A DNA stretch of 64,000 nt. It comes from a phage. How positions within the stretch are numbered: the first letter of the stretch is position 1; each line of letters begins with the position of its first letter. The DNA lies in the NCBI GenBank assembly GCA_012646185.1, contig GCA_012646185.1_4706.1. One strand, written 5' to 3'. The notes beneath the pieces are model-generated. The model did not search any database. It was not told the DNA's origin and was given only the letters and a program-made list of their open reading frames with translations. Made by a program: the position numbers and the translations under genes. This document shows, piece after piece, positions 1 through 64,000 of this stretch.

Positions 1-3000
1 CCAGAACCAATTATAACAGAATAACTAGCAGCTGTTACCGTTATAACCGAAATTACTGTTCCGCCAGCTCCTCCCCCAGCGCCAAAAAACGTTTCGCTGT
101 TGGAATAAGCCTGACAGCCACCGCCGCCACCGCCGCCACCGGTTATCGTTACTCTAATCCGTTTTGTTCCTTGTGTTGGGGTGTACGTCCCTGACGATGT
201 GAAAACACGCATATTCAGTAAACGCCCGACATATCCGCTAGAATCGGCTAAACCAAGATCTTTAGCTGCTAACGTGATATTAGCTGTACCATCAAACGGT
301 TTACCGTTAATCGTGCGCGCGGTCTGCAACTTCGTCGCCGTTGCTGCGTTTCCTGATGTGTTCTGGTTTCCCGCGGCGTTAACACCTGGCAGATTGATGT
401 TCGCACTACCATCAAAAGAAACCCCACCAATGGTGCGGGCTGTTTGCAGTTTTGTCGCTGTGGCGGCATTCCCCGTGGTATTTTGGTTTCCTGCGGTGTT
501 AACACCCGGCAGACTGATATTAGCCGTACCATCGAACGCAACACCGCCGATCGTCCTTGCTGTTTGCAGTTTTGTCGCCGTGGCGGCATTACCGGTTGTG
601 CCTTGGTTACCGGTGGTGTTTACCCCAGGTAGGTTGATATTTGCCGTACCGTCAAATGAAACGCCGCCTATCGTTCTTGCCGTTTGCAACTTCGTTGCGG
701 ATGCCGCATTCCCTGTGGTGTTTTGGTTACCTGTTGTATTCACACCTGGGATACTATCCTTAGATGTGTAGATCTGTGCCCATTCCGACCATTTCGCATC
801 GGTTGTATCGCGACGTGAACGTAAATAAGCCGGAGCGTGTGCGCCAGAGGTACCTGACCAACCAACGAGGATTTCACCTTCACCTACCGATGAAGCACCT
901 TTGAGGTGAATAACGTTACCATAGGCGGTTGGGTAGCCGTTACTGTACGCTTCATACATCTGGATACCGGTATTACTACCTTGGGTCGCATTAGCTAACG
1001 CGGTAACACGACCTTTGGAGGCGAGAGCGGTAATACTGAAGCTAATGTCCTTAGTACCGTCAAAGGCGACCCCATTAATCTTCCGTGCTGTTTGGAGTTT
1101 CGTGGCGGTAGCCGCATTACCAGAGGTACTCTGATTACCTGCTTTGTTCACGCCAGGCAAATCAATGTTGGCTGTTCCATCAAAGGACACGCCTCCTATG
1201 GTTCTCGCTGTCTGAAGTTTTGTTGCTGAGCCAGCGTTTCCGGAAGTACCTTGATTACCTGCCGCGTTGACACCTGGTAGGTTAATGCTAGCAGAGCCAT
1301 CAAAAGAAACTCCGCCGATCGTGATCGGTGTTTTCAATTTCGTGGCTGTCGCGGCGTTACCCGTCGTGTTCTGGTTGCCTGTCGCATTAACGCCAGGTAA
1401 TGCGACATCCGCTGTTCCGTCAAAGGCAACGCCACCGATTCTACGTGCAGTTTGTAGTTTGGTTGCACTAGCAGCGTTACCGCTGGTATTCTGGGTGCCA
1501 GCTTTGTTAACACCGGGGAGATCGATGTTAGCAGAACCATCGAAGCTGACGCCACCTATCGTTCTTGCGGTAGCGAGTTTAGCTGCTGTGGCTGCATTAT
1601 TACCCACTTTCAGCCAATCATCCCATGGACCATCCTGGCCGTTCCATGATGCCGTTAAACTACGTACGTAAATATTGCCGGTACGTACAGTGTAACGTTG
1701 CGTTCCACCGAATTGTCCAGCAGGGAGCACTTCAAGGTAACCTGCGGCATTTGCTTCAGGGAAATTGTGGGCGACGTCCGCGTTCGTTGATACTGGTTTA
1801 GACCAAATACCCACAGACGCTTCAACCGGACCGTAGGTATTCAGATTTGCGTCGGTGGGGAGCTGTCCTCGAAAACGCTGGAATAGTGTTGCCGATAACC
1901 GCAACAATGCTTGCATGCTTTCAATGCTAGATTGCTGCAGTAACGTCCGTGCTGTCGGTGTGATCGTCGCTAAATCAACCTTATTCGTATCGGTAAAATA
2001 CGGGAATTTGTTTGCTGATGTTGCTAAACCTGAAAAGGCGGTCAGTAATGCGTTAAGGGGCTGCTTCCCAGCTAACGCATTTGTTACCGTCGTTGCGAAA
2101 TTAGGATCACTTCCTATAGCTCGAGCCAGTTTATTAAGTGTATTTAGCGTCGCTGGAGACGAGTCGATCAACGCCGTGATCGCACGCATCACGAATTCCG
2201 TGTTGGCAATCTGTCGACTGCTGTCGTTCACTACAGCCGTAGGCGCTGCTGGGATACCGGTGAACACAGGGCTATTAAGATCTGCCTTGAGCGCGATGAG
2301 ACGTTTAAGTGCGTCGACATCGACTTTCAGGTTTTCCCATCCGATGAGAGAACCACCGCTGCTGGCATGGTAACGGTTGTACCAGAAGTCACCGTTAACG
2401 CCTAAAAAGAATATTCCCTTCTCTTCGTTTTGCGGGCCGGAACTATTTCGTGACGAGCTGATGTAATTGATTTCAATAAGACCAGTAAACGTCACTCCTG
2501 GGATTATTTTGTTGTCTCCAGCTGACTGTGATACCTGGTAAATCCCCGGGGTTGCGGCTTTAACCCATGTTAAGAATTCTGTTACTCCAGCGGTACCGCT
2601 AAAATTCTTAACGTCGGTAAGTATTGCCCCATAACCGAACATACCGGGTAGAGCCACTCGTCCGCCGGTACGGTCACGAATATCTGTCGCAACAACAGGC
2701 AATTGTTTACGAACGGCATTAACCGCCTTAGGTGTGGCCGATTTTGTCTCGTCGTCGCTATCGGTTTCATTACTTAGAATAGTTAAACCGCGTGTAGCAG
2801 TAGTTGCATCAGGAAGAAATGCGTTATCCAACACCTTAAGCTGTACTGCACTCGTATTACTAACAACGACATGCACCTGACAGTTAAGAACGCTGGTTGC
2901 ACCTTCGGCAGGCGTAGGCTTATATCTTTCTGGCGCACTGCAGACGGCAATCAGAACATCTTGGTCATCGTACAGACCGATCTCACGTACCCAGAACCCA

Positions 3001-3254
3001 CCTTGACCAGCAGGAATAATACCCTCAACGATAATCCTGGTTGTGCTGTCACCATCCGCATGGATATTAGAAACTTCCCCACGATAAACTTCGTGAACAA
3101 GCGCTGTTTGGCTGGCGTTCGGGGTTGGGATCGAGCCGTTACCATCACCAACGGCAAAGTGTGTGATTTTTAGTTTCTCACCGTCGGGAAGTAACGCAGC
3201 GGTGATACGTTCTGCTCCTTTATCGGTAACTACCGTTATATATGCTGTACTCAT
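1..3254 (-). CDS. long tail fiber protein, partial (C-terminus runs off the window start): N-terminal domain, lambda Stf-like conserved region, two blocks of fiber repeats
   Basis: Manual minus-strand translation from ATG at 3254: MSTAYITVVTDKGAERITAALLPDGEKLKITHFAVGDGNGSIPTP. Region 2100-2340 reads DLNSPVFTGIPAAPTAVVNDSSRQIANTEFVMRAITALIDSSPATLNTLNKLARAIGSDPNFAT, closely resembling lambda Stf (DSPALTGTPTAPTA...QIANTAFV...DALNTLNELAAALGNDPDFAT). Repeats read GNAATATKLQTARTINGKPFDGTAN. Frame checked at several points but not end to end. Confidence 0.8.
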   Translation of the reverse strand, partial: MSTAYITVVTDKGAERITAALLPDGEKLKITHFAVGDGNGSIPTPNASQTALVHEVYRGEVSNIHADGDSTTRIIVEGIIPAGQGGFWVREIGLYDDQDVLIAVCSAPERYKPTPAEGATSVLNCQVHVVVSNTSAVQLKVLDNAFLPDATTATRGLTILSNETDSDDETKSATPKAVNAVRKQLPVVATDIRDRTGGRVALPGMFGYGAILTDVKNFSGTAGVTEFLTWVKAATPGIYQVSQSAGDNKIIPGVTFTGLIEINYISSSRNSSGPQNEEKGIFFLGVNGDFWYNRYHASSGGSLIGWENLKVDVDALKRLIALKADLNSPVFTGIPAAPTAVVNDSSRQIANTEFVMRAITALIDSSPATLNTLNKLARAIGSDPNFATTVTNALAGKQPLNALLTAFSGLATSANKFPYFTDTNKVDLATITPTARTLLQQSSIESMQALLRLSATLFQRFRGQLPTDANLNTYGPVEASVGIWSKPVSTNADVAHNFPEANAAGYLEVLPAGQFGGTQRYTVRTGNIYVRSLTASWNGQDGPWDDWLKVGNNAATAAKLATARTIGGVSFDGSANIDLPGVNKAGTQNTSGNAASATKLQTARRIGGVAFDGTADVALPGVNATGNQNTTGNAATATKLKTPITIGGVSFDGSASINLPGVNAAGNQGTSGNAGSATKLQTARTIGGVSFDGTANIDLPGVNKAGNQSTSGNAATATKLQTARKINGVAFDGTKDISFSITALASKGRVTALANATQGSNTGIQMYEAYSNGYPTAYGNVIHLKGASSVGEGEILVGWSGTSGAHAPAYLRSRRDTTDAKWSEWAQIYTSKDSIPGVNTTGNQNTTGNAASATKLQTARTIGGVSFDGTANINLPGVNTTGNQGTTGNAATATKLQTARTIGGVAFDGTANISLPGVNTAGNQNTTGNAATATKLQTARTIGGVSFDGSANINLPGVNAAGNQNTSGNAATATKLQTARTINGKPFDGTANITLAAKDLGLADSSGYVGRLLNMRVFTSSGTYTPTQGTKRIRVTITGGGGGGGGCQAYSNSETFFGAGGGAGGTVISVITVTAASYSVIIGS
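270..770 (-). repeat. tandem ~123-nt (41-aa) tail fiber repeats, distal block (Phage_fiber_2-like: ATKLQTARTIxGVxFDGxANIxLPGVN)
   Basis: Period visible on both strands; the antisense frame stays open, giving the artefactual plus ORF 181..771. Confidence 0.8.
1020..1615 (-). repeat. tandem ~123-nt tail fiber repeats, proximal block
   Basis: Same repeat unit as 270-770, separated from it by a ~250-nt non-repeat insert (780-1000). Confidence 0.8.
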
Positions 3255-3260
3255 GGTGTT

Positions 3261-3788
3261 TTATCCTGGATAAATAGTGATGATATCACCAATGACGGTT
3301 GTGGCACCGGCGTAAAGATGAGCCGGAGATACGTCGTGTTGGTTTGTCACAGTAAGATCCAATCGACCACGCCAAACCATGGAGGTATTCGCGATGGGGA
3401 TAGAAATCTTTTTGGATATATCGTCACGAAAATCAATAACAGTGGCGAGGGTAACCGCATCAAAATCAACGTCGGGGTCAAAGACGAACCCGTATTGATC
3501 TGAAATAGCCCGAATAATCGCATGTATAGTTGTTGTCTCAACGGACTCTAAAACGATTTTTACCGGTATTCCTAAAAATGCCTTCGCGATATCGCGTCGA
3601 GCGTAAACGATAAAACTTTCACCACACCACTTTGTTCCTTCATTTGCTGTGACGATCACTTTTGCCCTGTTAGCACCAGAACTCCCATCCAAGGTTAATG
3701 TAAGATCGGAGTTGCTGAACACGCTACCGTTACGTTGGTTTATCAACGTAATCAGTTCGTCTTTCCATGGCGGGTAAAGTGAACGCAT
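3261..3788 (-). CDS. hypothetical protein (175 aa); N-terminal module shared with products of 7605-8435 and 44535-45986
   Basis: ORF with GGAGGAGGG Shine-Dalgarno before ATG at 3788; shares WKDEL...YxRRDIAKxFxGIP...YGxVFD pattern with two other proteins; sits immediately upstream of the tail fiber. Confidence 0.65.
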   Translation of the reverse strand: MRSLYPPWKDELITLINQRNGSVFSNSDLTLTLDGSSGANRAKVIVTANEGTKWCGESFIVYARRDIAKAFLGIPVKIVLESVETTTIHAIIRAISDQYGFVFDPDVDFDAVTLATVIDFRDDISKKISIPIANTSMVWRGRLDLTVTNQHDVSPAHLYAGATTVIGDIITIYPG

Positions 3789-3994
3789 AAGCGCAACCCT
3801 CCTCCAATAATCAAATTAAAATGTAAAACGCCTCGAAACCGGAGTGCGATTCGAGGTAAGCGTAAACAGTCCAGACGACCACATAAAATTCCGCGCATAT
3901 TGCCCCTCTACCCCGACAAAGCGAGATAGAGGGAGGATAACACTTTGTGCTCTGTGGCACTTCAAAGTTCGTGGGGCGGTAACCGCCCCATCGG

Positions 3995-6900
3995 TTAAAT
4001 TGTTGGTTTTACATCGCGTAATAGGGCAATATAATAGCCTAATCCTCGGAGGATCTCTCCACTCCAGAAACCAAAATACATTCCGTCTCTGCCGAGATTA
4101 GCGCTATCTGGTGCAGGACTCCACCCACCATTCATTACGTCATCAACGGTGTAATGGTTGATGTAGTTCTCAACGATTTCGTTATACGCATTAACAGCAA
4201 CAGAATAACCTTTATCGTTGGGATGTCCGTACAACATTGCTAACGACGCACCCGCCAACCATAATCCTGCCATATGACCAGTAAAATCATTAGGGATAAA
4301 AGCGGGAGGTTTATCCATCGGAAAATCCGTAGGAGATTGATAAGCGTTTTCCTGTTGATACGTAAACAAGAAATCAATCCAATGGCTGATGTAAGTGGTT
4401 AACTTCTCAGGGACGGCTAAACCACGATCGAGCAGTCCAGCATAAAGCCGCACCGCTGAAAAGAAAGCCCTCGGCTGATAACCAGACCATGCCGTCTGAT
4501 CGCCGAAGTGGTACATTGTAAAATCATTAACTTTTGATCCGCTTGGCGCATCCCAACGATCCCACACGTACGCACTTGCCCCCGGCCCTAAAACCCCGAA
4601 TTTCTGATAATACCACTGCTGCGAGTCATACCAGAAATTCACAACATTCTGAATCATGAGGTCACGTCGTTCAGTCGATACGTCCATATCCAGGAAGACC
4701 CATGGATGTTGGTAGCCGGGATAAGGCTGACCACGCCAACTGTCGAACGTCGGTGCGTTAGGGATATAGTTGTTAGAGAACGGAATAATACCCGGAGTAT
4801 AAGGCAACGGATCGAGACGTTGGTTGACAATCGTACAATCGCCAACACGTAATGTTCCCTCCGCCTCAAAGGTTGCTTTTAACGTAAACAGCATGGTATA
4901 TCCGTCATCCGTGGTGTAAGTTGACGGTGGATTGTTGATGGCGTAAAGCTTAAATACCCCTTCAGCGATATCGCTGTCGTCAGGCAAGAACAGAATTTCA
5001 GTTGATCCATCCCCCCACACAGGTGCAGAAGGTTTAGGGTCAGTATCAGCGTGGCCCGGTTGATACCCTGAGAGCCTCCATCCGTTCGCCGAAAGCGTCA
5101 ATGTATTTCTTGCTGTGGTGGCCGGTAGCATATACCACCATCGCCAACCATTTGCATCTTCTACACGAACGTTGTAGTCAATCGACGCGAAATAACTGAC
5201 CTGTCTTACGATCTGTTTTGCGGTTGGATTGAATTCAAATTGCCCGCCTGCCGCAGTAAGCTGCGCTTTTAAGAACAACCCATCCCAGGAATCTTCCGCT
5301 GCTTCGCTGAATTCGGTTGTGATGGCGACATCATCTTTCCAGCCGACTTTATCAGCCGATATCAACACAGAACCTGTAACAGCATCACCGGTTGGTGTTG
5401 AAGCTTCATCAACCGCATCAGCAGGAATCAACGAGCCTATTTTGAAATCCCATCCTTTCGGTTCAGCGCTGGAAGGTAATACCAGCTTGTACGTTTTGGC
5501 GTTCGCTTCGGTTTTGTCCAAAGAAAGCGATAATGAGATCTCAACCGGAATTGCAACACCCGCTGCATCTTTACCGCCGCAGGTTACACGAAGAATTGAA
5601 TCACGATTGACGCGGAACGGAATAGCCTGCTGTTCAAGGTAAATTTGTGCTGAAGATGCTTGAATCACAATCCAACCATCGGTATCACGCGTGATTGTGA
5701 ACGGTGCTTTCGATGGGTATGTATACGTGTAAGCGATACCGTCGGTGTCGTAACGATCGGTTCCTTTTACTTGACGGAAGAACTTATCGTTGGCGTCGAT
5801 ACGGGTATATTCTTCAATCGTAAACAAAGATGCCTTGTACGCTTTCTGATAACGCTCCTGCTGCGTTAAACGATATAAGGTGTAGGCTGCTTCACAAAAC
5901 CACTGTTCAGCGTCTGACGCGTTTCCCATGTAGTCTCTGGTGACCGGTACCTGGATCGGTCGGTTATGCTGACACTCGTTCGTTTTGATAAGGTATCCGC
6001 CATATTCAACAGGAACGCGGGGTGCCCACGCAACCAAATAAGAACCGTTGACGGATTTATCTTTGAGTACGATGGTACCTACTTCATCGTCAGTACACGC
6101 TTCAAGATCGTCCCCGTCAGCACTTACGTAACGTTTTGTGCGTAACGCAACTTTCTCGATAGGGAACACCGTACCCTTTGTATCCCAGTCAATCGTCCCA
6201 TCATCATTGGTTTTGAACACATCGGCGTTCAAATTCTGCCAGCCGAGTTTACCTTCATAGACCTGAACAACAAGATCCATGTATTCCCCGAACGTTGGTG
6301 TACCGTGTGTTATTTTCCCGATACCGTTGGTGAATGTAACCGCTGTGTCATGGAAACCCCCGTGTGTTGGGTAATCGTCTTTTGCAAGAGGATAATGGGC
6401 CAACACCGGTTGCTTACCATTAACGATCCAGTTAGCGATCCAGCGTGTCGGTGTATCCGGTGGTTCAAGGCCTGCGTAGAACGCTTTTATATACGCATCG
6501 AACGATGCCTCTGCTAATGTGAGATAATGCGCTTTAAGCTTGGTATCATCCGTTGTATGGCTGAATATACCCGCACCCAGAATTAACAACGACTGTCCTT
6601 CTGTTGTTGCGTCACCATCCGGTTGTGCTTCCTGTCGTGTTGCTGCAATGAAATGACGGTTGTTTACCATGACCCCGCTTTCATTTAACACGTAATGATC
6701 GGTTTCTGGGTCGGTAAACGTTCCTGTGTTTCGGGTTAAGAATCTTGCATGACCATAACCAACGAAATTAACCGGCGACGCTGTAATCATCCATTTACCG
6801 ATAAGTTGAGCAACATCATTATAACGCTCGGATGCGGTGATTTGTTTCACGTACCAGTCTTTATGGTTAAATGTCCAAAGCAGGAAGTAATAAGTTGTAT

Positions 6901-7591
6901 CGATTTCCATCACTGGGAACGTCGGCGTTAACGGCTCCAGCGTTAAGTAGTTGCTCCAGTCAATCTGTCCGCCAACCACCGATGGGGTAATCTCTAATAA
7001 CTGACACCACTCATAACGGTCCGGTACACTACTGGACGTTGTTGGTAAAGGTAACTTGTATACGCCAGTACGATTCAGATCGAACGCTTTTCTAGCCGAT
7101 CCTAAATCAACATAAATACTCGATGATGCGTTTGCACTATATGCCTCCAAAGCACCTAGCGTTGACCGATACATTGAGATGAACAACGTATCTTTCCAGT
7201 AAGGGTTATCCTTGGTTGGTTCTAAAGCGATTTGTGCAAAAATGCTGTTCTGCGCCCCTAACTGGTATGTTGCATTTAAAGATTCTTCTGTGAAATAACT
7301 TTCTGCAATCGTCAGATGGAACTGCTCGTTCAATAATGCGAGTGCGGCGCGTCCAGTAACATCCTCATTACCGGTTTCTTTTTTCATGATCGCGCCGAAC
7401 GGAAACAATGTCGCGAATGACCGTTTTGGTTTATTAACCGTAACCGTCCCCGTGTATTTTCCAACACCATCAAGTTTTTGACTATCGCCAACAGCAGTGA
7501 CTGCGATACCATCAGCCGGGATATTTGTTTTATTTAGTACATTGAGTTGGTCAACCAGATCCTGCTTATCGTCAGGTAAGAATGTCGCCAT
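3995..7591 (-). CDS. large hypothetical protein (1198 aa), probably virion or tail associated
   Basis: Very long uninterrupted ORF co-oriented with tail fiber genes; no motif recognised by eye. Confidence 0.7.
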   Translation of the reverse strand: MATFLPDDKQDLVDQLNVLNKTNIPADGIAVTAVGDSQKLDGVGKYTGTVTVNKPKRSFATLFPFGAIMKKETGNEDVTGRAALALLNEQFHLTIAESYFTEESLNATYQLGAQNSIFAQIALEPTKDNPYWKDTLFISMYRSTLGALEAYSANASSSIYVDLGSARKAFDLNRTGVYKLPLPTTSSSVPDRYEWCQLLEITPSVVGGQIDWSNYLTLEPLTPTFPVMEIDTTYYFLLWTFNHKDWYVKQITASERYNDVAQLIGKWMITASPVNFVGYGHARFLTRNTGTFTDPETDHYVLNESGVMVNNRHFIAATRQEAQPDGDATTEGQSLLILGAGIFSHTTDDTKLKAHYLTLAEASFDAYIKAFYAGLEPPDTPTRWIANWIVNGKQPVLAHYPLAKDDYPTHGGFHDTAVTFTNGIGKITHGTPTFGEYMDLVVQVYEGKLGWQNLNADVFKTNDDGTIDWDTKGTVFPIEKVALRTKRYVSADGDDLEACTDDEVGTIVLKDKSVNGSYLVAWAPRVPVEYGGYLIKTNECQHNRPIQVPVTRDYMGNASDAEQWFCEAAYTLYRLTQQERYQKAYKASLFTIEEYTRIDANDKFFRQVKGTDRYDTDGIAYTYTYPSKAPFTITRDTDGWIVIQASSAQIYLEQQAIPFRVNRDSILRVTCGGKDAAGVAIPVEISLSLSLDKTEANAKTYKLVLPSSAEPKGWDFKIGSLIPADAVDEASTPTGDAVTGSVLISADKVGWKDDVAITTEFSEAAEDSWDGLFLKAQLTAAGGQFEFNPTAKQIVRQVSYFASIDYNVRVEDANGWRWWYMLPATTARNTLTLSANGWRLSGYQPGHADTDPKPSAPVWGDGSTEILFLPDDSDIAEGVFKLYAINNPPSTYTTDDGYTMLFTLKATFEAEGTLRVGDCTIVNQRLDPLPYTPGIIPFSNNYIPNAPTFDSWRGQPYPGYQHPWVFLDMDVSTERRDLMIQNVVNFWYDSQQWYYQKFGVLGPGASAYVWDRWDAPSGSKVNDFTMYHFGDQTAWSGYQPRAFFSAVRLYAGLLDRGLAVPEKLTTYISHWIDFLFTYQQENAYQSPTDFPMDKPPAFIPNDFTGHMAGLWLAGASLAMLYGHPNDKGYSVAVNAYNEIVENYINHYTVDDVMNGGWSPAPDSANLGRDGMYFGFWSGEILRGLGYYIALLRDVKPTI

Positions 7592-7604
7592 TATTTACTC
7601 CACC

Positions 7605-8435
7605 TTAATCGTAACTAAAATAAAGTTTGCTGCTGACGCCGCTATCGGAATGAGGTTTTAATACCAGAACAGAGCTTCCGAACGACGGAAGTATTGGAAC
7701 ATCTAAATCGTTCGCATCGGCAACTTTTCCATTATAAACGACATTGGCTGTTGTGATGAGTTCCCAAGCTAAGGTATAACTCATTGAAATCAGCGACGAG
7801 GCTAAACGGAATGCATTGTATCCTTCTGGAGTATCTCCAACCGACATCGAACGTATCGCATCTTGCGGCGGTAAATTTAGCTTGATGCCGTAGGTGCTGA
7901 ATGTGTGGAAATCCCCTTGTTTACTATCTTCTGGATAATACGAGGTTAGCGGTTCTCGTACCGTAAACAGTTCGCTAATATCGGTACTTACATCTTTTCG
8001 TGCGAGGAATTGAAACGTACCGTGCCATGATGCCGATGCGTCAGAACGAACGGGAACAGATATGGTTTTCTCGCCGCTTTCAAATTTAACCTGTGACGCT
8101 AACGCTGAAGAATCAAAGATCGTTAAATCGATCTTCAACCCATACTTCTTAAACAGCTGCGTTAAGCAGTCTGCTATCGTCGTCTTATCAGCAACGACAA
8201 TAAAAGGTTGGTGTTTGATAAAGAGCTTATTAATGTCTCGACGTTGAAGATAAACCTGTACGGGGTCTTCGACGTAGTAAACCGATTGTGGTGCGGGGGC
8301 TATAGAAAGGCGTAACCGACCCGATGCACCATACCAGGCTGGCGTTAACGTAACGTCTGACAGGGACAACGGATGCTGGAGATAGGCGTTTATTTTAGAT
8401 AACACTTCCTCCTGCCATGATGCTTCAGGATACAT
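7605..8435 (-). CDS. hypothetical protein (276 aa); third member of the shared N-terminal module family
   Basis: N-terminus ASWQEEVLSKIN...YLQRRDINKLF...YGLKIDLTIFD parallels 3261-3788 and 44535-45986; GAGGT before ATG at 8435. Confidence 0.6.
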   Translation of the reverse strand: MYPEASWQEEVLSKINAYLQHPLSLSDVTLTPAWYGASGRLRLSIAPAPQSVYYVEDPVQVYLQRRDINKLFIKHQPFIVVADKTTIADCLTQLFKKYGLKIDLTIFDSSALASQVKFESGEKTISVPVRSDASASWHGTFQFLARKDVSTDISELFTVREPLTSYYPEDSKQGDFHTFSTYGIKLNLPPQDAIRSMSVGDTPEGYNAFRLASSLISMSYTLAWELITTANVVYNGKVADANDLDVPILPSFGSSVLVLKPHSDSGVSSKLYFSYD

Positions 8436-8493
8436 GCTGACCTCATAGATGATCGTTGATAGGAAAGAAACCTAATTCATACCATGGGAACCT

Positions 8494-8555
8494 CAAAAAA
8501 AAAAAAATAGGAAAATAGGAAAAACGGTGTTCACCCCTAAAAAGGATGAACACCG
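8494..8555 (-). terminator. intrinsic terminator for minus-strand transcript: 9-bp stem hairpin (8525-8555) followed by a T14 run (A14 on plus, 8494-8507)
   Basis: Inverted repeat cggtgttca/tgaacaccg with 13-nt loop, directly after stop of 8576-9154 gene. Confidence 0.6.
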
Positions 8556-8575
8556 CGTACCGTTATATCGAACGA

Positions 8576-9154
8576 TTAGTAAGGAATCAGATCGTTAAGC
8601 TTTTCTTCTTCAATGACAAAGAAGTTGTTCTGGTCGTCTAAATCTGTTAACATGACTTGTCCGACAGTAAAGCACGTACCGCCCTTCTTAGGCATCCATA
8701 CCGGCTCATTCGTTACCTTATCGGGATACCATTTGAAACGATTGGTATCCAAGAAGAACGCTGCTTTGTTCGCTTTATCGGTTGAACGATAGCTAACCAA
8801 TGCAGGCCACTCAATCCAGGTGTTTGTGCATGGTACATGTAAAGGATACCAGGCACGCCAGCGTTTGCCTGGGTTGCTAGGATCAACCCAATACTCGGCA
8901 GTCAATACAGCATCTTTATAGTGTTTCTGCATTAACATTTCGAGCACAAGCTCATTACCTTTTGATGCATCTAAAGTCACTTCAGCCATATAAAGAGATT
9001 TAGGTAATTCAGACTGTTTTGCGGTTGGTGTTACAACGCCGGTAACCAACGGTCTGCTCGGTTTACGTTTCTGTTCTTTCCGACGTGTGTAAAAGAATAG
9101 TCCGACAGATACGGCAACAAGTATAATAAACAACACTACCTTAATCCAATTCAT
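8576..9154 (-). CDS. membrane-anchored hypothetical protein (192 aa, single N-terminal TM helix)
   Basis: N-terminus MNWIKVVLFIILVAVSVGLFFY followed by a basic stretch; 4-nt overlap with upstream gene. Confidence 0.6.
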   Translation of the reverse strand: MNWIKVVLFIILVAVSVGLFFYTRRKEQKRKPSRPLVTGVVTPTAKQSELPKSLYMAEVTLDASKGNELVLEMLMQKHYKDAVLTAEYWVDPSNPGKRWRAWYPLHVPCTNTWIEWPALVSYRSTDKANKAAFFLDTNRFKWYPDKVTNEPVWMPKKGGTCFTVGQVMLTDLDDQNNFFVIEEEKLNDLIPY

Positions 9155-9891
9155 TCGTCAATATCTCCTTCTACAAACAGAGTCAATTTGATTTCAGGGT
9201 CATAGAACATAGTAATCACACCATCTTGCTCTACTGAACGTTGTGCTGTCCATATTAACTGTTCATCCCGAATATCAAATTTATGCCGCTCATCACTCAC
9301 CACGGCTTCCGCATCGACATAGTGATAAATGCCACCTTCAGGATTCTCAATCCAACCACGTACCATCAGACGGTCTTTCTGCTTACGTGTGAAGAATCGA
9401 TACGGATCTTCGCAGGTTCGCCAAACGTCACCGCTCTCGCTTACCAGTTCGTCATACACCTTCGAAAGCTCGTCAGGTACTGGAATCAAAATGTTATCCT
9501 GATAGCCTGACCAGAAACGACGTACGTCTTGTAATAAATCGTCGCTTTGTAGTTTAACCACATGCGTGTGATTCGCAAAATCAGTTTTTGATTCGCTGAA
9601 CCAAAACGCTTTTTCGTTCCCTACAACGACATCGATTCGATCATGTTGAACACAAACCCACCCATAAATCCATCCGTAACCATCAACGTTATATAACGTT
9701 GTTTGGTAACTGACAATATCGATGTCGTCAAACGATGCTAATAAAGCTTTAGCCGCTAGAAGCGGGGAGAAGTTTTTCGATTGCGATGCTTTACGGATGT
9801 CTTCTTTGATGAGTAATTTACCGTGAATTGGATGTTCAATAACAAAACCACAGGAGAGCATGATGCTTCCTTGATAACGTGCTTCTTGCAT
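9151..9891 (-). CDS. hypothetical protein (246 aa)
   Basis: Long ORF, co-oriented, overlaps downstream gene start by 4 nt. Confidence 0.55.
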   Translation of the reverse strand: MQEARYQGSIMLSCGFVIEHPIHGKLLIKEDIRKASQSKNFSPLLAAKALLASFDDIDIVSYQTTLYNVDGYGWIYGWVCVQHDRIDVVVGNEKAFWFSESKTDFANHTHVVKLQSDDLLQDVRRFWSGYQDNILIPVPDELSKVYDELVSESGDVWRTCEDPYRFFTRKQKDRLMVRGWIENPEGGIYHYVDAEAVVSDERHKFDIRDEQLIWTAQRSVEQDGVITMFYDPEIKLTLFVEGDIDE

Positions 9892-9974
9892 TTCTATTCC
9901 TCAAATAAAGATTGTCTTTTACGTGACACGATTACAGTTTTATCAGTTCACAGGTTACCGATTTTCGGTAAGAA

Positions 9975-10505
9975 TTAATTCTGACTTCTCACCTTTTCTA
10001 CCGCTTCAAGAATAGCGTCGTTTAGCCGTTCTCCACGTTCCTCCATTGTCTCATCGCCACTATCTATGTAATTAACGGAATGGATACCCCACGCCCAATA
10101 ACGTGTGTCCATCGACTCTTCTTCCTGGGTAGGATCGTATAATCGACTCGCATTGATGGTCCAGACGTAATCAGCCGACTGTTGTAATAAACATTCACCA
10201 ATAGCGTTTATGTAAGACAGCCCTTCGGTTGTTACCGCAACGATCACGTGCGGGTGCTTACGAACAACTTTTGTGGTTGTTTTCCCATCAACAACCACTT
10301 TACGAGTTACGTTATCGTGTCCTTCGCATGACCACATCGGTGCGATACCAGGCGCGTCCAGTAACGCCCGGCAGGCTGGTAAGATACGTGGTTCGATTTC
10401 ACCTTCTTCGATAGCAGCCCGTGCGCGCTCTTTAAAACGCACCAGTTGTTCTTCAGTGACAACAAAAGAAAACATAATTACTCCTTTCTGGTTCTTCCCC
10501 TCCAC
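9975..10505 (-). CDS. hypothetical protein (176 aa)
   Basis: Long ORF, co-oriented. Confidence 0.55.
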   Translation of the reverse strand: MEGKNQKGVIMFSFVVTEEQLVRFKERARAAIEEGEIEPRILPACRALLDAPGIAPMWSCEGHDNVTRKVVVDGKTTTKVVRKHPHVIVAVTTEGLSYINAIGECLLQQSADYVWTINASRLYDPTQEEESMDTRYWAWGIHSVNYIDSGDETMEERGERLNDAILEAVEKVRSQN

Positions 10506-10546
10506 AGCCTCAGGAAGAGAAGAACCGTTTGCTAAGTTGTTATGTA

Positions 10547-10804
10547 TTAAAATGCATTGATTGGACTGTTCAACGCTTTATCACGGATTTGAATCGCCGC
10601 CAGCATTGCTTTCTGGTACGAATCGTAGGCATCGACAGAAACCGTCATATCAACCAATTCCTTTAATGCGGATTCAGCCGCTTTTACACGGACGCGGAAC
10701 TTGGTGATGGCGTTATCTTTGTTACGATAAACCGTGATGTGGTGCAGCGGTTGAACGTTAGTTTTATTAGTTTTAACGGATTTAGTCGCTTTGATCGTTT
10801 TCAT
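10547..10804 (-). CDS. hypothetical protein (85 aa)
   Basis: ORF with AAGGAAA before ATG at 10804. Confidence 0.45.
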   Translation of the reverse strand: MKTIKATKSVKTNKTNVQPLHHITVYRNKDNAITKFRVRVKAAESALKELVDMTVSVDAYDSYQKAMLAAIQIRDKALNSPINAF

Positions 10805-10848
10805 GATGATTTCCTTCTTTATTAGGATGATTACATTTAGTCAGTTTG

Positions 10849-10883
10849 ACAGCATAAACCCTTCCTGCTTTACGCAGGAAGGG
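10849..10883 (-). terminator. GC hairpin (ccttcctgc/gcaggaagg) followed on minus strand by GTTTATGCTG box
   Basis: Inverted repeat 10859-10868/10874-10883 with 5-nt loop, between stop of 10898-11395 and start of 10547-10804. Confidence 0.45.
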
Positions 10884-10897
10884 CATACGGATTTGTT

Positions 10898-11395
10898 TTA
10901 CGTGTGTCGTCGTTTACCAAAGAAAATGTGGCTATCTACCACGGTGATATTGGTAGCATGTTTTCTGAAATGTTTAGGGCGAAGATGTTTCGCGTTAAAG
11001 AATACGGCTCCTCGTGTTGGGTCGGCTTTATGGTAAGCCGTAATGTCGGTATAACGTAATGTTGCGACCTCTCGTGCTATTGCTCTTGCTCGCTCAAAAG
11101 CAGCACGATCGCGTATGACAATACGCCTTTGTTTTGTCCAGGGGAATTGACCTCTTTGCAGTACGACGTCTTTGACGTTCGTAGGGAATCGGTAGTCCAT
11201 AGATCGATTATGTATTAAAAACGCCACGGAGTATTGCCCTTTTACAGATTCGCCTCTGGCTTCCATATACACAGCACATGCGACGATCTCTTTCCGGCAA
11301 TCGATTCTAGGCCCTGCGTTCACTGATGCTTGACTGAACGGTGTAATAAGCAACATAACAAGCCCTAAAATCAACGTGTGTAAAATACCTTGCAT
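10898..11395 (-). CDS. secreted cell wall hydrolase, SleB/CwlJ-like (Hydrolase_2 family), candidate endolysin
   Basis: Signal-peptide-like N-terminus MQGILHTLILGLVMLLITPFSQASV; motif MEARGESVKGQYSVAFLIHNRS...RFPTNVKDVVLQRGQFPW matches the SleB-type hydrolase signature. Confidence 0.65.
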   Translation of the reverse strand: MQGILHTLILGLVMLLITPFSQASVNAGPRIDCRKEIVACAVYMEARGESVKGQYSVAFLIHNRSMDYRFPTNVKDVVLQRGQFPWTKQRRIVIRDRAAFERARAIAREVATLRYTDITAYHKADPTRGAVFFNAKHLRPKHFRKHATNITVVDSHIFFGKRRHT

Positions 11396-11647
11396 CTTAA
11401 TAACCTCACGATAAGGTGCTGTCCACTGGCGTCTTGATAACGCATCCCGTCATCGGGTTGTTCTATTCAGCGGGCAGCAGGTTAGCGTCAGATGTTTGCC
11501 CGACATCCACGACAGAAATAAACGGTACTGAAATTACGGTCTCCTCTGGTTTGGCAATAAACATAACGTTGGATAACAGAACCCATTTCCCGCATCCAAC
11601 GCGGTAAAGGTGTACATCGTTTGAATTCATATAGTTTCTCAAAGATG

Positions 11648-12016
11648 TTAACCTCTACCGTCAAGCCATAGGTTGTATTTATCCCGAACATACGGATCGC
11701 GATAAATACGTCGATAGACTTGATGTGGTATAAACTTGCAATGTACGAGTTCGTCGCTTAATTTATGCCGTCGCTCCATACCGTTGTGAATACGACGTAT
11801 CTCCCGGATATTAAAGGTTGTTTTATTCAAGAGAATAGACATAATGGCAGATCGATGATCCAGATTAAAGATCGCCATCACGCTTCGTATCTCGCGTAAA
11901 ACAACTTCTCTATCGACAAGGATGCGATTAGTTAACTTAAGATTCTCCGTGATACCCATAACCTTCATCCTCGACACGTCGACACATCGGTAAAAATAAA
12001 CACCAGCTTGTTGCAC
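11648..12016 (-). CDS. hypothetical protein (122 aa)
   Basis: ORF co-oriented; overlaps next ORF. Confidence 0.45.
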   Translation of the reverse strand: MQQAGVYFYRCVDVSRMKVMGITENLKLTNRILVDREVVLREIRSVMAIFNLDHRSAIMSILLNKTTFNIREIRRIHNGMERRHKLSDELVHCKFIPHQVYRRIYRDPYVRDKYNLWLDGRG

Positions 12017-12308
12017 TGAGGATCGCCGTTGCGATGATATTTGCTATATCACTCAGTCGAGCATCGACCTGCCACATAACAAGCATGAAAAGAACGTACG
12101 CGAACCCATACACGACAAACCGTCTGATGTTACGCGTCGACCACGTACAAATATACAAAAGGGGAAGCTGCCCTATAACACAAACGATGGTTCGGATAAC
12201 GTAATAAACGCGTTCCGTCGTTGTTTCAAAATCGATATTCGTTGCAGAAATCCCAATCATTATAAAAGTGAAAATGAAATAGATTTTTGCGTATGTCTTT
12301 AAACTCAT
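11937..12308 (-). CDS. multi-pass membrane protein (123 aa), holin-like candidate
   Basis: Several hydrophobic segments (IYFIFTFIMIGISA, LPLLYICTW, VVYGFAYVLFMLVMW); lies in the lysis-like cluster. Confidence 0.5.
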   Translation of the reverse strand: MSLKTYAKIYFIFTFIMIGISATNIDFETTTERVYYVIRTIVCVIGQLPLLYICTWSTRNIRRFVVYGFAYVLFMLVMWQVDARLSDIANIIATAILSATSWCLFLPMCRRVEDEGYGYHGES

Positions 12309-12324
12309 GGCTTTTCCCGATCGT

Positions 12325-12519
12325 TTATTTGTGTTTTCCTACATTCCTCAACAAGGTAACGATAACGAATACCGCTATCATCAAGAAGACGAACCATAAC
12401 CCTACGTTAATTCGGGCAGCAGGTTCATCGACCATGAAGAACATCATCCCACAAAACCCAATGACCATCCATGCTAGAACCATCCCCGTTAATCCCCGTA
12501 GTAGCATATGTCCCATCAT
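12325..12519 (-). CDS. small two-TM membrane protein (~64 aa from revised start)
   Basis: Start moved to ATG at 12519 (MMGHMLL), preceded by GAAGGAG; hydrophobic segments LTGMVLAWMVIGFCGMMFF and LWFVFLMIAVFVIVTLL. Confidence 0.5.
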   Translation of the reverse strand: MMGHMLLRGLTGMVLAWMVIGFCGMMFFMVDEPAARINVGLWFVFLMIAVFVIVTLLRNVGKHK

Positions 12520-12692
12520 GAACTCCTTCCTACTTTTTCTGATAAAGCGATGATTCAAATTTTAGAAACACCGCTAACGCGAGTGCGATTAATAACGCAC
12601 GTACCCACATACCTCCTTGACAACTGTTGTACAACATAAAGACCAGAGCAATGCCGCCCATATGCAGGCGGCACTTATCGAACAATGTTGGT

Positions 12693-12920
12693 TTATACAT
12701 AAGAGATTAAACGTTGAATGATTTTTACTTTGCCTTTACCTGGACCTTTCTTGCGGCGATTCAACAGACGGATACTGTTTCCAGTTACGGTGTCGCCATC
12801 ATAATCAGCCTGGAACTGTGATAAAAAAGCAGGTTGTATCTGATCGACACCAGGATTGCTGTGGAAAGGATTGAGGCTTAAAAGAGGGTTAGCTGGAATC
12901 ATCGTATTGTCCTTACTCAA
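12693..12920 (-). CDS. hypothetical protein (75 aa)
   Basis: Short ORF, co-oriented; weak support. Confidence 0.35.
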   Translation of the reverse strand: MSKDNTMIPANPLLSLNPFHSNPGVDQIQPAFLSQFQADYDGDTVTGNSIRLLNRRKKGPGKGKVKIIQRLISYV

Positions 12921-13271
12921 TTATTTACCCAGATAGAGATATTCACCGCCCTGAACAACACCGGTTGCTGGATCAACAAGTATACGAACCCGCGCGTAGG
13001 TCTTGAAAGAGGGGTTGAAAACTTCGAAGTCTGCCACTTTCAATTTCACGCTGGGGTTGGTAGGGTTCTTAACTCCAGGGAGTTCTTTCGGGGTACCGAA
13101 ATCAACACCGCATTCTTCAAGGTCTGCTGGCGTCATGCTCTCCATGGCCATGTAGATTGCTTTTGCTTTATCGTAAACTTCTGGGCTATCCAGCAATCCA
13201 GCCTGCGCTGAACCGACAACACTACCGAACAGAATAGCAACAGCAACAAACAATTTAGTTAACGTTTTCAT
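12921..13271 (-). CDS. small secreted protein (116 aa)
   Basis: Signal-peptide-like N-terminus MKTLTKLFVAVAILFGSVVGSAQA; no lipobox cysteine. Confidence 0.55.
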   Translation of the reverse strand: MKTLTKLFVAVAILFGSVVGSAQAGLLDSPEVYDKAKAIYMAMESMTPADLEECGVDFGTPKELPGVKNPTNPSVKLKVADFEVFNPSFKTYARVRILVDPATGVVQGGEYLYLGK

Positions 13272-13307
13272 GATATTTTCCTCGAAAGTAAAATGTTACA
13301 ATACCTA

Positions 13308-13730
13308 TTAACGTACGGCCGCTACGCTGTTAGCGCATGCCTGAATATCATCGGTATTTACGATGATGGTTTCGTTAAACGCACGAATACGCGCACGACG
13401 TGCTTCTTTAAGGCTGGCGATTGCGCTAGCAGCTTGATCTGTATTCGCAAGGCTAATAACCGGGATCAAACGCATGTCAGGACTGCAGATATTCAATGCT
13501 TGGTATACACGTCCATTGATTCCTACGGTATCAGACATCGGATAGTGCGCACGGCATTGAAATTGACCCATGACAACAAGCGAACGATCGGAGATACCAA
13601 TTTGATAACGCCCGTCTTCGCTGTAGGCGTAGCAGTTATTCCCACGAGCCATCCAGTTAGCCTGTGCTTGCGTGCTAACAAAAGCCAGAGTGGTAACGAT
13701 AGCGAATACGATATTTTTGAACAGTTTCAT
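13308..13730 (-). CDS. small secreted protein (140 aa)
   Basis: Signal-peptide-like N-terminus MKLFKNIVFAIVTTLAFVSTQAQA; AAGGA before ATG. Confidence 0.55.
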   Translation of the reverse strand: MKLFKNIVFAIVTTLAFVSTQAQANWMARGNNCYAYSEDGRYQIGISDRSLVVMGQFQCRAHYPMSDTVGINGRVYQALNICSPDMRLIPVISLANTDQAASAIASLKEARRARIRAFNETIIVNTDDIQACANSVAAVR

Positions 13731-13788
13731 GATAAAGATCCTTATTGAAATAAAATCGGTATAAAGGCCCCCATTTAGGGGGACCTGA

Positions 13789-14106
13789 TTAGTTTGCGCG
13801 TAAGAAATGACCCAGAACCGTTACGATTGGAAACAGCCCTGTAACAGTATCATCGCCCGAAAACATCATCATTGTTCCGTTAACGGTGATGAAACGGATG
13901 TCGGTTGCGGACCCATCGATAGCGACAAAACGCATCGAGTTCGGTGGAAGGTCCTCAACCACTTCCACGAGATACTCGCGATTATCAAAGGCTTCTTTAA
14001 CACGACGCATGAAACGAATCAATGTTCCTTCCGCGTCGGCTTCCAAATGACCTAAGATATCGCGATTATTACGACTAGCAAATACAGCCATTTTAAACAT
14101 ACACAT
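13789..14106 (-). CDS. hypothetical protein (105 aa)
   Basis: ORF with AAAAGGA before ATG at 14106; conserved 20-mer about 70 nt upstream. Confidence 0.5.
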   Translation of the reverse strand: MCMFKMAVFASRNNRDILGHLEADAEGTLIRFMRRVKEAFDNREYLVEVVEDLPPNSMRFVAIDGSATDIRFITVNGTMMMFSGDDTVTGLFPIVTVLGHFLRAN

Positions 14107-14176
14107 CTTGACATCCTTTTATATTGGATTGATTGCTAATAGTTCAAGGTGAAGCTGATTACTGCATTGCTTCACC

Positions 14177-14196
14177 TAAGTAATATAGCCGTGAAA
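14177..14196 (-). promoter_or_regulatory. conserved 20-mer taagtaatatagccgtgaaa (minus-sense TTTCACGGCTATATTACTTA), candidate early promoter element
   Basis: Identical 20-mer recurs at 42189-42208; both are intergenic and upstream of minus-strand genes; contains TATATTAC. Confidence 0.4.
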
Positions 14197-14214
14197 ATTA
14201 ATGTATTAACCTAT

Positions 14215-15171
14215 TCACGCTTTTGCTAAGTAGGGTTGGATCTCATTAATCCGTTTAACCACAACCTCAGGGAAAAGTTTGAGTATTTCATCAGGTGGTA
14301 TCGCACCTTCTGTCCAACGATAACGTTCAACCATCTCAATGCGTGGACTCCCTCCGACGTCAGCGATACGAAAGATACAGGCGATGCCTAAATCGAAACA
14401 TACGCTGTAAATATCTTCCGTACCTCCTTTATCTGCAAGTATTTTCGCAAAATGCTCGTTATCCGGAAGAATGGCTAAATTACGGATACACCAAACATTA
14501 TCCCCCATTTCTTCAAGTTTTGGGTAGGTTAAAGTGTGCCCGTATTGTGTTAACCATCGATGATTTTCTAGGTAGAAGTCCTTATCTCCGGGTCGATAAC
14601 CCCGTAACACCGCCGTGTAGAAGAGATTGGGCATATCGAGCAGTTCTTGAATCGTTGGACCCGTATGCTCCCAAAGACAGATTTGTTTACGGTCTATATC
14701 GTAATCTGTGACGTTACTCACCTCCCAACTTATCGTAAGTTCGTCAACAACATGCCAACCTAAAGCCTGTTCACCACCAAGCAGATTAACAATGGCTGTT
14801 ATTTCATACTTGTCAAATACACCTAAATTACGCGGCGGCTGCATCGTACGTAATGGCTCCCACAGCACACTGTAATCATAGAGCAAATGACGACATAAAC
14901 TTTTTGTTAGGGGTGTCTGTTCAGTGAACAGTGGAAGAATCACTGTATCTAATAACGGGCGTAACGGATGATCATTCGGTGGTAACGGGGCAGCCAGCCG
15001 ACCTCCTTCTTTGGGGTAATCGAGACCAAACCCGTAACGCTCCGAAATGAGTGCAATCAGCACTTTTGCTACGCGGTTACGTAGCATGCGATGGATATCA
15101 TCACTGTAACTGAATTTCGGTTTATTACCGCAAACGAAGGTGAAGTATCTGGGCGTTAGCACAGCCATCAT
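14215..15171 (-). CDS. hypothetical protein (318 aa)
   Basis: Long ORF, co-oriented. Confidence 0.6.
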   Translation of the reverse strand: MMAVLTPRYFTFVCGNKPKFSYSDDIHRMLRNRVAKVLIALISERYGFGLDYPKEGGRLAAPLPPNDHPLRPLLDTVILPLFTEQTPLTKSLCRHLLYDYSVLWEPLRTMQPPRNLGVFDKYEITAIVNLLGGEQALGWHVVDELTISWEVSNVTDYDIDRKQICLWEHTGPTIQELLDMPNLFYTAVLRGYRPGDKDFYLENHRWLTQYGHTLTYPKLEEMGDNVWCIRNLAILPDNEHFAKILADKGGTEDIYSVCFDLGIACIFRIADVGGSPRIEMVERYRWTEGAIPPDEILKLFPEVVVKRINEIQPYLAKA

Positions 15172-15178
15172 CTTTCCC

Positions 15179-15625
15179 TCAATCTAAATAGTACGTGATG
15201 GATAGGTCTTTTCCATCGAATACAATATCCGTGCAGTCATGGATGGTCGGTAATACCATTTTTGCTGCTATTGGGACGTATGCCTGCAGTTCCATGAAGT
15301 TATTCATACGGAACGCGCGACGTACCATCAGCGGTGTTAGTGTAAACGTTACGCTGACGTTACCGCTTGGGAGCAGGTGCATTATCGCATGCCCATGATC
15401 GCACCAACAATGGTTTTCGATCCATCCGGTGTAAATCAGAATGTCTTTATCTTCGTCGTAATAAGCAATGCCGGTCTGCTTTAAGTGGCTGGTAAATCGA
15501 GAGGCTTGCTCGTAGCCCGCACGCAACATTCGAGCAACCAGTCGAGTATTGTTAGCGATTCGATTCTGTTCGTTGGTTTTTGTGGTTTTGAAAATTTCGA
15601 TACGTTCTGCTTTTGTAATTTGCAT
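15179..15625 (-). CDS. hypothetical protein (148 aa)
   Basis: ORF, co-oriented, 7-nt gap to next gene. Confidence 0.55.
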   Translation of the reverse strand: MQITKAERIEIFKTTKTNEQNRIANNTRLVARMLRAGYEQASRFTSHLKQTGIAYYDEDKDILIYTGWIENHCWCDHGHAIMHLLPSGNVSVTFTLTPLMVRRAFRMNNFMELQAYVPIAAKMVLPTIHDCTDIVFDGKDLSITYYLD

Positions 15626-15703
15626 GATTACTGTCCTTTTGAAATATGTTTAGATAAGGAGGATTTACCGGGTATTAAAAAGTTATTTGGTGTGTAATGT
15701 TTT

Positions 15704-16303
15704 TTACTTAGGTTCCAGTGTTGGTCCGAACAACCAGAATGTCAGACGCTGGTAAACCTGTTCGATGACTGCGGCTTCTGTTTGCTCTTCTAGTGCTTTC
15801 CCTTTCTTATGTTGTATTTCTGGCGGGATGTCGCCGTTGTAAACATACCCTGCTGAGAAGTCCCACGCCAGCCGTTTACCGAAAGTAGGTAAGAACACCT
15901 CTTCGAATCGGAACGCTTTCGAATTCCAATGCAACAGCTGATCGGATTCAACATGTAAAGCTTTATTACGTTTGCTTGGCATGTTTCCGAAGTACTGAAC
16001 GATAGCTGATTTCATAACCTGATCTGCGAAGTCTTTGGCTTCGGCCTCATCGAGGGGAGGCAGACGATGTGATAGATTCAGCTTGCGTTGTTCAACATCG
16101 ATCTTACGCATCGCTTTAATCAAATCACTAGGAACGATTTTACCCTTATGGCCTTCCTGTCGGTGTATGAAACACCCCTGGAATAACACGCAAAGTTCTT
16201 GAGGCGCGCTACTTTCCATTCGTCCGTAAGCAACGATCACCGAACGACGACGATCAATAACTTCGCGGATAAACCGCGGCTCAGTAATACTCACCACTGT
16301 CAT
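15704..16303 (-). CDS. hypothetical protein (199 aa)
   Basis: ORF, co-oriented. Confidence 0.55.
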   Translation of the reverse strand: MTVVSITEPRFIREVIDRRRSVIVAYGRMESSAPQELCVLFQGCFIHRQEGHKGKIVPSDLIKAMRKIDVEQRKLNLSHRLPPLDEAEAKDFADQVMKSAIVQYFGNMPSKRNKALHVESDQLLHWNSKAFRFEEVFLPTFGKRLAWDFSAGYVYNGDIPPEIQHKKGKALEEQTEAAVIEQVYQRLTFWLFGPTLEPK

Positions 16304-16347
16304 TTAAAGCCCTCTTTATCTTTTTCCATTTCTCTTTACATAACCAC

Positions 16348-17073
16348 TTAAGACGTTGCCATCTTATCTTCCAGAGACTTCTTCGGTAAACCATGGATAA
16401 CTCCTTCCGGGGTTAAGAACACACAGTCTGGATTCTGCGTTCGTGAACGGTCATCTGGGCTGTTCAACGAAAACAACAACGCAGAAATACCTTTTGTCCG
16501 ATTTAACGTTGCGACGATCACATCAAGCTGCCGTAGCGCATCCGATACGGTTCGATGAGGAACGATTCGCGACTGTTTGAAGCTGGCTAACCGCCAAGTC
16601 TCGAACAAACAACGCAGTTTAAACACGTCGGACGGAATAGCTGTAGATCCCTGTTCGATGACCTCAACCCGATCAGCTTCAGGATAACCTACAGCAACCG
16701 CACTAAAGTGTCTTACCCCATTATGAAAATCATCGATAGACGCTTCAGCGTATTTACATACCGTACCAGAAACGACCATCACTTTTGCTAAACCGCGATA
16801 ATTGATCGTTAACGGAATACGAAATACGCGTAAAGCATGTTCCGGATTTAATGAGACGTCATTCACTTTCGCAGATACCAGCGCACCTCGTTCATATCGA
16901 GCTTTGAACGGCAGCCCATTATAAACGGGGTTGATTACAACGCCCCCTGGGGAGGCGTTAGCATTAAGATGAGTGTTAAGCCAATCGGATACTTCCTGTC
17001 TGCTGGTTACGATTAACATAAAACGGTCCTCCATTTCTTTTCCTTCATTCATGGCGCATATCTTCCAAATCAT
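16348..17073 (-). CDS. hypothetical protein (241 aa)
   Basis: ORF, co-oriented; overlaps upstream gene end. Confidence 0.55.
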   Translation of the reverse strand: MIWKICAMNEGKEMEDRFMLIVTSRQEVSDWLNTHLNANASPGGVVINPVYNGLPFKARYERGALVSAKVNDVSLNPEHALRVFRIPLTINYRGLAKVMVVSGTVCKYAEASIDDFHNGVRHFSAVAVGYPEADRVEVIEQGSTAIPSDVFKLRCLFETWRLASFKQSRIVPHRTVSDALRQLDVIVATLNRTKGISALLFSLNSPDDRSRTQNPDCVFLTPEGVIHGLPKKSLEDKMATS

Positions 17074-17695
17074 CCTTTTGTTTTGTAAATTCTGATTGCT
17101 TGCGATAAACCTCCCATGAGTCGTATATACCGTAAAAGTTCAAATGGCGTGCATTTAAGTTCACGGTGAATTCTTCCACAGAGGCAAAATCCGAACGAAG
17201 CATCGAATGGAAGGTGTCATCTCCAGTGCAGCCTCCGTATCCTTCACCCTGATAGACCAAAAGCTGGTGGGGTTGGATACGTGCGGCAACCAACGCAGCT
17301 TGTGGTTCGTCGTAAGGTGGCCATGACAGTAGAATAACGTCGTACTGTGAAAGATCGATGTTTGTGTAGTCGGCTTGCTGAATGTCCTCGATAAACGGGT
17401 GGGGATGTAATTCCGTATCGTAAGCGGTAATGTCCTCAACACCAAGTTTACGCAACACATAGGTCAGGTAACCTGTCCCACAACCCAGGTCAGCAACACG
17501 TCGCCCGTAACAGATGTTTGCTAACTGGAGCGCGGTATCCATGGTTAACAACGACCATCCGATGTGTTGGGTATATTCTTCACGGACAATCCATTGTTGA
17601 TGGTGCGTCATCGGTTCTAAGATAGCAGCAAGCTGCTGGTACGGCAACGGCATTTTGGTTTCGCCTTGCGTGAGTAATGCGATAACATCGTTCAT
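17045..17695 (-). CDS. SAM-dependent methyltransferase (class I fold), substrate unknown
   Basis: Motif I VADLGCGTGYLTY and a downstream LLSWPPYDE segment resembling the (D/N/S)PPY box; start set at ATG 17695 (MNDV) with AAAGGA SD; the track start at 17728 lies in a hairpin loop. Confidence 0.55.
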   Translation of the reverse strand: MNDVIALLTQGETKMPLPYQQLAAILEPMTHHQQWIVREEYTQHIGWSLLTMDTALQLANICYGRRVADLGCGTGYLTYVLRKLGVEDITAYDTELHPHPFIEDIQQADYTNIDLSQYDVILLSWPPYDEPQAALVAARIQPHQLLVYQGEGYGGCTGDDTFHSMLRSDFASVEEFTVNLNARHLNFYGIYDSWEVYRKQSEFTKQKDDLEDMRHE

Positions 17696-17710
17696 TTTGT
17701 TTCCTTTTAT

Positions 17711-17738
17711 CGGCATAAGCCCTCCCATGTCGGGAGGG
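17711..17738 (-). promoter_or_regulatory. GC hairpin CCCTCCC/GGGAGGG followed on minus strand by CTTATGCCG box
   Basis: Arms 17720-17726 and 17732-17738; same box as at 32318-32326. Confidence 0.4.
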
Positions 17739-17743
17739 TACGA

Positions 17744-18172
17744 TTATTCATTTTCAATAACTTTAAGATTCGGTGTACCGAGCGTTTTCTTCACCAACGC
17801 CTCAGCGACGCGTTTCTCGATGAAATCGGTCGCATTGCTTCCGTCTATCGTACGCATATCACCACGGAAATTGTTGAAGACCATAAACAAGTCACAACCG
17901 TCGATAGGTATCGCAAGATCATAACTGACTTGTGATGCGGTGAAATGGACACCCACGACAACGGCGGGAACGAATTTAACTGCTGTGTTATCTCCTTCTT
18001 CCCCGGTTCCGAACGGAAGCTCAACACGATCACCGATAGAGAACTGTGTGACATCATTAATCGCGTGAGTTAATGCAATTCGTTGCATGTTAGCGATATT
18101 TTCATTATTCGCATCACAAGGTAGATCCAGGACTTCTTCCAACGTGAAGAATTTACGATCGAACCAGCTCAT
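17744..18172 (-). CDS. hypothetical protein (142 aa)
   Basis: ORF, co-oriented, 1-nt gap to GNAT gene. Confidence 0.5.
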   Translation of the reverse strand: MSWFDRKFFTLEEVLDLPCDANNENIANMQRIALTHAINDVTQFSIGDRVELPFGTGEEGDNTAVKFVPAVVVGVHFTASQVSYDLAIPIDGCDLFMVFNNFRGDMRTIDGSNATDFIEKRVAEALVKKTLGTPNLKVIENE

Positions 18173-18173
18173 G

Positions 18174-18707
18174 TTAAGCTCCTTTGTGTTTTACGGACGA
18201 TGTTAACCAGGACGATCTTACCGTGAAACCCTCAGACTCATAGAACGCCTGGGCTTCATCATTGTCGGCGCGAACATCCAGACCGATAGAATGACCACCG
18301 CATTGGTAAGCGATGTTACGTGCTTCGTTCATCAAGGCATGGCCGATCCCGCGTCCGCGATATTCGGGTTTTACAATAATCGATGTAACGTCATAAATGC
18401 CCATATGGCTCTCTGTATTCACTTCCAAGAGACCTACCGGCATCGAAGCGATAGCATCGATCATAACGACCAACATTGCAGTGTCTGGTAAACGCTTTTC
18501 TAATTCTAAAGCATCGTACTCGCGTTTTAAATCGGGGATATTCTCAAACATAAACGTGGTAGCCCATGCCTCTGATTCTACATCGTCGAGAATACGGTAC
18601 AGCTCACGAATCTGTCGTTTATGCGGGTAAAGGTGTGGATCGGCAGCCGTTGAGGCGATAACGCAATAGAACGGCCTTTCATTAATAACTACTGTTTTGA
18701 TGCTCAT
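18174..18707 (-). CDS. GNAT family N-acetyltransferase
   Basis: Acetyl-CoA binding motif IVKPEYRGRGIGHALMNEA followed by FYESEGF. Confidence 0.7.
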   Translation of the reverse strand: MSIKTVVINERPFYCVIASTAADPHLYPHKRQIRELYRILDDVESEAWATTFMFENIPDLKREYDALELEKRLPDTAMLVVMIDAIASMPVGLLEVNTESHMGIYDVTSIIVKPEYRGRGIGHALMNEARNIAYQCGGHSIGLDVRADNDEAQAFYESEGFTVRSSWLTSSVKHKGA

Positions 18708-19210
18708 GCTAAAATTCCTTCATTACCTAACAGTCGGTTACGATGACGTCGGTACATTTGACAAAGTGTTGTGATTTGATAATGTTTGTTGTAACGCACC
18801 TCGATACGTTTTTGCACCTCTTTCCATGGAAGTTTATCGTATTGCCGATAACGATGGATTTCATTTAACATACGAAGACGAGTAGGATCGGTGTTCTTTA
18901 TCGTCGTGAGCTTCACGCGTTGGTATCCACGCTGTAGTCCCGATTCGGAATACGTGACGTCAAACTCATCCTGAATGATGGTAATGATCTCCCGCCACCG
19001 ACGGTTCTCGCCATCACGTAAATGGACAACCCGCGATAAGATATCGTTCCGATTACGATGACTCAGTTTAATGTTAAGCATTGAAGCAATCGCGCTAATT
19101 GCTCTCTGACTCCGTCCTAACGCTTCACCTATTTCTTTCGATGTCATGACGCCCGCGTTTCGGCGTATGAATGCGATTTCGGTTGTTGTGTATTCTTTAC
19201 CTGCTGCCAT
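18704..19210 (-). CDS. HTH DNA-binding protein, tandem paralog 6 of 6
   Basis: Two HTH-like segments (TTTEIAFIRRNAG...SKEIGEALGRSQRAISAIASML) and the family C-terminal W...Y pattern. Confidence 0.6.
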   Translation of the reverse strand: MAAGKEYTTTEIAFIRRNAGVMTSKEIGEALGRSQRAISAIASMLNIKLSHRNRNDILSRVVHLRDGENRRWREIITIIQDEFDVTYSESGLQRGYQRVKLTTIKNTDPTRLRMLNEIHRYRQYDKLPWKEVQKRIEVRYNKHYQITTLCQMYRRHRNRLLGNEGILA

Positions 19211-19674
19211 TTCTTACCACGTGTGTTATAATAGTAACGCTGACAAAGATGTGTGTGACGATACTCCCGTTTGAACTCGACGCTGATAATGCGAGCAACT
19301 TCTCTCCAGTTAACTCCTTCATGCCGAAGTGCTGTAATACGGTCTGAAATTTTGCACCATTCATCTGGATCGTATCGTCGTAGCTTGAGTCGTCGTATTA
19401 CAGAGGCGACACTCGCTCTCGATCGGCCAAGATGATTTGACAGTTGTTTAACCGAGTATCTGTGGATATTGTCACGAATATAGGAAATCTCGTTGTCCGT
19501 ATATGCCTCATTGGTTCTCGACGAAGGGAACAGCATATACAACTTATTCTTAATCGCGCTTTCTGTGCGTTGAAATACAGAAGCCAGCTCACTAACCGGT
19601 GGTCTGGGTATCTGGTCCGCGTAATTCTCGAGGCGTGAGAGTTCCTCATCTGTCCAGCGACGGTATTTGCGCAT
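19144..19674 (-). CDS. HTH DNA-binding protein, tandem paralog 5 of 6
   Basis: Start moved to MRKYRRWTDEELSRL; second HTH SVKQLSNHLGRSRASVASVIRRLKL; C-terminal VNWREVARIISVEF. Confidence 0.6.
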   Translation of the reverse strand: MRKYRRWTDEELSRLENYADQIPRPPVSELASVFQRTESAIKNKLYMLFPSSRTNEAYTDNEISYIRDNIHRYSVKQLSNHLGRSRASVASVIRRLKLRRYDPDEWCKISDRITALRHEGVNWREVARIISVEFKREYRHTHLCQRYYYNTRGKKWQQVKNTQQPKSHSYAETRAS

Positions 19675-20149
19675 AGGCAGCTCCTTTGTTTTTCGTGTAG
19701 TAGCACCAACGTTGATACAACGCGTGTTTATTCGTTGTAATCCCAAATTTAACAACAACGTCGTAGGTAATAACATCCCAATTTTGGGTGACGTTAAGTC
19801 GTTCCGCGATAAACGCGATAATCGCTTCCCGTTCTTGCTTTGTTAACGCACGACGAATTCCATTAAGCCGTATAAACTGACGAACCGAGTCATACGAACG
19901 GTTTAAATCAAACGCAATCTCCCGCAGCGATCTTTGTTTGATTACCGACTTGATGTACGCACGTTCTTCTTCCGTATACGGCCGATGCTTTTGACGTTGA
20001 CGTATTCCCAAGCGACCCAGACACGCGTCGATGCTGGCGCGTGTTCGTCCTGTCCGTTGTGCGATTTCATCAATCGTCATCGATGTGTTTAAGTACAGAT
20101 GCGTGACGTCTTTCAGCTCGTCGTCACGCCACGGTTGAGATCGTCTCAT
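19646..20149 (-). CDS. HTH DNA-binding protein, tandem paralog 4 of 6
   Basis: WRDDELKD...MTIDEIAQRTGRTRASIDACLGRLGI and a second HTH SLREIAFDLNRSYDSVRQFIRLNGI. Confidence 0.6.
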   Translation of the reverse strand: MRRSQPWRDDELKDVTHLYLNTSMTIDEIAQRTGRTRASIDACLGRLGIRQRQKHRPYTEEERAYIKSVIKQRSLREIAFDLNRSYDSVRQFIRLNGIRRALTKQEREAIIAFIAERLNVTQNWDVITYDVVVKFGITTNKHALYQRWCYYTKNKGAAYAQIPSLDR

Positions 20150-20627
20150 CTTGGACCCCTCTTTTCTTTCTATGATGCCACCAACGCTGATAGACAGCTT
20201 GCTTCGTACGTGTTATACCGAAATGCGCATTAACTCGTTCAGCAATGTGGTGCCAATCCTGTGTTTCTTCTAACAATGTATCAACGAAGGCTATGAAGAT
20301 CTTAGTATCATCCTCGCTTAACCGCTTGAAACCATGACGGTGTGCTATCGTTCTAATACTGTTTGGATCCCTGTTTAAATCGCGTGCGAGCTGTTTATAA
20401 CTTTTGTGTTTGCAGTGTGCTCTGATATATTCCAACTCATCGACGCTGAAACGTTTATGCGGTTTACGACGTTCAACATTTAAGTATATCAACCTCGATT
20501 TAATTGCACCGTACGTTGTTTCCATGATTTCTGCGATTTCACGGATTTTTAATTTCGGGTGACGATAGTACAATTCCAGCAACTGTTCATCATCCTTACG
20601 ATTCCATCGTCGTATTGGAGGTTTCAC
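20124..20627 (-). CDS. HTH DNA-binding protein, tandem paralog 3 of 6
   Basis: WNRKDDEQLLELYY...IREIAEIMETTYGAIKSRLIYL and SYKQLARDLNRDPNSIRTIAHRHGF. Confidence 0.6.
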   Translation of the reverse strand: MKPPIRRWNRKDDEQLLELYYRHPKLKIREIAEIMETTYGAIKSRLIYLNVERRKPHKRFSVDELEYIRAHCKHKSYKQLARDLNRDPNSIRTIAHRHGFKRLSEDDTKIFIAFVDTLLEETQDWHHIAERVNAHFGITRTKQAVYQRWWHHRKKRGVQDETISTVA

Positions 20628-20640
20628 AACGAGATTTCTC

Positions 20641-21108
20641 CTATTCTGCGCGTTTTAATGCTTGAGTGTAGTAGAGGCTATGAACACCGCTTAACGTGTA
20701 ATGGGTGTTAAATTCGTTATTGATGATATTCCGTATTCTCTCCCAGGTGTTATTCTCTTTTCTAAGGGTGTGTATTCGATAATAAATCATCTCTCGACGT
20801 TGTGCTTTGCACGCGACAATGCCATAACGGTAGCAGAGTTTAGCGATTGCGTCCACGCTACGATTGAACATCGCTGCAGCTTCTTTTACGCTGTGCGTCT
20901 TGAGATAATCGGCTAACATCACGCGTTCTTCGAAACAACAATAGCGGTGACGTGACATGAGTTTCCAGCGCTTGCGATTACGGTTAATTCGACCTTGAAC
21001 AGAGCCTTCTGTTCGGTCAAGCCGTGCCGCAATCTCTTGCATTGGGATACCGTTTCGGTACAGGGTAATCAATACCGCATCTTCTTCGGGTGTCCAGTCC
21101 TTGACCAT
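20641..21108 (-). CDS. HTH DNA-binding protein, tandem paralog 2 of 6
   Basis: WTPEEDAVLITLY...MQEIAARLDRTEGSVQGRINRNRKRW and SVKEAAAMFNRSVDAIAKLCYRYGI. Confidence 0.6.
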   Translation of the reverse strand: MVKDWTPEEDAVLITLYRNGIPMQEIAARLDRTEGSVQGRINRNRKRWKLMSRHRYCCFEERVMLADYLKTHSVKEAAAMFNRSVDAIAKLCYRYGIVACKAQRREMIYYRIHTLRKENNTWERIRNIINNEFNTHYTLSGVHSLYYTQALKRAE

Positions 21109-21120
21109 AGTGCCACCCCA

Positions 21121-23784
<2,664 letters not shown>

Positions 23785-23891
23785 GTTGTCGTTTCCTCCA
23801 TACGAAACCAAAAAATTGTCAAAATGTACATCAGCATAACGCCCGTGCCCACCCGCGATGGGAGGGACACAGGCAATACGCTTTTATTTCG

Positions 23892-24500
23892 TCAAGACTT
23901 CACAACACATTCGACTTCGTCGTTCATATAAGCTTCGTATAACGACAGCACTTCCTTCATTTTAATTTCAGGTAACGCGACGGAACGAATCGCTTTCAGG
24001 ATATTCCGTGTTTGATGGTGTTTAACCTTCGCTTCACGTAGTTTACAGAATTGACGAATACAGGTATTAACCTTACCGCCTTCAGCACGTTCGAGGGCGA
24101 CATGCAGTTTCAGGTCAAGTAATACTTCCGTGAGTTCCTGGGTGGCAGGATCGTTACGAATAAGCCGCACCGTCCGTTCATCCGGATTCAGCATCTCGAG
24201 GAACTGAAGCTTGATCTGTTCAGGTACGGGTTTCGTGTTCATCATGATGGCATCAAGCTGTTCCTTAACACCCGGCTCATTAAACACGTAACGTTCGATG
24301 TTTACGACGTGTGCTTTTCCTGACTCGCCGTAAACCGCCATCGCACGATAGTCATCAAACAACACAGCATACAACAAATCCTGTTCCGGTCCGATGGTAC
24401 CATCGATGAGCTTCGGCGCGTGCTTCTTCAGGAAGCCATAGCGAATCGCCTCATCCGGCATGATCGTCCACGCATTAACGGGCTGCTTTACGAGTTCCAT
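23892..24500 (-). CDS. hypothetical protein (~202 aa)
   Basis: Start moved to ATG 24500 (MELVKQ) with GAGGTG SD. Confidence 0.55.
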   Translation of the reverse strand: MELVKQPVNAWTIMPDEAIRYGFLKKHAPKLIDGTIGPEQDLLYAVLFDDYRAMAVYGESGKAHVVNIERYVFNEPGVKEQLDAIMMNTKPVPEQIKLQFLEMLNPDERTVRLIRNDPATQELTEVLLDLKLHVALERAEGGKVNTCIRQFCKLREAKVKHHQTRNILKAIRSVALPEIKMKEVLSLYEAYMNDEVECVVKS

Positions 24501-24768
24501 GTAACACCTCATCAAGATTATCACTTACACCTGGCGGTACCACGATACCGGTACGAATCACAGCAGCAACTTCCTGCATGCCTTTACCCTTCAACGCATA
24601 GGTTTCATGTACCGTATTACGTCGCGTCGTTAACCCAACAAATTTACATACGACCATGTTGTTTTCTGAAAGGTAGGCGGTGTCGAGTTCACCGTGCAAC
24701 AATTCTTTCTCTTTGGTATCAATACCCAATAACGCAATTTGATAAGCAGAAAGTTTCCAATAGCGCAT
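24475..24768 (-). CDS. hypothetical protein (~97 aa), overlaps both neighbours
   Basis: ORF bridging two genes in a different frame; weak support. Confidence 0.35.
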   Translation of the reverse strand: MRYWKLSAYQIALLGIDTKEKELLHGELDTAYLSENNMVVCKFVGLTTRRNTVHETYALKGKGMQEVAAVIRTGIVVPPGVSDNLDEVLHGTRKAAR

Positions 24769-24784
24769 GTTATCACCCAAACTG

Positions 24785-25201
24785 TTAAGAAGCATCCTGT
24801 TTAATGTTGATGAGTATTTCCGTTCGAACCGGATTAGTCAGCACAGCACGCATGCGTTCAAGCATCATTGGGTTATCCGTAACCACCACATCGGCGTAAC
24901 ACAATGGATGACTTTCGAATGCTTCGGTGTCACTTACTAACAGAACACCCATCACATTTACGTATTGCGGTATGCGTCCACGGATGCGCTGCCACAGGTC
25001 ATGAGTAAGGTCTTCGTTTTCTAATGCGACCACGACGACAGGACTGATATTTACCGGGAAACGCGGATGCACCGTGCGGCGAAAGGTTACCCAGCTTTCG
25101 ACGTGGGATAATGCAAGTTCGAGAGAACAGCACTTTGGAGAAATCTGTATGTTTATTTGCTGAATCAATGAAAGGGGGTTTTGTACAGTCGCTTCAGCCA
25201 T
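24785..25201 (-). CDS. hypothetical protein (138 aa)
   Basis: ORF, co-oriented, abuts next gene. Confidence 0.5.
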   Translation of the reverse strand: MAEATVQNPLSLIQQINIQISPKCCSLELALSHVESWVTFRRTVHPRFPVNISPVVVVALENEDLTHDLWQRIRGRIPQYVNVMGVLLVSDTEAFESHPLCYADVVVTDNPMMLERMRAVLTNPVRTEILINIKQDAS

Positions 25202-26179
25202 TTACTTTTTCCTGAAAATTAATGTTGGTAAGCCGTTTCTTACAGCATAATACAACACTAAGAGGTTAATCTTGCCTGCGGATACCGTAAGCATTTTACG
25301 ACGACGTGGTAAACTAACCGGTACGGTAGATGCCATCGTTGCGCTGTTCTTGAACGTTTGGGAATAACGTCGCAGCGACGCTTCACCTAACAATGGAAGG
25401 AACAGATCCTCGGTAAGAATATCATCGCAGATATACGTAATCGCAAGTAACGGCGGATTCCACTCGTTCAGGAACTCGAAAATCTCGTTTGCAATACCCA
25501 GCGCGTTATTGGGAAGCGGAACCTCACGAACGTATTTCTGATTGCCTTTATCCAGCAGGATTCTTGACATACAGTAATCGTGGATTATACCCGCAACATC
25601 ATCCGCTGTTTCTGCGCTCTGCATCAACGCCTGTGCTTCTTCCCAGGTCAGTTGACGTTTTGTTTCGTAGTAGGTTGGTTTCAAAACCGCGTAAAAATCG
25701 TGGATTAAGCGACCAACGTCCCCACGGGTTTTCTCTGCCAACGCGATTGCGTACGCTTTCTTCTCCGCATCCGTTAAGATCTGATTACGCCACAGCTCGT
25801 ATTCGTCTAACAGCTCGGTGTATTTGGCTGTCCATTCAGAGGAAAGATAATAACCAATACTGTCAATCAACGCATGCGTTAAAACACCCAGACGCTCGCG
25901 TCTTGGATCGACCGACGGCTCATAGACGAAAGGCAGCTTCGGTTTTTCAAAGCCGCTGGCTACAACGGTATCTGAAAAAGCGTTAGCGAAAACACCCATC
26001 GGTTTCCACGACGTAAGGAGATCCTGATATAGCATTGGATGAACGTTATTAATCGCTGTGAGTTTATCATCGAAAAGACTCACGCTTGGATGTTCGGCAT
26101 TCGCGAGCTCAAAATAAATTCTTTCGAGCAACGCCTTTACCGCATCGCGTGTCTTATCGATTGGGCCAACAGAAGCCAT
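25202..26179 (-). CDS. hypothetical protein (325 aa)
   Basis: Long ORF, co-oriented. Confidence 0.6.
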   Translation of the reverse strand: MASVGPIDKTRDAVKALLERIYFELANAEHPSVSLFDDKLTAINNVHPMLYQDLLTSWKPMGVFANAFSDTVVASGFEKPKLPFVYEPSVDPRRERLGVLTHALIDSIGYYLSSEWTAKYTELLDEYELWRNQILTDAEKKAYAIALAEKTRGDVGRLIHDFYAVLKPTYYETKRQLTWEEAQALMQSAETADDVAGIIHDYCMSRILLDKGNQKYVREVPLPNNALGIANEIFEFLNEWNPPLLAITYICDDILTEDLFLPLLGEASLRRYSQTFKNSATMASTVPVSLPRRRKMLTVSAGKINLLVLYYAVRNGLPTLIFRKK

Positions 26180-26193
26180 GTAAATTATCCTCG

Positions 26194-26460
26194 TTAAAAA
26201 GTACCCATGATCGATAGGGCAATATGGTCTTTGTTCGCACGCGCTTGTAACGACATATCAAGACCGCTTTTCTTAATATGCCAACGTGCCACCAGTTCCG
26301 GTTGGTCAACGGAATACAGCCCTTCTCGATGTTGATTCAACCATTTAGCAATTGGATGCAATTTATCAGGATCGACCACACCCAATTCCAACCCACCGGG
26401 TGTTAATGGTTTAGAATAAAAGTCAAGTGCGTTCCGTAAAAAGTCATCCTCGATGCTCAT
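26194..26460 (-). CDS. hypothetical protein (88 aa)
   Basis: ORF; its ATG overlaps the stop of the small upstream ORF (ATGA). Confidence 0.5.
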   Translation of the reverse strand: MSIEDDFLRNALDFYSKPLTPGGLELGVVDPDKLHPIAKWLNQHREGLYSVDQPELVARWHIKKSGLDMSLQARANKDHIALSIMGTF

Positions 26461-26573
26461 CGTAGCATACCTGCCATGCCAATTACGGCAAACAGTACGC
26501 CGACGGCGCTATACGCAAGCAGCGCTTTAGCAACCCAAGATTTTATTTCCGTAAGCTCGTCATTATTCACCAT
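26457..26573 (-). CDS. small single-TM membrane protein (38 aa), not in the ORF track
   Basis: Manually translated MVNNDELTEIKSWVAKALLAYSAVGVLFAVIGMAGMLR; GAGGTG SD 4 nt before ATG at 26573; stop TGA overlaps ATG of 26194-26460. Confidence 0.4.
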   Translation of the reverse strand: MVNNDELTEIKSWVAKALLAYSAVGVLFAVIGMAGMLR

Positions 26574-26652
26574 GTTTCACCTCGTTCGGTTGTTGTCTGA
26601 TCTCATACCTTTACTTAAGCGTGTATCCCCGCCATTAAGACGGGGTGCTTAT

Positions 26653-27027
26653 TCACCAGAGACGATTACCTTCCTCGTCCCACCAAGCAATCGCTCGTGT
26701 CGACTCGAATGTGTTAGGGCGTAATGTCATACCCTTGCGGTCAACGATTAACCGCAACTCAGTACCGAACCACTCAATCGAGATAAACAAACCCTTCCGA
26801 ATGATTGCTTGATAACCTGATAACCGCTCAAAGAGTCGTTGAAAAATCTCATCATGTTCGCACGACACTAATGCTTCTGAATAGCGTCGCATCGCTTTTG
26901 CATCGCTAGGTAAGCGTGTTTTACAGTCCCACCATAACACAGCGTACATCAATGCGGCATTACGCAATCGTAACGATTGAACTGGCGTTAGTTGTCGTCC
27001 TTCAACATCATCGATAATAACGTACAT
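26653..27027 (-). CDS. hypothetical protein (124 aa)
   Basis: ORF, co-oriented. Confidence 0.5.
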   Translation of the reverse strand: MYVIIDDVEGRQLTPVQSLRLRNAALMYAVLWWDCKTRLPSDAKAMRRYSEALVSCEHDEIFQRLFERLSGYQAIIRKGLFISIEWFGTELRLIVDRKGMTLRPNTFESTRAIAWWDEEGNRLW

Positions 27028-27033
27028 TGCGTT

Positions 27034-27288
27034 TTATTCCGCGTTTGTTTCCTTAACATGGACACATTCCGCATCGATAGTCACACCGGTAGAACGATGG
27101 GTCTCGCTGGTAGAATCAAATCCGCTGTTGAACAACATGGCGAACGTGTTATTATCCATACGAGCAAAGGTCTCCGCAATACGATCGGGATGAAAATCGG
27201 TGCGGTTGATGGTCGATTTCACAAAAACTCCTATAAACAATTTAATTATTGGTATTAAGATTAAAGCAGGATCTGCGGACAGCAGCAT
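27034..27288 (-). CDS. hypothetical protein (84 aa)
   Basis: Fills gap between neighbours; overlaps next gene by 28 nt. Confidence 0.35.
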   Translation of the reverse strand: MLLSADPALILIPIIKLFIGVFVKSTINRTDFHPDRIAETFARMDNNTFAMLFNSGFDSTSETHRSTGVTIDAECVHVKETNAE

Positions 27289-27746
27289 GATTCGTAACCA
27301 CCTTCATGGGGTAACGTATTGCTGGTGTCAGGCCAAACAAGCTGAATACCTGCAACTTTTTTACCATAACGAGCGAAAGCCGATATCGCATACACTTCGT
27401 TGAAGGAGTCGATATCCTCAATTTCGCGCACGTCAAGACGCAAGGTTTCACCCGTACCCTTCAAAGTCAGATTGCCATCGAACGCGCCTAACGGGATGGT
27501 CTTTGCCTTCACCATGAAGTTACCCAGTTTGTTGATTGCTGAACCAAGGGCAGGGCAGTAACCGGATACGAAGATTTCCGGCATTCCGTGTTCGGTTAGA
27601 CCAACAGTATACATAAAGCCAGGCTCGTCGCTTCCCTCATCAGGAGCGACACTGATAATAGCCCATTGCTTTTTCTCGATATATTCTTCGATAAAATCGT
27701 CCAGTTTTGAAAAATTGTTTTCATTAAGCTTAACTGTGTTACTCAT
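27261..27746 (-). CDS. hypothetical protein (161 aa)
   Basis: ORF, co-oriented. Confidence 0.5.
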   Translation of the reverse strand: MSNTVKLNENNFSKLDDFIEEYIEKKQWAIISVAPDEGSDEPGFMYTVGLTEHGMPEIFVSGYCPALGSAINKLGNFMVKAKTIPLGAFDGNLTLKGTGETLRLDVREIEDIDSFNEVYAISAFARYGKKVAGIQLVWPDTSNTLPHEGGYESCCCPQILL

Positions 27747-28032
27747 GTTCTTTATCCTTTAATGCGTTTTCTAACCAGCGGACATAACTTTCACGATAAA
27801 GGTGAATGTGCCTTTTACCGTCGCGAAAGTTAGGGTCAATAAGATGAATCGCAGCATGGGTTGAAGTCATCGCATGCTGTAAATGTTTTCGTGTTAATCG
27901 CCCAAGTTTTACCCAACGTTGAATATACCGTGCGTCTGCCGCTAAACAGGTACGTTCATCGATGAAAGGTACCAATACCTGAACGATACTACCGTAATAC
28001 ACCATCGAACTGTTGAACATCTGCGTCTCCAT
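27739..28032 (-). CDS. hypothetical protein (97 aa)
   Basis: ORF, co-oriented, 8-nt overlap. Confidence 0.45.
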   Translation of the reverse strand: METQMFNSSMVYYGSIVQVLVPFIDERTCLAADARYIQRWVKLGRLTRKHLQHAMTSTHAAIHLIDPNFRDGKRHIHLYRESYVRWLENALKDKEHE

Positions 28033-28050
28033 GCAAATGGATGGGGCGGA

Positions 28051-28359
28051 TTAGTGAAGAATTACCGTTTGCGATCCGTTCTCGTATTCGGTAAGTAGCT
28101 CGTCGTACCGACGATCGACAGCCTTGATCGCATTATCGATCTCTGTCATGTCTGATGCAACAGATCGTTTCGCTTCCAGTCGATATACTAACGCATCACG
28201 CATACCCTCGGCTGCAGCGAGTTCGCAAGTTGCTTGATGTTTATTATCCGAAAAGACGAAGAATGGTTTGTTCTCTTCATCAGCCAAGAAGTAGTTACGA
28301 ATCTCAACCAACCTTTCATCTGGAACCAGTTCACAATTGTTTTCGTTCATTTTCATCAT
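28051..28359 (-). CDS. hypothetical protein (102 aa)
   Basis: ORF, co-oriented. Confidence 0.45.
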   Translation of the reverse strand: MMKMNENNCELVPDERLVEIRNYFLADEENKPFFVFSDNKHQATCELAAAEGMRDALVYRLEAKRSVASDMTEIDNAIKAVDRRYDELLTEYENGSQTVILH

Positions 28360-28364
28360 CTCTC

Positions 28365-28697
28365 TTAAAGTTTTAACGTATTGACGCCGCTTATAAAGGC
28401 GTTGATTTCATTGTCGATGTTACCGGTTTGCTCGATAATCTTCTCCACCATCAATCTTGGTTTGTTATAAGCGATACTTACAGCATCGGGACCATTCCCA
28501 TACATGCTCGCCACGTAAATTCGAAGTTCTTTTAAACGATCAAGTAACAACTGCGTGATTTCCAGAACTTCTTCTGTAGCGGTCTGTACGTTGCATTCGC
28601 GTAACTTGTGCTCTAACAGCGAAGTCGCAGCATCGAGCATGGATGTGTATTTACGATAGTTATAAATATCAATTATAGCTGTCTGATTCATATACAC
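28365..28697 (-). CDS. hypothetical protein (110 aa)
   Basis: ORF, co-oriented. Confidence 0.45.
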   Translation of the reverse strand: MYMNQTAIIDIYNYRKYTSMLDAATSLLEHKLRECNVQTATEEVLEITQLLLDRLKELRIYVASMYGNGPDAVSIAYNKPRLMVEKIIEQTGNIDNEINAFISGVNTLKL

Positions 28698-28702
28698 GTT
28701 GT

Positions 28703-29071
28703 TTATTTATCGGGGTCTGGAAAATAGTAAAATCGCCAATGCAACATAGAGATCGCATTTCTTATTCGATTCGCACGAACACGGCGTCCGAGAAAGGACT
28801 TATAGCAAGAATCGCAATCCATAAACAACTCATGGCTCGATTTCATCAGAACCACGATATCTCTTATATACGAATTGCAGTACTCGATAAACGGGTCTGT
28901 ATCGTACGTATATTTCCTCGCACTACCTATCCCCAACTCTCTATTTAACTCACGACAATTTATCATGAGCTTCACATAACGGATAAGCCGAACGAAGTCA
29001 CGTAAATTACGATTAAACCAATATCGATACCAAAATGACTGTATACTCCGAACAGTTCTATTTAACTTCAT
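28703..29071 (-). CDS. hypothetical protein (122 aa)
   Basis: ORF, co-oriented. Confidence 0.45.
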   Translation of the reverse strand: MKLNRTVRSIQSFWYRYWFNRNLRDFVRLIRYVKLMINCRELNRELGIGSARKYTYDTDPFIEYCNSYIRDIVVLMKSSHELFMDCDSCYKSFLGRRVRANRIRNAISMLHWRFYYFPDPDK

Positions 29072-29702
29072 TGATACCTTCTATTAGTTGTACAGCAACT
29101 TCTTTTTCGGTGCTATAAAAGAACTTGCGGTGGAACTGAACAAGAAGCTTTTCGAATTTACATTGAACGATCTTTTTGCGTTCGATGTGACCCAGGGAGA
29201 GCAAAGCACCCATGCAACGTACCGCTTGTTCGAGAACCTGTTTCGCGGTATCGTGATCGTCCGGTAACGGTAAATCTTCCTCGTCATCTTTAGCGATAAG
29301 ACGTCTAATGATGTTATCGATACGTATCTCATCACCGTTAATGAAAGCGCCTTTCTCCCATTCATCAAATCGTTGATGGATTCGACGTTGTAAGTTGGCT
29401 CTGTCTTCCATTAACTCTTTCAACTGGCTTTCTAAGCGGGATACGGTACGGCGGTCGGTATCAGTGAAGTTTTCCGATTCTTTGTACCACCAATCATTAC
29501 GTGCTTGTAAATCATTAATGCGAGAAATCGTCCGACGACACTCGTTAACAAACGCATCACCGTTCGATAGCTCCGTACCGAAATAGCATTTGTATTTATA
29601 ACGCATAACACGGATTAAACGTTTCGTTAGAAAACCTTGTTTCTCCAGTTTCTTCTTCAGTTGGGTGTATTTCTCTTCTTTTGTTTCCGCGATATCTTTC
29701 AT
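29058..29702 (-). CDS. hypothetical protein (214 aa), charged and helical in character
   Basis: ORF, co-oriented; K/E/R-rich. Confidence 0.5.
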   Translation of the reverse strand: MKDIAETKEEKYTQLKKKLEKQGFLTKRLIRVMRYKYKCYFGTELSNGDAFVNECRRTISRINDLQARNDWWYKESENFTDTDRRTVSRLESQLKELMEDRANLQRRIHQRFDEWEKGAFINGDEIRIDNIIRRLIAKDDEEDLPLPDDHDTAKQVLEQAVRCMGALLSLGHIERKKIVQCKFEKLLVQFHRKFFYSTEKEVAVQLIEGINEVK

Positions 29703-30049
29703 GCCATATTCTCCGTTATATGCTTTAAACTGTTGCGTATGCTTTTCAATCGATGGTTAAATCCGGAACGGTAACATTTCCGTACAACCCATGGCGCTCG
29801 CGCTTTATTCGCCTGATGAAGCTGTTCATTCACCTGCGACGCTATACGTAAACGCTCTAATAAAGACCTCAACCGAACGACAACCAACGGCTGTTCTTTC
29901 ACCTTCTCTAGTTTGAGTAAAGAGTCAATATGAAACTTTATATCGATAATCTGATTCCTGTTTTTGCGGTACTGATGAATATACCAGCATCGACGAAAAT
30001 AGGTGATGCTAAGCATAGGGTGGATCCTCTTCAACGCTATCTCCAACAA
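29699..30049 (-). CDS. hypothetical protein (116 aa)
   Basis: ORF, 4-nt overlap with neighbour. Confidence 0.45.
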   Translation of the reverse strand: MLEIALKRIHPMLSITYFRRCWYIHQYRKNRNQIIDIKFHIDSLLKLEKVKEQPLVVVRLRSLLERLRIASQVNEQLHQANKARAPWVVRKCYRSGFNHRLKSIRNSLKHITENMA

Positions 30050-30234
30050 TACATCGGATTAGGTGCTTTATGGCATTTATAAATACCTACTTTCTTCTGT
30101 CTACCTTTACCTGGGCCTCGTTTAACGCGTTTGTTATAAACACGACCCAAATATCGAGTGGCGATACATCGGGATGAATACACCGGGTCGATATATTCTA
30201 GCGTACCTGCTTCTGTCACTTCGAGACATTGCAT
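30037..30234 (-). CDS. hypothetical small basic protein (65 aa)
   Basis: Short ORF; weak support. Confidence 0.35.
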   Translation of the reverse strand: MQCLEVTEAGTLEYIDPVYSSRCIATRYLGRVYNKRVKRGPGKGRQKKVGIYKCHKAPNPMYCWR

Positions 30235-30260
30235 GCGTAACCTCTCTTTCCTCTAAAAAG

Positions 30261-30467
30261 TCAGTCTAACATAAGCCACGGCATCGCTTTCGCGATAGAA
30301 TCCACCGCAGCATTTGCGATCTTCCGTTCAGTCGTTGGTACCACATGCGCCACGAACCGTTTTCCTTTATTGCAACCTTTCTTGTGTTTTCCTTTGACTA
30401 AACGAACACCAATCATGTCGTTGATAACATGATTTAGTATATGGCGCTGTAGAGAATTAATCATCAC
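30261..30467 (-). CDS. hypothetical small basic protein (68 aa)
   Basis: Short ORF; weak support. Confidence 0.35.
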   Translation of the reverse strand: MMINSLQRHILNHVINDMIGVRLVKGKHKKGCNKGKRFVAHVVPTTERKIANAAVDSIAKAMPWLMLD

Positions 30468-30633
30468 TTTTACTCCAGGCAGAGAAGATTCTCGGTTTTA
30501 GTTCTATCTGTCCGCATATCCAGGTGTATCTCCATTTACCTTTACGAGGACCTTTCTTATTTTTAACACCTATCAGAATACGATAGGGATATGACCAAGC
30601 CATTCTAAACTCCTAAAATAAATCTCGATATTC

Positions 30634-30927
30634 TTAATGCAGTTGCTTCTTAAAACCTAATTTAAGAAGCGTCATTCTCTTGTCGATGGTATCTAATGCT
30701 TCCAGCAAGGATTTACGCTGCTCCTTTGTAAGCGTATCGACGCGTAGACGTTCGTTAATTTCCGCTTTAAGCTGTATAGGAAGGGTTTGTGTAAGTATGC
30801 TATCAGCCTCCATCTCGTAACTATTTTTCGGTGTGGGTAATGCTTCAGTAACACCAGTGAGATAAAAACCGATAGTGGTTACTCGTTCATCCATTGCTTC
30901 TAGCAGTTCAGAACTTACTTCATCCAC
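30634..30927 (-). CDS. hypothetical protein (~98 aa)
   Basis: Start set at GTG 30927 preceded by GGAGG; the track start at 30960 lies inside hairpin 30945-30962. Confidence 0.45.
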   Translation of the reverse strand: MDEVSSELLEAMDERVTTIGFYLTGVTEALPTPKNSYEMEADSILTQTLPIQLKAEINERLRVDTLTKEQRKSLLEALDTIDKRMTLLKLGFKKQLH

Positions 30928-30974
30928 GATAGTCCTCCGTATTAGGGTGGGCGTACCCACCCTCAGTTGTTAAT

Positions 30975-31994
30975 TTACACCGCCACCTTAGCCTTGATAG
31001 CGGGATGTGATTGATATCCAACAAACACAAAGTCTTCGTAACAGTAATCCGTAATACTTTCCGGTTTACGTACGATTGTTAGCTTCGGTAATGGGTACGG
31101 CTCACGGCTGAGCTGCTCTTTAACCTGTTCGAAGTGGTTGTGATAGATGTGGCAATCTCCACCCGTCCACACGAACTCACCAACGTCCATATTCAGCTGT
31201 TGGGCAAGCATATGCGTCAGCAGTGAATATGATGCGATGTTAAAGGGAGTCCCTAAAACTGTGTCCTGTGATCTTGCGAGTAGCATGCATGATAAGGCGC
31301 GTGTCGGTACGCTGTGTGTATTCAACCAAAGTTCCGTTTCACTGTGTCGTACATCATCCGTAACCCACTGGGTTCTTAACACATCGTTGCGTTGAACATA
31401 ATCAACGCGTTCATCGATAGTGAGTTCGTGAGTGTAGAACTGATAGAAACTGTGGCATGCTGACAGCGCCATATCGTCTAAATCACCAACGTTCCATGCG
31501 CTAACGATGATCCGTCGAGAATCAGGATCTTCTTTGAGTTGACGCATCACGTTTGCGATTTGGTCGTGGTGTTTAACATACAAGAGATGTTTGACCATAC
31601 CGGCGTCAACAACACCGCAATACTCATAACCACGTTGCATCAAAGTACGGGTACGTTCTGTATCATGCGGAACAACCACTTTGTAGTCAATCCATTCTCG
31701 CCATTGTCTGCCGTAAATCGGTCCTAGATTCCCTTCCTTATCAGCCCATTCATTCCAGATACGAACACCGTTATCTTGAAGATAAGCAACGTTCGTATCA
31801 CCATTAAGAAACCAGAGCAGTTCGTGGATAACGCTCTTAAGGTGAATCTTCTTGGTGGTTACCAGCGGGAATCCTTTCTTCAAGTCAAAACGCATTTGAC
31901 GTCCGAATACGGAACGGGTTCCGGTACCTGTGCGGTCGGCCTTATCGCGACCATTATCCATGATGTCTTGCAAAAGGTCCAAATACTGTTTCAT
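30975..31994 (-). CDS. thyA: thymidylate synthase (ThyA family) carrying two in-frame insertions
   Basis: Near-identical blocks to E. coli ThyA: [63 protein letters not shown] (catalytic Cys present), [41 protein letters not shown]; 339 aa versus ~264. Confidence 0.85.
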
Positions 31995-32194
31995 TTTAAT
32001 CCTCTAAGTGTTTCAAGTAGTTCCTGAAATTTATAACGATATTTAGGATTGCTTAACGTGTAGCAGCAGCCATGTACCACGTTATACGCGTAATCAACTT
32101 GTAAACCACGAACCTTCGGATCCAATGATAGATTCAACGGCGCATCATCAAAAATCCACGCTTCAATGTTCTTCTTGGATTCCTTCGTTAACAT
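31991..32194 (-). CDS. hypothetical protein (67 aa)
   Basis: Short ORF, 4-nt overlap with thyA. Confidence 0.4.
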
Positions 32195-32317
32195 CGTTTT
32201 TCACCTCGTCGTAAAAGTAAATAGAGTTTTGTCGAGACGCCCTAATTACTTACAACGTCGGTTCTCCCGGCTTCAGAGAATTCTTAAAATCCGTTAGTTT
32301 TGATAGATAGGGTAAGA

Positions 32318-32347
32318 CGGCATAAGAGCCTCCCATTACGGGAGGCT
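32318..32347 (-). promoter_or_regulatory. GC hairpin (agcctccc/gggaggct) followed on minus strand by CTTATGCCG box
   Basis: Arms 32327-32334 and 32340-32347; box identical to that at 17711-17719. Confidence 0.4.
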
Positions 32348-32359
32348 TCATTAATCGGC

Positions 32360-32908
32360 TTATTTCACAAGAACAGCGAATTCGAGAACATAAATAGCTT
32401 CATCGTCCATCGGATTTGTTGTGGTATAACCAGCGAAGCAATAGCCCATATCCACGATAAACTCGCTAAGTTTATCGATGACTGATGCCCCGATACGATC
32501 GTCAACAGACAGGCGACATTTACGGGTTATGTTTTGCCCGCGAGGAACGCCAGCTAACACGGATAGGAAATGTACGATCCGGTTATTGGTTGCGAACTGC
32601 ATGTAATCATCGTAGTACTTAAGGTCTTTCATCGCAGACTCTACCGTCATACGACGACCAGGTGACACATACTCAGAATAAGAATAAGCTGCGATCGTAC
32701 GACGATCTTCAGTAAGGTAAGTATTCCCTTCGGGATGATAACTCTCGACTGTTCCGTCTTCATGGGTGACGGTCACAACAGGTGCGCCGTACTCATCGCG
32801 ACCGAAATCAATTTTACATTTATCCGAAAGCGGTAGAACCGTACAAGGCTTTGCACTGTTCTCATCAGGGAGATCGTAACCACTCATCATTTTCAAGAAC
32901 ATAGACAT
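32360..32908 (-). CDS. hypothetical protein (182 aa), tandem paralog A
   Basis: Shares MSxFxKxM...D.N.AKP.T...F.RD..G.P...THED...TIAAYSYS pattern with 32993-33526. Confidence 0.55.
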   Translation of the reverse strand: MSMFLKMMSGYDLPDENSAKPCTVLPLSDKCKIDFGRDEYGAPVVTVTHEDGTVESYHPEGNTYLTEDRRTIAAYSYSEYVSPGRRMTVESAMKDLKYYDDYMQFATNNRIVHFLSVLAGVPRGQNITRKCRLSVDDRIGASVIDKLSEFIVDMGYCFAGYTTTNPMDDEAIYVLEFAVLVK

Positions 32909-32992
32909 AATAGAACCTCATGATAATAGATAATAGAAATGATAGATAGTACAACAAATTGAGGGGTATTATCCCACCCCTCGTAGGGATTA

Positions 32993-33526
32993 CTACTTAA
33001 CGATCGCGATGATTTTGCCACCCGCACCGGCGTAATATGCCGTTAACTTACCAGTAAACAACTCTTGTAAAAGACGATTTACGTTACTAACAAAATTAGG
33101 ATTGTCCGATTTTACAAAATCGATGTTTCGCGTTTGTTTTATATCACGATCGATTAAACGGATTTCCAACAACGCACAAATAAGGCGATCGTCGAGTTTA
33201 CCACTCGCATCCAGCACTTCCCCATACTTCGTAGCACGGACGTCCGCATACATACGGTCAACATCATCCTTCCCAAAACCACAGGAATAGGCATACGTTG
33301 CGATGGTGTTACCATTGTCCATCACATAAACGTTACCACCTGGGTAATCGATAAATCGTTGATCCTTATCACCATGAGTGACGAACTCCAGTGTCGGTCT
33401 ACCTAGTGAATCACGATTGAATTCGATAGTTGTCAAACGGTCAGGCACCACATGTAACGTAAACGGTTTTGCATTGTTACGATCGCTAGTATCGCAGTTA
33501 CCCATTACTTTTACGATAACACTCAT
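32993..33526 (-). CDS. hypothetical protein (177 aa), tandem paralog B
   Basis: Paralog of 32360-32908; AAGGAA before ATG. Confidence 0.55.
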   Translation of the reverse strand: MSVIVKVMGNCDTSDRNNAKPFTLHVVPDRLTTIEFNRDSLGRPTLEFVTHGDKDQRFIDYPGGNVYVMDNGNTIATYAYSCGFGKDDVDRMYADVRATKYGEVLDASGKLDDRLICALLEIRLIDRDIKQTRNIDFVKSDNPNFVSNVNRLLQELFTGKLTAYYAGAGGKIIAIVK

Positions 33527-33600
33527 GTTTTATTCCTTAGTAGTCCTAGTAGTAGTATTGAGGAATTTCACCTCATTAGATAGTCTATTTTGGTAATGTT

Positions 33601-33900
33601 TTACTGAAACAAGACATTAAATTCGACAAGATACCCATCGGATCTATCGCCCCGATAACGGTTGCAGAAAACACCGAATTTCATCAAGAACTCACATAGC
33701 TCTTCGGCTTTGTATAACGGAATACGATTTTCGTCGAGCAGAGGGCAACTATGGCTAACCCGCTCCGACGAATCAACGCAACACAAATAAAGAAGGAACC
33801 GAACAATAGCTCGGTTCTTAGTAAAGCTCTCGAATTCACCCACAGTTCTGAACTCATCGAGGAGCTTTGTCGTTTTCTTCAATCGTTCACGATCGAGCAT
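33601..33900 (-). CDS. hypothetical protein (99 aa)
   Basis: ORF with TGAGGT before ATG at 33900. Confidence 0.45.
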   Translation of the reverse strand: MLDRERLKKTTKLLDEFRTVGEFESFTKNRAIVRFLLYLCCVDSSERVSHSCPLLDENRIPLYKAEELCEFLMKFGVFCNRYRGDRSDGYLVEFNVLFQ

Positions 33901-33913
33901 GTTAACCTCAATA

Positions 33914-33954
33914 CGAACATAACCCTCCTCCTTCCCTTACGGGTTGGAGGAGGG
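33914..33954 (-). promoter_or_regulatory. extended GC hairpin (ccctcctcc/ggaggaggg with inner ccc/ggg stem) followed on minus strand by TTATGTTCG
   Basis: Inverted repeat 33923-33931/33946-33954; the following ATG is out of frame with the downstream gene. Confidence 0.4.
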
Positions 33955-33963
33955 GATATACTG

Positions 33964-34278
33964 TTATTCTGTTTTCGGTGTTGAACCGTTCTTCTTGAAG
34001 TCGGATTCGTATTTCACGTTAGAATCGAGAACCTCACGAACGGTTTTATCTGTACAACCACGGGCGACGTATGCATTAAGATCGTCGCGTAATTTACGCA
34101 TCGTTGTTTTATCCGCATCAGAAACATCTGACTTGGTAAGACGGAATGCAATTGCATCACGAACTTTATTCAGCGTTGCTGGATTATTACGCTGCTCTGC
34201 AAATACCGCTTTGATGAATGTACCGCTATCTTTCGAAGCGATGGCTGCATCAAGAATTTCAATATGCTTTTCAGACAT
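33964..34278 (-). CDS. hypothetical protein (104 aa)
   Basis: ORF, co-oriented. Confidence 0.45.
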   Translation of the reverse strand: MSEKHIEILDAAIASKDSGTFIKAVFAEQRNNPATLNKVRDAIAFRLTKSDVSDADKTTMRKLRDDLNAYVARGCTDKTVREVLDSNVKYESDFKKNGSTPKTE

Positions 34279-34329
34279 CTTCTTTCCTTTAATAAACGAT
34301 CATCGTCATATTCATTGCGCAGGATGCTA

Positions 34330-35655
34330 TCACTTCAAAAGCTTAGACACCGCCATGCTTCGCGCCATCGCAACGTCATACGCATCCATGATCGCGTCAC
34401 CGATAGCGGTATGACGGATCAACGGAATACCCATATCTGGATACTCTTTGGTGCCTAAGATGGATACCGGTTTGTCTTGATACGCGGCAACCATCGAACG
34501 AATATCCTGAACCTGGTTATAACGGCAGATTGGTTTGAAGCCCGCTTTACGGAACCAATGCTCTAATTGCGGCCAATCTGTTTCACCACGAGCAAGATAA
34601 TAGAAGGTATCTTTACCGTAGTATTCGGTCATTTTGTCACGAATACTGTTGACGAACGCATTTACTTCGGCGATGGCTTCTTTATAACCCATTGCCTTAC
34701 AATGTTGAAAACAATAGTCGCGCGCTTCCTTTGGTGCTTTGGTTTGCCACCATTCTACTGTTGATTCACTGATACGACCACCGTCAGCGATTTGACCATG
34801 AACGTCAGGGAAGATATCTATACGCGGACCGTTAACAATGGATTCTGGATTAGCCAGATCGAAGAACACGATACCGATTTCCAGCAATACTCCATTCTTT
34901 TCCAGACTAAGGTTTTCAACATCTAAACAAAATGCGGGCTTCTCTACCGCTAACGGCTCGAACGAATGGTTGCTGGTATCCGATTCGGTTTTAAGTTCGA
35001 CGACAGCCGGATCGGTATCCGTAGGTTTCAGTTCTACTACAGCATCATCGAGTCCCGATAACGAAAAATAGTCTTCGAAGAAATCGGATATCGTCATACC
35101 ATGCAAATTGATATCGCAATCTTCCAACCATTGCTTCAACTGGTGCTCACCGGCATGAATCGCTAAACGGCACGGTCCGGAACGATCATCTAGCGCTGCA
35201 TCGATCCAGAAGAAAGCGCGTATAAGTAAGTAAGGATTATACTCCGCGATGATTTCTTGGCTAGCCGAGAAATCGTACACCATTAGTTGTATTATTCCCT
35301 TACGCGTGTTATACGGATCAACTTTCAATCGACGCACTATTTCTTCTACGAATTCCAACGCGCGCGTGTACGAGGTGGACCCACCTTGTTCATACGAACA
35401 TATACCCGTCAAAAGTTCCTTATAGGACGCATATGGAACCATAGGCGATAATTTGTACGACAGTTCAGTATTGTAATTATCGCATAATTTCTTCGGGGCG
35501 ATAGCATCCTGTATCGCTGTAATAAACGCCGGTCCATCAATATCAAACAACCATCCTTGACGCCGGTATGCAGTGTACCGTAATAACGCACCGATAACTG
35601 CCTGGGGCGGTGTATATTCTTTCCCGTTAATTTCAAACAGTAGTTTGCTCATCAT
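34330..35655 (-). CDS. protein with C-terminal DEDDh 3'-5' exonuclease domain (DnaQ/RNase T-like) and unknown N-terminal domain
   Basis: Exo I-like FCLDVENLSL, central YYLARGETDW, Exo III-like HTAIGDAIMDAYDV in the C-terminal ~190 aa. Confidence 0.6.
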   Translation of the reverse strand: MMSKLLFEINGKEYTPPQAVIGALLRYTAYRRQGWLFDIDGPAFITAIQDAIAPKKLCDNYNTELSYKLSPMVPYASYKELLTGICSYEQGGSTSYTRALEFVEEIVRRLKVDPYNTRKGIIQLMVYDFSASQEIIAEYNPYLLIRAFFWIDAALDDRSGPCRLAIHAGEHQLKQWLEDCDINLHGMTISDFFEDYFSLSGLDDAVVELKPTDTDPAVVELKTESDTSNHSFEPLAVEKPAFCLDVENLSLEKNGVLLEIGIVFFDLANPESIVNGPRIDIFPDVHGQIADGGRISESTVEWWQTKAPKEARDYCFQHCKAMGYKEAIAEVNAFVNSIRDKMTEYYGKDTFYYLARGETDWPQLEHWFRKAGFKPICRYNQVQDIRSMVAAYQDKPVSILGTKEYPDMGIPLIRHTAIGDAIMDAYDVAMARSMAVSKLLK

Positions 35656-35667
35656 AACACCTTTTCA

Positions 35668-36003
35668 TTATTCTGGTTTATCTGTTGTCAGGCCGAGTCC
35701 GGTCAATATCACGTAATCATACCACGCTTTTACTTCTGCTTTCGCTTCATCTAAACTGAATGCGTTGATGTGCGGAAACTCATCGTTGACTGGGAAAGGT
35801 AAATCGCAGTCGTAGCTTGTATCGTCTTTCCAACCTTTCCATTCGATCGTTAGGGAACCAAAAACGGTCTCAGCGACAACATGATTATAGCGACAGTTTT
35901 CACACGGTGCGTGCTCTTCCGACCACACAAGCTCATGCTGCGCTAAAAGTTGTTGTACAACCGATAATGGTTGCTCTTCATTAAGTTCGATACTGTCTAT
36001 CAT
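35668..36003 (-). CDS. hypothetical protein (111 aa)
   Basis: ORF, co-oriented. Confidence 0.45.
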   Translation of the reverse strand: MIDSIELNEEQPLSVVQQLLAQHELVWSEEHAPCENCRYNHVVAETVFGSLTIEWKGWKDDTSYDCDLPFPVNDEFPHINAFSLDEAKAEVKAWYDYVILTGLGLTTDKPE

Positions 36004-36596
36004 CGCATACCCTCCTTTTCCTTATCGTAATCGCTGCAAATATTGACAAACGCAGTATTATCAGACAGCGTGGCGACCATCTGACGGATTGCGACCAATG
36101 GTTCAAGTTTAGGATTGATTGATTCACCGGTCAACGCGCTTATTGCTCGTGTGATCTCAACCAAATCAACGTTCGGGTCTTTGTCATCAATAATGAGTAA
36201 ACTCTTCGCCGGTTTCTGACGACGTTTGATGATCAACAAATACGTGATGAGGTTCTCACGCCAAGCATCAGAATCCAGATTGCGTATCAGGGTTAACGCG
36301 CGACGCTCTTCCGCCCATGATGGTTTCTCACGGATAACAGGCATGTAAGATAATTGCTCAGCAAGCCCTTTCAAACTGACACGGTTGGTGCCACCGGGAT
36401 GCTCACTAATCCGCAACATCTCGGTTAACAGACGGACATAGGCGGCTGTTGTCGAAACACCCCTCAGCGGCAGGAACACATTATGTCCTGGAACCCCATC
36501 GTGACTCAGCGGTGCGATATACGCCATGAATCGCCGAATATCATCATCGGTCTGTTCTCCAGCAACGAACTTAAACGCTTCACGTAAAACGCTCAC
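36000..36596 (-). CDS. hypothetical protein (198 aa)
   Basis: ORF, 4-nt overlap. Confidence 0.5.
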   Translation of the reverse strand: MSVLREAFKFVAGEQTDDDIRRFMAYIAPLSHDGVPGHNVFLPLRGVSTTAAYVRLLTEMLRISEHPGGTNRVSLKGLAEQLSYMPVIREKPSWAEERRALTLIRNLDSDAWRENLITYLLIIKRRQKPAKSLLIIDDKDPNVDLVEITRAISALTGESINPKLEPLVAIRQMVATLSDNTAFVNICSDYDKEKEGMR

Positions 36597-36882
36597 TATG
36601 AAGTCTCCTTAATGTTTCTTGCATGCGTAGTCTCTTCGGCAGAAATAGACGTTTGTATAGATCGATTAACAGATAACGCATAACGGAAGCAACCACCAGG
36701 TATTCGCCTTCGGCTTCCGAGTAGCGTATCATGTTAATCGGATAGTTCAAATAAGAATAAGAAAAGAGATCATCGTTGGTGAGGTGATGATCTTCAAGAT
36801 ACTGACGAAACAATTCTGCTAAGGCATCGTACTCCATTCCGTAGTAACACAACGATACCTGTCTTACCGACAGTCGTTTCAT
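36580..36882 (-). CDS. hypothetical protein (100 aa)
   Basis: ORF, overlaps neighbours. Confidence 0.4.
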   Translation of the reverse strand: MKRLSVRQVSLCYYGMEYDALAELFRQYLEDHHLTNDDLFSYSYLNYPINMIRYSEAEGEYLVVASVMRYLLIDLYKRLFLPKRLRMQETLRRLHSERFT

Positions 36883-37721
36883 GCTGGGTTACCTTTTAGT
36901 TTTCCGCGTATCATGTCAACAACGCGTGAGGGATCAGAAATAACATTGGCGATAAGATGATCGATAGGTAGGTCGAGAATGATATTCTTCAGCTGGAAAG
37001 CCGTATCTTTACGACGCACGCCATAGAACACACCATCTTTAAACACAACCTCGTACGAAATGGGGAGCTGGCTAATAACCGTGTTAGCGTAATCACCCAA
37101 CCACATCGACCCCGCCATCAGATGCGCACAAACCGCATGACTAATACGCACATCTTTGTTCTTCCGGCTAACGTCTTTGGTTTTCGACATGGTGACCAGA
37201 AGCTCGCTGATCTTACTCAACATATCGTCGTATACCCCAAAGAACTTAATCAGTTGTCGGGCACCTAACGATATATATGTTTCCCGTGGTAAGACACAAC
37301 ACACCTGCGGTAACGTTCCAACCCCATAAACACAACTGTGTGGCGATAATGGGAGCAAATCAGCAACCGCGTTTTTGATGTTGTTATACTCAACGATATC
37401 ATTGAACGGTGAAAGGCCTTTCGTAATCGGTTTATCAATCGCCACATCGAACTCCGCGAACGTCCATGCTGCTTTACGTGGTTCCGCTTTCTGGTACGGT
37501 GGAGCCAGTACCGCGACAACGCGAAGCCGATGTTCATGGGTATCACGCAGCTTAAGTTGGATACCCTCATCGTCACCCTCACGCACAAGTGAGTAGCGGC
37601 TTGCGCAGTCATCACATACCACCGTTGGTTCGTGTTGACCGTATGCTGCAAGCATCGGTTTACTAAGATCTTTATCACAGTGTTTACAGCGATGATCCTG
37701 TTCCTGATAACTAATTTTCAC
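36879..37721 (-). CDS. hypothetical protein with N-terminal Cys4 zinc-ribbon (280 aa)
   Basis: CKHCDKD...VVCDDCASRY near N-terminus. Confidence 0.55.
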   Translation of the reverse strand: MKISYQEQDHRCKHCDKDLSKPMLAAYGQHEPTVVCDDCASRYSLVREGDDEGIQLKLRDTHEHRLRVVAVLAPPYQKAEPRKAAWTFAEFDVAIDKPITKGLSPFNDIVEYNNIKNAVADLLPLSPHSCVYGVGTLPQVCCVLPRETYISLGARQLIKFFGVYDDMLSKISELLVTMSKTKDVSRKNKDVRISHAVCAHLMAGSMWLGDYANTVISQLPISYEVVFKDGVFYGVRRKDTAFQLKNIILDLPIDHLIANVISDPSRVVDMIRGKLKGNPA

Positions 37722-37736
37722 ACCGAGACCCCTTTG

Positions 37737-38693
37737 TTAATGCAAGACACGATCTGCTGGAATTATCGAAGCATTGCTGTCGGACAGATTCGTCGCTTTA
37801 CGATCAGGACTGAATCGACGAGCGTTCTCTTCATGGTAGTTGACAGGGTTATCCTGTTTTAACAGTTCCATTGCCTCATCAAACGTTAGTTCCCGAAATC
37901 CTCTTGGATAGAGGAACAGGGGTTCATCAACATCCAGCCCTTTAACAAACCCGTGCGACAACCAGACACTACCATCAGCACTGTAAAGAACCGGCTCAAC
38001 GTCATAATCCAAGACGTATTGATACCAATAATTAAACAGTTGAGCAATCCACCGATTACGTAATAAGTAATCGATCGTAACCGCACTACGCACGCTGTGG
38101 CACCAGCCGATCTTACCATCAACTTTCTGCAGCAACGTACCCTCATTTGCTTGATGAATAACCGCATTAAATAACCACGCGAGATCGGTTGCGAAAAGTG
38201 CGGCTTCTTGAATATCGCTAATGTAACGCATGGGTATCGTCAGATGCGTGCGGTAATGTGACATTGCCTCTTCGTAGTTGTCTCCTTCGATGCAGAGAGT
38301 CCCGTTTGGCGACAGATGTCCCTGATTCAACGACTGACCAATATAAAGATCAGCGATCGCGTTAATATATTCGACGGTGCCCAAGGTTAACTCAGACATA
38401 AAACAATCGACATCAACAGCCATCGATGTGCTGGAAACAAACGGATTGGTTGGGCGAGTTGTATTAGAGAAAATAATCGACCAAATCGCTTCGTGTTTTT
38501 CATCCGATGGCAAAAACGAAATATGGCGTTCTGCGCTATTATCGACAACAAATACCTTAACGGTTTTCAAACAGCTAGTACAAACATAGCACGTGTTCGG
38601 CAACGGCATATCCGAAAACATATCGTAACGAATCGATGCCAACGAAATGTCATGTCCGCAATGAGGGCATGTCGTATCAATAAGCGTTTTCAT
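37737..38693 (-). CDS. hypothetical protein with N-terminal Cys4 zinc-ribbon (318 aa)
   Basis: TCPHCGHD...CYVCTSCLKT near N-terminus. Confidence 0.55.
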   Translation of the reverse strand: MKTLIDTTCPHCGHDISLASIRYDMFSDMPLPNTCYVCTSCLKTVKVFVVDNSAERHISFLPSDEKHEAIWSIIFSNTTRPTNPFVSSTSMAVDVDCFMSELTLGTVEYINAIADLYIGQSLNQGHLSPNGTLCIEGDNYEEAMSHYRTHLTIPMRYISDIQEAALFATDLAWLFNAVIHQANEGTLLQKVDGKIGWCHSVRSAVTIDYLLRNRWIAQLFNYWYQYVLDYDVEPVLYSADGSVWLSHGFVKGLDVDEPLFLYPRGFRELTFDEAMELLKQDNPVNYHEENARRFSPDRKATNLSDSNASIIPADRVLH

Positions 38694-38923
38694 TATTGAA
38701 TTCCTTTTGATAAGAATAACTGAATATCGGTAAACTGTTCTTCAGGAACATCGTCAGCAGCCGTTAGAACCTTAGAGCCATGTTCATTGAGGTAAGCTTC
38801 CCGTAGACAACGATGACGTCGATTGGCTTCCTGGAACTCAGTGTCCGTCATGTAAACCAGCGTAAACTTCGAACGTTTATTCGGATTGTATCTCTTATTA
38901 CGTTTCTTTGGTTTCTTCGCCAT
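38693..38923 (-). CDS. small basic protein (~76 aa)
   Basis: Start moved to ATG 38923 (MAKKPKKRNKRYNPNKRSK) with GAGG SD; the track start lies in hairpin 38938-38961. Confidence 0.4.
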   Translation of the reverse strand: MAKKPKKRNKRYNPNKRSKFTLVYMTDTEFQEANRRHRCLREAYLNEHGSKVLTAADDVPEEQFTDIQLFLSKGIQ

Positions 38924-38937
38924 AATAGCCTCGTGAA

Positions 38938-38961
38938 GGTGGATGGGCACACCCATCCACC
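38938..38961 (-). terminator. 10-bp GC hairpin ggtggatggg/cccatccacc with 4-nt loop
   Basis: Perfect inverted repeat between stop of 38987-39493 and start of 38693-38923. Confidence 0.45.
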
Positions 38962-38986
38962 TTCCTCCATGTTAAAGTGCGTTCAT

Positions 38987-39493
38987 TTATTCAGGTGTAC
39001 GTACGGTACGCGTGTTGGGATCAACCATTGCTGGCACACCCGCTGGACATTTACGGACATCGATCCGCATCTCCGGCTCGATCGGACGAACGCGATACGT
39101 TTTGCCGTCATCGGTTAACACCGAAATGGTCAACGCTTGGTTCAATTCACTAACGAAGCTCACCAAACGCTGTTGTCCGCCCTTCGACCAGAAGTTAAGA
39201 TCGGTTTCTCCATTGAAATAACTGATTCCATCAGCGGTTCCAATCGTGATTTTAACGATACCTGGATAGTCACGAAGAAGAGGTGCCTGATAACCTTCAT
39301 CTTCCGTATCCAGTTTTACCCACGCGCCTCCCGTAGACAAGCAGTTAACTTCCAAGGCGGTTGGTGCACTGACTTCTGCTGATGACCAGGTATACATCGT
39401 GCCTAGTTTAGCGTGTCCAGTTTCCAGTTCGCTATAATCCCAAGCATGTGCTGAAGCCGCAATAAACAAAGTCGCAAGAAACAACTTTTTCAT
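38987..39493 (-). CDS. secreted protein (168 aa)
   Basis: Signal-peptide-like N-terminus MKKLFLATLFIAASAHA. Confidence 0.5.
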   Translation of the reverse strand: MKKLFLATLFIAASAHAWDYSELETGHAKLGTMYTWSSAEVSAPTALEVNCLSTGGAWVKLDTEDEGYQAPLLRDYPGIVKITIGTADGISYFNGETDLNFWSKGGQQRLVSFVSELNQALTISVLTDDGKTYRVRPIEPEMRIDVRKCPAGVPAMVDPNTRTVRTPE

Positions 39494-39547
39494 TCTTTCG
39501 ATTCCTATTAAAAGTGACCGATTTCTGTGGTCGAGATTGCTAATAAA

Positions 39548-40009
39548 TTAATTCCGGTTTTGTTTCCGTATTGCACGGTTACGTTTACGTTCTTGGTCTT
39601 TGACTGTACCAAGAAACTTCTTTAATTCTGACGGTTCGAGCGTACCCTCACGTACCACACCGTTTTGTTCGATATGGTACGACCAATAACCAACTTCAGC
39701 CGTTAAGGATAACGTTGTCGGTTGTTCGTCAGGTAACGATCGGGGTGAGAAAATAAAGAGTAATTCAAAAGGCGTTTCTCGGCTGATGGTGGGGCGGATA
39801 CTCACATCAAGTCCCTCCCATCGCTGAGGTTTAAATATTCCTCCGGCGGCGATGATTGTCTCCGAGCGCTGGTCTACAAGCTCAGCTAATTCACGATCAT
39901 CGTTGAAATAAATATCGTGAAGGATATCCGTATCGATAAAAAACCCGCGATCCGAATCGTGACGAACAATGGAATTCTTCATTCTAACGCCTTTATTGTT
40001 TGTTTTCAT
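39548..40009 (-). CDS. hypothetical protein (153 aa)
   Basis: ORF, co-oriented. Confidence 0.5.
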   Translation of the reverse strand: MKTNNKGVRMKNSIVRHDSDRGFFIDTDILHDIYFNDDRELAELVDQRSETIIAAGGIFKPQRWEGLDVSIRPTISRETPFELLFIFSPRSLPDEQPTTLSLTAEVGYWSYHIEQNGVVREGTLEPSELKKFLGTVKDQERKRNRAIRKQNRN

Positions 40010-40056
40010 GTCCTATACGAACATGAAAAACCGTTAATTTTTACCGTAGTCGTGTG

Positions 40057-40332
40057 TTAAAAATCCACGCCGCGACCCGTCATCGACGAAGGAACCGCGC
40101 GATAATAGAAGTAGATGTAATGGTCACGATGGCTAAAACAGTTTTTGCAAGCATAGAACTCTCCAGATCCAATGAATGATTTAATACGTGTAACTTGAGG
40201 GTGTCGTGTGAGTAACGCCTGTAGAACGATTTCCATTTGGTGTGCGCTCAAACCAGGTCGAGCTGCAACATGATAATGAAGCTCCTTAAGAAATCGCTTC
40301 CAGGGGTCAGGTTGTGTCGATGATCGAGACAT
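40057..40332 (-). CDS. hypothetical protein (91 aa)
   Basis: ORF with AAGGAGATAAAG before ATG at 40332. Confidence 0.4.
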   Translation of the reverse strand: MSRSSTQPDPWKRFLKELHYHVAARPGLSAHQMEIVLQALLTRHPQVTRIKSFIGSGEFYACKNCFSHRDHYIYFYYRAVPSSMTGRGVDF

Positions 40333-40357
40333 CTTTATCTCCTTAACGGGTGCTGGT

Positions 40358-40388
40358 AACGCAGCATAAACCCTCCCCGAAGGGAGGG
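40358..40388 (-). promoter_or_regulatory. GC hairpin CCCTCCC-TTCG-GGGAGGG followed on minus strand by TTTATGCTGCG box
   Basis: Arms 40371-40377 and 40382-40388 with a TTCG loop in minus sense; directly after stop of phosphatase gene; the ATG begins only a 10-codon ORF. Confidence 0.45.
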
Positions 40389-40398
40389 CGGTTAACGT

Positions 40399-40956
40399 TT
40401 ACTCCATCCATACTTCTTCGTCGTAATGATTTTCTATCGCATTACGCCAAAAACGTACGGTGTCCAAACTAATCGGTGCGTAAAAGTGTTGGTCAACGCC
40501 GACGTTAAGTCCGTTGGCCTTCGCTAACATACAGCGATGAATATGACCGAATAAATTAAAGTAGCCTGGGTTTCTTTCGCTGGGCTTATGGCATAGCCAG
40601 TAGGATTCGTCATTGCTAATCGGCAATACCAGCGGGTGCTCATAAACAGCAGCAAACCCCATACCGAGCAGTTTATCACGCCACGCTTCGAAGCTTAATC
40701 CTGTCGCTTTGTATGCGTCTTCGTCCCAATTCCCCATTACCAATTGAACCTGGATATCAGAACGAATGGCTTCCACGAACTCGAACTTACCCCAATCACC
40801 TAAATGCCATAACACACTGTTCTTTGGAAGGTTGTTGATGGCTTTCAGCATATGCTGGTTCATATCGGCGACGCTTGCGAACGGACGGCGTGAATACGTC
40901 CATGTACGCTCGCTATCAAAATGGGTATCCGACATAAAGAAGATGGGTGGGGTCAT
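40399..40956 (-). CDS. calcineurin-like metallophosphatase (Ser/Thr phosphatase or ApaH-like)
   Basis: Motifs in order: FMSDTHFD (DxH), HLGDWGKF (GD), VMGNWDED (GNHD/E-like), FGHIHR (GH). Confidence 0.7.
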   Translation of the reverse strand: MTPPIFFMSDTHFDSERTWTYSRRPFASVADMNQHMLKAINNLPKNSVLWHLGDWGKFEFVEAIRSDIQVQLVMGNWDEDAYKATGLSFEAWRDKLLGMGFAAVYEHPLVLPISNDESYWLCHKPSERNPGYFNLFGHIHRCMLAKANGLNVGVDQHFYAPISLDTVRFWRNAIENHYDEEVWME

Positions 40957-41435
40957 TGATTTAATTGCTCCAGAAATGCGCGACCCGATTTACTTGCTTT
41001 TAAATGCTGTTCTGCGGAAGTAAGCAGAAGATCGGTTGGCGTATATGCAGCGCTACCTTTCCACGCTGTTTTCAGTTTACCCTTTTCGATACTGAACTGA
41101 ATCAGTTGTTGGGTACCGAAGTTAAGCGTGTTCGTCGCGGCGCTAAATACACCGCCCATCATGCTGTAACCAAAGACTTTCACGTTTTCCGTGTAGAAGT
41201 CGTTATCGATCAATTTGTTCTGGAGCTCGAGTTGGTCGGACGGCAGCAATCCCCCATCAAAGACGCTTAAAATACCAGCCAGGCGATACATGCTCACCTT
41301 TCCTGAAACGCCCACCACGTAGTTGCCGTACAGGGTTTCTTCCAGTTTAGCAACAACGGTGCGATCGTCGGAGGTTTTCATCGAAACCTCAATACCATCA
41401 CCAACTTCTGTTAACGTTAAATCAACGATACTCAT
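40953..41435 (-). CDS. hypothetical protein (160 aa)
   Basis: ORF, 4-nt overlap with phosphatase gene. Confidence 0.5.
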   Translation of the reverse strand: MSIVDLTLTEVGDGIEVSMKTSDDRTVVAKLEETLYGNYVVGVSGKVSMYRLAGILSVFDGGLLPSDQLELQNKLIDNDFYTENVKVFGYSMMGGVFSAATNTLNFGTQQLIQFSIEKGKLKTAWKGSAAYTPTDLLLTSAEQHLKASKSGRAFLEQLNQ

Positions 41436-41456
41436 TCATTATTCTCCGCTTTCATG

Positions 41457-42143
41457 TTAACACATGATTTCACCATGTTTCTTTTCAACATACGTATAAA
41501 CGTCATCCAAATAAGCAATGAGTTTATCACGATCCGCACAGAGCGATTTAATCACCGCAATCTCTTTCATATAAAGCTGCTGACCTAACGCCGGATACGT
41601 AATCCATGCGTAGCCGTCAGGCGCAAATTTAGAAATAAGATAATCAGCGGTTTCCTGTAATGCGAACTCTTTACTCATCTGGCCGTAACGATGTTCGATT
41701 GCACGGATACCAAAACGTTCGTTATCAAGACGACCCATATCCGCCAAACGAAGCACCTGAGAAGCAACCGAGCTACGTGGACCAGAGTACGAGGCACGAT
41801 GTTCAGCAATAAGTACGCGTATCTCCTCGATGTCCTCCGGTGTGAAAATATGCTGCTCGTTACGAAGCAGGATAACCGATGCACGAATACCCCCGATAAG
41901 GTGGTGGTATGTTCTGTTTTCGTGGCAAGCGATATCATGCATAAAAGCAGCGGTTAATAGACGACGACGTTCCGTGGGTCTGATGATCCCAACCACATCA
42001 GCAAGTTCATTTGCCAGTTCAACAACAGCAAGCACATGTTCTTCTTGATGTGCAAGATCGTTCTTCCGAATATTTTCAATTACTTCAGCGCGTGTTTCCT
42101 GAGATAAGAAATTTAAACAATCCAACGAATATAAAGATTTCAT
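41457..42143 (-). CDS. HD-domain phosphohydrolase-like protein
   Basis: HEEHVLAVVELA ... AAFMHDIACHE ... histidine and aspartate pattern typical of HD domain. Confidence 0.55.
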   Translation of the reverse strand: MKSLYSLDCLNFLSQETRAEVIENIRKNDLAHQEEHVLAVVELANELADVVGIIRPTERRRLLTAAFMHDIACHENRTYHHLIGGIRASVILLRNEQHIFTPEDIEEIRVLIAEHRASYSGPRSSVASQVLRLADMGRLDNERFGIRAIEHRYGQMSKEFALQETADYLISKFAPDGYAWITYPALGQQLYMKEIAVIKSLCADRDKLIAYLDDVYTYVEKKHGEIMC

Positions 42144-42188
42144 CGCACGTACCTCTTTGAATCTATTAATAAATTTTCTTTACTCACG

Positions 42189-42208
42189 TAAGTAATATAG
42201 CCGTGAAA
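42189..42208 (-). promoter_or_regulatory. second copy of conserved 20-mer taagtaatatagccgtgaaa, about 46 nt upstream of ATG at 42143
   Basis: Exact 20/20 identity with 14177-14196; lies in the divergent intergenic region. Confidence 0.4.
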
Positions 42209-42303
42209 GGATTTGTGTTGGTCCGTCTCGATGCCCATCGTATTTTATGGATTGTCGAATGACGTCATTTTAAGGGACATCCCCGGCCTCCTCCCCAGGA
42301 AAG

Positions 42304-44433
42304 GTGTGGGGAGGAGTTTTTATCATACATTCTATTAAATCGAGCGCGATTATGTTGGATAGAATCAATCGTTTAATGAACCGAATAACGGTTAAAAATC
42401 AGAGTAACAACACCGTGCATATCGGGGGTATCGATGCCTGGCGTCTTTCAGATGACATTCAGCGAATATGGGGTACCTCCCGATTTATGAAACATATGTT
42501 TCGTAATTTCTCTTCTAGTGGACTCAGTCTCCACAACTTTTACCTTCCCGATTTCGTTTATATTCTCGAAACGATCATCGAAGCAAAGAATACCCGTAGC
42601 AACAAACGCATGCTGAAACACCTTATTGAGGTACTGCTACAGGAAACCTGGCTGCAAAATACCACAATCGAGCAACCTGCAATCCTCGATAAAGCACGCA
42701 TGAACAAAATGCTAACGCTCTCTTTGTTCGATTATCAAGATGAGTTTATCGACATCTATAACCGTAACGTACCTAAATACCGACTGAAAGGATACGTGTG
42801 CGCGATGGGTGCTGGTGCGGGTAAAACAATCACCGCATTGGCTTTAAGCGCCGCAATGAACGTCGACGTATTTGTGGTCTGCTGTCCTAAGAACACCATG
42901 CGTTCAGCATGGCAATCCGATGTAAACAAAGCCATCGTTGACCCCGCAACAGAAACCGCGTTCTGGTCAGACACAATGCCACCATCACAGCTGCAGAAAA
43001 GCGATAAGTATTATTTTCTGCATTACGAATCGATGGGTTTATTAAACGATGTAATGATCAAGCATAAACGCACAGCGAAGCGCGTTCTTATTGTTGTTGA
43101 CGAAAGCCATAACTTCAACGACAAGAACAGCCAACGTTCCCAACGACTGGTTGATCTTGTACAGACAATGCGTCAAACCATGAATGCGGATGTGCACGTC
43201 TTGTTTATGTCGGGTACGCCTGTTAAACAAATGGGTTCTGAGATGATCCCCTGTTTAGGTTGTATCGACCCGATGTTCCAAGGACAGGTGGTCGATAGCT
43301 TCAAATCAATTTACGGTTTAACCAGCAGTCGCGCTAACGATATCCTCAGACATCGTCTTGGGTTCATGATGCATGTCGTACCTAAAGAGGCTTATCGTAA
43401 AACCCGTCCGGAAGTTCAGGACGTTTACGTGAAGCTCCCTAACGGTAGCGATTATACCATCTCAAGTATCCGCGACGACATGGCGGTATTTGTACGCGAT
43501 CGGGCGAAGTATTACAAGGATAACTGGGGGCATTACAGAAAGATTTTTGATGACGCCTTGGACTACTATCGTAAGACTATTCGTACCGATGGTGAACGTA
43601 AAGAGCTATCTCGATACGAATCGATTGTTACTCGTTTCCAGAAAGGTTACGATCCCGTCAGAGACAAAGAAGATGCGATGTTCTGCAATACGTTTGAAAA
43701 ACGAGCGATCATGCCGGTTCTTCCTTCCGATTTAAGGATCGCTTTCAAAGACGCCAAGAGCGTCATCAAGTACGTTGGGTTGAAAATTCAGGGTGAAGCG
43801 TTAGCGCGCGTTCTCGGTGCAGCCCGCATTCGGTGTCATGTCGACATGGTGGAGTACATCGACTTCGAAGGGTACATCAACAACGCTGAAGCCAAAGTGT
43901 TGATCTTCACGTCGTACGTTCAGGTGGTTGAGCGCGTCGACAACCTGCTTCGTGATGCGGGTTTCTTACCGGAACCCATTTACGGGAAGACCAACAAAAA
44001 CATCAACCAAATACTTGCTCGTCTACGCGATGATCCTGACAGCGGTCCCGCTATTGCAACATTTGATAGCTTAGCTGAAGGGGTTCCGATGCTGATGTGT
44101 AATGTCGGCCTTTTCCTGAACAACCCGTGGCGTTCATCCGATGAAATCCAAGCCATCAGCCGTCTCGATCGCGTAGGACAAACGCAGCCTGTTCGGATTT
44201 ATCGTTTCATGTTGGATACAGGAAGCGAGGGTAACGTTTCTACACGTAGCCACGAAATCATGGAGTTAAGTCGACAGCTTGTTGAAGAAATCACGGGTGT
44301 CAAATATGTTGTGAACAAGCAAGATGATGTTAACTTGCAAGAAACGTTGGCAATGGAAGGATACGACCAATACGTTACCGTAAACACCACGGAATACGAT
44401 ATTAAACCACGACCTGCGTTCTTGGAATGGTGA
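42304..44433 (+). CDS. superfamily 2 DNA/RNA helicase (DExH box)
   Basis: Walker A CAMGAGAGKTITAL, motif II VVDESHNF, motif III FMSGTPV, helicase C-terminal region; true start may be ATG at 42352. Confidence 0.7.
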   Translation: MWGGVFIIHSIKSSAIMLDRINRLMNRITVKNQSNNTVHIGGIDAWRLSDDIQRIWGTSRFMKHMFRNFSSSGLSLHNFYLPDFVYILETIIEAKNTRSNKRMLKHLIEVLLQETWLQNTTIEQPAILDKARMNKMLTLSLFDYQDEFIDIYNRNVPKYRLKGYVCAMGAGAGKTITALALSAAMNVDVFVVCCPKNTMRSAWQSDVNKAIVDPATETAFWSDTMPPSQLQKSDKYYFLHYESMGLLNDVMIKHKRTAKRVLIVVDESHNFNDKNSQRSQRLVDLVQTMRQTMNADVHVLFMSGTPVKQMGSEMIPCLGCIDPMFQGQVVDSFKSIYGLTSSRANDILRHRLGFMMHVVPKEAYRKTRPEVQDVYVKLPNGSDYTISSIRDDMAVFVRDRAKYYKDNWGHYRKIFDDALDYYRKTIRTDGERKELSRYESIVTRFQKGYDPVRDKEDAMFCNTFEKRAIMPVLPSDLRIAFKDAKSVIKYVGLKIQGEALARVLGAARIRCHVDMVEYIDFEGYINNAEAKVLIFTSYVQVVERVDNLLRDAGFLPEPIYGKTNKNINQILARLRDDPDSGPAIATFDSLAEGVPMLMCNVGLFLNNPWRSSDEIQAISRLDRVGQTQPVRIYRFMLDTGSEGNVSTRSHEIMELSRQLVEEITGVKYVVNKQDDVNLQETLAMEGYDQYVTVNTTEYDIKPRPAFLEW

Positions 44434-44438
44434 TTAAG

Positions 44439-44475
44439 AAGCTCTGCATGATGTCAGGCAGAGCTTTATACTTGC
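44439..44475 (+). terminator. intrinsic terminator after helicase gene: 9-bp hairpin aagctctgc/gcagagctt followed by TTATACTT
   Basis: Perfect inverted repeat 44439-44447/44458-44466 starting 6 nt after the stop codon. Confidence 0.5.
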
Positions 44476-44534
44476 ATTTGTTGCAACAATCGTATGACGT
44501 ATACGCGTTGTACTTATTTAATAAGGCAGAATAA

Positions 44535-45986
44535 ATGAAACTTAAACAAAGCTGGAAAGACGAACTTCTCGCGTTAGTAAATAGCAAAAACAGCTTACAG
44601 CTGACATTAGCCGACGTAAAATTTGAACTAACTGAACCGGTAAGCGAAGTGCCCGGAACGGTTGTCGTTACGATCAAACCGAACGATGATAGCCGTTACT
44701 TTAACGAGCAGTCTCTGACCTACATCCGTCGAGACATCGCTAAAAACTTCACCGGGATCCCGTTACGGGTTATCGTTAAAAATGATACCGCCGTAAGGGA
44801 TATCATCAATACGATTGCTGAACGTTACGGATTGGTATTTGACACAACCATCGACTTCCTCGAATCCGAGCTGAATAAGCAGATTACGTTCGAAGACACC
44901 GGTATTAAAGACATTACGGTTCCGGTTGCAAACACGTCTTATGTTTGGGCTGGTAATCTTCAGTTCAATATCGCTAACGATACGTTGAGCTTGATTACGA
45001 TCATCAAGCAAACCAATCTTACGAATCTGGTTTATCTGGATGGTGTTGAATCTAACACATCGGGTTCGTTACTATTAGCAACGACCTCGGTTATCGGCGA
45101 AAACGGAAATGCCGAAACAACTGAAGGTGTCCTTGACGCCGCGTACTTCCAGAATATCCTGAACGTCATGGTTCGTTATGGTGATATTACCAGCGAACAA
45201 ATGCAACAAGCAATGCAGACAATTAACGGAAGCGAAGACGCTCGTAGAGTAGAGGTGCGGTCATACGGTGACGCCGAATTACTGGTAACCACCAAGAAAG
45301 ATTGGGTTATCGGTAGCCTTAAGGGTGCTATGGTTGTTGGTCACGCTTCACCTAAACCAATCCAATACGTTCTTAAAACAAAAGGCGGCACCATTATATT
45401 GTCATTAGATGGTTGGACAAATGTCAATATCGATTGGGGTGATGGGAATAAGACGACGCAGGACTCAGGCGATAATGAATATCAGCACAATTATGCGGAC
45501 ACTACAGAACGTACGATCGTCGCTACGGGTACCCCTACCAACGTTGGAGATACAGACGTACAGCAAAGCTTCACCGGTGGTAACATCACTGAAATCGTTG
45601 ACTGGAACAACGGATTACCTAAGGCCCCATCATTACTTGCAGCGAACAGTTTAACTAAGGTTCCCGATTATATCCCGGCATACTGGACATCGTTAGAAGG
45701 TATGTTTACGCGATGCAGCGCTATTAACGACGTGAACATCACCAAATGGAACACCCGCAACGTTACTTCAATGAAGGACCTCTTCTACGGTTGCGCTACG
45801 TTCAACCAACCGATCGGTTCGTGGGATGTTTCGTCTGTTAAGAATGCAGACAATATGTTGTCTGGGTGCTTCGCGTTCAATCAGGATCTGAGTGGTTGGA
45901 CATTCCCGGCAGGCACTTCACACATCAACTACGACGCCATGACCGCCGCATGGCAGGCTGGTTATAAACCACACTTCACCGAGTAA
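44535..45986 (+). CDS. two-domain protein: shared N-terminal module plus C-terminal DUF285/BspA-like repeats; candidate fiber or adhesin
   Basis: N-terminus parallels 3261-3788 and 7605-8435; C-terminus has repeats MFTRCSAINDVNITKWNTRNVTSMKDLFYGCATFNQPIGSWDVSSVKNADNMLSGCFAFNQDLSGW. Confidence 0.65.
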   Translation: MKLKQSWKDELLALVNSKNSLQLTLADVKFELTEPVSEVPGTVVVTIKPNDDSRYFNEQSLTYIRRDIAKNFTGIPLRVIVKNDTAVRDIINTIAERYGLVFDTTIDFLESELNKQITFEDTGIKDITVPVANTSYVWAGNLQFNIANDTLSLITIIKQTNLTNLVYLDGVESNTSGSLLLATTSVIGENGNAETTEGVLDAAYFQNILNVMVRYGDITSEQMQQAMQTINGSEDARRVEVRSYGDAELLVTTKKDWVIGSLKGAMVVGHASPKPIQYVLKTKGGTIILSLDGWTNVNIDWGDGNKTTQDSGDNEYQHNYADTTERTIVATGTPTNVGDTDVQQSFTGGNITEIVDWNNGLPKAPSLLAANSLTKVPDYIPAYWTSLEGMFTRCSAINDVNITKWNTRNVTSMKDLFYGCATFNQPIGSWDVSSVKNADNMLSGCFAFNQDLSGWTFPAGTSHINYDAMTAAWQAGYKPHFTE

Positions 45987-46044
45987 AAAAAAAAAAAAAT
46001 AGATAGCATATCTTCCTCCCTACCCATAACGGGCGGGGAGGAAG
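45985..46044. terminator. bidirectional terminator at convergent junction: A15 run (45985-45999) plus extended GC hairpin (46012-46044)
   Basis: cttcctccc/gggaggaag arms with inner ccc/ggg stem; T15 in minus sense follows the hairpin after stop of 46062-46400. Confidence 0.55.
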
Positions 46045-46061
46045 GTTTATGTCAATTTAAC

Positions 46062-46400
46062 TTAGAACCAGAGTTCTTTCATGAAGTAGGCTTCCATATC
46101 GTAGATAAGCCACTCGTCAGGGATTTCTAAAGGATCGTCTTCGGTTAAGGTCAGCATGTGCAGGGCGAACGCACGCTTAATATCGTTCAGCAGTTTCTCG
46201 TCGTCGTAACCTTCGGGTAGTTTACGGTCTACCAGCTGGGTTTGTTTATAGACGTCGCGGAATGCTTCAGGGCTGTGTTTGTCCATCGGAAATTGTTCAG
46301 CAGCCTGAACCATAGAAAGCGTCCAGCTTACAACATTGTAACGCTCACCATTAATTTCACTGAACTGATCATCGATTAAACAGATTTGTTGTACGTTCAT
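46062..46400 (-). CDS. hypothetical protein (112 aa)
   Basis: ORF, last gene of the long minus-strand block. Confidence 0.5.
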   Translation of the reverse strand: MNVQQICLIDDQFSEINGERYNVVSWTLSMVQAAEQFPMDKHSPEAFRDVYKQTQLVDRKLPEGYDDEKLLNDIKRAFALHMLTLTEDDPLEIPDEWLIYDMEAYFMKELWF

Positions 46401-47290
46401 TCATTTTCTCCATTCTTATCTTGGTCGCAATCACACTCTTCGACGTCTTTCTTACTTAAACGTAAGACACCGAGTGCGGCATGCTTGAGTTCTTGCAACG
46501 CGCTTTTCAGCTGACCTTCTTCATCGAAATCAAAATACTTCTCGTTGTAGCTTAATGCTGGAATCATATTTACGAGAGGTTCGATGGCGGGCATCAGCAT
46601 TTCAATGACGACCTTAGGATCAACAAAGCGTTCAAACCCTTCAGGAAGTTTGCTCGCTACAACCTTATCGTTTTTGATGTAGAATTTGTTCTTGAACAGA
46701 TCGTCAAGAATAGCGTTCTCTTCATCCGTACGTTTTGCGTGAGGACGATCGATCATCTGTACAAACACACCATTCAACGCTTCAGGCAACGTCGGATTTT
46801 CACGAAGATAAGTTCCAGCCGGAATTTCAATATCGATCTTCGTCCACTCAACAACCTGGTGGTCTCGTGTGTAGATGACGTCAACTTCCCACGCCAGGCC
46901 ATCAGCGCTTTCTACGGTGTAACGTGTTTTCGCCTGGCCTTCAGGAGCCATGCGTTCGATCGCGTCAAACATCTCGACTGGAATTTCGACTTCGCTTTCC
47001 GTTGCATCACCTGGACCACGATACACCTTCGTGGTCATGATGTATTTCGGCTCTTCGTTATCGATCTGGATCGCACGTGCGCGCACCTGACCTTTCACAC
47101 CACCAACGGCTGTGTTATCAAACAACCATTGATGTTGCACCATATGTTCGATTTTTGATGCGACTTGACGAAGACGTTCAACACCGTCTTCAGCCAGTTT
47201 ACCAAAGAAGACCAGCTCACGTTCCTGCTGTGTCTCACCACTTAACATCATTAAATTGGCGATTTGTTTCACGCCTCTTACTTGTGACAT
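46397..47290 (-). CDS. hypothetical protein (297 aa)
   Basis: ORF, 4-nt overlap. Confidence 0.55.
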   Translation of the reverse strand: MSQVRGVKQIANLMMLSGETQQERELVFFGKLAEDGVERLRQVASKIEHMVQHQWLFDNTAVGGVKGQVRARAIQIDNEEPKYIMTTKVYRGPGDATESEVEIPVEMFDAIERMAPEGQAKTRYTVESADGLAWEVDVIYTRDHQVVEWTKIDIEIPAGTYLRENPTLPEALNGVFVQMIDRPHAKRTDEENAILDDLFKNKFYIKNDKVVASKLPEGFERFVDPKVVIEMLMPAIEPLVNMIPALSYNEKYFDFDEEGQLKSALQELKHAALGVLRLSKKDVEECDCDQDKNGENE

Positions 47291-47358
47291 ACATGCTCCG
47301 GTTATAAGGGCCTACATCGAGGCCCCTCATTGATTTTTGATTCCACCAAACGCTATCG

Positions 47359-48933
47359 TTACAATTCAAAATCTTCATCGATAACACGCTGGGTAAGCAC
47401 TTTGTCGCTGAAGAACTCCACCTTGCGCTGATGGTATTTACGGTGCGCTTCGATAGAAGTACATACCAGATACCAGAACGTTGGCGTCATTCCTTCAAAC
47501 TTCCCTTTCAGCTGACGCAGTCGCCCCAACACCTGAATGTTGCCGGTTCGTGACCCCATCGCTAACGTCATGAACGTCATCACCAAGTCAGGGAGGTCGA
47601 TACCTGTACCTGCCGATTTCACCGTCGTAACGCTAATATCGTTATCCAGCAAGACCATGAAATCTTCTTCAGCAGTATAAGGACCGATCTCTAGCTCAGG
47701 AATACGCTCACTGAGATAGTGCGACAACGACTTACACATATCAACGGTTGCACAATACACCAGCATCTTCATGCCTTCCTGATACTGGTTCATGAAACCT
47801 TTGATGATAACGGTATAGATGAAGTTAAAATACGCGAGTTTGAGTTGCTTGTTCTTCATGATAGACTGTTCGAATATCGTGTGTGAATAAGCTCCGCCAA
47901 ACCCTTTGTATCTGACTTTATCTGTACTGCGTAGTCGATATGTTACCGCATTTACCGCAATATATTTCTTGTATTCGCCTTTTGCATAACGGGCTTCTTT
48001 CGGATACATCAAATACAACATCTGTTCGATAAACGGATCATCGGACACCGCCGTTGCCGACAGATAAATGATTTCCGGAATACTGGCGTAACACTTGACC
48101 TTAAACAAGAAATGCAATGCTTCGTGACACTCGTCATGAATCAGCAAACCTATGCCGGTCTTTTCCCAAAACTCAGCGGGATGAAAGGCATATGGCGCAA
48201 CGCAGTTATTCTTCTCGTAGTCCGCAATATAACGTTGGAACATGTTCAAGGAGAACAATGCGATTTTGAAGTCGAGCTCACCTTGTTCAACCAAGGTTTG
48301 AAACTCCAGCATGCTGTAACGAGGAATGTCGGGATGTGGTGGATCCTCCTTAGCGTTCCCGCGTATCTCAATAACGTCCCCTGGTTCCATCCCGAAGAAG
48401 TTCAGCAGTGAGCTTCGCCAACCTGGCATGTATCTCGGCGACAGAATGATACCCGTCCGTACACCACGTCGGAAGGTAATCTCCTGCGACATGGCCGTTT
48501 TTCCTGACCCCGTTTGAGCGGTGTTTAGGCTCATTCTGAAGGGGGTATCCTTACCCCCGTCCATGTACTCCAACCATTCTTGCTGATCTTGACGCCATGG
48601 AAACTTCCATTTCTTTACGAACTCCACTTCTTTACCTGGTACCGGATCGTGATAGACGATTTCCAACCACTCTTTTCGTATCCCTCGGGAAAAGATAAAA
48701 TCCAAAAACGATTTCAACTGTTCACGGAGTAAGTATACCTCGCTATAATCGCTTCTCGCCGCGGCATACGTGTTTATGGTATCGGTAACCATTCTCCGTG
48801 TACGAGGGTCACGCCGTTTCCTCAGATGCAAACAACGGTCTCGAAGGTAATGGCCTATCAAATGGGCAAATCGAAGTCCGTATCCGCTCAGCCTCATGCC
48901 ATGCGAGAAGACGTCGATACGAGCTAACTTCAT
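47359..48933 (-). CDS. superfamily 2 helicase (DExH box)
   Basis: Walker A TAQTGSGKTAMS, motif II LLIHDECHE, SAT motif YLSATAV, motif VI QVLGRLRQ. Confidence 0.65.
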   Translation of the reverse strand: MKLARIDVFSHGMRLSGYGLRFAHLIGHYLRDRCLHLRKRRDPRTRRMVTDTINTYAAARSDYSEVYLLREQLKSFLDFIFSRGIRKEWLEIVYHDPVPGKEVEFVKKWKFPWRQDQQEWLEYMDGGKDTPFRMSLNTAQTGSGKTAMSQEITFRRGVRTGIILSPRYMPGWRSSLLNFFGMEPGDVIEIRGNAKEDPPHPDIPRYSMLEFQTLVEQGELDFKIALFSLNMFQRYIADYEKNNCVAPYAFHPAEFWEKTGIGLLIHDECHEALHFLFKVKCYASIPEIIYLSATAVSDDPFIEQMLYLMYPKEARYAKGEYKKYIAVNAVTYRLRSTDKVRYKGFGGAYSHTIFEQSIMKNKQLKLAYFNFIYTVIIKGFMNQYQEGMKMLVYCATVDMCKSLSHYLSERIPELEIGPYTAEEDFMVLLDNDISVTTVKSAGTGIDLPDLVMTFMTLAMGSRTGNIQVLGRLRQLKGKFEGMTPTFWYLVCTSIEAHRKYHQRKVEFFSDKVLTQRVIDEDFEL

Positions 48934-50936
48934 AACGTGATTACATCCTCCGGTTTAGGTTCTTTACGCGGTAACAGCATGTAGTCGATCGGATGATCTG
49001 GCTTCATGGTTGGGATATAACTGTTCGGGTTTTGGAACGCATCCAGTTGCTCTTGGTGAGCGAACTTCATACTCAAGGAGCGCATGTTCATGTTCTTCTT
49101 GAAGGTACTGAAGTATCGTGTTGTTCCCTGTTTCGGCATGCGATAATCTTTCGTGTGCGGCGAACGAATCATGCTGGCGTAGAGAATAACATCGAGATGC
49201 GAAAGGTTCATTCGCAGACGCTGAGCGCACAGACGATGCCAATAGTACAGCACGTTTGCAACTTCTTCCGGCGTTGCTTCGTCTTCCGAGAGGAATCCGG
49301 CACTGAAAGAACCTTTCCCGAATTTGAACTCACGTTCGATTTCTTTTGCGTATTCCATCATGTTTTTGTGGATTAACGGCATCTGGAATAACGTACGTGA
49401 ATTGTCCCAATGTTTCAAGTCGAAAATCACAATCCCGTCAGGCGTCACTTCCCAGCTATGGCGTTTAAGATAACGGATAAACGCTTTACTCGGTACAACA
49501 GGACGACCGCAGAAATCGAAATTGACTTTGAGCTTACGATAGCTTTCATCTTTCCTGTCGTAAATCTCCATATCGCAAAGCGTCATGTTGAACAGACGCT
49601 GTGGTATCAGCGAACTGATTTCTTCCGCTTCGGCTACGTCGTACAACATGTTAGCAAGACCTAACTTCATCTTAATCAACACGTGTTTACCTTTCAGCTC
49701 ACGTGCGAGTTTGATGTCGTTCATGTTCTGGCTGTAGCGAAGGATATGCTGATATTCCGGTGGGATTGGTGCTGTAGAGACCGTTGACGAACCATCGTGG
49801 TGTTTGGTAGAAAGAATGTTCTGCGTTACCTGTTGCGAGCAGGTACGCGCTGCACCATCGCCGACATTATCAGTCAATGCGAAGTTATGACTTAATTCAC
49901 CGTAACACGTTGTACATACCCCAGCAGGATCGGGATGATGACAATAGTTAACGGAGCGCATGCGTACCGTCGTGCCGATCAATTCTTTCATGTGTGGTTG
50001 TATCGCTACCAACGAACCGTCGTCACGAATAATGAATCGACCGTGGAAACCACGCAGGTCGGTCTCATCGCGGATTGGCATCGGGATGGTCTCTTTACTA
50101 CCACAATCACCAGGATGAAGTCGTTGTACAACCGCTGTCGCTATCTGAAGTTCACGACCGAAATATTCAGACTTTTTAATCTGCTCTTTGTTGAACAGCA
50201 ACGATTTCGCCGCAGAACGACTTTCTTTCAAGCTGTCAGGAAGAGAGATCAAACCGGCTGCGTACGACCGCATTACCGGATCGCGGAATATCTCGGAGTT
50301 AATATCAGTCAAGAATCCACGCATCCCAATACACTGTAGCACCTGCCCAATCGAAACGTGTTCGGTTCTTACCGCACGTGCGATAGGGTTTGCATGTAAC
50401 GTTTTATCGGTGCTCAGTACCTTCGTCAGTTTCTTGTATGCGCTTTCAATGCCTTCGCGGGTGGGTTCCGCTTCGGCGATGATTTTCTTAACTTCGGGGT
50501 GTACAGTAATCTGATAAAAATCATCCGCGCAAATCGTTGTTACGTATTCCTCCAACGCATACGTAAAGAAGTTATATACATTGTTAAACATATCGAACAG
50601 TGCTTTCCAGAGAACCTCACGATTCTCTTGTGGATAAGCATACATGCATTGACGATACGCTGCGCTTTGCAACGCAACCGATGAACCCGCTGTGAACTTG
50701 CGTTTATCGACCAGGTTCTCTTTTGTCAATGGTGTCTCAGGATACATGCGATGTACAGACCAGTGCATGTAACTAAAGAAAATGCGTCGCGCACGTAATT
50801 CATGAACGCCATCGTCCATCTCGATATATACACGGTCATTAGGCTGTGCCCATTCGAACACCTCATCAACCGGCCAATGCATAAGCTCGCGTGCCCTCAC
50901 ACGACGTTTCGTGGTGGTTGTCTGTGTTGTAATCAT
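48930..50936 (-). CDS. RNA polymerase beta-prime-like subunit (C-terminal-type fragment of a split phage multisubunit RNAP)
   Basis: RSVNYCHHPDPAGVCTTCYG (nt ~49900-49945) parallels E. coli beta-prime SVVSCDTDFGVCAHCYG; following GDGAARTCSQQVTQNILSTKHHDG parallels the trigger-loop start [28 protein letters not shown]. Confidence 0.7.
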   Translation of the reverse strand: MITTQTTTTKRRVRARELMHWPVDEVFEWAQPNDRVYIEMDDGVHELRARRIFFSYMHWSVHRMYPETPLTKENLVDKRKFTAGSSVALQSAAYRQCMYAYPQENREVLWKALFDMFNNVYNFFTYALEEYVTTICADDFYQITVHPEVKKIIAEAEPTREGIESAYKKLTKVLSTDKTLHANPIARAVRTEHVSIGQVLQCIGMRGFLTDINSEIFRDPVMRSYAAGLISLPDSLKESRSAAKSLLFNKEQIKKSEYFGRELQIATAVVQRLHPGDCGSKETIPMPIRDETDLRGFHGRFIIRDDGSLVAIQPHMKELIGTTVRMRSVNYCHHPDPAGVCTTCYGELSHNFALTDNVGDGAARTCSQQVTQNILSTKHHDGSSTVSTAPIPPEYQHILRYSQNMNDIKLARELKGKHVLIKMKLGLANMLYDVAEAEEISSLIPQRLFNMTLCDMEIYDRKDESYRKLKVNFDFCGRPVVPSKAFIRYLKRHSWEVTPDGIVIFDLKHWDNSRTLFQMPLIHKNMMEYAKEIEREFKFGKGSFSAGFLSEDEATPEEVANVLYYWHRLCAQRLRMNLSHLDVILYASMIRSPHTKDYRMPKQGTTRYFSTFKKNMNMRSLSMKFAHQEQLDAFQNPNSYIPTMKPDHPIDYMLLPRKEPKPEDVITL

Positions 50937-51081
50937 TATTACTTTCCGATTTAAATGGTTTTATCATACGGTTTACCAATTCCGTTGGAATTTACTATCA
51001 TCATGATAGCATCGGGAATCCCTTCTCTTAGGTTATGTAGGTGTTAATATATCTCCACTGCCGGAGTAAAAGTCGGCAACA

Positions 51082-51567
51082 TTACCCGGCTTTCTGTCGT
51101 AGAGCGTACGGATCCATAGCGTCTGATATATCCGAAACAACCGTGAGAATGAAGCCCTTTATCTGTCTCACTTCGGTCACACGCAATCCTTTATCGTTAC
51201 GGTATACGTTTTCTTCACCAACCAACTTTGGTCGGATAACATAAACGCCATCAACATACGGGAATGTCGAATACGGATAAACACCAATAGAAATGATGTT
51301 TGGATAATCGCCTCGAAGGTCGCGTCCGAACTTATCAACTCGACCATAAATCGTTCCATCCGCACCTTCCACCTCAATGAGATCATTTCGAATATCCTGA
51401 AATAGCTGTTCTAAGGTGTCGGCGGGGTACGCGTATGCGACGCCTAACGCACGATCCTCGATCGTTTTGACATTGAATCCGTTAAGCCAAACAATCCGTT
51501 CATTCGCCCATGTTTCTTCATATACCGTTAACCCATCGCCGTATATGTTGGCGTGTGCTATCTCCAT
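51082..51567 (-). CDS. hypothetical protein (161 aa)
   Basis: ORF with GAGGAAATGAGATT before ATG. Confidence 0.5.
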   Translation of the reverse strand: MEIAHANIYGDGLTVYEETWANERIVWLNGFNVKTIEDRALGVAYAYPADTLEQLFQDIRNDLIEVEGADGTIYGRVDKFGRDLRGDYPNIISIGVYPYSTFPYVDGVYVIRPKLVGEENVYRNDKGLRVTEVRQIKGFILTVVSDISDAMDPYALRQKAG

Positions 51568-51668
51568 AATCTCATTTCCTCTTCTACGTAGAAATAGATG
51601 ACATGTTGGATATACGTTGCCTTTGCATATATTGCTTTATTTCCGTCAGAAATAACGGAAAATAAAAA

Positions 51669-51711
51669 CAACGACATAATTCCCTCCCACCTCCACATGG
51701 GAGAGGGAGGG
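51669..51711 (-). promoter_or_regulatory. extended GC hairpin CCCTCCC/GGGAGGG (inner ctcc/ggag stem) followed on minus strand by AATTATGTCGTTG
   Basis: Arms 51682-51688 and 51705-51711; directly after stop of 51725-52087. Confidence 0.4.
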
Positions 51712-51724
51712 TTATTCGTGTTTA

Positions 51725-52087
51725 TTATTCTACGCTGTCTTCTTCCGTATCTTCCTCTTCAGAACCATCGAATGTTTTCATTGTGACGGTGGTATCCCAG
51801 TTAGCCGCGTAATCGGCCATCGCTTCACGCAGCGCTTCTTCACCAGCATCACCAGCCAGGTCAAGTACAACCAAACCTTGTGCGACGTTTTGAGCAACGG
51901 TATCAATAACGGTTGCATCTTCTTCAAAACTACGTACGGGTTCAATGGTACCTACATCAACAGCATAGTTCGTGGTTGCTGTAAACACGGCGACTTGTAG
52001 CGCATTGCTATCTTCATCATGCAGTGCTGCTTCAATACCGATTGGACGAGCCAGTTCTTGCAGTGTTAATTTGCGAATTAAGTTCAT
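51725..52087 (-). CDS. small acidic protein (120 aa); paralog of 52586-52996 product
   Basis: Shares AQGLVVLDLAGDAGEEAL versus ARGLMLLELFGEQGRTEL segment; acidic C-terminus EEEDTEEDSVE. Confidence 0.5.
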   Translation of the reverse strand: MNLIRKLTLQELARPIGIEAALHDEDSNALQVAVFTATTNYAVDVGTIEPVRSFEEDATVIDTVAQNVAQGLVVLDLAGDAGEEALREAMADYAANWDTTVTMKTFDGSEEEDTEEDSVE

Positions 52088-52119
52088 TATGTTTTCCTCA
52101 GGTGAATGTTAGCAATCGT

Positions 52120-52467
52120 TTAAAACTTTAAAACTTTTTCGATACGATGGTTGACGAGTTCATTGAACGACTCTTCAGCTTGTTCGATGATTTCATCAAC
52201 GTCGATATCTAATTGTTGGGGTTGGATAACATGCTCTTTCATGGTTTCCAGCCAGTATTCGGCTTTAATCATGACGTTAGCGACGTGTTCGACCTGGCTG
52301 CGTATGTCGACGATCTGGCAGTCAGGATTGTTAATATCGATGATGTGTCCGTGGTGGTTGATAAAACCTAGCTTATTTGATGCCCTTACCGCATCGCGGG
52401 TAAGTTCTTGCAAGATTAAATTATTAACGTAGTTCACTGCTACGGAACGATTTTCGTTATCACTCAT
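52120..52467 (-). CDS. hypothetical protein (~115 aa)
   Basis: Start moved to ATG 52467 (MSDNENR) with AAAGAGG SD. Confidence 0.5.
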   Translation of the reverse strand: MSDNENRSVAVNYVNNLILQELTRDAVRASNKLGFINHHGHIIDINNPDCQIVDIRSQVEHVANVMIKAEYWLETMKEHVIQPQQLDIDVDEIIEQAEESFNELVNHRIEKVLKF

Positions 52468-52530
52468 ACCAGGGATCCTCTTTAAGTCATCACATTCTAG
52501 TGTTAAGCAGTTAAAATAAACCGTTCCTTT

Positions 52531-52574
52531 TATCAGCATAAACATCCTCCTCCCACCACATGGGCAGGAGGAGG
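52531..52574 (-). promoter_or_regulatory. GC hairpin (cctcctcc/ggaggagg) followed on minus strand by TTTATGCTGAT box
   Basis: Inverted repeat 52546-52553/52567-52574; box about 80 nt upstream of the SD-supported start at 52467. Confidence 0.4.
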
Positions 52575-52585
52575 CGTAATATGCA

Positions 52586-52996
52586 TCAGAAAGGAGGACG
52601 ATCTTTAAATTCTAGCAACGTGTCTTCGAAGCAAGCGATAAGTTCAGACTGCAATTCGGTACGGCCTTGTTCACCGAAGAGTTCCAGCAACATTAACCCC
52701 CGAGCGGTCTTCGTAGCAACCTCTTCGCAGATGCGGAGATCGTGAACTTCATCATCGCCGACATCTTTACGTAACTGCGCTGCAATGGGCTTAAGATTGC
52801 CGTTTTCATCGTGTTCGTCACGAAATGCATCATAAGCCGCATCGATGTTCGCGATCCGTGTCAACCCTTCAGAATCCCGCCAGTCTCGATATAATCCAAG
52901 AAGACGGTTATGATTCTTCGTTTTGACGTTCGGTGCCGGAAGGTTGCGCAACAGATGTGGTGTAATCATTGCTATCACGCTATCCGAATGATCCAT
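52586..52996 (-). CDS. small protein (136 aa); paralog of 51725-52087 product
   Basis: See 51725-52087. Confidence 0.5.
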   Translation of the reverse strand: MDHSDSVIAMITPHLLRNLPAPNVKTKNHNRLLGLYRDWRDSEGLTRIANIDAAYDAFRDEHDENGNLKPIAAQLRKDVGDDEVHDLRICEEVATKTARGLMLLELFGEQGRTELQSELIACFEDTLLEFKDRPPF

Positions 52997-53007
52997 CGTA
53001 TACCTCG

Positions 53008-55176
53008 TTAGCTTTCGCAGTCATCTGCGTCGATGATTTGTCCGCCAGCAACGTTCAGTTGATGATACAGAATCCTCAACGCACGGTTGCCGCCAATGGG
53101 ATACTTCTCGAAGTTGGTTGCAATAGGAATCGCTGACGGTTTATCGGTCGCATAGATGCTTTCAGTGATGCTATCCACCTGTTTTGGATTGTTCGCATAA
53201 TCCATAAAGACGCTCGCGAACCATCCGCCAGCAAAGGCGGTAACTTCGCGATGTTCAGATTCACCACAGTAACGAGTTGGTTGCTCTTTACCCGGAGAAC
53301 TGTATTTATCGCTATTACTGAGTTTCGACGGTAGTCCATGCGCTTGCAGTTTAGGGATGCCCACCGCTGACCAGTCGTTCGCCGTCTTCTCCAACATCAT
53401 GATGTACGTGTCACCGATCGCAATATCGTTCTTGGTTGTCCGCCACTGCCCAGAACGCCCACGATACCGTACAGGACCTTTCTTCAACGGGAACTCACGA
53501 ATCAGATTCTCCATACGTTCTGAACCTGCTGCGATACTGTCTGTCGGGATATAAACTTCCGTACCGTGGCGTTGTACGTACCGTAAATGATCCCATTTAT
53601 CCTCATCCGTGATACAGTATTTTTCAACAACCTGTTCCACGAATTCAGGACTGACGATATAGTAGTAGCGCATCAGTGTGTTCCAAGCGGTCTCCAGATC
53701 GCCTGCATCCATCACCGGTTTCAGTTCACGCATGATCTGATCACCAACGCCGTTGATGTAAGGTGCGTTAACACGACTTAAACTCATCCTTTTGATTACC
53801 GTACTATCGTCGAACATGAAGTCCGCAACGTTACCCCATTGGTCAACCGGCATTTCATCGTCTTCCATGATGTCGGTTACGACGAATTTATCACCCGCCA
53901 TACCGGTGAATTTAAACCCGATACCTGGAACAACGTCGTACGTGTACGTGATGGTCACACGCCAATCATCGAGATTCTCTTTACGATAATCGCGGGTCGG
54001 TAACACATGACGTAGCTGTCCGTTGGGATTGCGGATATCAATACCGTGTTCAGCATCAGCCAGGTTCAACCACCACATCACCGTTTGATGATGACGTATC
54101 GGCGTACCAACGCGTTCACGTTCGTACTTACGAACAGCATCCTGAATTCGGGTGTAAAGCAAACCAATCGCGTTCTCGTATTTCAGGAATTGACGATACG
54201 GAGGACGCATCTTCTCTTCCATCATAATCGCACGCTCGCGGGCTTGACGTCCAGAACGACGATGCCGGTCGCTGACAACATCGATATCCGTTACACGCGC
54301 ATTCGGTTCCGCGTAAGTGAGGTCGTCGTAAACATAATCCACGCGCTGAAGATTACACGTCATCATGTCAACAACGCTGAGGATAGGATCGATTTCGCGT
54401 GTTGCTGCAAGTAACCCATCCTTACGAATACGCTCACCGTTCTCGGGTATTGCTTGATATACCTCATCGTCACCGTAGAGATTGATTGGGTATCGTGATT
54501 TACCTGATGTGATCGTCCGCTTCTCAATGCCGGTACTGGTGAAATGCTTCAATACACCACGACGGGCAACACCACCATCCTCGATACACTGATAGAAGCT
54601 ACCGAAACACACTTTGCAATCGCGACCGTAACCCCACTCGCGCGTTTCTTGATTGATCGCTGGGCTTTCCATCAAACGAGAATATCGCGGTACGATCTGG
54701 CCTCGACGAAGGGAATGGAACAAGTTGGTTGGTCGAAAACGGAAACCGTACTGCTGATGCATGATGTGATGCTCAGGCACTTCAAGCAAGCGTAGCTCGT
54801 GACGGTTACCATCCTCTTGGTTTTCATACAGCACGTAATGCATCGTGTTTGTTTTGATGCTGTTTGCTGTATGCCCCGGTTGGAAACGTGGGATGATATC
54901 TATGATGCGAGATTCGACTGGAAACTCTACTGACCACGTGTTCTGTCCGTACTGGTATTCGATCCCCGTCGTCAGTCGGGACGGTTTCGCATCTTTGATA
55001 ACCAACGCTTGGCTAAGATGTCCACCAAACATCGCAGCGCGCTGTGCTGAGTTATAATGCAGTAGCCCGTTAAGTCCAGTCCCTACGCCAGTATACTCCT
55101 GTTTAATGGGAATGATTTTACCTTCAGCGATTGCCTGCTTCACAGATTCATAAAGAGGTTTTTCTTTATAATGCAT
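53008..55176 (-). CDS. RNA polymerase beta-like subunit (C-terminal-type fragment of a split phage multisubunit RNAP)
   Basis: [40 protein letters not shown] parallels E. coli beta [56 protein letters not shown] parallels [45 protein letters not shown] parallels [28 protein letters not shown], with matching spacing. Start moved to ATG 55176 with AGGAAG SD. Confidence 0.75.
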   Translation of the reverse strand: [722 protein letters not shown]

Positions 55177-55206
55177 AGGACTTCCTATTATCGAATTGAG
55201 GTACGT

Positions 55207-55561
55207 CATGTCTAACACGCCCCTGAACGACTTTCTTAAGACAAACCCCGATGACCTCATCCACGATCTTGATTTCAGGAACGTTGTTGAGATGCATCTG
55301 GAATATTTCAAAAATGCCGGACTGGTCTCTACGATAGACATACCACCCGAACGCGCCTACGAATTCGATGGTAACTTTTATGGATTGTGTCGTGTTCTGC
55401 TCGGCGAGGGTAGCGAACCAATGCACTGGATAACCATGAGACTCAATGGTTATCGCGACCCTACGGAATACACCGCCGATGTTCTAACCATGAAGATTGT
55501 CGATACAAGCGCAATCAACACATTAAAACAACAGTACCGCACAATCCACTACAGCGCTTAA
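55207..55561 (+). CDS. hypothetical protein (~118 aa), lone plus-strand gene inside the minus block
   Basis: ATG at 55207 preceded by GAGGT; followed by hairpin 55567-55595; could be spurious. Confidence 0.35.
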
Positions 55562-55566
55562 GATAA

Positions 55567-55606
55567 CCCTCCCACAGCGTAAAGCGTAGGGAGGGCATTT
55601 ATGCCG
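55567..55606. terminator. GC hairpin CCCTCCC/GGGAGGG (15-nt loop) followed on plus strand by CATTTATGCCG
   Basis: Arms 55567-55573 and 55589-55595 between convergent ORFs 55207-55561 (+) and 55627-56907 (-). Confidence 0.45.
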
Positions 55607-55626
55607 TCGTTCGATGACTTAATACA

Positions 55627-56907
55627 TCAGAAACGATTCACAGTACGTCCTGTCCACGCGCTCAGGATGTTGTTACGTTCCATCTCAGCCCGACGACGTA
55701 AACCGTTTGGCGACTGCGGTGCTTGCGGCATCCCCCATCCAGCCGGTTGCATACCCATGCCCGGCCAAGCAGCGTTATTGAACATCGTACCGTTACGTTC
55801 CGCAACACGGTTCATCAGCGCATCAAACGTGCTATTACCTGCCGGTTGGTTACCGCCGCTTTCCCACTGATTAGGTTGGACAGGTGCGGTTTTACCCAAC
55901 AGGTTATCGATCACACTGCCTGTTGAAGCAGGACGCGGTTGCATACCTTCATGTGCAGCTGCTGATGGATTTGGCTTAACCGTCGGCTGTGGACGACTGT
56001 TCAGCGTTACACCCATGTTGTATTTCGCTGGCGGAATCTGACCACGATGTTGATTGATCGGTTCAAAATCCTCAACCCAGGTAACATCACAGTAGCCGTT
56101 CTCTTTACCGTCGTACTTATCACCAAACAGTTTGATGAGATTGTTCAGCGGTTCCATCAGCTTAGCGAAGCTGTGGATAAGACAATCGAAATACGGAGCA
56201 TGAGGATCGCTTGACCCAGCGTTGTACGTTTCACTTACCTCACCCGCGTGCGGGATAACGTACTCAACCAGGTTTCTCAGCATGTTAAGATCTTTCTTGG
56301 AAATCTCAACACCACACCAGTACGTTTTCTTATCTTTCGTGCTGATGTGTTCTTCTTCCATGAACGGGAAAGTAACGACCGCAACGCGGGTCATCTTCTT
56401 ACCCATGTAGGTTGCGCCGGTACGACGAAGATAAATTTTGGACAGCGTATACGGTGTGTCGCGTTTCAGCCAAACGGTGACCAGTTTGCCCAGGGTCGTT
56501 AGTGTTTTATCGCTGGCGTCCGCAAGGATGTTGAAGAACTCTTTTTGCTTCGGTCCGAAACGTTTTGCTTCTTTAGGATTGATTGCGGTTTCAACCATCC
56601 AAATCAGCATGGAGCATAGCGTGGCGTTAAAACGAACAACCATCGCACGACGCAGGAACTGAAGTACTTCCGATTCGCCGTTCATCACGTCTTCACTTAG
56701 CGGATGGAACAGCACACGTTCAGCCAGCTGATTTCCGGTACGAACTTCAGAAACCGGCATCAGCAACGGCATGCTTTCCACGGTAGCGGCAACTGCAACA
56801 ACTTTACCATCCCCATCCGTAAAACGATATTCTAATTCGTGGGCGTCATTCTCAAAATAGTTAACGCTCTGTAGTGCTTTGCGATAAGCTTCGATAAGCT
56901 TCGACAT
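55627..56907 (-). CDS. hypothetical protein (426 aa) with low-complexity P/Q/G/N/M-rich C-terminal region
   Basis: C-terminal ~120 aa rich in Pro, Gln, Gly, Asn, Met (GMQPAGWGMPQAPQSPNG). Confidence 0.55.
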   Translation of the reverse strand: MSKLIEAYRKALQSVNYFENDAHELEYRFTDGDGKVVAVAATVESMPLLMPVSEVRTGNQLAERVLFHPLSEDVMNGESEVLQFLRRAMVVRFNATLCSMLIWMVETAINPKEAKRFGPKQKEFFNILADASDKTLTTLGKLVTVWLKRDTPYTLSKIYLRRTGATYMGKKMTRVAVVTFPFMEEEHISTKDKKTYWCGVEISKKDLNMLRNLVEYVIPHAGEVSETYNAGSSDPHAPYFDCLIHSFAKLMEPLNNLIKLFGDKYDGKENGYCDVTWVEDFEPINQHRGQIPPAKYNMGVTLNSRPQPTVKPNPSAAAHEGMQPRPASTGSVIDNLLGKTAPVQPNQWESGGNQPAGNSTFDALMNRVAERNGTMFNNAAWPGMGMQPAGWGMPQAPQSPNGLRRRAEMERNNILSAWTGRTVNRF

Positions 56908-56962
56908 ATTGTATTTCCTTTTCTTTACGTCAACGGTCCCCCTACAACAGGGGACCTATGGA

Positions 56963-58549
56963 TTAGAAGTTGCCTTTGGTAGTTACCGCATCCACCAGGT
57001 TAAACAAATCAACGCTCAGCTTATACACCTCCTGCTGGCTACGGTTGAGCAGCGGGCTGTATGCAGATGGGTTGATGTTCGGCATGGTGTACGGAATCGG
57101 TGCAGAACCGTCAACGCTGATCTTGAACTGGCTGTCCAGGAACAGGTTAATCGCGCCGCTCACCATAACCGCATTCGGGTTGTTGCCCAACATGGAGGGT
57201 AGGATATTGGTAATCATGTCAGAACGCATTTGTTCAGCAGCACGGTTACAATCGTATCCTTTAATGAACGGTACTGCGTCGGTAACCGCAACCGCCCACT
57301 GACCAGGCATGATACCGAGTTCTGGGTGACCATGGTTGTCAGCAATGAAACGGAACGATTCCAACATGCGGTATGTCATCGCAGCAGGCATCATTGCAGC
57401 AAGCGATGAGCAATACAGCGTTGGATAATCGATCACGTCCCAGCTCTGACTATCGGTCGGCATCCAACCAAACTCGGTGGTTGCTGATGTACCACGACGA
57501 GCTTCCACATACGGGAATAACGTTAAGACATCACGGATATGTTCACCGAACATCCGTTTCATGTCCGCCCAACTCAGGCTGCCGCTGAACGCGAATCCTT
57601 CATCACGCATAATCGCACCGAATACCGGATGCGCAACCAACGGTTCTTCGCGAACAGCTTGAGCGGCTTCTACGTAAATATCCTCGTTCTCTGCGCTACC
57701 TGGATGAGACCCGCTTTCGTACGTCTGACGAATAGCCCCAACATTATCGAAGGCTTTTCTTAGATAAATGGTTGGGATGTTCGTATCGGCACTAGCGGGT
57801 TTGATTTTCTCTGTTGCGAAACACATTGCTGCTTCCACACCACGGAAAACCGGTTCCGGTTGCGGTGGATAGGATGTACGATGAACCACATCAGCGTAGG
57901 CGGGATCGAACTGTTGCATTACGTTCTGCATGGCTGGGTCCATGAACTGGTTATCAAAACCACCATTGCCCACCCAACGCGCTGTTGATGCATAGGTCAG
58001 CGTATCCTGAACACGAGTACTGAACTGAACATCACGATTAACCGGGTCGTATGCGCCGGTCAACAGGTTCGTTGCGTCCATCGGGGTTGCACGAACGATT
58101 TGCTTACCGAACATATCCGTTGTGGTTGTTTCGGTTACCTGGATTACGTTCGTGAAGAAGAACACCAGTTCGTTCGGCAGATCGATAGCGCGCGTTGTAA
58201 ACGCATCGAGGCTTACAGAATGGTCGGTGTATCCAGAAATGTAATGGACACGCTTGGTTCCTGGTGCGAGGGTCAAGGATTCTTCTACCGCCATCATGAA
58301 ATGGAAACGACGTGTGCCCCAACCATTCGCAATCTCCGAAACCCCCTCAGGTTCTGCAGACTGCTGCAACAAACCGGTTGCAAGCTTATTGATTGCTGAT
58401 GGTGTTGTTGCCGTACCGAACTTCGTCGTGTTAATGAAGTCTTCGATGCTACGCATGCTATCTGCGTGGAATCGTAGTGGGCGACGTTGTACGTTGTTGT
58501 ACGGTGCGGTTTCAACCATCAGTATTTCACGAACATTCATCGGGATCAT
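56963..58549 (-). CDS. hypothetical protein (528 aa)
   Basis: Long ORF, co-oriented, 1-nt gap to upstream gene. Confidence 0.6.
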   Translation of the reverse strand: MIPMNVREILMVETAPYNNVQRRPLRFHADSMRSIEDFINTTKFGTATTPSAINKLATGLLQQSAEPEGVSEIANGWGTRRFHFMMAVEESLTLAPGTKRVHYISGYTDHSVSLDAFTTRAIDLPNELVFFFTNVIQVTETTTTDMFGKQIVRATPMDATNLLTGAYDPVNRDVQFSTRVQDTLTYASTARWVGNGGFDNQFMDPAMQNVMQQFDPAYADVVHRTSYPPQPEPVFRGVEAAMCFATEKIKPASADTNIPTIYLRKAFDNVGAIRQTYESGSHPGSAENEDIYVEAAQAVREEPLVAHPVFGAIMRDEGFAFSGSLSWADMKRMFGEHIRDVLTLFPYVEARRGTSATTEFGWMPTDSQSWDVIDYPTLYCSSLAAMMPAAMTYRMLESFRFIADNHGHPELGIMPGQWAVAVTDAVPFIKGYDCNRAAEQMRSDMITNILPSMLGNNPNAVMVSGAINLFLDSQFKISVDGSAPIPYTMPNINPSAYSPLLNRSQQEVYKLSVDLFNLVDAVTTKGNF

Positions 58550-58550
58550 T

Positions 58551-60137
58551 TTATTTTTTTCCTCTTAAATTTACTACGTGTTCATTTAATCGAACAACTA
58601 ATTGCACAAGCTGCTGACGGATATCTGCTGGACAAAGCATCAATCCTTTACGGTCAGCTGGGACTTTCTCAAGGATTTCCGGGCCTGCTGCTGAAACATC
58701 CCAGTCCCATTCACAAAACGCATCGGCCACCATGTTAATACCGACAACCGGTAAAGTTGTACGTTCATCTTCATACATGGCGTGTGGATACAATTTATTG
58801 ACAGTAATGATCTCCTGTGGTTTTAATTGGTGGATAATCTGATAAACATCGTCGCGTTTGACCTGGATACCTACGGTCAGCGCTGCCAGTTGAGGAAAAC
58901 CCCAATGGTCTAATAAGCAAGCTGCAATCGCTAACGCTTTTGCTTGATGCACGGCTTCAATCGGTGCCAGACTTCTCGCCGGAAGATGGCTATCAAGCAA
59001 CCATTGTGCCAGTGCTCGGCATCCACGGTTGATTGGTTTTAACTCAACGGTGTCATCATGTTTAGCGTACGTGTATCCGTCGTAACGTTTTGCGATACGC
59101 GCATACATGTCTTCAACTTTACCGTAAGGTGCCGTTTCGTCGACGTCGTGCAACACACGTTCCATCTGGGTAAGATACGCGATATCAAGAATGAGTACAC
59201 GCGGTGAACGTTTATCTTTCACCATCAACGCATCAATCACGCCTTGACTGTCTTCATCTTGCGCGTTCCCTCGTGGGGTTTTCTCACGAATCGGTCCGCT
59301 GAAACGTCGTTCCGTACAAAGGTTATTCACATAGCTAAAGATCAGTGTTACCAGATGCGTACAACTCACCAACACCCCATCTTTAACGACAGGCTGTACG
59401 GCTTGGTCCAAGTCGCGTACGGCGAGACGGCGGACGATGGCTTGTGAACGCAACCAGCCGGGCACTTTCTCCGTCGACATGTAATCCACGGTCATCGACA
59501 GCGTGATCTTTTTATCACCCGTCTGTGCGCGGATATAGTCTTCCAGTCGGTCGTAAGCGGCGATATCGTGAATGCGTGTTTTATACATCAACGACATAGC
59601 CACTTCTTCTTTACGAACCGTTCCGTACGTTTTCCCTGCGTCAATCAGAAACTCTGCCCAAATCGGCACCATCAGACGGACGTAGATCGCTAACGCCGTT
59701 AACTCAACGTAATCATTTCGTAAATAGGTTTTCTCAGGAATATCATCCTCACCTAATGTTGTTTTCATGTCCGGCGGTAATTTTACCCAACCCGGGGTAT
59801 TACACAACGCCAGAATCTCTTCGTACACAACCGGTTTGTAAATTTCACCAACAGCGCGACTCAACTCCTCCATTTGTTGTTGTGGAGCAATGTAGTTATC
59901 CATCGCTTCACGTGCTTTAACGAACCCTTCGAAGATGTCGTCAATTCGACGTGGGTTCTTTTGTTCTATCCAGGCGAGATACTTGTTAATCTCCCGCATC
60001 TGATTGCTAGCCATATCCCCATCAATCTTGATGTAACCCTGACCTGAAAATTCCACAGTACGTCCATCACGGTGTTTGATGAGATAGTGATCCAGCTTTT
60101 CTTTTCCTTGCGTCGTAATGACGGGCACTATGTGCAT
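58551..60137 (-). CDS. hypothetical protein (~528 aa)
   Basis: Start moved to ATG 60137 (MHIVPV) with AAGAGG SD. Confidence 0.6.
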   Translation of the reverse strand: MHIVPVITTQGKEKLDHYLIKHRDGRTVEFSGQGYIKIDGDMASNQMREINKYLAWIEQKNPRRIDDIFEGFVKAREAMDNYIAPQQQMEELSRAVGEIYKPVVYEEILALCNTPGWVKLPPDMKTTLGEDDIPEKTYLRNDYVELTALAIYVRLMVPIWAEFLIDAGKTYGTVRKEEVAMSLMYKTRIHDIAAYDRLEDYIRAQTGDKKITLSMTVDYMSTEKVPGWLRSQAIVRRLAVRDLDQAVQPVVKDGVLVSCTHLVTLIFSYVNNLCTERRFSGPIREKTPRGNAQDEDSQGVIDALMVKDKRSPRVLILDIAYLTQMERVLHDVDETAPYGKVEDMYARIAKRYDGYTYAKHDDTVELKPINRGCRALAQWLLDSHLPARSLAPIEAVHQAKALAIAACLLDHWGFPQLAALTVGIQVKRDDVYQIIHQLKPQEIITVNKLYPHAMYEDERTTLPVVGINMVADAFCEWDWDVSAAGPEILEKVPADRKGLMLCPADIRQQLVQLVVRLNEHVVNLRGKK

Positions 60138-60194
60138 AACAACCTCTTTTCGCGGTTCCCTGTTAAAACGTCTTCTGTGACGTCTACCACAAAG

Positions 60195-60210
60195 GTAATA
60201 TAAGCGTGAA
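60195..60210 (-). promoter_or_regulatory. variant of the conserved promoter-like element (gtaatataagcgtgaa), about 58 nt upstream of ATG at 60137
   Basis: Matches the 20-mer at 14177 and 42189 at 14 of 16 positions; minus-sense reads TTCACGCTTATATTAC. Confidence 0.3.
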
Positions 60211-60341
60211 TAATTTTGGATTCCGGCTGAGTTATCGCTCAGCATGCAAGGCATCCCGCCGAAGCGAGACACCTTGCACTAACGGAAAATATTCGCGTTA
60301 CCTTCTGAATCGAAGACTCAGAATGCGATGCTAAAGCGTTA

Positions 60342-61130
60342 TTAGAACGCTAAGCCATCAAAGGCTATGGACGGATCGTCGTCGTCATTTGCGCTTGGCG
60401 CATCCCAACGGGTATCAGGGGCCGCTGAAGCCGAACTTGATGCGTTAGAGTTACCGTTGTACTGGCCATTACCAGCATTACGGTTACCGCCGCCGTTGTT
60501 ATTGTTACGGTTATAGCTATTGTTGCCATTACTTACGCTACGGCTTTCACCGTCGAAATTGGTTGCGAGGATGCTCGGCAACACTGCGCGATGAATACGT
60601 ACAAATTCCAACGCACAAAGCGGAGAAACAACCCCGATCTGTAAAGGTTGCCCAGACTCATCAACCAGAGCGTGGAAACGCGGCGGCTTGAATACGAATT
60701 GGATGTTCGGTTTTTGGTACGCTGTTACAGCGATATATACCGAACCATCATCGTTCTTACCAACCCATGTTGTACTTTCGGTAATCTGTTTCTTCTTACC
60801 TGGGTTATTGCGATCGTCGATAACCTTTTCGTTCTTCATCGCAAAACGTTGGCCTGGTTTACCCTTAGCAACCTGCTCGAGGATCGCAAGCAGGTTATAG
60901 AACGCGTATGAACTCATGCGCGCCCAAATGCTTTCAGCGCGACCCTGCTGGTCTTTACGACCGGTGTAAACCGTGATACGCGGTTGATTCTTAGCAACGC
61001 TAATTTTCAATGAGGGGATTGAATTACCGCCCTCAACCTTTTCGTCCGCCCACAGTTTCCAGTTGTTGTCGTCATACGCTGTAGGAATAATGTTTCCTTG
61101 TGGTTTACTGCCCGAATTCCAATTGCTCAT
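60342..61130 (-). CDS. putative single-stranded DNA-binding protein (SSB-like architecture)
   Basis: Globular N-terminal part, then Asn/Gly-rich linker (NRNNNNGGGNRNAGNGQYNGNSN) and acidic C-terminal tip DDDDPSIAFDGLAF, reminiscent of SSB tails ending DDDIPF. Confidence 0.45.
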   Translation of the reverse strand: MSNWNSGSKPQGNIIPTAYDDNNWKLWADEKVEGGNSIPSLKISVAKNQPRITVYTGRKDQQGRAESIWARMSSYAFYNLLAILEQVAKGKPGQRFAMKNEKVIDDRNNPGKKKQITESTTWVGKNDDGSVYIAVTAYQKPNIQFVFKPPRFHALVDESGQPLQIGVVSPLCALEFVRIHRAVLPSILATNFDGESRSVSNGNNSYNRNNNNGGGNRNAGNGQYNGNSNASSSASAAPDTRWDAPSANDDDDPSIAFDGLAF

Positions 61131-61203
61131 TTTCAGCCTCGTTACGTAGTGTGAATCAATTTCTGGTTCAGATGATAGTCAATATTAGTTAAAAATTACA
61201 GCC

Positions 61204-62037
61204 TCAGCGGAACATGTCCAACAGAAAACGTTTTGCGAAGGGGTCACGTAACTGGTTGACACCAAAGCGTGTACGGTCTTCTGTTGTTAATGGATTCCAT
61301 TGACTCTGTTTCGCAAGATCTAACAGCATCCTTTTTATTTTCACCGGCCCACTGTTGAACTGTACGGCTTGGTCACCGAACGTTCCCAACGTCATCTTTG
61401 TAAATGGAAGATTCGCAACCTCTGGACGATCCCCACCAGTAAGTTTGGTCGACCACTGATGTTTTCGTTTCAAGGTTCCAGTATGGCTTTCTACCAAAAT
61501 AAGTTCACCAAAACCGGTTCTTGCCAACAAGTCAGAAACATAGTGCGTGGTGATATACGATGTCTTGGTTATCGTGGGTAATTTACAATCCATCGATTCG
61601 ATATTAGGGAGTCGATCTACAGACGCCATCAACCCACGATAAAGTGTAGCGAGTCCTTTTTGTTTTTCGGTGTGTGGCTCCTTATGTATAGCGTGCGGAT
61701 AAACACGCTTTATTGACGCATAGGTTGGCGCATATATCCGCAAACGAATATGGGGAACGAGTTCATTCACCAACTGCCTTAGCTGCAGTAACTCGTTTTG
61801 AAAATCCCCTGTTATCATCGATAACGGTAATTTATGTTGTTCAACGTCTTCAAAGCTTTCAACGAAATTGCGTGCTAAAGTACGCAGGTTGAACAACCAA
61901 TCCATCGGTGTTTCTGGCTGTTGCTGTACTGCTGATAGTGTTGCTGACGTCCCTACCGATAAAGGATAATCACCTAACGTGCGGGCGTACATATTGCTCA
62001 TACCCCACAACTCCTTCTTATCATGGCAACGTATCAA
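61204..62037 (-). CDS. hypothetical protein (277 aa)
   Basis: ORF, overlaps downstream nuclease gene by 17 nt. Confidence 0.5.
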   Translation of the reverse strand: MIRCHDKKELWGMSNMYARTLGDYPLSVGTSATLSAVQQQPETPMDWLFNLRTLARNFVESFEDVEQHKLPLSMITGDFQNELLQLRQLVNELVPHIRLRIYAPTYASIKRVYPHAIHKEPHTEKQKGLATLYRGLMASVDRLPNIESMDCKLPTITKTSYITTHYVSDLLARTGFGELILVESHTGTLKRKHQWSTKLTGGDRPEVANLPFTKMTLGTFGDQAVQFNSGPVKIKRMLLDLAKQSQWNPLTTEDRTRFGVNQLRDPFAKRFLLDMFR

Positions 62038-63163
62038 GCCAAGCAGAAACCTTTAAGGCATCAACGTTCGGGTATTTATTACGAATGCGTTCGACCAACA
62101 AACGCTTAACGTTGTCCTTTGTCAAGTCCCCACCTTTCTCGATAACGTTATTGACAAAACTGTTCTTTAATAGCGACTGGTTGTTCTTGGCATCCGTTTT
62201 AATTGACCAGACAAAACCTGGATACAAAGAAGGGATAGAACGAAACGTTTTCGCCGCATCGTCTTCCTTATCGCAGCGTATTCGGATATGATCACCCTTC
62301 TTCAATGGAGCCAATTCCCGTTCCAACACACGGACAATTTCATCTCCAACAAGACCATGCAGTTTTATCGTCTTGTAGACATCTGCTTTCTTGTTTTCAA
62401 CAAATTCCCACTGGTCGTTAAACGTTTCCGTTAACATATAACGGAGATACCCTTTTGGACCTTCTTCACCGTGCGCCAAGCGACCGAACGAACCGCCAAC
62501 CATGATACGTCCTTTCTGGGATTGTAAGTGGATGTGCCCGCTCACGACCCACCCTTGGGTCTTCTCCACCATTGCGTTATACGCATCGCTGCTATGAACA
62601 CATGTTGCTTTTAACGCTTCTGGTGGAAGCTGATATTCAAACGCGCCATGCATCAGAATGAAGTCCGGCGATCCCTTCTCATCAATAAGTCGGTTCACAG
62701 CCGACAACGTCACATCCGGATCGTGGCTGTAGTTATCTGGAAGATAGAGCACTTTTAAACCAAAGTCTTCATCAACCATGCAGAGATCATCGTAATAACG
62801 AACTTTCGCTCCTATCTCCATGACCTCGTTCTGTTCAACGAACCACTGGCTTTGCTTCTGGTCGTGTAAATTGGTACCCTCAAGAAAGATCAACGTAATA
62901 TCGTGTTTTCTTGCATACCGTAACAACCAGGTGCCCCAGGCACGAACAGCAACCACGTCACTCGTCACAAACGTCGTGATACGATCGAAGACATCACCGC
63001 TGAACGTAATCACATCAAGCAGCGCAGGATCTTCTTTTGTAATGTAATAACGCAGTTGGCTAATCAGGTTTACTGTCGGTGTTTGACGATGGATAAAGTG
63101 AATATCCGACAAATTGATTCCACGTAATACCCCAGGCGTTTTATTTCGACTGAAGTCTCGCAT
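62021..63163 (-). CDS. calcineurin-like metallophosphoesterase, Mre11/SbcD-like nuclease candidate
   Basis: Motifs in order: LSDIHFIH (DxH), FSGDVFDR (GDxxD), LEGTNLHD (GNHD-like), ILMHGAFE (H), VSGHIHLQ (GHxH). Confidence 0.55.
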   Translation of the reverse strand: MRDFSRNKTPGVLRGINLSDIHFIHRQTPTVNLISQLRYYITKEDPALLDVITFSGDVFDRITTFVTSDVVAVRAWGTWLLRYARKHDITLIFLEGTNLHDQKQSQWFVEQNEVMEIGAKVRYYDDLCMVDEDFGLKVLYLPDNYSHDPDVTLSAVNRLIDEKGSPDFILMHGAFEYQLPPEALKATCVHSSDAYNAMVEKTQGWVVSGHIHLQSQKGRIMVGGSFGRLAHGEEGPKGYLRYMLTETFNDQWEFVENKKADVYKTIKLHGLVGDEIVRVLERELAPLKKGDHIRIRCDKEDDAAKTFRSIPSLYPGFVWSIKTDAKNNQSLLKNSFVNNVIEKGGDLTKDNVKRLLVERIRNKYPNVDALKVSAWLDTLP

Positions 63164-63945
63164 CAGAATTCCTCTAGGTTGCTGCTGCTAATAGTCCCCG
63201 TCGTAGACGGCATGTTTCTACTACCCACCGACGCAGTTGTTGAAGAGGTTCTGGCTAGATTCAATCCATTTAATAACCCACGCTCTTTTACCGTACGACG
63301 TGAACCATCACGAACATCGTAAAGGGGTACGTTATAATGGTCAAAAATCCGAAGCCATTGCACGTAATCAGCAACAACATGGTCTTTGCTTTCATTCGGG
63401 GCAAAGCGATCAAGCTGATGGTCGACGTAAGCTTTAGCGCTTTCAGGATTGAAGTTATACTGTCGACGTGCTTTGTCCACCATCGCGAGGAAACATGTGT
63501 TGGGGTCACGATTGATGTATGAACGTGTCCGGATAAAGATAGCCGGTACCGTAAACAGAACCTTGTTGTTATTCCCATCAGCAACGATGTTAACCGCACG
63601 ATGCGGTTGGCCTGCTATCTTACACCAATCGTGAACAATGGTGCTATTACTCAGCATCTCCGCGTATTCAGGATCCTGCGAAAACATTCCTGCGAACGGA
63701 TACAAGAAATGTTTAACGAACAGCGATTCAGGCAGGATGTTGGGACGCGTCATCTCCTGTAAACCTTTTCGTAGAAGCTCGCTATTGTCTACCAGCTCCT
63801 GCCACATGTCCGGTCGTGTTTTCGGGATGGACGGATCCTGAGCGCGGCGAATGCGCTCTTCCTCATTTACAACCACTACCCCAGCCGGATACCCCAATAA
63901 ATCCGTTCCTTCGCTAACGTTGCTGTTAGTTTGGCGCGCCTTCAT
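63163..63945 (-). CDS. hypothetical protein (260 aa)
   Basis: ORF, 1-nt overlap with nuclease gene. Confidence 0.5.
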   Translation of the reverse strand: MKARQTNSNVSEGTDLLGYPAGVVVVNEEERIRRAQDPSIPKTRPDMWQELVDNSELLRKGLQEMTRPNILPESLFVKHFLYPFAGMFSQDPEYAEMLSNSTIVHDWCKIAGQPHRAVNIVADGNNNKVLFTVPAIFIRTRSYINRDPNTCFLAMVDKARRQYNFNPESAKAYVDHQLDRFAPNESKDHVVADYVQWLRIFDHYNVPLYDVRDGSRRTVKERGLLNGLNLARTSSTTASVGSRNMPSTTGTISSSNLEEF

Positions 63946-64000
63946 TTACTTCCTCCTGCCACTTGATAAAATTACCACGCTCGGATCGCAGAACACCGCC

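Follow-up and report, generated by a model that had tools for sequence, protein, structure and literature searches.

Genes and elements at the convergent junction

The junction described here lies in a 64,000-nucleotide stretch of phage DNA (the window; contig GCA_012646185.1_4706.1) that is ~97% identical to Escherichia phage Goslar. Given the 96.8% DNA identity to Goslar across 2 kb, the source genome can be classed from its sequence as a chimallivirus, one of the jumbo phages that build a nucleus and encode multisubunit RNA polymerases of their own; a shell protein, PhuZ and subunits of RNA polymerase are all annotated in the Goslar record. A preliminary description of the sequence had placed a plus-strand island, made up of a helicase and a DUF285 protein, opposite a minus-strand RNA polymerase block. 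Both identities were borne out by Pfam, and the convergent arrangement by the ORF list and the Goslar annotation (Table 1). The helicase gene is the first of the island, and its orthologues define the junction that we followed in relatives. Besides gp162 and gp163, the minus-strand block encodes a helicase and an RNA polymerase subunit, the latter annotated "RNA polymerase beta subunit" in Goslar. The gp162 homologue, whose stop lies 17 nt from the hairpin described below, has no family in Pfam. An exact-protein look-up returned no match for gp094, and an insertion was seen in the gp164 gene among the relatives' loci. Rfam searches of 45700–46300 gave only two sub-threshold matches (E about 0.3), and a search for tRNA and tmRNA found none.

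Table 1. Features of the junction and related elements elsewhere in the window.
Feature	Positions	Strand	Basis or detail
Second long run, A13 on plus strand / T13 in minus sense, between two minus genes	8495..8507	-	homopolymer list
Ordinary predicted minus-sense terminator hairpin CGGTGTTCATCC…GGGGTGAACACCG	8525..8555	-	then TTTTT, CCTATTTTCCTA, T13
Family copy CCCTTCCTGC-GTAAA-GCAGGAAGGG + TTTATGCTGT	10859..10883	-	one mismatch to phiKZ 3' half motif
Family copy CCCTCCTCC-AACCCGTAAGGGAA-GGAGGAGGG + TTATG	33923..33954	-	arm scan
Family-like hairpin + TTTTTATC	42288..42316	+	arm scan; annotated terminator in Goslar
SNF2/ResIII helicase gene, Goslar gp160 homologue	42352..44433	+	Pfam ResIII, SNF2-rel_dom, Helicase_C; Goslar annotation
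DUF7941 + DUF285 (BspA-like LRR) gene, Goslar gp161 homologue	44535..45986	+	ORF list, Pfam
Homopolymer, A15 on plus strand / T15 in minus sense	45985..45999	-	letters; homopolymer list
12-nt spacer TAGATAGCATAT	46000..46011	-	minus-sense tail ATATGCTATCTA
Predicted terminator hairpin	46012..46044	both	outer stem CTTCCTCCC / GGGAGGAAG, TA/CG internal loop, inner stem CCC-ATAAC-GGG
Plus-sense tail GTTTATG, family tail (Y)TTATG	46045..46051	+	Goslar tail consensus, phiKZ motif
Last gene of minus-strand block, Goslar gp162 homologue, 112 aa	46062..46400	-	ORF list, Goslar annotation
Family copy, TATG tails on both strands (minus ATGTTTATG, plus CGTAATATGC)	52546..52574	-	arm scan

Read on the plus strand, positions 45984–46064 consist of TAA-A13 (a T followed by 15 A), TAGATAGCATAT, CTTCCTCCC, TA, CCC, ATAAC, GGG, CG, GGGAGGAAG, GTTTATG, TCAATTTAAC and TTA. 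The 15 adenines noted earlier as following the stop codon are therefore all present, but the first two belong to the stop itself (45984–45986), leaving TAA and 13 A. This fusion of stop and run occurs in 10/10 Goslar-like genomes. Lengthening of the DUF285 protein by slippage or read-through was rejected, as the T of TAA precedes the run, and elsewhere the run lies 3–8 nt, once ~52 nt, past the stop. The spacer carries the TATGC half of a palindromic GCATA…TATGC frame, and the same frame is found in distant relatives.

The extended hairpin with a nested inner stem reported previously folds on both strands. As plus RNA it reaches −26.0 kcal/mol with 12+3 bp (z = −5.1) and as minus RNA −25.0 kcal/mol with 9+4 bp (z = −5.5), and 0/200 shuffles folded as well. 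Fifteen nucleotides, including the nested CCC/GGG stem, separate the outer arms. The hairpin is unchanged in 9/10 Goslar-like genomes and carries one substitution in the remaining one (L014). Both converging stops (45986 and 46062) thus flank a single hairpin that folds on either strand, as expected of a bidirectional terminator. Two smaller candidates in the same stretch were discarded. An AT hairpin between run and stem (AGATA-GCA-TATCT, 46001–46013) is not conserved; in Goslar and eight other genomes it is disrupted (TAGTTAG). A mini-ORF (ATG TCA ATT TAA, 46051–46062) stands behind the Shine-Dalgarno-like GGAGGAAG; other family copies have unrelated ORFs or none at this place, and the GA arm that resembles a Shine-Dalgarno sequence is accounted for by the terminator family.

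A hairpin of the phiKZ terminator family

Mapping of phiKZ transcript ends by ONT-cappable-seq yielded the terminator motif BCCYCCCCHWWDGGGRRGGBYTTATKYYGT at 61 sites (PMC10914365), and a conserved intrinsic terminator motif is described for both phiKZ and 201phi2-1 (Putzeys et al., 2024, PMC10914365; Poppeliers et al., 2024, PMC11512511). By its sequence, the hairpin at 46012–46044 is a member of this phiKZ-type, sequence-conserved chimallivirus family. Like the phiKZ elements, which come from the same virus family, it has a pyrimidine/C-rich 5′ arm, a purine/G-rich 3′ arm and a (Y)TTATG(C) tail directly after the stem, and it is placed just past stop codons. It would also resemble them in serving both directions between convergent genes, six bidirectional terminator regions having been mapped in phiKZ (PMC10914365; PMC11512511). 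The two differ in architecture, with a 33-nt two-tier hairpin here (outer stem 9–12 bp, inner stem 3–4 bp) and a 7-bp stem with a 4-nt loop (HWWD) in phiKZ; the literal IUPAC pattern is missed here by more than three positions, and the 10–15 nt homopolymer has no part in the published motif. The 3′ half of the motif, GGGRRGGBYTTATKYYGT, occurs at eight window sites with ≤3 mismatches against 2.45 expected, three of them with a single mismatch (10849, 32317 and 40361). Positions 46036–46055 are not among these ≤3-mismatch sites, having four mismatches by our reading.

The tail is informative as to direction. In plus sense, G-TTTATG-TCAA contains the TTTATG of YTTATK(YYGT) without YYGT, and in minus sense there is only ATATGC. 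The GTTTATG that had been recorded simply as following the hairpin thus proves to be the conserved YTTATK family tail (PMC10914365), and so the plus direction, which would end the helicase/DUF285 island, is the family-consensus orientation. The element itself is bidirectional.

Direct scans for CT-rich and GA-rich arms were used to locate family copies, an MAFFT alignment of eight copies being ragged owing to variable loops. Besides the junction hairpin, four other copies were found in the window (Table 1), one of which (42288..42316) sits in the divergent region just upstream of the helicase gene. In Goslar the family numbers at least 34 copies, in which one arm is rich in CT, the other in GA, and the stem is followed by (T)TTATGC (consensus (T)TTATGC(Y)G); the two-tier form is the commonest (e.g., …AACCCGTAAGGGAA…). 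An inverted-repeat hairpin is present at 16/16 listed non-overlapping convergent junctions of Goslar, nearly all of the CT/GA family and mostly framed CATAA…TATG, and at the wrap-around gp187/gp001 junction as well.

When the element is judged by bacterial standards, the picture is different. The canonical rule for intrinsic terminators calls for ≥5 U in 8, starting 0–2 nt after a GC-rich stem with a 3–8 nt loop. A consensus terminator scan made no call at 46012–46044 on either strand, and the hairpin does not conform to the rule. The plus tail GUUUAUGU reaches 5 U in 8, but on this strand the loop is too long. In minus sense, the 12 nt of ATATGCTATCTA separate the stem from T15, which starts at +13, and no more than 3 U in 8 are found in the proximal tail AUAUGCUA. 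The stem is flanked by A15 at a distance of 12 nt on its 5′ side and by no more than UUUAU on its 3′ side. The minus-sense reading of the preliminary description, a hairpin plus T15 acting as a strong intrinsic terminator, holds insofar as a terminator module appears to mark the convergence point and the T sense fits the other runs of the genome; the canonical hairpin-and-T geometry that it implied does not, because T15 starts 13 nt after the stem.

Long runs beside hairpins in Goslar and its relatives

Only two homopolymers of ≥8 nt occur in the window, both of A on the plus strand and each followed by a hairpin. About 3e-4 runs of ≥15 A/T are expected by chance, and the run at 45985–45999 is not due to chance. 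Nor, leaving aside its exact length of 15, which comes from one assembly, is it an assembly artefact, since the run itself is present in ten independent assemblies. Its length varies between isolates, drifting from T10 to T15 in ten Goslar-like genomes (10, 10, 11, 11, 11, 11, 11, 12, 12 and 15). The second run, given earlier as A14, is A13. It does follow a terminator-like element, an ordinary minus-sense hairpin with T5 (−22.7 kcal/mol, z = −7.2; one compensatory pair in L019), within the region 8494–8555 named at the outset, although it marks no convergence point, lying between two minus genes. The stretch 8495–8524 is hypervariable between genomes.

In Goslar, the counts of A runs fall to one at length 7 and then return at lengths 8–17, and no T run on the plus strand is longer than 8. 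Runs of ≥9 occur at only six loci, all of them A on the plus strand and hence T when read along the gene-dense strand; the ~20 convergent junctions hold five of the loci and the ~227 other junctions one (Fisher p = 1.2e-5). Since ~11/17 non-overlapping convergent junctions have no run of ≥9, the run is not required for convergence. No long run stands alone without a hairpin in Goslar, and a T run serving the plus direction was never seen. We considered whether a distal run makes up for a weak minus-sense tail next to the stem. Goslar agrees with this idea, but it was dropped as a general rule because distant relatives such as L122 combine a consensus TTTATGCC tail with T10. The Goslar record is split inside one of these loci, and convergent-junction runs would thus be homopolymer hot spots for assembly breaks.

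The relatives' loci were compared by pairwise BLAST. Downstream of helicase orthologues with 30–39% amino acid identity, A≥8 lies at the stop or only a few nt away in 14/25 loci where the genes converge and in 0/36 where they are co-directional (p = 2e-7), arrangements being assigned by an ORF heuristic and Fisher tests overstating independence among phylogenetically related phages. No comparable T run was found on the same strand at these loci. Among convergent loci that follow the tail-sheath/gp217 genes, 10/27 have A≥8 and ~19/27 have A≥6, and the GenBank phages SA002 and FBKp24 have the same module. Stems at orthologous junctions differ wholly in sequence, yet pair perfectly (−21 to −34 kcal/mol), and the distance from run to stem ranges from 0 to ~20 nt. 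In L184, L197 and L177, no spacer parts the A run from the stem, and a T tract comes after the stem, suggesting that chimallivirus modules form a continuum to textbook bidirectional terminators. Taken across the phage family, a long T run beside a hairpin appears to be kept only where genes converge, and it has apparently not been described before.

These distributions bear on whether the run has any function. A neutral, slippage-prone homopolymer, or a scar left by recombination at the border of a variable gene cassette, would explain the length polymorphism of 10–15, the hypervariability of 8495–8524 and the state of L016, which loses its similarity to the window precisely where the run lies and has ~900 bp of the DUF285 gene replaced. 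An unselected A10–15 would nevertheless decay, whereas the run persists at orthologous junctions in phages of only 30–40% protein identity, with strict strand bias and dependence on the convergent arrangement; we find a functionless run hardly credible.

It is also conceivable that the run acts in the plus strand as an oligo(A) tract in the 3′ UTR of certain mRNAs, those of the helicase/DUF285, DnaB-like helicase and tail sheath operons being the candidates, where it could serve stability, export from the phage nucleus or binding of Hfq-like factors. The run touches or nearly touches the plus stop, not only in the Goslar-like genomes but also in many distant relatives, and lies strictly on one side of the hairpin. 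Proximity to the stop is, however, expected anyway in intergenic regions of 32–81 nt. The run is missing from all co-directional loci (0/36), although the direction of the next gene should make no difference to an element in the 3′ UTR of the helicase mRNA. Moreover, the runs at 8495–8507 and at Goslar 86147 have no plus gene and are T runs behind minus-sense terminators. Because they follow a minus-sense hairpin with T5 and a canonical minus-sense hairpin with T8, respectively, with no plus gene nearby, these two make sense only in the T-run direction. An oligo(A) role is thus very unlikely, and the T-run (minus) sense best explains the long runs across the genome.

A third possibility is that minus-sense transcripts start here, with the T run acting as the AT-rich upstream element of a promoter or the adjacent TATG as a late promoter. 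The tail at 46045..46051 does hold the TATG core of the late promoters of the phiKZ non-virion polymerase, in which G is +1 (PMC4666361), middle promoters carry an AT-rich element near −24, and the run at 8495–8507 precedes the next minus gene by ~60 nt, in which TATG motifs occur. At 5/6 Goslar loci and all helicase junctions, though, the transcript would only be antisense to the plus gene; at 45985–45999 the run is downstream of TATG rather than upstream, and the minus-sense TATG reads ATGTG in L013–L015. A census of 10-mers in Goslar for an early-promoter motif returned no repeated AT-rich word beyond the runs and the terminator hairpin words. A promoter at this site is highly improbable.

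A putative asymmetric bidirectional terminator

The module is probably a bidirectional intrinsic terminator of asymmetric build, placed to end both of the transcription units that converge on it, the oligo-T run being the U-tract or backstop for the opposing transcription. Its anatomy, its place in the family, its conservation and its bias towards one strand and towards convergent junctions can be read from the sequences, whereas we infer that termination occurs, where it falls and which phage polymerase is affected. One near-palindromic hairpin would form in RNA from either strand. In plus-sense RNA from the helicase/DUF285 island, it would be followed at once by GUUUAUG, and plus transcripts should end here because hairpin+YTTATK is the conserved terminator of nucleus-forming jumbo phages. 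In minus-sense RNA, the same hairpin would be followed by the weaker tail AUAUGC and, after 12 nt in all, by U15. This U run may represent the U-tract of the opposing direction, shifted off the stem by the GCATA/TATGC frame. An all-rU:dA hybrid could then pause or destabilize any polymerase that passes the hairpin and release it just before it enters the plus gene in antisense. Several points count against this reading. For bacterial RNA polymerase, a tract at +13 nt is too far from the stem for hairpin-assisted release. Another is the asymmetry of the element, whose plus direction has no T run. The literature searched also yielded no transcript 3′ ends for Goslar-like phages.

Bacterial bidirectional intrinsic terminators (A-tract/hairpin/U-tract) offer a close parallel to the proposed asymmetric terminator. 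In these, too, one hairpin is common to two stop codons and an A tract on one side is the U-tract for the opposite strand, an arrangement found exactly in L184 and L197. Here, however, the A run is 12 nt off the stem and 15 long, compared to about 4–8, and the two directions differ in their tails (TTTATG vs. oligo-T).

Other multisubunit polymerases stop without a hairpin. RNA polymerase III and archaeal RNA polymerase terminate on oligo(dT) alone, and vaccinia virus has the early signal U5NU. The oligo-T run might likewise be the minus-sense terminator by itself, with the hairpin mainly for the plus direction. Such a mechanism would accommodate a run that begins 13 nt from the stem, past the reach of the hairpin, and whose distance from it varies among relatives; as in those systems, a non-template T run would stop a non-bacterial multisubunit polymerase at a position independent of the adjacent stem. 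The polymerases of these phages are multisubunit enzymes of high divergence (PMC7598289), and the run appears to be selected specifically where read-through is antisense. In contrast to oligo(dT) terminators, a hairpin is always nearby here, together with the TATGC frame, and the runs of several relatives abut the stem as in ordinary intrinsic terminators; the vaccinia signal differs further in acting through a factor, 20–50 nt downstream. We therefore judge a hairpin-free stop rather unlikely.

A more speculative and, in our estimation, unlikely proposal is that two termination codes share one hairpin, namely the TATG(C) tail and the long oligo-T, with the tract used only where read-through would cause antisense transcription or head-on collisions. 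The promoter-like TATG(C) tail could pause the non-virion polymerase, which recognizes TATG at late promoters, and the oligo-T could be a generic hairpin-independent full stop for the opposing flux, in the style of RNA polymerase III or archaea. If so, the run would be a directional insulator and the first recognizable termination signal specific to these non-canonical polymerases.

To our knowledge, hardly any work has addressed how the two non-canonical RNA polymerases of nucleus-forming jumbo phages terminate, the only motif known being that from transcript-end mapping in phiKZ and 201phi2-1. Taken alone, the site is ordinary gene punctuation. With it, the phiKZ terminator motif now extends to an E. 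coli phage, and at convergent junctions the motif seems to be used in both directions, accompanied by an oligo-T tract that is held on one side across very distant members of the family, only with converging genes. In practice, these modules may improve the annotation of transcription units in jumbo phages and could provide strong directional insulators for phage engineering.

Module anatomy and source genome

The region studied shares 96.8% identity with the nucleus-forming jumbo phage vB_EcoM_Goslar (an Escherichia phage of 237 kb), in which gp160 and gp161 correspond to the plus genes and gp162-gp165 to the minus block; gp165 is annotated in the Goslar record as RNA polymerase beta subunit. 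Genome-wide statistics were computed on the complete Goslar record. The preliminary description had placed an A15 run and a nested hairpin at the convergence point of a helicase/DUF285 plus island and a minus block. Sequence, ORFs and folding of both strands bore this out with small corrections, and Pfam agreed on the island (an SNF2/ResIII helicase and a DUF7941+DUF285 protein).

Features of the convergence point and of other terminator sites in the window
Feature	Position	Strand	Remarks
Whole module	45984-46064	written in plus sense	TAA-A13 / TAGATAGCATAT / CTTCCTCCC-TA-CCC-ATAAC-GGG-CG-GGGAGGAAG / GTTTATG / TCAATTTAAC / TTA
Plus ORF (gp161 homologue)	44535..45986	+	TAA stop, whose two A open the A15 run
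A15 homopolymer	45985-45999	A on plus, T in minus sense	window sequence
Minus ORF	46062..46400	-	terminates 17 nt past hairpin
Second homopolymer, A13	8495-8507	T in minus sense	between two minus genes
Family-type hairpin	42288-42316	+	CTCCTCCCC…GGGGAGGAG then TTTTTATC; between divergent gp159 (-) and helicase gene (+)
Terminator between helicase and DUF285 genes	44441-44475		AAGCTCTGC…GCAGAGCTT; tail TTATAC in window

Either strand gives an equally good fold of the hairpin: plus RNA reaches -26.0 kcal/mol (12+3 bp) and minus RNA -25.0 kcal/mol (9+4 bp). The z-score lies near -5, and 200 shuffles yielded no structure of equal stability. Only two homopolymers of at least 8 nt occur in the window, the A15 run and the A13 run at 8495-8507; the chance expectation for runs of at least 15 is about 3e-4. 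In minus sense, the hairpin is followed by 12 nt (ATATGCTATCTA) and then by T15, which therefore does not adjoin the stem. The claim of a strong intrinsic terminator made of hairpin and T15 thus holds for a terminator at the convergence point, the T-run sense probably being functional, and fails for canonical geometry: besides the intervening 12 nt, a standard hairpin plus T-tract scan called no terminator at the module on either strand.

Other differences from Goslar were seen. About 340 bp (gp108 region; window 15657/15704) and about 710 bp (gp120; window 21444) are absent from the window, a 700-bp stretch around the exoribonuclease gene start (34949-35664) is unalignable, and the tail-fibre segment (1-2000) is divergent and internally repetitive (68-89% identity). 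In five related loci (L009, L011, L012, L014 and L016), the gp164 helicase gene contains about 680 bp of inserted in-frame sequence (L009:216-900); the site corresponds to about window 48500 within the gene at 47359..48933 (-), and the window and Goslar lack the insertion. The insertion directly follows the GSGK P-loop and ends …THN|T; by motif reading only it looks like a mini-intein, and Pfam returned no match to it. The linear Goslar record (NC_048170) repeats 56 bp at both ends (1-56 and 237252-237307), and its break falls within an A16/17 run that two hairpins flank at the convergent junction of gp187 and gp001; these record ends are an assembly artefact and not physical termini.

The hairpin as a phiKZ-type terminator

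A scan for hairpins with a pyrimidine 5′ arm and a purine 3′ arm (the CT/GA family) found five copies in the window (10859, 33923, 42288, 46012 and 52546) and 34 in Goslar. Many share the two-tier form …CCTCC-AACCC-GTAA-GGGAA-GGAGG…, and their downstream tails, aligned at the stem end, read (T)TTATGC(Y)G. In phiKZ, 61 experimentally mapped terminators yielded the motif 5′-BCCYCCCCHWWDGGGRRGGBYTTATKYYGT-3′ (PMC10914365), and 201phi2-1 has a similar one (PMC11512511). Judged by sequence, the Goslar/window family is the phiKZ terminator motif; its 3′ half, with at most three mismatches, matches 8 window sites vs. 2.45 expected, three of them with a single mismatch. Although the copy at 46012 diverges from the motif by four mismatches and a longer, nested loop, it has the right arms and, in plus sense, the TTTATG tail. 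The GTTTATG noted earlier after the hairpin is indeed present and is this conserved family tail. The hairpin at 46012-46044 is thus a new member of an already known chimallivirus terminator family.

TATG, which forms the core of late promoters used by the non-virion polymerase of phiKZ (G being +1; PMC4666361), is part of this copy's tail (46046-46051). It also lies within TTATG tails at 10846-10866, 33910-33930 and 52532-52546 and in Goslar copies, and the hairpin at 52546 is directly followed by ATGTTTATG and an in-frame ORF start. At co-directional junctions, terminator and restart signal may overlap in the TTATG tail. The inner loop of the two-tier hairpin is strand-biased in Goslar: CCCGTAAGGG, which yields a GNRA-type GUAA loop, occurs eight times on the plus strand vs. 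once on the minus strand, despite most genes lying on the latter.

The hairpin at 42288-42316 precedes the helicase start by about 35 nt, a position that suggests a 5′-UTR terminator or attenuator; in phiKZ, 42 mapped 3′ ends fall within 5′UTRs (PMC10914365). The tail of the terminator at 44441-44475 reads TTCATGCTGT in Goslar and TTTATGCTGC in the related locus L081, and the arms differ too, so that this internal terminator may be weakened in the present isolate.

Distribution of the long run

Goslar A-run counts drop geometrically to one at length 7 and reappear at lengths 8, 9, 9, 10, 11, 11, 12 and 16/17; no T run on the plus strand exceeds 8. In all six loci with runs of at least 9, the run is A on the plus strand and reads as T along the minus strand, where genes are dense. 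Convergent junctions account for five (gp036/037, gp043/044, gp161/162, gp217/216 and gp187/001), and the sixth, the counterpart of the window 8495 site, lies between two minus genes (Fisher p = 1.2e-5 for about 20 convergent vs. 227 other junctions). The long run is selected.

Homopolymer length, whose variation between isolates had been proposed as a check, does vary: the run is kept in all ten Goslar-like genomes that were drawn from GenBank, IMG/VR and metagenomes (15, 12, 12, 11, 11, 11, 11, 11, 10 and 10 nt), always fused to the TAA stop, and the hairpin is identical save one substitution. In one of the related loci (L016:3412-4315 vs. window 45085-45989), similarity ends exactly at the A run and restarts some 900 bp upstream: the DUF285 gene has had its 3′ portion replaced, and the terminator module marks the boundary. 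L011 and L012 also diverge sharply from the window, on the side of the run that faces the gene.

A search of IMG/VR with the pattern A10-N8-16-CCTCC-N8-22-GGAGG, which itself selects for the run, returned 49 loci. Twenty encode distant relatives of Goslar proteins (about 22-43% amino acid identity, Goslar-like contigs excepted), with the run at Goslar-matching junctions: after the tail sheath/gp217 pair, the DnaB-like helicase, the SNF2 helicase and gp188/187. Because of this selection, the helicase and gp217 junctions were sampled irrespective of the run. In 79 IMG/VR loci 3′ of helicase orthologues (alignment A5), A runs of at least eight at the stop, or at most a few bases from it, were found in 14 of 25 convergent vs. 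0 of 36 co-directional loci (p = 2e-7; as in the gp217 sample below, the loci are mutually related, duplicates were dropped only if identical and orientation was taken from an ORF heuristic); the longest same-strand T run was at most 3 in all except one locus. Among 12 GenBank phages, the convergent SA002 and FBKp24 carry A10 and A9, respectively, and Aphrodite1 a degenerate A-rich tract; no A run was seen in RisingSun or at any of eight co-directional helicase junctions. At the gp217 junction, 27 of 36 loci are convergent, with A runs of at least 8 in 10 and of at least 6 in about 19 of the 27. Stems at the orthologous junction are wholly different in sequence yet perfectly paired, with energies of -21 to -34 kcal/mol, and sit in a GCATA…TATGC(CGT) frame.

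Strand served and candidate mechanisms

Inverted-repeat hairpins occur in all 16 non-overlapping Goslar convergent junctions listed and at the wrap-around gp187/gp001; nearly all belong to the CT/GA family, gp192/191 having a different one. Most have the palindromic frame CATAA…hairpin…(A/T)TATG, which lets either strand read hairpin and TATG. Regions of bidirectional termination have also been mapped between convergent phiKZ genes (PMC10914365). On these grounds, bidirectional is the best label for the element at 46012-46044, whose plus side bears the family-consensus tail. The long run is absent from about 11 of 17 non-overlapping Goslar convergent junctions, where the minus tail is the consensus TTATG. 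That the run compensates for a non-consensus minus tail fits Goslar but fails in distant relatives, and we do not keep it as a general rule.

The second run had been reported as A14 near 8494-8555; it does lie beside a terminator, as A13. It comes after a minus-sense hairpin and TTTTT, with no plus gene nearby. Between hairpin and run, 8495-8524 is hypervariable through small duplications in the window, Goslar and L017-L019, related loci (window TATTTTCC-TA-T13; Goslar TA-T10-CG-T11; a longer form, T…CG…T, in L018; T4-G-T12 in L019), about 120 nt on each side being nearly invariant; the adjacent hairpin has one compensatory pair in L019.

A canonical minus-sense hairpin with T8 directly after it occurs at Goslar 86147, and in three related loci (L184, L197 and L177) textbook bidirectional terminators have the A run abutting the stem and a T tract on the other side; this form grades into that of Goslar, where the GCATA frame parts the run from the stem. 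These forms and the second run favor the T-run sense, which is probably the functional one, and a role in the plus mRNA would hardly explain why the run is absent from all 36 co-directional helicase loci. We read the run as a U-tract or backstop for opposing, minus-sense transcription; with just 32-81 nt between the genes, it lies flush with the stop of the plus gene. No transcriptome of Goslar came up in the literature searched.

With bacterial polymerase, the U tract has to begin no more than about two bases from the stem; here it begins at +13. Either of two mechanisms might apply. The TATGC frame could lengthen the effective stem ahead of the U tract, and RNAfold does pair CAUA with UAUG at the module, although this still leaves 7 nt ahead of the run. 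Alternatively, the run could act alone via an all-rU:dA hybrid, by analogy with Pol III or archaeal termination. The hairpin, for its part, is of a known chimallivirus terminator type that also closes the plus island, and the oligo-T tract, conserved and dependent on gene arrangement, is a variant feature for which our limited literature search turned up no description.

What the first reader, a model, noticed from the sequence alone, without database searches (positions are those of the whole stretch)
48930..55176. Phage-encoded multisubunit RNA polymerase: beta-prime-like and beta-like subunits
Two large minus-strand proteins carry hallmark segments of bacterial RNAP catalytic subunits. The product of 48930-50936 has the C-x8-C-x2-C-YG zinc motif and trigger-loop start of beta-prime. 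The product of 53008-55176 has three collinear beta segments with the right spacing. Each looks like only the C-terminal portion of its subunit, which fits the split-gene arrangement of phiKZ-like jumbo phages. Four small genes and an SF2 helicase sit in the same block. The N-terminal subunit fragments and the Asp-triad motif were not found in this window.
Basis: partly seen in the sequence, partly recalled or inferred. Interest (0 to 1): 0.85.

Follow-up and report, generated by a model that had tools for sequence, protein, structure and literature searches.

The report
Jumbo phage non-virion RNA polymerase genes
These genes encode the C-terminal halves of the beta-prime-like and beta-like subunits, and nearby the sigma-like fifth subunit, of the second, non-packaged RNA polymerase of a Goslar-like E. 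coli jumbo phage; the enzyme is real but already well described.

Summary
The observation and its interpretation both hold, but the feature is already known. The window is about 95% identical in DNA to Escherichia phage Goslar, a nucleus-forming jumbo phage.

- **48930-50936 (-):** 668 aa, 99.6% identical to Goslar gp165. [quoted passage not shown] - **53008-55176 (-):** 722 aa, 100% identical to Goslar gp171. It matches phiKZ gp71-73 (7OGP chain C, E=6e-86), the betaC subunit, and keeps both conserved lysines.
- **58551-60137 (-):**

The N-terminal halves lie outside the window. In Goslar they are gp247 (about 4 kb beyond the window end) and gp39. These are not the packaged enzyme. Goslar virion proteomics labels gp165, gp171 and gp175 "nvRNAP" at under one copy per virion, and the virion enzyme is gp78/196/205/207/210.

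Side observations:
- four Goslarvirus-only small genes lie between betaC and beta'C;
- phiKZ-type terminator hairpins followed by TTATGCYG recur in the window;
- the Goslar beta'N Asp-triad motif appears split by two group I introns.

The parts
48930..50936 (-). nvRNAP beta'C subunit (668 aa), orthologue of phiKZ gp74 and Goslar gp165
   Evidence: PDB 7OGP_D E=1.6e-86 over residues 11-654. PHROG 3015 E=1e-169. 99.6% aa identity to Goslar gp165. NCBIfam rpoC profile E=7e-10 over 165-387. 221 codon differences from relative L009, only 21 amino-acid changing.
50124..50354 (-). F-loop and bridge-helix region of beta'C (residues 195-271)
   Evidence: Aligns with E. coli beta' 733-805 and with phiKZ gp74, whose bridge helix is L242-Y279.
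49791..50111 (-). Zinc-binding domain (C278, C332, C341, C344) and first trigger helix (to H379/H380) of beta'C
   Evidence: Corresponds to phiKZ C288/C341/C350/C353 and E. coli C814/C888/C895/C898. All four Cys are unchanged in Goslar and L009.
53008..55176 (-). nvRNAP betaC subunit (722 aa), orthologue of phiKZ gp71-73 and Goslar gp171; uninterrupted, with no intron
   Evidence: PDB 7OGP_C E=6e-86. PHROG 3295 E=1.5e-180. 100% aa identity to Goslar gp171, with 58 of 58 nt differences synonymous. 233 codon differences from L009, only 3 amino-acid changing. No Rfam intron anywhere in the window.
53881..53925 (-). betaC motif GFK422FTGMAGDK430F carrying the two conserved DPBB lysines
   Evidence: Aligns with E. 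coli [12 protein letters not shown] and with phiKZ K386/K394, same 8-residue spacing.
58551..60137 (-).
   Evidence: PDB 9RJS_B/7OGP_B E=5e-28 over query residues 68-563 (numbered on the 573-aa mechanical ORF 58551-60272) against 20-517 of 521. PHROG 3209 E=4e-68. 99.8% aa identity to Goslar gp175. Labelled nvRNAP in the Goslar proteomics table. 141 codon differences from L009, 1 amino-acid changing.
47359..48933 (-). SF2 helicase (524 aa, Goslar gp164). Its ATG overlaps the beta'C stop codon by 4 nt (ATGA). Conserved neighbour of beta'C.
   Evidence: PHROG 16 DNA helicase E=1e-25. NCBIfam XPB helicase E=6e-7. Weak ResIII, DEAD and Helicase_C hits. Same position as the RAY gp250 'non-virion SF2 helicase', which is a core gene and nuclear.
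51082..52996 (-). Four small Goslarvirus-specific ORFs inserted between betaC and beta'C: 52586-52996 (136 aa), 52120-52470 (116 aa), 51725-52087 (120 aa), 51082-51567 (161 aa)
   Evidence: No Pfam or PHROG hit. No tblastn hit in 50,697 phage records other than Goslar. Same order and sizes in relative L009.
52534..52574 (-). GC-rich hairpin (52546-52574) followed by TTATGCTG (52534-52541), a phiKZ-type terminator motif inside the block, after the first small ORF
   Evidence: Identical in Goslar; L009 keeps the stem and TTATGCTG with one loop and one spacer change. Matches the phiKZ terminator consensus BCCYCCCCHWWDGGGRRGGBYTTATKYYGT (PMC10914365).
55568..55606 (.). Hairpin CCCTCCC...GGGAGGG between the gp173-like and gp172-like genes; read on the + strand it is followed by TTATGCCG (55599-55606)
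56963..58549 (-). [quoted passage not shown]
   Evidence: 99.6% aa identity to Goslar gp174. Goslar PicA is gp174. PHROG 3141.
55627..56907 (-). gp173-like conserved protein (426 aa), by position the counterpart of nucleus-associated PhiPA3 gp64
   Evidence: PHROG 3520 E=6e-64. Synteny described. 99.5% aa identity to Goslar gp173.
60342..61130 (-). ChmC (nucleus-associated RNA-binding protein) orthologue, Goslar gp176; upstream neighbour of the gp68-like gene
   Evidence: Sits where Goslar gp176 lies in the collinear alignment. 99.6% aa identity to its L009 counterpart. Goslar ChmC is gp176. PHROG 3284 E=1e-35.

Best explanation
The window comes from a Goslar-like E. coli jumbo phage (Chimalliviridae, genus Goslarvirus). 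It carries three of the five genes of the phage's non-virion multisubunit RNA polymerase (nvRNAP).

The subunits in the window:
- beta'C (48930-50936) supplies the bridge helix, the trigger loop and a zinc-binding domain.
- betaC (53008-55176) supplies the second double-psi beta-barrel with its two DNA/RNA-contacting lysines, plus the flap and the hybrid-binding regions.
- The gp68-like protein (58551-60137) is an integral, highly diverged sigma-like subunit.

How it works, inferred from the phiKZ enzyme:
- These three assemble with beta'N, which carries the Mg-binding DFDGD, and with betaN. Both are encoded outside the window.
- The result is a rifampicin-resistant enzyme with no alpha or omega subunits.
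- Its genes are transcribed early by the injected virion RNAP. The enzyme then works inside the phage nucleus on middle and late genes.
- It starts at a minimal TATG start-site motif. The sigma-like subunit opens the DNA and the betaN lobe reads the motif.

Shown here: orthology, conservation of the catalytic-cycle elements, synteny and strong purifying selection. Inferred: assembly, activity, timing and promoter use in this particular phage.
For: Identity of the phage:
- 95-96% nt identity and full collinearity with Goslar.

Orthology:
- Full-length matches to the solved phiKZ nvRNAP chains gp74 (E=1.6e-86), gp71-73 (E=6e-86) and gp68 (E=5e-28).
- Weaker matches to the AR9 nvRNAP chains (E=1e-13 and 2e-17) and to bacterial beta' and beta.
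- PHROG RNAP families at E about 1e-170 to 1e-180.

Functional elements:
- Zn ligands, bridge helix, trigger helix and the two lysines are all conserved, matching those described for phiKZ.

Purifying selection:
- Against Goslar, betaC has 58 of 58 synonymous differences and beta'C has 81 of 84.
- Against L009 at about 11% nt divergence, betaC has 3 amino-acid changes in 233 differing codons and the gp68-like gene has 1 in 141.

Synteny:
- The order ChmC, gp68-like, PicA, gp173-like, betaC, beta'C, helicase reproduces the conserved PhiPA3/phiKZ/RAY cluster.

Non-virion status:
- In Goslar, gp165, gp171 and gp175 are labelled nvRNAP at under 1 copy per virion, and the vRNAP is gp78/196/205/207/210.
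- No BLASTP similarity to the four Goslar vRNAP subunits compared; gp196 was not compared.

Missing halves:
- They exist in Goslar. gp247 matches phiKZ gp55 (E=5e-62) and gp39 matches phiKZ gp123 (E=1e-40).

Biochemistry and structure of the phiKZ enzyme: PMC4666361, PMC8287921 and PMC12809450.

Host promoters: sigma-70-like sites are not enriched in the block, 22 found against 28.8 expected.
Against: - There is no experiment on this phage. Everything mechanistic is transferred from phiKZ, which is only about 30% identical, and from Goslar.
- The window lacks beta'N and betaN. A complete enzyme is shown only for Goslar, not for this genome.
- Curated cellular-RNAP profiles do not reach their cut-offs. 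Pfam Rpb2_6 scores 16.3 bits against a cut-off of 23.4, and no Rpb1 domain is found for beta'C. NCBIfam rpoC scores 37 bits against 963.
- No structure prediction or superposition was done for the two large subunits.
- The promoter motif actually used by the Goslar-type enzyme is unknown.
Confidence: 0.97

Rival explanations
1. They are subunits of the virion-packaged RNA polymerase (vRNAP), which is injected with the DNA to transcribe early genes.
For: Chimalliviruses encode two split multisubunit RNAPs. From motifs alone the two sets cannot be told apart. Trace peptides of gp165 and gp175 were seen in Goslar virion preparations.
Against: The best matches are to the phiKZ non-virion chains over their full length. 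The Goslar vRNAP is gp78/196/205/207/210, all encoded elsewhere. BLASTP against four of these five subunits gives only chance-level hits; gp196 was not compared. Estimated virion copy numbers are 0-0.9. The RAY orthologues localise inside the phage nucleus, not with capsids.
Confidence: 0.02
2. They are degenerate RNAP-derived proteins that no longer act in transcription, either pseudo-enzymes or proteins co-opted for another nucleic-acid function.
For: Similarity to cellular beta and beta' is low (24-26% over about 200-340 residues). GNKG is changed to GDKF. Curated Pfam and NCBIfam cut-offs are not met.
Against: The same degree of divergence is seen in phiKZ gp74 and gp71-73, which form a biochemically active and structurally solved polymerase. 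All catalytic-cycle elements assigned to these halves are retained. Purifying selection is very strong.
Confidence: 0.01

Closest known systems
Escherichia phage vB_EcoM_Goslar gp165, gp171 and gp175 (NC_048170; Goslarvirus, Chimalliviridae)
   Same: Collinear locus at 95-96% nt identity. The proteins are 99.6%, 100% and 99.8% identical. RefSeq annotates gp165 and gp171 as 'RNA polymerase beta subunit'. All three are labelled nvRNAP in Goslar proteomics.
   Different: Only synonymous or near-neutral differences: 3, 0 and 1 amino-acid changes. RefSeq calls beta'C a 'beta subunit' and leaves gp175 as hypothetical.
phiKZ non-virion RNA polymerase (gp55, gp68, gp71-73, gp74, gp123; PDB 7OGP, 7OGR, 8QUE, 9RJS)
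   Same: Same split of beta' and beta into N- and C-terminal polypeptides, plus an integral sigma-like fifth subunit. Full-length alignments. Same Zn ligands, bridge and trigger helices and two lysines. Same gene neighbourhood, gp67-gp75.
   Different: About 30% amino-acid identity. The betaC gene is uninterrupted here, whereas phiKZ gp71-73 and PhiPA3 gp65-66 carry an intron with an HNH gene. Here about 2 kb with four extra small genes separates betaC from beta'C; in phiKZ, PhiPA3 and RAY the two genes carry consecutive gene numbers.
Bacillus phage AR9 / PBS2 nvRNAP (PDB 7S00, 7S01, 7UM0, 7UM1)
   Same: A five-subunit split beta/beta' enzyme with a sigma-like promoter-specificity subunit. Detectable homology: E=1.3e-13 for beta'C and 2.3e-17 for betaC.
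   Different: Much more distant. AR9 does not form a phage nucleus. It recognises uracil-containing template-strand promoters through its sigma-like subunit.
Bacterial RNAP beta (RpoB) and beta' (RpoC), including the naturally split cyanobacterial beta'
   Same: Homologous catalytic-core elements. beta'C 195-382 aligns with E. coli beta' 733-939 and betaC 295-601 with E. coli beta 928-1241. Cyanobacterial split beta' chains are also hit (8GZG_Z).
   Different: 24-26% identity over only part of the length. No alpha or omega partners. Both large subunits are split. Scores are far below the curated family cut-offs.

Membership tests
Chimallivirus nvRNAP beta'C (phiKZ gp74 family, PHROG 3015) | Full-length collinear sequence similarity to gp74 | tested here: met
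   7OGP_D E=1.6e-86, residues 11-654 against 4-671. PHROG 3015 E=1e-169, covering 3-652 of 653.
Chimallivirus nvRNAP beta'C (phiKZ gp74 family, PHROG 3015) | Bridge helix, four-Cys zinc site and first trigger helix | tested here: met
   C278, C332, C341 and C344, the bridge region 232-271 and LSTKHH 375-380 all align with phiKZ and E. coli.
Chimallivirus nvRNAP betaC (phiKZ gp71-73 family, PHROG 3295) | Full-length similarity to gp71-73, including beta regions a10-a16 and the DPBB with two conserved lysines | tested here: met
   7OGP_C E=6e-86 in two stretches covering 33-345 and 394-712. PHROG 3295 E=1.5e-180. K422 and K430 correspond to phiKZ K386 and K394. Landmarks are collinear with E. 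coli beta.
Chimallivirus nvRNAP fifth subunit (phiKZ gp68 family, PHROG 3209) | Full-length similarity to gp68 and a gene located in the nvRNAP/ChmC cluster | tested here: met
   9RJS_B E=4.6e-28, query residues 68-563 (573-aa mechanical ORF) against 20-517. PHROG 3209 E=4e-68. Lies next to ChmC and PicA.
Complete five-subunit nvRNAP | beta'N with the DFDGD Mg-binding triad and betaN encoded in the same genome | tested here: inconclusive
   Neither is in the window. Goslar has gp247 (phiKZ gp55, E=5e-62) and gp39 (phiKZ gp123, E=1e-40). The rest of this phage's genome was not available.
Non-virion (as opposed to virion) RNAP | Not packaged in virions; early expressed; nuclear localisation | not testable with these tools
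   Literature on near-identical Goslar proteins gives 0-0.9 copies per virion and labels them nvRNAP. RAY orthologues are nuclear. No data exist for this phage itself.
Chimallivirus virion RNAP (Goslar gp78/196/205/207/210; phiKZ gp80/149/178/180) | Sequence similarity to vRNAP subunits | tested here: not met
   BLASTP against Goslar gp205, gp206, gp207 and gp210 (and gp78 for betaC only) gives E>=0.08. gp196 was not compared.
Cellular RpoB/RpoC families (Pfam Rpb1/Rpb2 domains; NCBIfam TIGR02386, TIGR02013) | Score at or above the curated family cut-off | tested here: not met
   Pfam Rpb2_6 scores 16.3 bits against 23.4, and there is no Rpb1 hit. rpoC_TIGR scores 37.3 bits against 963.5 and rpoB scores 15-19 bits against 800-900. 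These are homologous, but not members of the cellular equivalog families.
Multisubunit RNAP fold (structural superposition) | Predicted 3D structure superposes on beta/beta' | not tested
   Not run for the large subunits. I judged sequence identity to experimentally solved phiKZ chains sufficient.

The most novel reading that the evidence does not exclude
The roughly 2-kb, four-gene insertion between betaC and beta'C is found only in Goslar-like phages. It may encode lineage-specific partners or regulators of the nvRNAP.

The first gene, 52586-52996, starts 11 nt after betaC and lies upstream of the first terminator hairpin, so it is probably co-transcribed with betaC. It is only 54% identical between phages whose betaC proteins are 99.6% identical.

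A related reading is also not excluded. The conserved hairpin-TTATGCYG elements end in the TATG start-site motif of the phiKZ nvRNAP. They could therefore act as combined terminator-promoter modules and supply the 'missing' specificity determinant of TATG promoters.
Probability: 0.1. Interest if true: 0.5.

Novelty: already known. Interest (0 to 1): 0.15.

Why it matters
The enzyme class is biologically remarkable. It is a split polymerase with no alpha or omega subunits and an embedded sigma-like subunit, and it makes jumbo-phage transcription independent of the host inside a phage nucleus. However, it has been purified, solved by cryo-EM and mapped in Goslar itself.

The practical value here is annotation. 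In public assemblies the very same proteins are filed as 'hypothetical protein [Escherichia coli / Salmonella / Shigella]' on contigs of about 240 kb. Recognising them flags those contigs as Goslar-like jumbo phage genomes.

Modest leads for follow-up are the Goslarvirus-specific insertion between betaC and beta'C and the phiKZ-type terminator elements. The split Asp-triad exon in Goslar is a third.

Tried and rejected
- **Pfam alone** nearly misses both proteins. I rejected this as negative evidence because solved-structure, PHROG and NCBIfam searches are decisive.
- **gp68 orthologue:** I looked first in the two ORFs nearest betaC (55627-56907 and 56963-58549). Neither has a PDB match. The orthologue is the next ORF, 58551-60137.
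- **Exact k-mer enrichment in intergenic regions** gave no promoter-like motif. ATATTAMC, a phiKZ-early-like element seen upstream of the gp68-like and beta'C genes, is not enriched: 7 matches against 5.5 expected. Dropped.
- **Hairpin+TTATGCYG:** I first read this as a Shine-Dalgarno plus start codon, then as a new promoter. The ATG is not the start codon of the downstream gene. The element matches the published phiKZ terminator consensus, so I report it as a known kind of terminator.
- **Single-intron splicing models for Goslar gp247** give no D-x-D-x-D in frame. They are replaced by a two-intron, micro-exon model.
- **AlphaFold2 of the 136-aa protein 52586-52996** with a 6-sequence alignment gave mean pLDDT 49.5. 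That is too low for a fold search, so none was run.
- **Not run:** structure prediction of the large subunits, and the large profile and metagenome scans. I judged them unnecessary.

Full report
**What the window is.** The flagged interval, and the whole window, match Escherichia phage vB_EcoM_Goslar (NC_048170; Goslarvirus, a nucleus-forming jumbo phage). Identity is 95-96% in nucleotides and the two are fully collinear. No other record among 50,697 phage genomes matches at the DNA level. The window corresponds to roughly Goslar 99.5-165.5 kb.

**The observation.**
- ORFs 48930-50936 (-) and 53008-55176 (-) exist as described.
- The first contains C332-x8-C341-x2-C344-YG, a fourth Cys at 278, and LSTKHH at 375-380.
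- BLASTP aligns residues 195-382 with E. coli beta' 733-939 (E=9e-8). This covers the F-loop, the bridge helix, the zinc site C814/C888/C895/C898 and the first trigger helix.
- In the second protein, residues 295-601 align with E. coli beta 928-1241 (E=3e-8).
- Five hand-matched landmarks, at residues 44, 198, 428, 462 and 638, fall collinearly on beta 676, 813, 1071, 1105 and 1271.
- The mechanical ORF extends to 55341, but 55176 is the true start.

**What they are.**
- The 668-aa protein aligns end to end with phiKZ gp74 (PDB 7OGP_D, E=1.6e-86). The 722-aa protein aligns with phiKZ gp71-73 (7OGP_C, E=6e-86). Weaker hits go to AR9 nvRNAP chains and to bacterial beta'/beta.
- PHROGs 3015 and 3295 ('RNA polymerase beta subunit') match at E=1e-169 and 1.5e-180.
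- gp74 and gp71-73 are the beta'C and betaC subunits of the purified five-subunit phiKZ non-virion RNAP (PMC4666361). Its cryo-EM structure shows the gp74 bridge helix, trigger helix and zinc site C288/C341/C350/C353, and the gp71-73 lysines K386/K394 (PMC8287921). All are conserved here, with the lysines at K422 and K430.
- Pfam barely sees these proteins (Rpb2_6 at 16.3 bits, below cut-off). NCBIfam rpoC reaches E=7e-10 but is far below its equivalog cut-off. They are homologues of cellular beta/beta', not members of those families.

**A third subunit.** ORF 58551-60137 (-) is the orthologue of phiKZ gp68 (9RJS_B/7OGP_B, E=5e-28, full length; PHROG 3209, E=4e-68). gp68 is the integral sigma-like fifth subunit, required for assembly and DNA binding.

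**Non-virion, not virion.**
- Its Table S4 labels gp165, gp171 and gp175 'nvRNAP', with estimated copy numbers of 0.17-0.40, 0 and 0.39-0.92 per virion.
- BLASTP of the window proteins against four of the five Goslar vRNAP subunits (gp207, gp205, gp210; gp78 for betaC) gives only chance-level hits; gp196 was not compared.
- The RAY orthologues (gp248, gp249) and the neighbouring SF2 helicase (gp250) localise in the phage nucleus.

**The missing halves.**
- The window has no D[FY]DGD in a long frame and no further RNAP gene.
- In Goslar, gp247 matches phiKZ gp55, which is beta'N (E=5e-62). It lies next to the nuclear-shell gene chmA, about 4 kb beyond the window's right end.
- Goslar gp39 matches phiKZ gp123, which is betaN (E=1e-40), and lies near the major capsid gene.

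**Selection.**

| Gene | vs Goslar: amino-acid changes / differing codons | vs L009: amino-acid changes / differing codons |
|---|---|---|
| betaC | 0 / 58 | 3 / 233 |
| beta'C | 3 / 84 | 21 / 221 |
| gp68-like | 1 / 20 | 1 / 141 |

L009 is a third Goslar-like phage from a metagenome contig (Logan SRR14307655), about 11% diverged in nucleotides. In beta'C none of the changes against L009 touches a Zn ligand.

**Neighbourhood.**
- On the minus strand the order is ChmC (60342-61130), gp68-like, PicA (56963-58549), gp173-like (55627-56907), a plus-strand gp172-like gene, betaC, four small ORFs, beta'C, then the SF2 helicase (47359-48933), whose start overlaps the beta'C stop by 4 nt.
- This reproduces the conserved PhiPA3 gp61-67 / phiKZ gp67-75 cluster.
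- Two differences from phiKZ and PhiPA3: betaC is not interrupted by an intron, and about 2 kb with four small ORFs separates betaC from beta'C.
- These four ORFs have no Pfam or PHROG hit and no tblastn hit in phages other than Goslar. They are conserved in order and size in L009.
- The first, 52586-52996, is only 54% identical to its L009 counterpart although the flanking betaC is 99.6% identical. Local nt identity drops to 59-73%.
- An AlphaFold2 model of this protein was low-confidence (pLDDT 49.5).

**Mechanism.**
- By homology, beta'N and beta'C together with betaN and betaC form the crab-claw core. The gp68-like subunit is built in, stabilises the core and opens the DNA.
- In phiKZ the betaN lobe reads the TATG start-site motif (PMC12809450).
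- The nvRNAP genes are early genes read by the injected vRNAP, and the enzyme transcribes middle and late genes in the phage nucleus.
- Sigma-70-like promoters are not enriched in the block.
- These steps are inferred for this phage, not shown.

**Side observations.**
- **Terminator motif.** GC-rich hairpins of the form CCCTCCC...GGGAGGG recur in intergenic regions (16 pattern hits at about 12 loci, against 3.5 expected). Seven TTATGCYG copies sit directly after a hairpin, most of them of this form (12 TTATGCYG matches in all, against 4.1 expected). Stems and motif are conserved in Goslar and L009, while loops vary. This matches the conserved phiKZ terminator motif BCCYCCCCHWWDGGGRRGGBYTTATKYYGT (PMC10914365).
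- **Split Asp triad in Goslar.** Goslar gp247 ends at ...YNADF. The intronless Eowyn homologue continues ...NADFDGDALGG. The only in-frame solution I found uses two group I introns around a 13-nt micro-exon, CGACGGTGACGCT. This would explain why a six-frame search for NADFDGD fails in Goslar.
- **Probable intein.** The L009 helicase has a 229-aa insertion inside Walker A with intein-like ends.
- **Public annotation.** The exact window proteins are filed as 'hypothetical protein [Escherichia coli]' on a 236-kb contig. Identical betaC occurs on 412 contigs from Salmonella, E. coli and other sources, some up to about 247 kb.

**Verdict.** The feature is already known, so interest is low.

Noticed in passing
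window 58551-60137 (-): Orthologue of phiKZ gp68, the sigma-like fifth nvRNAP subunit (PDB E=5e-28). RefSeq annotates its Goslar counterpart only as 'hypothetical'.
   Followed up: yes
window 52534-52574, 55568-55606, 51683-51710, 46012-46044, 42287-42314, 40362-40387, 33924-33953, 32318-32345, 23832-23870, 17711-17737, 10850-10881: Recurrent intergenic GC-rich hairpins, mostly CCCTCCC...GGGAGGG, seven of them followed by TTATGCYG. The pattern gives 16 hits against 3.5 expected and the motif gives 12 against 4.1. Stems and motif are conserved in Goslar and L009 while loops vary. The element matches the published phiKZ terminator consensus (PMC10914365). The tail contains TATG, the phiKZ nvRNAP start-site motif, so a dual terminator-promoter role is not excluded.
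   Followed up: partly
window 51082-52996 (-): Four small ORFs between betaC and beta'C have homologues only in Goslar-like phages. In phiKZ, PhiPA3 and RAY the two RNAP genes carry consecutive gene numbers. The first ORF (52586-52996) is a divergence hotspot: 54% aa identity to L009, where the flanking betaC is 99.6% identical. An AlphaFold2 model was uninformative (pLDDT 49.5).
   Followed up: partly
L003 (Goslar NC_048170 167000-216999) 860-3911, minus strand; about 4 kb beyond the window's right end: The Goslar nvRNAP beta'N gene (gp247) stops at ...YNADF. The catalytic DGD codons appear to sit on a 13-nt micro-exon (CGACGGTGACGCT, about L003 1205-1217) between two group I introns. Intron 1 carries HNH gp186 and scores 46.9 bits against Rfam Intron_gpI. 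Intron 2 is about 340 nt with a weak core hit (16.7 bits, E=0.058). Exon 3 is the annotated gp185. Both 5' exons end in U and both introns end in G, and the product reads NADF-DGDA-RLMLNTTMNNHIVPD. This is inference only and needs RNA data.
   Followed up: partly
L009 14016-16277 (+), orthologue of window 47359-48933: In this metagenomic Goslar-like phage the SF2 helicase carries a 229-aa insertion exactly inside the Walker A motif (AQTGSGK|AVRV...VTHN|TAMS). The ends look like an intein: it ends in HN and the next residue is Thr. The window's helicase has no insertion.
   Followed up: partly
window 48930-50936, 53008-55176, 58551-60137 (exact protein look-up): The exact beta'C sequence is NCBI EFI3629344.1, 'hypothetical protein [Escherichia coli]', on a 236,379-bp contig. 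Identical betaC occurs on 412 contigs from many sources. About 235-250-kb contigs carrying these proteins appear in isolate assemblies labelled Salmonella, E. coli, Shigella and Enterobacter. Goslar-like jumbo phages therefore seem to be frequent, unannotated passengers in enteric isolate sequencing.
   Followed up: no
window 56963-58549 (-), 55627-56907 (-), 60342-61130 (-), 55196-55561 (+): The nvRNAP genes are interleaved with phage-nucleus genes: PicA (protein import, Goslar gp174), a gp173-like protein, ChmC (RNA-binding, Goslar gp176) and a plus-strand gp172-like gene (PHROG 3455). PicA is markedly more diverged from L009 (85.6% aa; nt identity 74-78% across 57500-58500) than its neighbours.
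   Followed up: partly
window 42304-44433 (+) and 44535-45986 (+): A plus-strand pair interrupts the minus-strand gene array. One is an SNF2/ResIII helicase (709-aa mechanical ORF, Goslar gp160). The other is a DUF7941 + DUF285 (BspA-like) protein (Goslar gp161). DUF7941 proteins form the filament cloud on Goslar virions according to the 2026 structure preprint.
   Followed up: no
window 55177-55341 (-): The mechanical ORF for betaC extends 55 codons upstream of the real start and overlaps the plus-strand gp172-like gene. This is an ORF-calling artefact, not an N-terminal extension.
   Followed up: yes
window about 45985-46011 (minus-strand sense, just downstream of hairpin 46012-46044): A run of about 15 T follows the hairpin ...GGGAGGAAGATATGCTATCTA on the coding strand. 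It is conserved in Goslar and L009 and is an unusually long U-tract for these terminators.
   Followed up: no

Follow-up and report, generated by a model that had tools for sequence, protein, structure and literature searches.

Apart from the orthologs in phage Goslar, the closest described systems are gp68 of PhiKZ, the internal proteins of T4 and DNA mimics of the Ocr/ArdA type. PhiKZ gp68, the fifth subunit of the non-virion RNA polymerase (nvRNAP), is specific to a phage lineage, has no cellular homolog and is encoded beside nvRNAP genes. IPI, IPII and IPIII of T4 are small, are present at hundreds of copies per particle, arise from a variable (hyperplastic) locus and have only a short conserved segment in common; they are basic, are made late, and carry a cleaved N-terminal sequence for capsid targeting. 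We examined two small genes, designated A and B, within a 64-kb stretch of phage DNA (all of which is termed the window). Like gp68 they are lineage-specific, lack a cellular homolog and are encoded beside nvRNAP genes; however, gp68 is 521 aa and is kept across the chimalliviruses, whereas A and B are confined to the Goslar clade and are not similar to it. Goslar gp168, the ortholog of A, reaches a copy number comparable to that of the T4 internal proteins, but A is very acidic, is transcribed early, has its shared segment toward the C-terminus, and is only a candidate for packaging. With the Ocr/ArdA-like mimics A has in common a length of ~120 aa, a pI of ~4, a charge of ~-21 and early expression, although searches of Pfam, NCBIfam, PHROG and PDB found no family that its sequence matches; the combination of small size, pI <5 and large negative charge is seen for A, while B is only mildly acidic (net charge -9). 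The explanation of the whole that we favor, and hold to be fairly probable, is that A and B are ancient paralogs within an island peculiar to the Goslar clade, and that they encode small acidic binding proteins, not polymerase components.

A gene island at the betaC/beta'C junction

Genes A and B lie exactly where the original prediction had placed two ORFs, on the minus strand, and contain the segments that it quoted; the further small gene that they were said to flank is gene C (Table 1). The A and B proteins are 95% and 98.5% identical in amino acids to gp168 (YP_009820853.1) and gp170 (YP_009820855.1) of Escherichia phage vB_EcoM_Goslar, where the gene order and neighbors are the same and where both products are annotated as hypothetical proteins, nothing more. 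That they are genuine protein-coding genes follows from their presence as orthologs in three lineages and from a dN/dS of 0.10 for A; in addition, published mass spectrometry of Goslar detected gp168, gp169 and gp170 peptides. The A protein (13 kDa, pI 4.05, net charge -21) has an acidic C-terminal tail, the sequence of which differs among strains; the B protein ends in P-F, both residues (P135 and F136) being invariant in the ortholog alignment. Sequence searches of Pfam, PHROGs, NCBIfam and PDB with A and B gave nothing above noise, the best weak match being that of B to a designed helical bundle (E 0.0026, noise level). AlphaFold2 models from the family alignments of A and B were unreliable (mean pLDDT 39.0 and 49.6), so that a fold search with them has no meaning.

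Table 1. Genes, shared module and RNA hairpins of the region (positions are those of the window)
Feature	Position	Strand	Length	Remarks
nvRNAP beta'C gene	48930..50936	(-)		PhiKZ gp74 homolog; Goslar gp165 ortholog
Gene D	51082..51567	(-)	161 aa	Goslar gp166 ortholog; last island gene
Tiny ORF	51555..51677	(-)		Goslar gp167 counterpart
RNA hairpin 2	51681..51712	(-)		just 3' of A stop; loop CCCAUGUGG, then ATTATG and a T-rich stretch
Gene A	51725..52087	(-)	120 aa	Goslar gp168 ortholog
Shared module in A	51809..51919	(-)		residues 57-93: DATVIDTVAQNVAQGLVVLDLAGDAGEEALREAMADY; from hhalign and reciprocal HMMs
Gene C	52120..52467	(-)	115 aa	Goslar gp169 ortholog
RNA hairpin 1	52546..52574	(-)		just 3' of B stop; loop CCCAUGUGG, then TTTATGCTG
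Gene B	52586..52996	(-)	136 aa	Goslar gp170 ortholog
Shared module in B	52631..52741	(-)		residues 86-122: DLRICEEVATKTARGLMLLELFGEQGRTELQSELIAC; from hhalign and reciprocal HMMs
nvRNAP betaC gene	53008..55341	(-)		homolog of PhiKZ gp71 and gp73; Goslar gp171 ortholog

The pair had been described as sitting between beta-like and beta-prime-like genes, and these flanking genes proved to be nvRNAP betaC and beta'C. The betaC gene matched PHROG 3295 ("RNA polymerase beta subunit") at E 2e-180 and, weakly, Rpb2_6; it was found by tblastn with PhiKZ gp71 and gp73 at E 9e-42 and 2e-39. The mechanical ORF has 777 aa, but translation probably starts at 55176, for a product of 722 aa; this is the annotated length of Goslar gp171, which Table S4 of bioRxiv 10.64898/2026.04.21.720040 lists as nvRNAP. 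The beta'C gene matched PHROG 3015 at E 1e-169 and was 29.5% identical over 96% to PHIKZ074 (tblastn). With an ortholog of PhiKZ gp68 at 58551-60272 (E 2e-35), and the remaining two subunit genes annotated elsewhere in Goslar as gp247 and gp188, all five known nvRNAP subunits (gp55, gp68, gp71-73, gp74 and gp123 in PhiKZ) have orthologs of their own.

Gene order in the window follows that of PhiKZ gp66-gp75, which map to genes other than A and B, save for 2.07 kb between the equivalents of gp73 and gp74. In six other chimallivirus lineages (PhiKZ, Deimos-Minion, RSL2, PhiEaH1, RisingSun and KpGz_1) betaC and beta'C are adjacent, being 2-150 nt apart or abutting; in comparison with these, a gene island at the junction occurs only in the Goslar clade. 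The island has the order B-C-A-D in the window and holds 13 genes in L014; in L006, A follows directly upon B and the contig ends soon past A. Homologs of A and B were found in Goslar-clade phages only, with orthologs of both in the Goslar group, L006 and L007/L014, the betaC proteins of which are 58-65% identical; IMG/VR scans gave hits in Goslar and one close relative and in nothing else. In every lineage B comes directly after betaC: the gap from the betaC stop to the B start is 11 nt in the window and in L002, B overlaps betaC by 17 nt in L007, L008 and L014, and a 171-nt spacer separates them in L006.

Between strains, the hypervariability of B is sharply bounded, with nucleotide identity of 55-63% in B versus 85-95% in the flanks; dN is 0.40 for B versus 0.003 for betaC (>100-fold faster), and strains with betaC 99.6% identical have B alleles just 54% identical. 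No report of the clade restriction of the island or of the hypervariability of B was found in the literature searched. If our reading is right, gp170 would be a sharply bounded hypervariable cassette, and such loci usually hold host-range or anti-defence functions; likewise the betaC/beta'C junction, fixed in the other chimalliviruses examined, would be, in one clade, a site where accessory genes accumulate.

The module common to A and B

BLASTP failed to align A with B at E<=100, and more sensitive methods were therefore required. Full Smith-Waterman alignment scored 68, compared to 28 +/- 4.9 (maximum 55) for 2000 shuffles, an EVD P of ~1.6e-5; the corresponding orthologs of another strain scored 64. 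When the families of diverse orthologs were compared using hhalign, residues 57-93 of A aligned with residues 86-122 of B at a probability of 88% (P 3.2e-6) and a score of 39.5; 300 column-shuffled versions of family B scored no higher than 19.9 and the reversed family scored 12.9. With shallow alignments the hhalign probability was only 25%, and P strengthened as more divergent orthologs were included (7.7e-4, then 7e-6, then 3.2e-6). The HMM tests were reciprocal and non-circular, each profile being built from one family only. Among 760 ORFs all four B orthologs (E 6e-5 to 0.03) came immediately below the A orthologs with the A-only profile, and those of A (E 1.3e-5 to 0.12) came immediately below the B orthologs with the B-only profile, noise beginning at E ~0.4; among 1746 ORFs, comprising the window and the remaining ~173 kb of the Goslar genome, the sole sub-threshold match of each profile was the other gene (E 1e-5 to 1e-4).

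The claim that the two products share a segment is thus borne out by alignment and by the reciprocal HMM matches, and the further claim of a paralog pair stands in a narrower form: the homology is real, but it is remote and is carried by one module. The module covers ~37 residues, with the rough pattern V-A-x3-A-x-G-L-x2-L-x-L-x-G-x2-G, and the significant signal is confined to ~37-45 residues; the remainder is collinear, not significant. A global alignment was likewise collinear but weak (P 2e-4), and similarity does not extend over most of the length. Judged by sequence, A and B are ancient, strongly diverged paralogs which keep one module of ~40 residues. The duplication predates the lineage splits, because both ortholog lines occur in the Goslar group, L006 and L007/L014. 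Convergence, or a mobile module that the two share, keeps some small residual probability. No report of homology between gp168 and gp170 was found in the literature searched; if true, the relationship assigns to a family two ORFan genes of Goslar, a model nucleus-forming phage of E. coli.

A larger superfamily uniting A, B, C and additional small genes of L007/L014 through an N-terminal helix (M-S-x-L/I-S-K/R-L...E-L) is not claimed. Leave-one-out HMMs for such a grouping were partly positive (p159 E 3e-4, p165 0.06, A 0.8, p147 2.6), and hhalign gave P 0.0017 for A with p172a and 0.0075 for A with p159.

Early transcription and abundance in particle preparations

In published Goslar RNA-seq the read densities (reads per nt) were 1.47 for gp171, 1.44 for gp170, 1.39 for gp169, 1.59 for gp168 and 0.40 for gp167, and under ChmA knockdown gp171 to gp168 changed by +0.6 to +1.1 log2 (+0.84 to +1.12 for gp168), which places them in the early, ChmA-independent class. 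Genes gp171 to gp168 are one early transcript. Its density falls ~4-fold at the position of hairpin 2 (dG -26.8 kcal/mol, z -5.3); across hairpin 1 (dG -30 kcal/mol, z -5.0), which is kept in L002, no drop was seen in Goslar RNA-seq at 30 mpi. The loop motif of the two hairpins occurs only twice in 64 kb. A model in which hairpin 1 and TATG split betaC plus B from C plus A as separate transcription units was rejected for the early program, because density is flat from gp171 to gp168 at 30 mpi and all of these genes are of the early class. Such a division would have accounted for the mass-spectrometric abundances.

Those abundances, in copies per virion-equivalent of Goslar, were ~219 for gp168, ~92 for gp169 and ~2.8 for gp170, compared to ~0.25 for gp165 and 0 for gp171 of the nvRNAP (bioRxiv 10.64898/2026.04.21.720040); gp168 had already been reported at >200 copies per virion, and was listed by the authors among high-copy virion-associated proteins. 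The same preparation held chimallin, ChmC and PhuZ (~171 copies), of which chimallin and PhuZ are early-class and non-virion, and the authors ascribe the three to co-purified nucleus fragments and filaments; by our own scaling ChmC was at ~80 copies (log2FC ~-0.5). Validated packaged proteins (gp41, gp58, gp60, gp61, gp208 and gp209, and gp78, gp196 and gp210 of the vRNAP) are late-class, with log2FC of -3 to -7, whereas gp168 does not show late (ChmA-dependent) expression of the structural class. The association of gp168 with particles may represent co-purification, given the chimallin, ChmC and PhuZ in the same preparation and the early expression of gp168 compared to the late expression of packaged proteins. 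Among the peptides listed for gp168 were C-terminal and mid-protein ones. The virion assignment of gp168, gp169, gp158 and gp214, all early-class unlike the validated packaged proteins, needs checking.

Explanations for the pair and other island elements

According to the explanation that we favor, betaC and beta'C, which elsewhere adjoin, were separated by insertion of the island in the nucleus-forming jumbo phages of the Goslar clade, and B, C and A would ride on the early betaC transcript, which ends at the hairpin after A. A and B would be free-standing, small, acidic, alpha-helical binding proteins that became sub-functionalised; the shared module, a predicted helix, Gly-rich turn and helix, may be a common fold or oligomerisation element, with the divergent ends giving different partners. 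The A protein, with a floppy acidic tail, would accumulate to high copy and sediment together with virions or with large phage assemblies of another kind. The B protein would not associate with particles, and would be replaced or diversified rapidly between strains in the way usual for host-interaction genes. Nothing in these findings alters the current view of phage transcription.

It had also been proposed that the two proteins are accessory subunits or regulators of the RNAP. Support for this is contextual, B lying directly after betaC and on one early transcript with it; the evidence against is stronger, and the idea of an accessory subunit is largely unsupported. A and B are not conserved polymerase components: searches of Pfam, PHROG and NCBIfam revealed no homology to any beta or beta' fragment, nor to gp68, and the two genes, rather than being conserved wherever the split polymerase occurs, are missing from the six other lineages that have it. 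A factor restricted to the clade, i.e., B and possibly A as an extra nvRNAP subunit, assembly chaperone or nuclear-import adaptor made in step with betaC, is improbable. The 11-nt gap or 17-nt overlap, and the equal transcript density from gp171 to gp168, argue for it, and the adjacency, with its overlapping stop and start in one lineage, could reflect a true functional tie with the polymerase; the invariant P-F of B resembles a docking tip, and small phage-specific nvRNAP factors do exist, as gp68 and, according to bioRxiv 10.64898/2026.09.21.753271, as Imp7, for import in PhiKZ. Against it stand the separate presence of the gp68 ortholog among the full set of five subunits, the spacer in L006, the divergence of B beside a nearly invariant betaC, and the abundance of gp168 where nvRNAP subunits are near zero. 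We give still less weight to an extended version, in which the Goslar clade added small factors to the nvRNAP operon, B being translationally coupled to betaC and a polymerase partner (assembly or nuclear-import adaptor) through its P-F tip, its early, acidic paralog A being incorporated into particles or attached to the nuclear shell, and the duplicated module thereby connecting the machinery of transcription with a large assembly of the phage.

That A (with C) is instead carried in the virion as an internal or ejected protein, such as an acidic decoy resembling a DNA mimic that enters along with the genome, with B its non-packaged intracellular paralog, is unlikely, yet deserves more credence than any polymerase role. 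The copy numbers of gp168 and gp169 come from CsCl-purified particles, the authors' listing of gp168 agrees with packaging, the nvRNAP subunits, which are soluble and nuclear, were not co-purified, and the size, pI and charge of A fall within the range of Ocr-type mimics. However, both gp168 and gp169 are early while every validated packaged protein is late, early non-virion proteins were recovered in the same preparation, and domain searches (Pfam/PHROG) of A and B detected neither PF12699, the inner-body fold, nor another virion-protein domain. Least probable of all is a resemblance of A to B by chance or convergence, the two acidic proteins each having an amphipathic helix punctuated by Gly. 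The blank BLASTP result, the low probability from shallow alignments, the shortness of the alignable stretch and structure models too poor for comparison speak for this; but P fell as divergent orthologs joined, the best decoy reached only half of the observed score, each profile ranked the orthologs of the other family above 750-1700 other ORFs, helical acidic proteins encoded elsewhere in these islands gave hhalign P of 0.01-0.8, and A and B are collinear, similar in size, and on one strand in one operon. The Avs5/JADA paper was considered and is unrelated to these genes.

For gene C the mechanical ORF runs to 52545, and an internal ATG preceded by the ribosome-binding site AAGAGGA fits the Goslar annotation; C was not significantly related to A or B (hhalign P 0.05 with A, and >0.25 with B, outside the best 25 of 66 pairs). 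Gene D, which is 33% identical in L014, is kept throughout the clade and showed no relation to A or B by hhalign; dN/dS is 0.09 for C and 0.07 for D. The DNA of the tiny ORF is 93% conserved although its frame and length differ (40 aa in the window, 31 aa in Goslar, 34 aa in L002), and its counterpart gp167 has the lowest RNA-seq read density of the region; it is probably a conserved leader or regulatory region, not a gene.

The module common to A and B

Genes A (120 aa) and B (136 aa), which lie with two other small genes, C and D, between the non-virion RNA polymerase (nvRNAP) genes betaC and beta'C, were found at the predicted coordinates, and the peptides quoted from their shared segment were correct. 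BLASTP of A against B gave zero alignments; the Smith-Waterman score was 68, compared with 28 +/- 4.9 (maximum 55) for 2000 shuffles (P ~1.6e-5), and the orthologous pair of a second strain scored 64. Among deposited phages, orthologs of A and B occurred only in Goslar; large protein collections held close A variants (87-99% identical) and B alleles (89-98% and 54%). Exhaustive HMMER searching with the B family turned up P0030 and P0031, both distant orthologs of B, whose contigs (L006, L007-L009) also carried divergent A orthologs, and an A profile search gave further A orthologs, one on the 49-kb contig L014. The hhalign signal between A and B improved as ortholog diversity was added, from P 7.7e-4 (probability 25%) for the first alignments, to 7e-6 (84%) with more diverse orthologs, and to 3.2e-6 (88%; span A57-93 / B86-122) at the fullest diversity; the top score of 300 column-shuffled B-alignment decoys was 19.9 versus 39.5 observed. 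The reciprocal HMM tests were non-circular, with profiles made from A orthologs alone or B orthologs alone and searched against 760 ORFs. The A-only HMM ranked four B orthologs right behind the A orthologs (E 6e-5 to 0.03), the B-only HMM ranked the A orthologs next (E 1.3e-5 to 0.12), and noise began at E ~0.4. Among 1746 ORFs (window plus remaining Goslar genome) the A and B profiles matched each other's gene only. The hhalign, decoy and reciprocal HMM results therefore confirm the homology, and a chance resemblance is unlikely.

The common module is approximately V-A-x3-A-x-G-L-x2-L-x-L-x-G-x2-G-x3-L. The two proteins are similar in size, as the original prediction held, and collinear, but significant likeness is confined to this module; C and D showed no relation to either by hhalign. 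A (13 kDa, pI 4.05, net charge -21) has an acidic tail whose composition is kept in all lineages while its sequence varies; B is 15.5 kDa (pI ~4.9, net charge -9) and every B ortholog ends ...(D/N/T)(R/T)(P/T)PF. A mainly helical structure is predicted for each, but the AlphaFold2 models are unreliable (pLDDT 39 and 50); searches of Pfam, PHROG, NCBIfam and PDB gave no relatives.

An island confined to the Goslar clade

The DNA at 50900-53100 matched that of the nucleus-forming jumbo phage vB_EcoM_Goslar of Escherichia (Chimalliviridae, Goslarvirus) at 92.5% identity, and all relevant genes of the window are on the minus strand. By tblastn, PhiKZ gp66-gp75 and the window were collinear, with gp75 matching the helicase, and no PhiKZ protein was placed within 51082-52996. 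Goslar gp165 and gp171 are labelled as nvRNAP in the preprint on the Goslar virion structure (bioRxiv 10.64898/2026.04.21.720040). The true start of betaC is probably 55176 (722 aa, as in Goslar and strain L002), the mechanical ORF overshooting through 55177-55341; that of C is probably 52467, because the ATGs upstream (overshoot 52468-52545) fall within a hairpin/TATG element.

Features of the island region. Copies per virion are estimates from quantitative MS of CsCl-purified Goslar particles (bioRxiv 10.64898/2026.04.21.720040, Table S4); identity, dN and dN/dS compare the window with strain L002; PhiKZ matches are from tblastn.
Feature	Coordinates	Strand	Goslar gene	Copies per virion	aa identity	dN	dN/dS
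betaC	53008-55341	minus	gp171	0	99.6%	0.003	0.004
B	52586-52996	minus	gp170	~2.8	54%	0.40	dS saturated
C	52120-52467	minus	gp169	~92	91%	0.037	0.09
A	51725-52087	minus	gp168	~219	87.5%	0.076	0.10
Tiny ORF, between A and D	51555-51677	minus	gp167				
D	51082-51567	minus	gp166	~1	86%	0.076	0.07
beta'C	48930-50936	minus	gp165	~0.25	97%	0.018	0.023
Helicase	47359-48933	minus	gp164				
PhiKZ gp68 match (fifth nvRNAP subunit)	58581-60071						
PhiKZ gp71 + gp73 match (betaC half)	53044-55080						
PhiKZ gp74 match (beta'C half)	48975-50903						
Hairpin + TATG	52574-52546	minus					
Hairpin + TATG	51708-51681	minus					
Hairpin + TATG	46044-46012	minus					
Hairpin + TATG	38964-38935	minus					
Hairpin + TATG	32349-32325	minus					
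Hairpin + TATG	23875-23840	minus					
Hairpin + TATG	12675-12650	minus					
Hairpin + TATG	10889-10853	minus					
Hairpin + TATG	10526-10490	minus					
Hairpin + TATG	3934-3903	minus					
Hairpin + TATG	46010-46046	plus					
Hairpin + TATG	52545-52572	plus					
Loop CCCAUGUGG after B	52556-52564	minus					
Loop CCCAUGUGG after A	51693-51701	minus					

Among the lineages compared, betaC and beta'C are separated by other genes in the Goslar clade alone; elsewhere the two are 30 nt apart in PhiKZ, 10 nt in Deimos-Minion, 151 nt in RSL2, 2 nt in PhiEaH1 and 7 nt in RisingSun, and abut in KpGz_1, the closest outgroup (~32% identical). Three lineages of the clade were recovered (betaC 58-65% identical between them). 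The island is B, C, A, tiny ORF and D (2.07 kb) in the Goslar group; B then directly A in L006, whose contig stops shortly past A; and, in L014 and L007, B, seven other small genes, A, a DUF1281 (Api92-like) protein, D and two more (13 genes, 6.5 kb), L007 having in addition an I-TevI/NUMOD3-type homing-endonuclease-like gene (L014:10424-11401; L007:4903-6440). Such mobile-element traffic is consistent with an insertion hot spot at the betaC/beta'C junction. B is first in every case with A further along, D is close to the beta'C end in both lineages with a fully sequenced island, and the middle is the part that grows and shrinks. Adjacent 165- and 147-aa genes in L007 and L014 (L007:1612-2554, L014:7237-8165) are clear tandem paralogs (hhalign 95%, P 2.5e-8), so that with A and B local duplication is recurrent in the island. 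Several island proteins share a similar starting helix (MS-x-L/I-S-R/K-L...E-L), a marginal resemblance that hints at a wider superfamily including A.

Some differences were seen in the neighbouring genes. PhiKZ betaC (63275-66595 of its genome, L003) consists of gp71 and gp73 interrupted by gp72, and the Goslar-type gene (53008-55176) is a single unbroken ORF. The L002 helicase (L002:14016-16277) has a 229-aa in-frame insertion exactly inside its Walker A motif (GSGK | AVRV...VTHN | T) that is absent from the window helicase downstream of beta'C; with Ala at its start, HN at its end and then Thr, it looks like a mini-intein, and a Pfam search with it gave no match. Near-identical A orthologs (P0001, P0005, P0017, P0018, P0022) lie on ~238-250 kb contigs from assemblies labelled Salmonella Enteritidis, E. 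coli O157, Shigella flexneri and Shigella sonnei; sequencing of enterobacterial isolates has therefore picked up Goslar-like phages repeatedly (carrier state or contamination).

Transcription, hairpins and divergence of the island genes

In published RNA-seq comparing ChmA knock-down (in which infection halts at the early vesicle stage) with control at 30 mpi (bioRxiv 10.1101/2023.09.20.558163, Supplementary Table 2), gp165-gp171 changed by +0.1 to +1.1 log2, placing them in the early class along with chimallin gp246 (+0.7 to +1.1) and PhuZ gp234 (+0.35 to +0.54); all validated packaged proteins (gp41, gp58, gp60, gp61, gp208, gp209, and vRNAP gp78/gp196/gp210) were down 3-7 log2. Reads per nt were flat over gp171 (1.47), gp170 (1.44), gp169 (1.39) and gp168 (1.59), fell to 0.40 at gp167 and were 1.0-1.25 at gp166 and gp165. 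B, C and A are therefore on an early betaC transcript that ends at the hairpin after A, and the 80-fold difference in particle-preparation copy number of A and B comes from the fate of the proteins, not from transcription.

That hairpin belongs to a set that are strong and rich in GC, many of them having a 5' arm of CCUCC type and a 3' arm of GGAGG type, and that have TATG (often TTATGCTG) within ~18 nt after them (12/42 hairpins vs 5% expected, binomial P ~1e-6); L007 and L014 have the combination likewise 3' of the A ortholog. TATG is the late nvRNAP promoter and start motif of PhiKZ (PMC4666361), and the combination may serve as a terminator joined to a late promoter. The hairpin 3' of B gave no drop in RNA-seq density at 30 mpi. 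One loop sequence, CCCAUGUGG, is common to the hairpins 3' of B and of A and is found at only these two sites in the 64-kb window (0.22 chance matches expected), and judging from this sequence the 3' hairpin may have been included in the duplication that gave A and B. The tiny ORF, annotated as a gene in Goslar, is probably non-coding: its DNA is 93% conserved while frame and length vary by strain (31, 34, 40 aa), its ATG lies within the TATG after the A hairpin, it holds a second small hairpin, and its RNA-seq density is the lowest of the region.

The dN/dS values of A, C and D show purifying selection and thus real genes. Nucleotide identity falls from 85-95% to 55-63% exactly over B and rises again at its 3' hairpin, a pattern suggesting that one cassette has been exchanged for another allele or has strongly diversified; the module and the C-terminal P-F are invariant within B.

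Roles of A and B

The best-supported reading takes A and B to be ancient, sub-functionalised paralogs in a clade-specific accessory island that would hitch-hike on the early nvRNAP betaC operon. A would be the very acidic, abundant copy, sedimenting together with virions or with other large assemblies of the phage; B, whose C-terminal tip is conserved, would be a protein outside the particle that undergoes rapid replacement; the module, on the simplest view, would be a shared structural or oligomerisation element. The original prediction had suggested accessory RNAP subunits or regulators, for which the operon context speaks; however, A and B are clade-restricted, the canonical nvRNAP subunit set is already complete, B evolves too fast for such a role to fit easily, and nvRNAP subunits are absent where gp168 is abundant. 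We consider an accessory nvRNAP subunit unlikely, the idea being alive mainly for B. True packaging of A in the virion is somewhat less improbable, though still doubtful: the authors count gp168 among the virion-associated proteins that have a high copy number and no known function, but packaging is at odds with its early expression class, and the particle preparation also captured PhuZ filaments and nucleus fragments (bioRxiv 10.64898/2026.04.21.720040). It is thus uncertain whether gp168 and gp169 belong to the virion, their behaviour being that of the early-class contaminants and not that of packaged proteins.

The genes were already known as hypothetical proteins, and the abundance of gp168 was published; what is new is the A-B homology, the clade-restricted island at a gene junction that is otherwise invariant, the hypervariability of the B cassette, and an expression class that does not match the virion assignment. 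The finding is modest, with A and B adding one more family to the accessory paralogs familiar from phages. The virion assignment of the early-class subgroup (gp158, gp214, gp168, gp169) may need re-examination. Goslar gp158 and gp214, also published as high-copy virion-associated, have early-class transcripts (log2FC +0.7 to +1.3), and the gp158 ortholog lies near 40-41.5 kb of the window.
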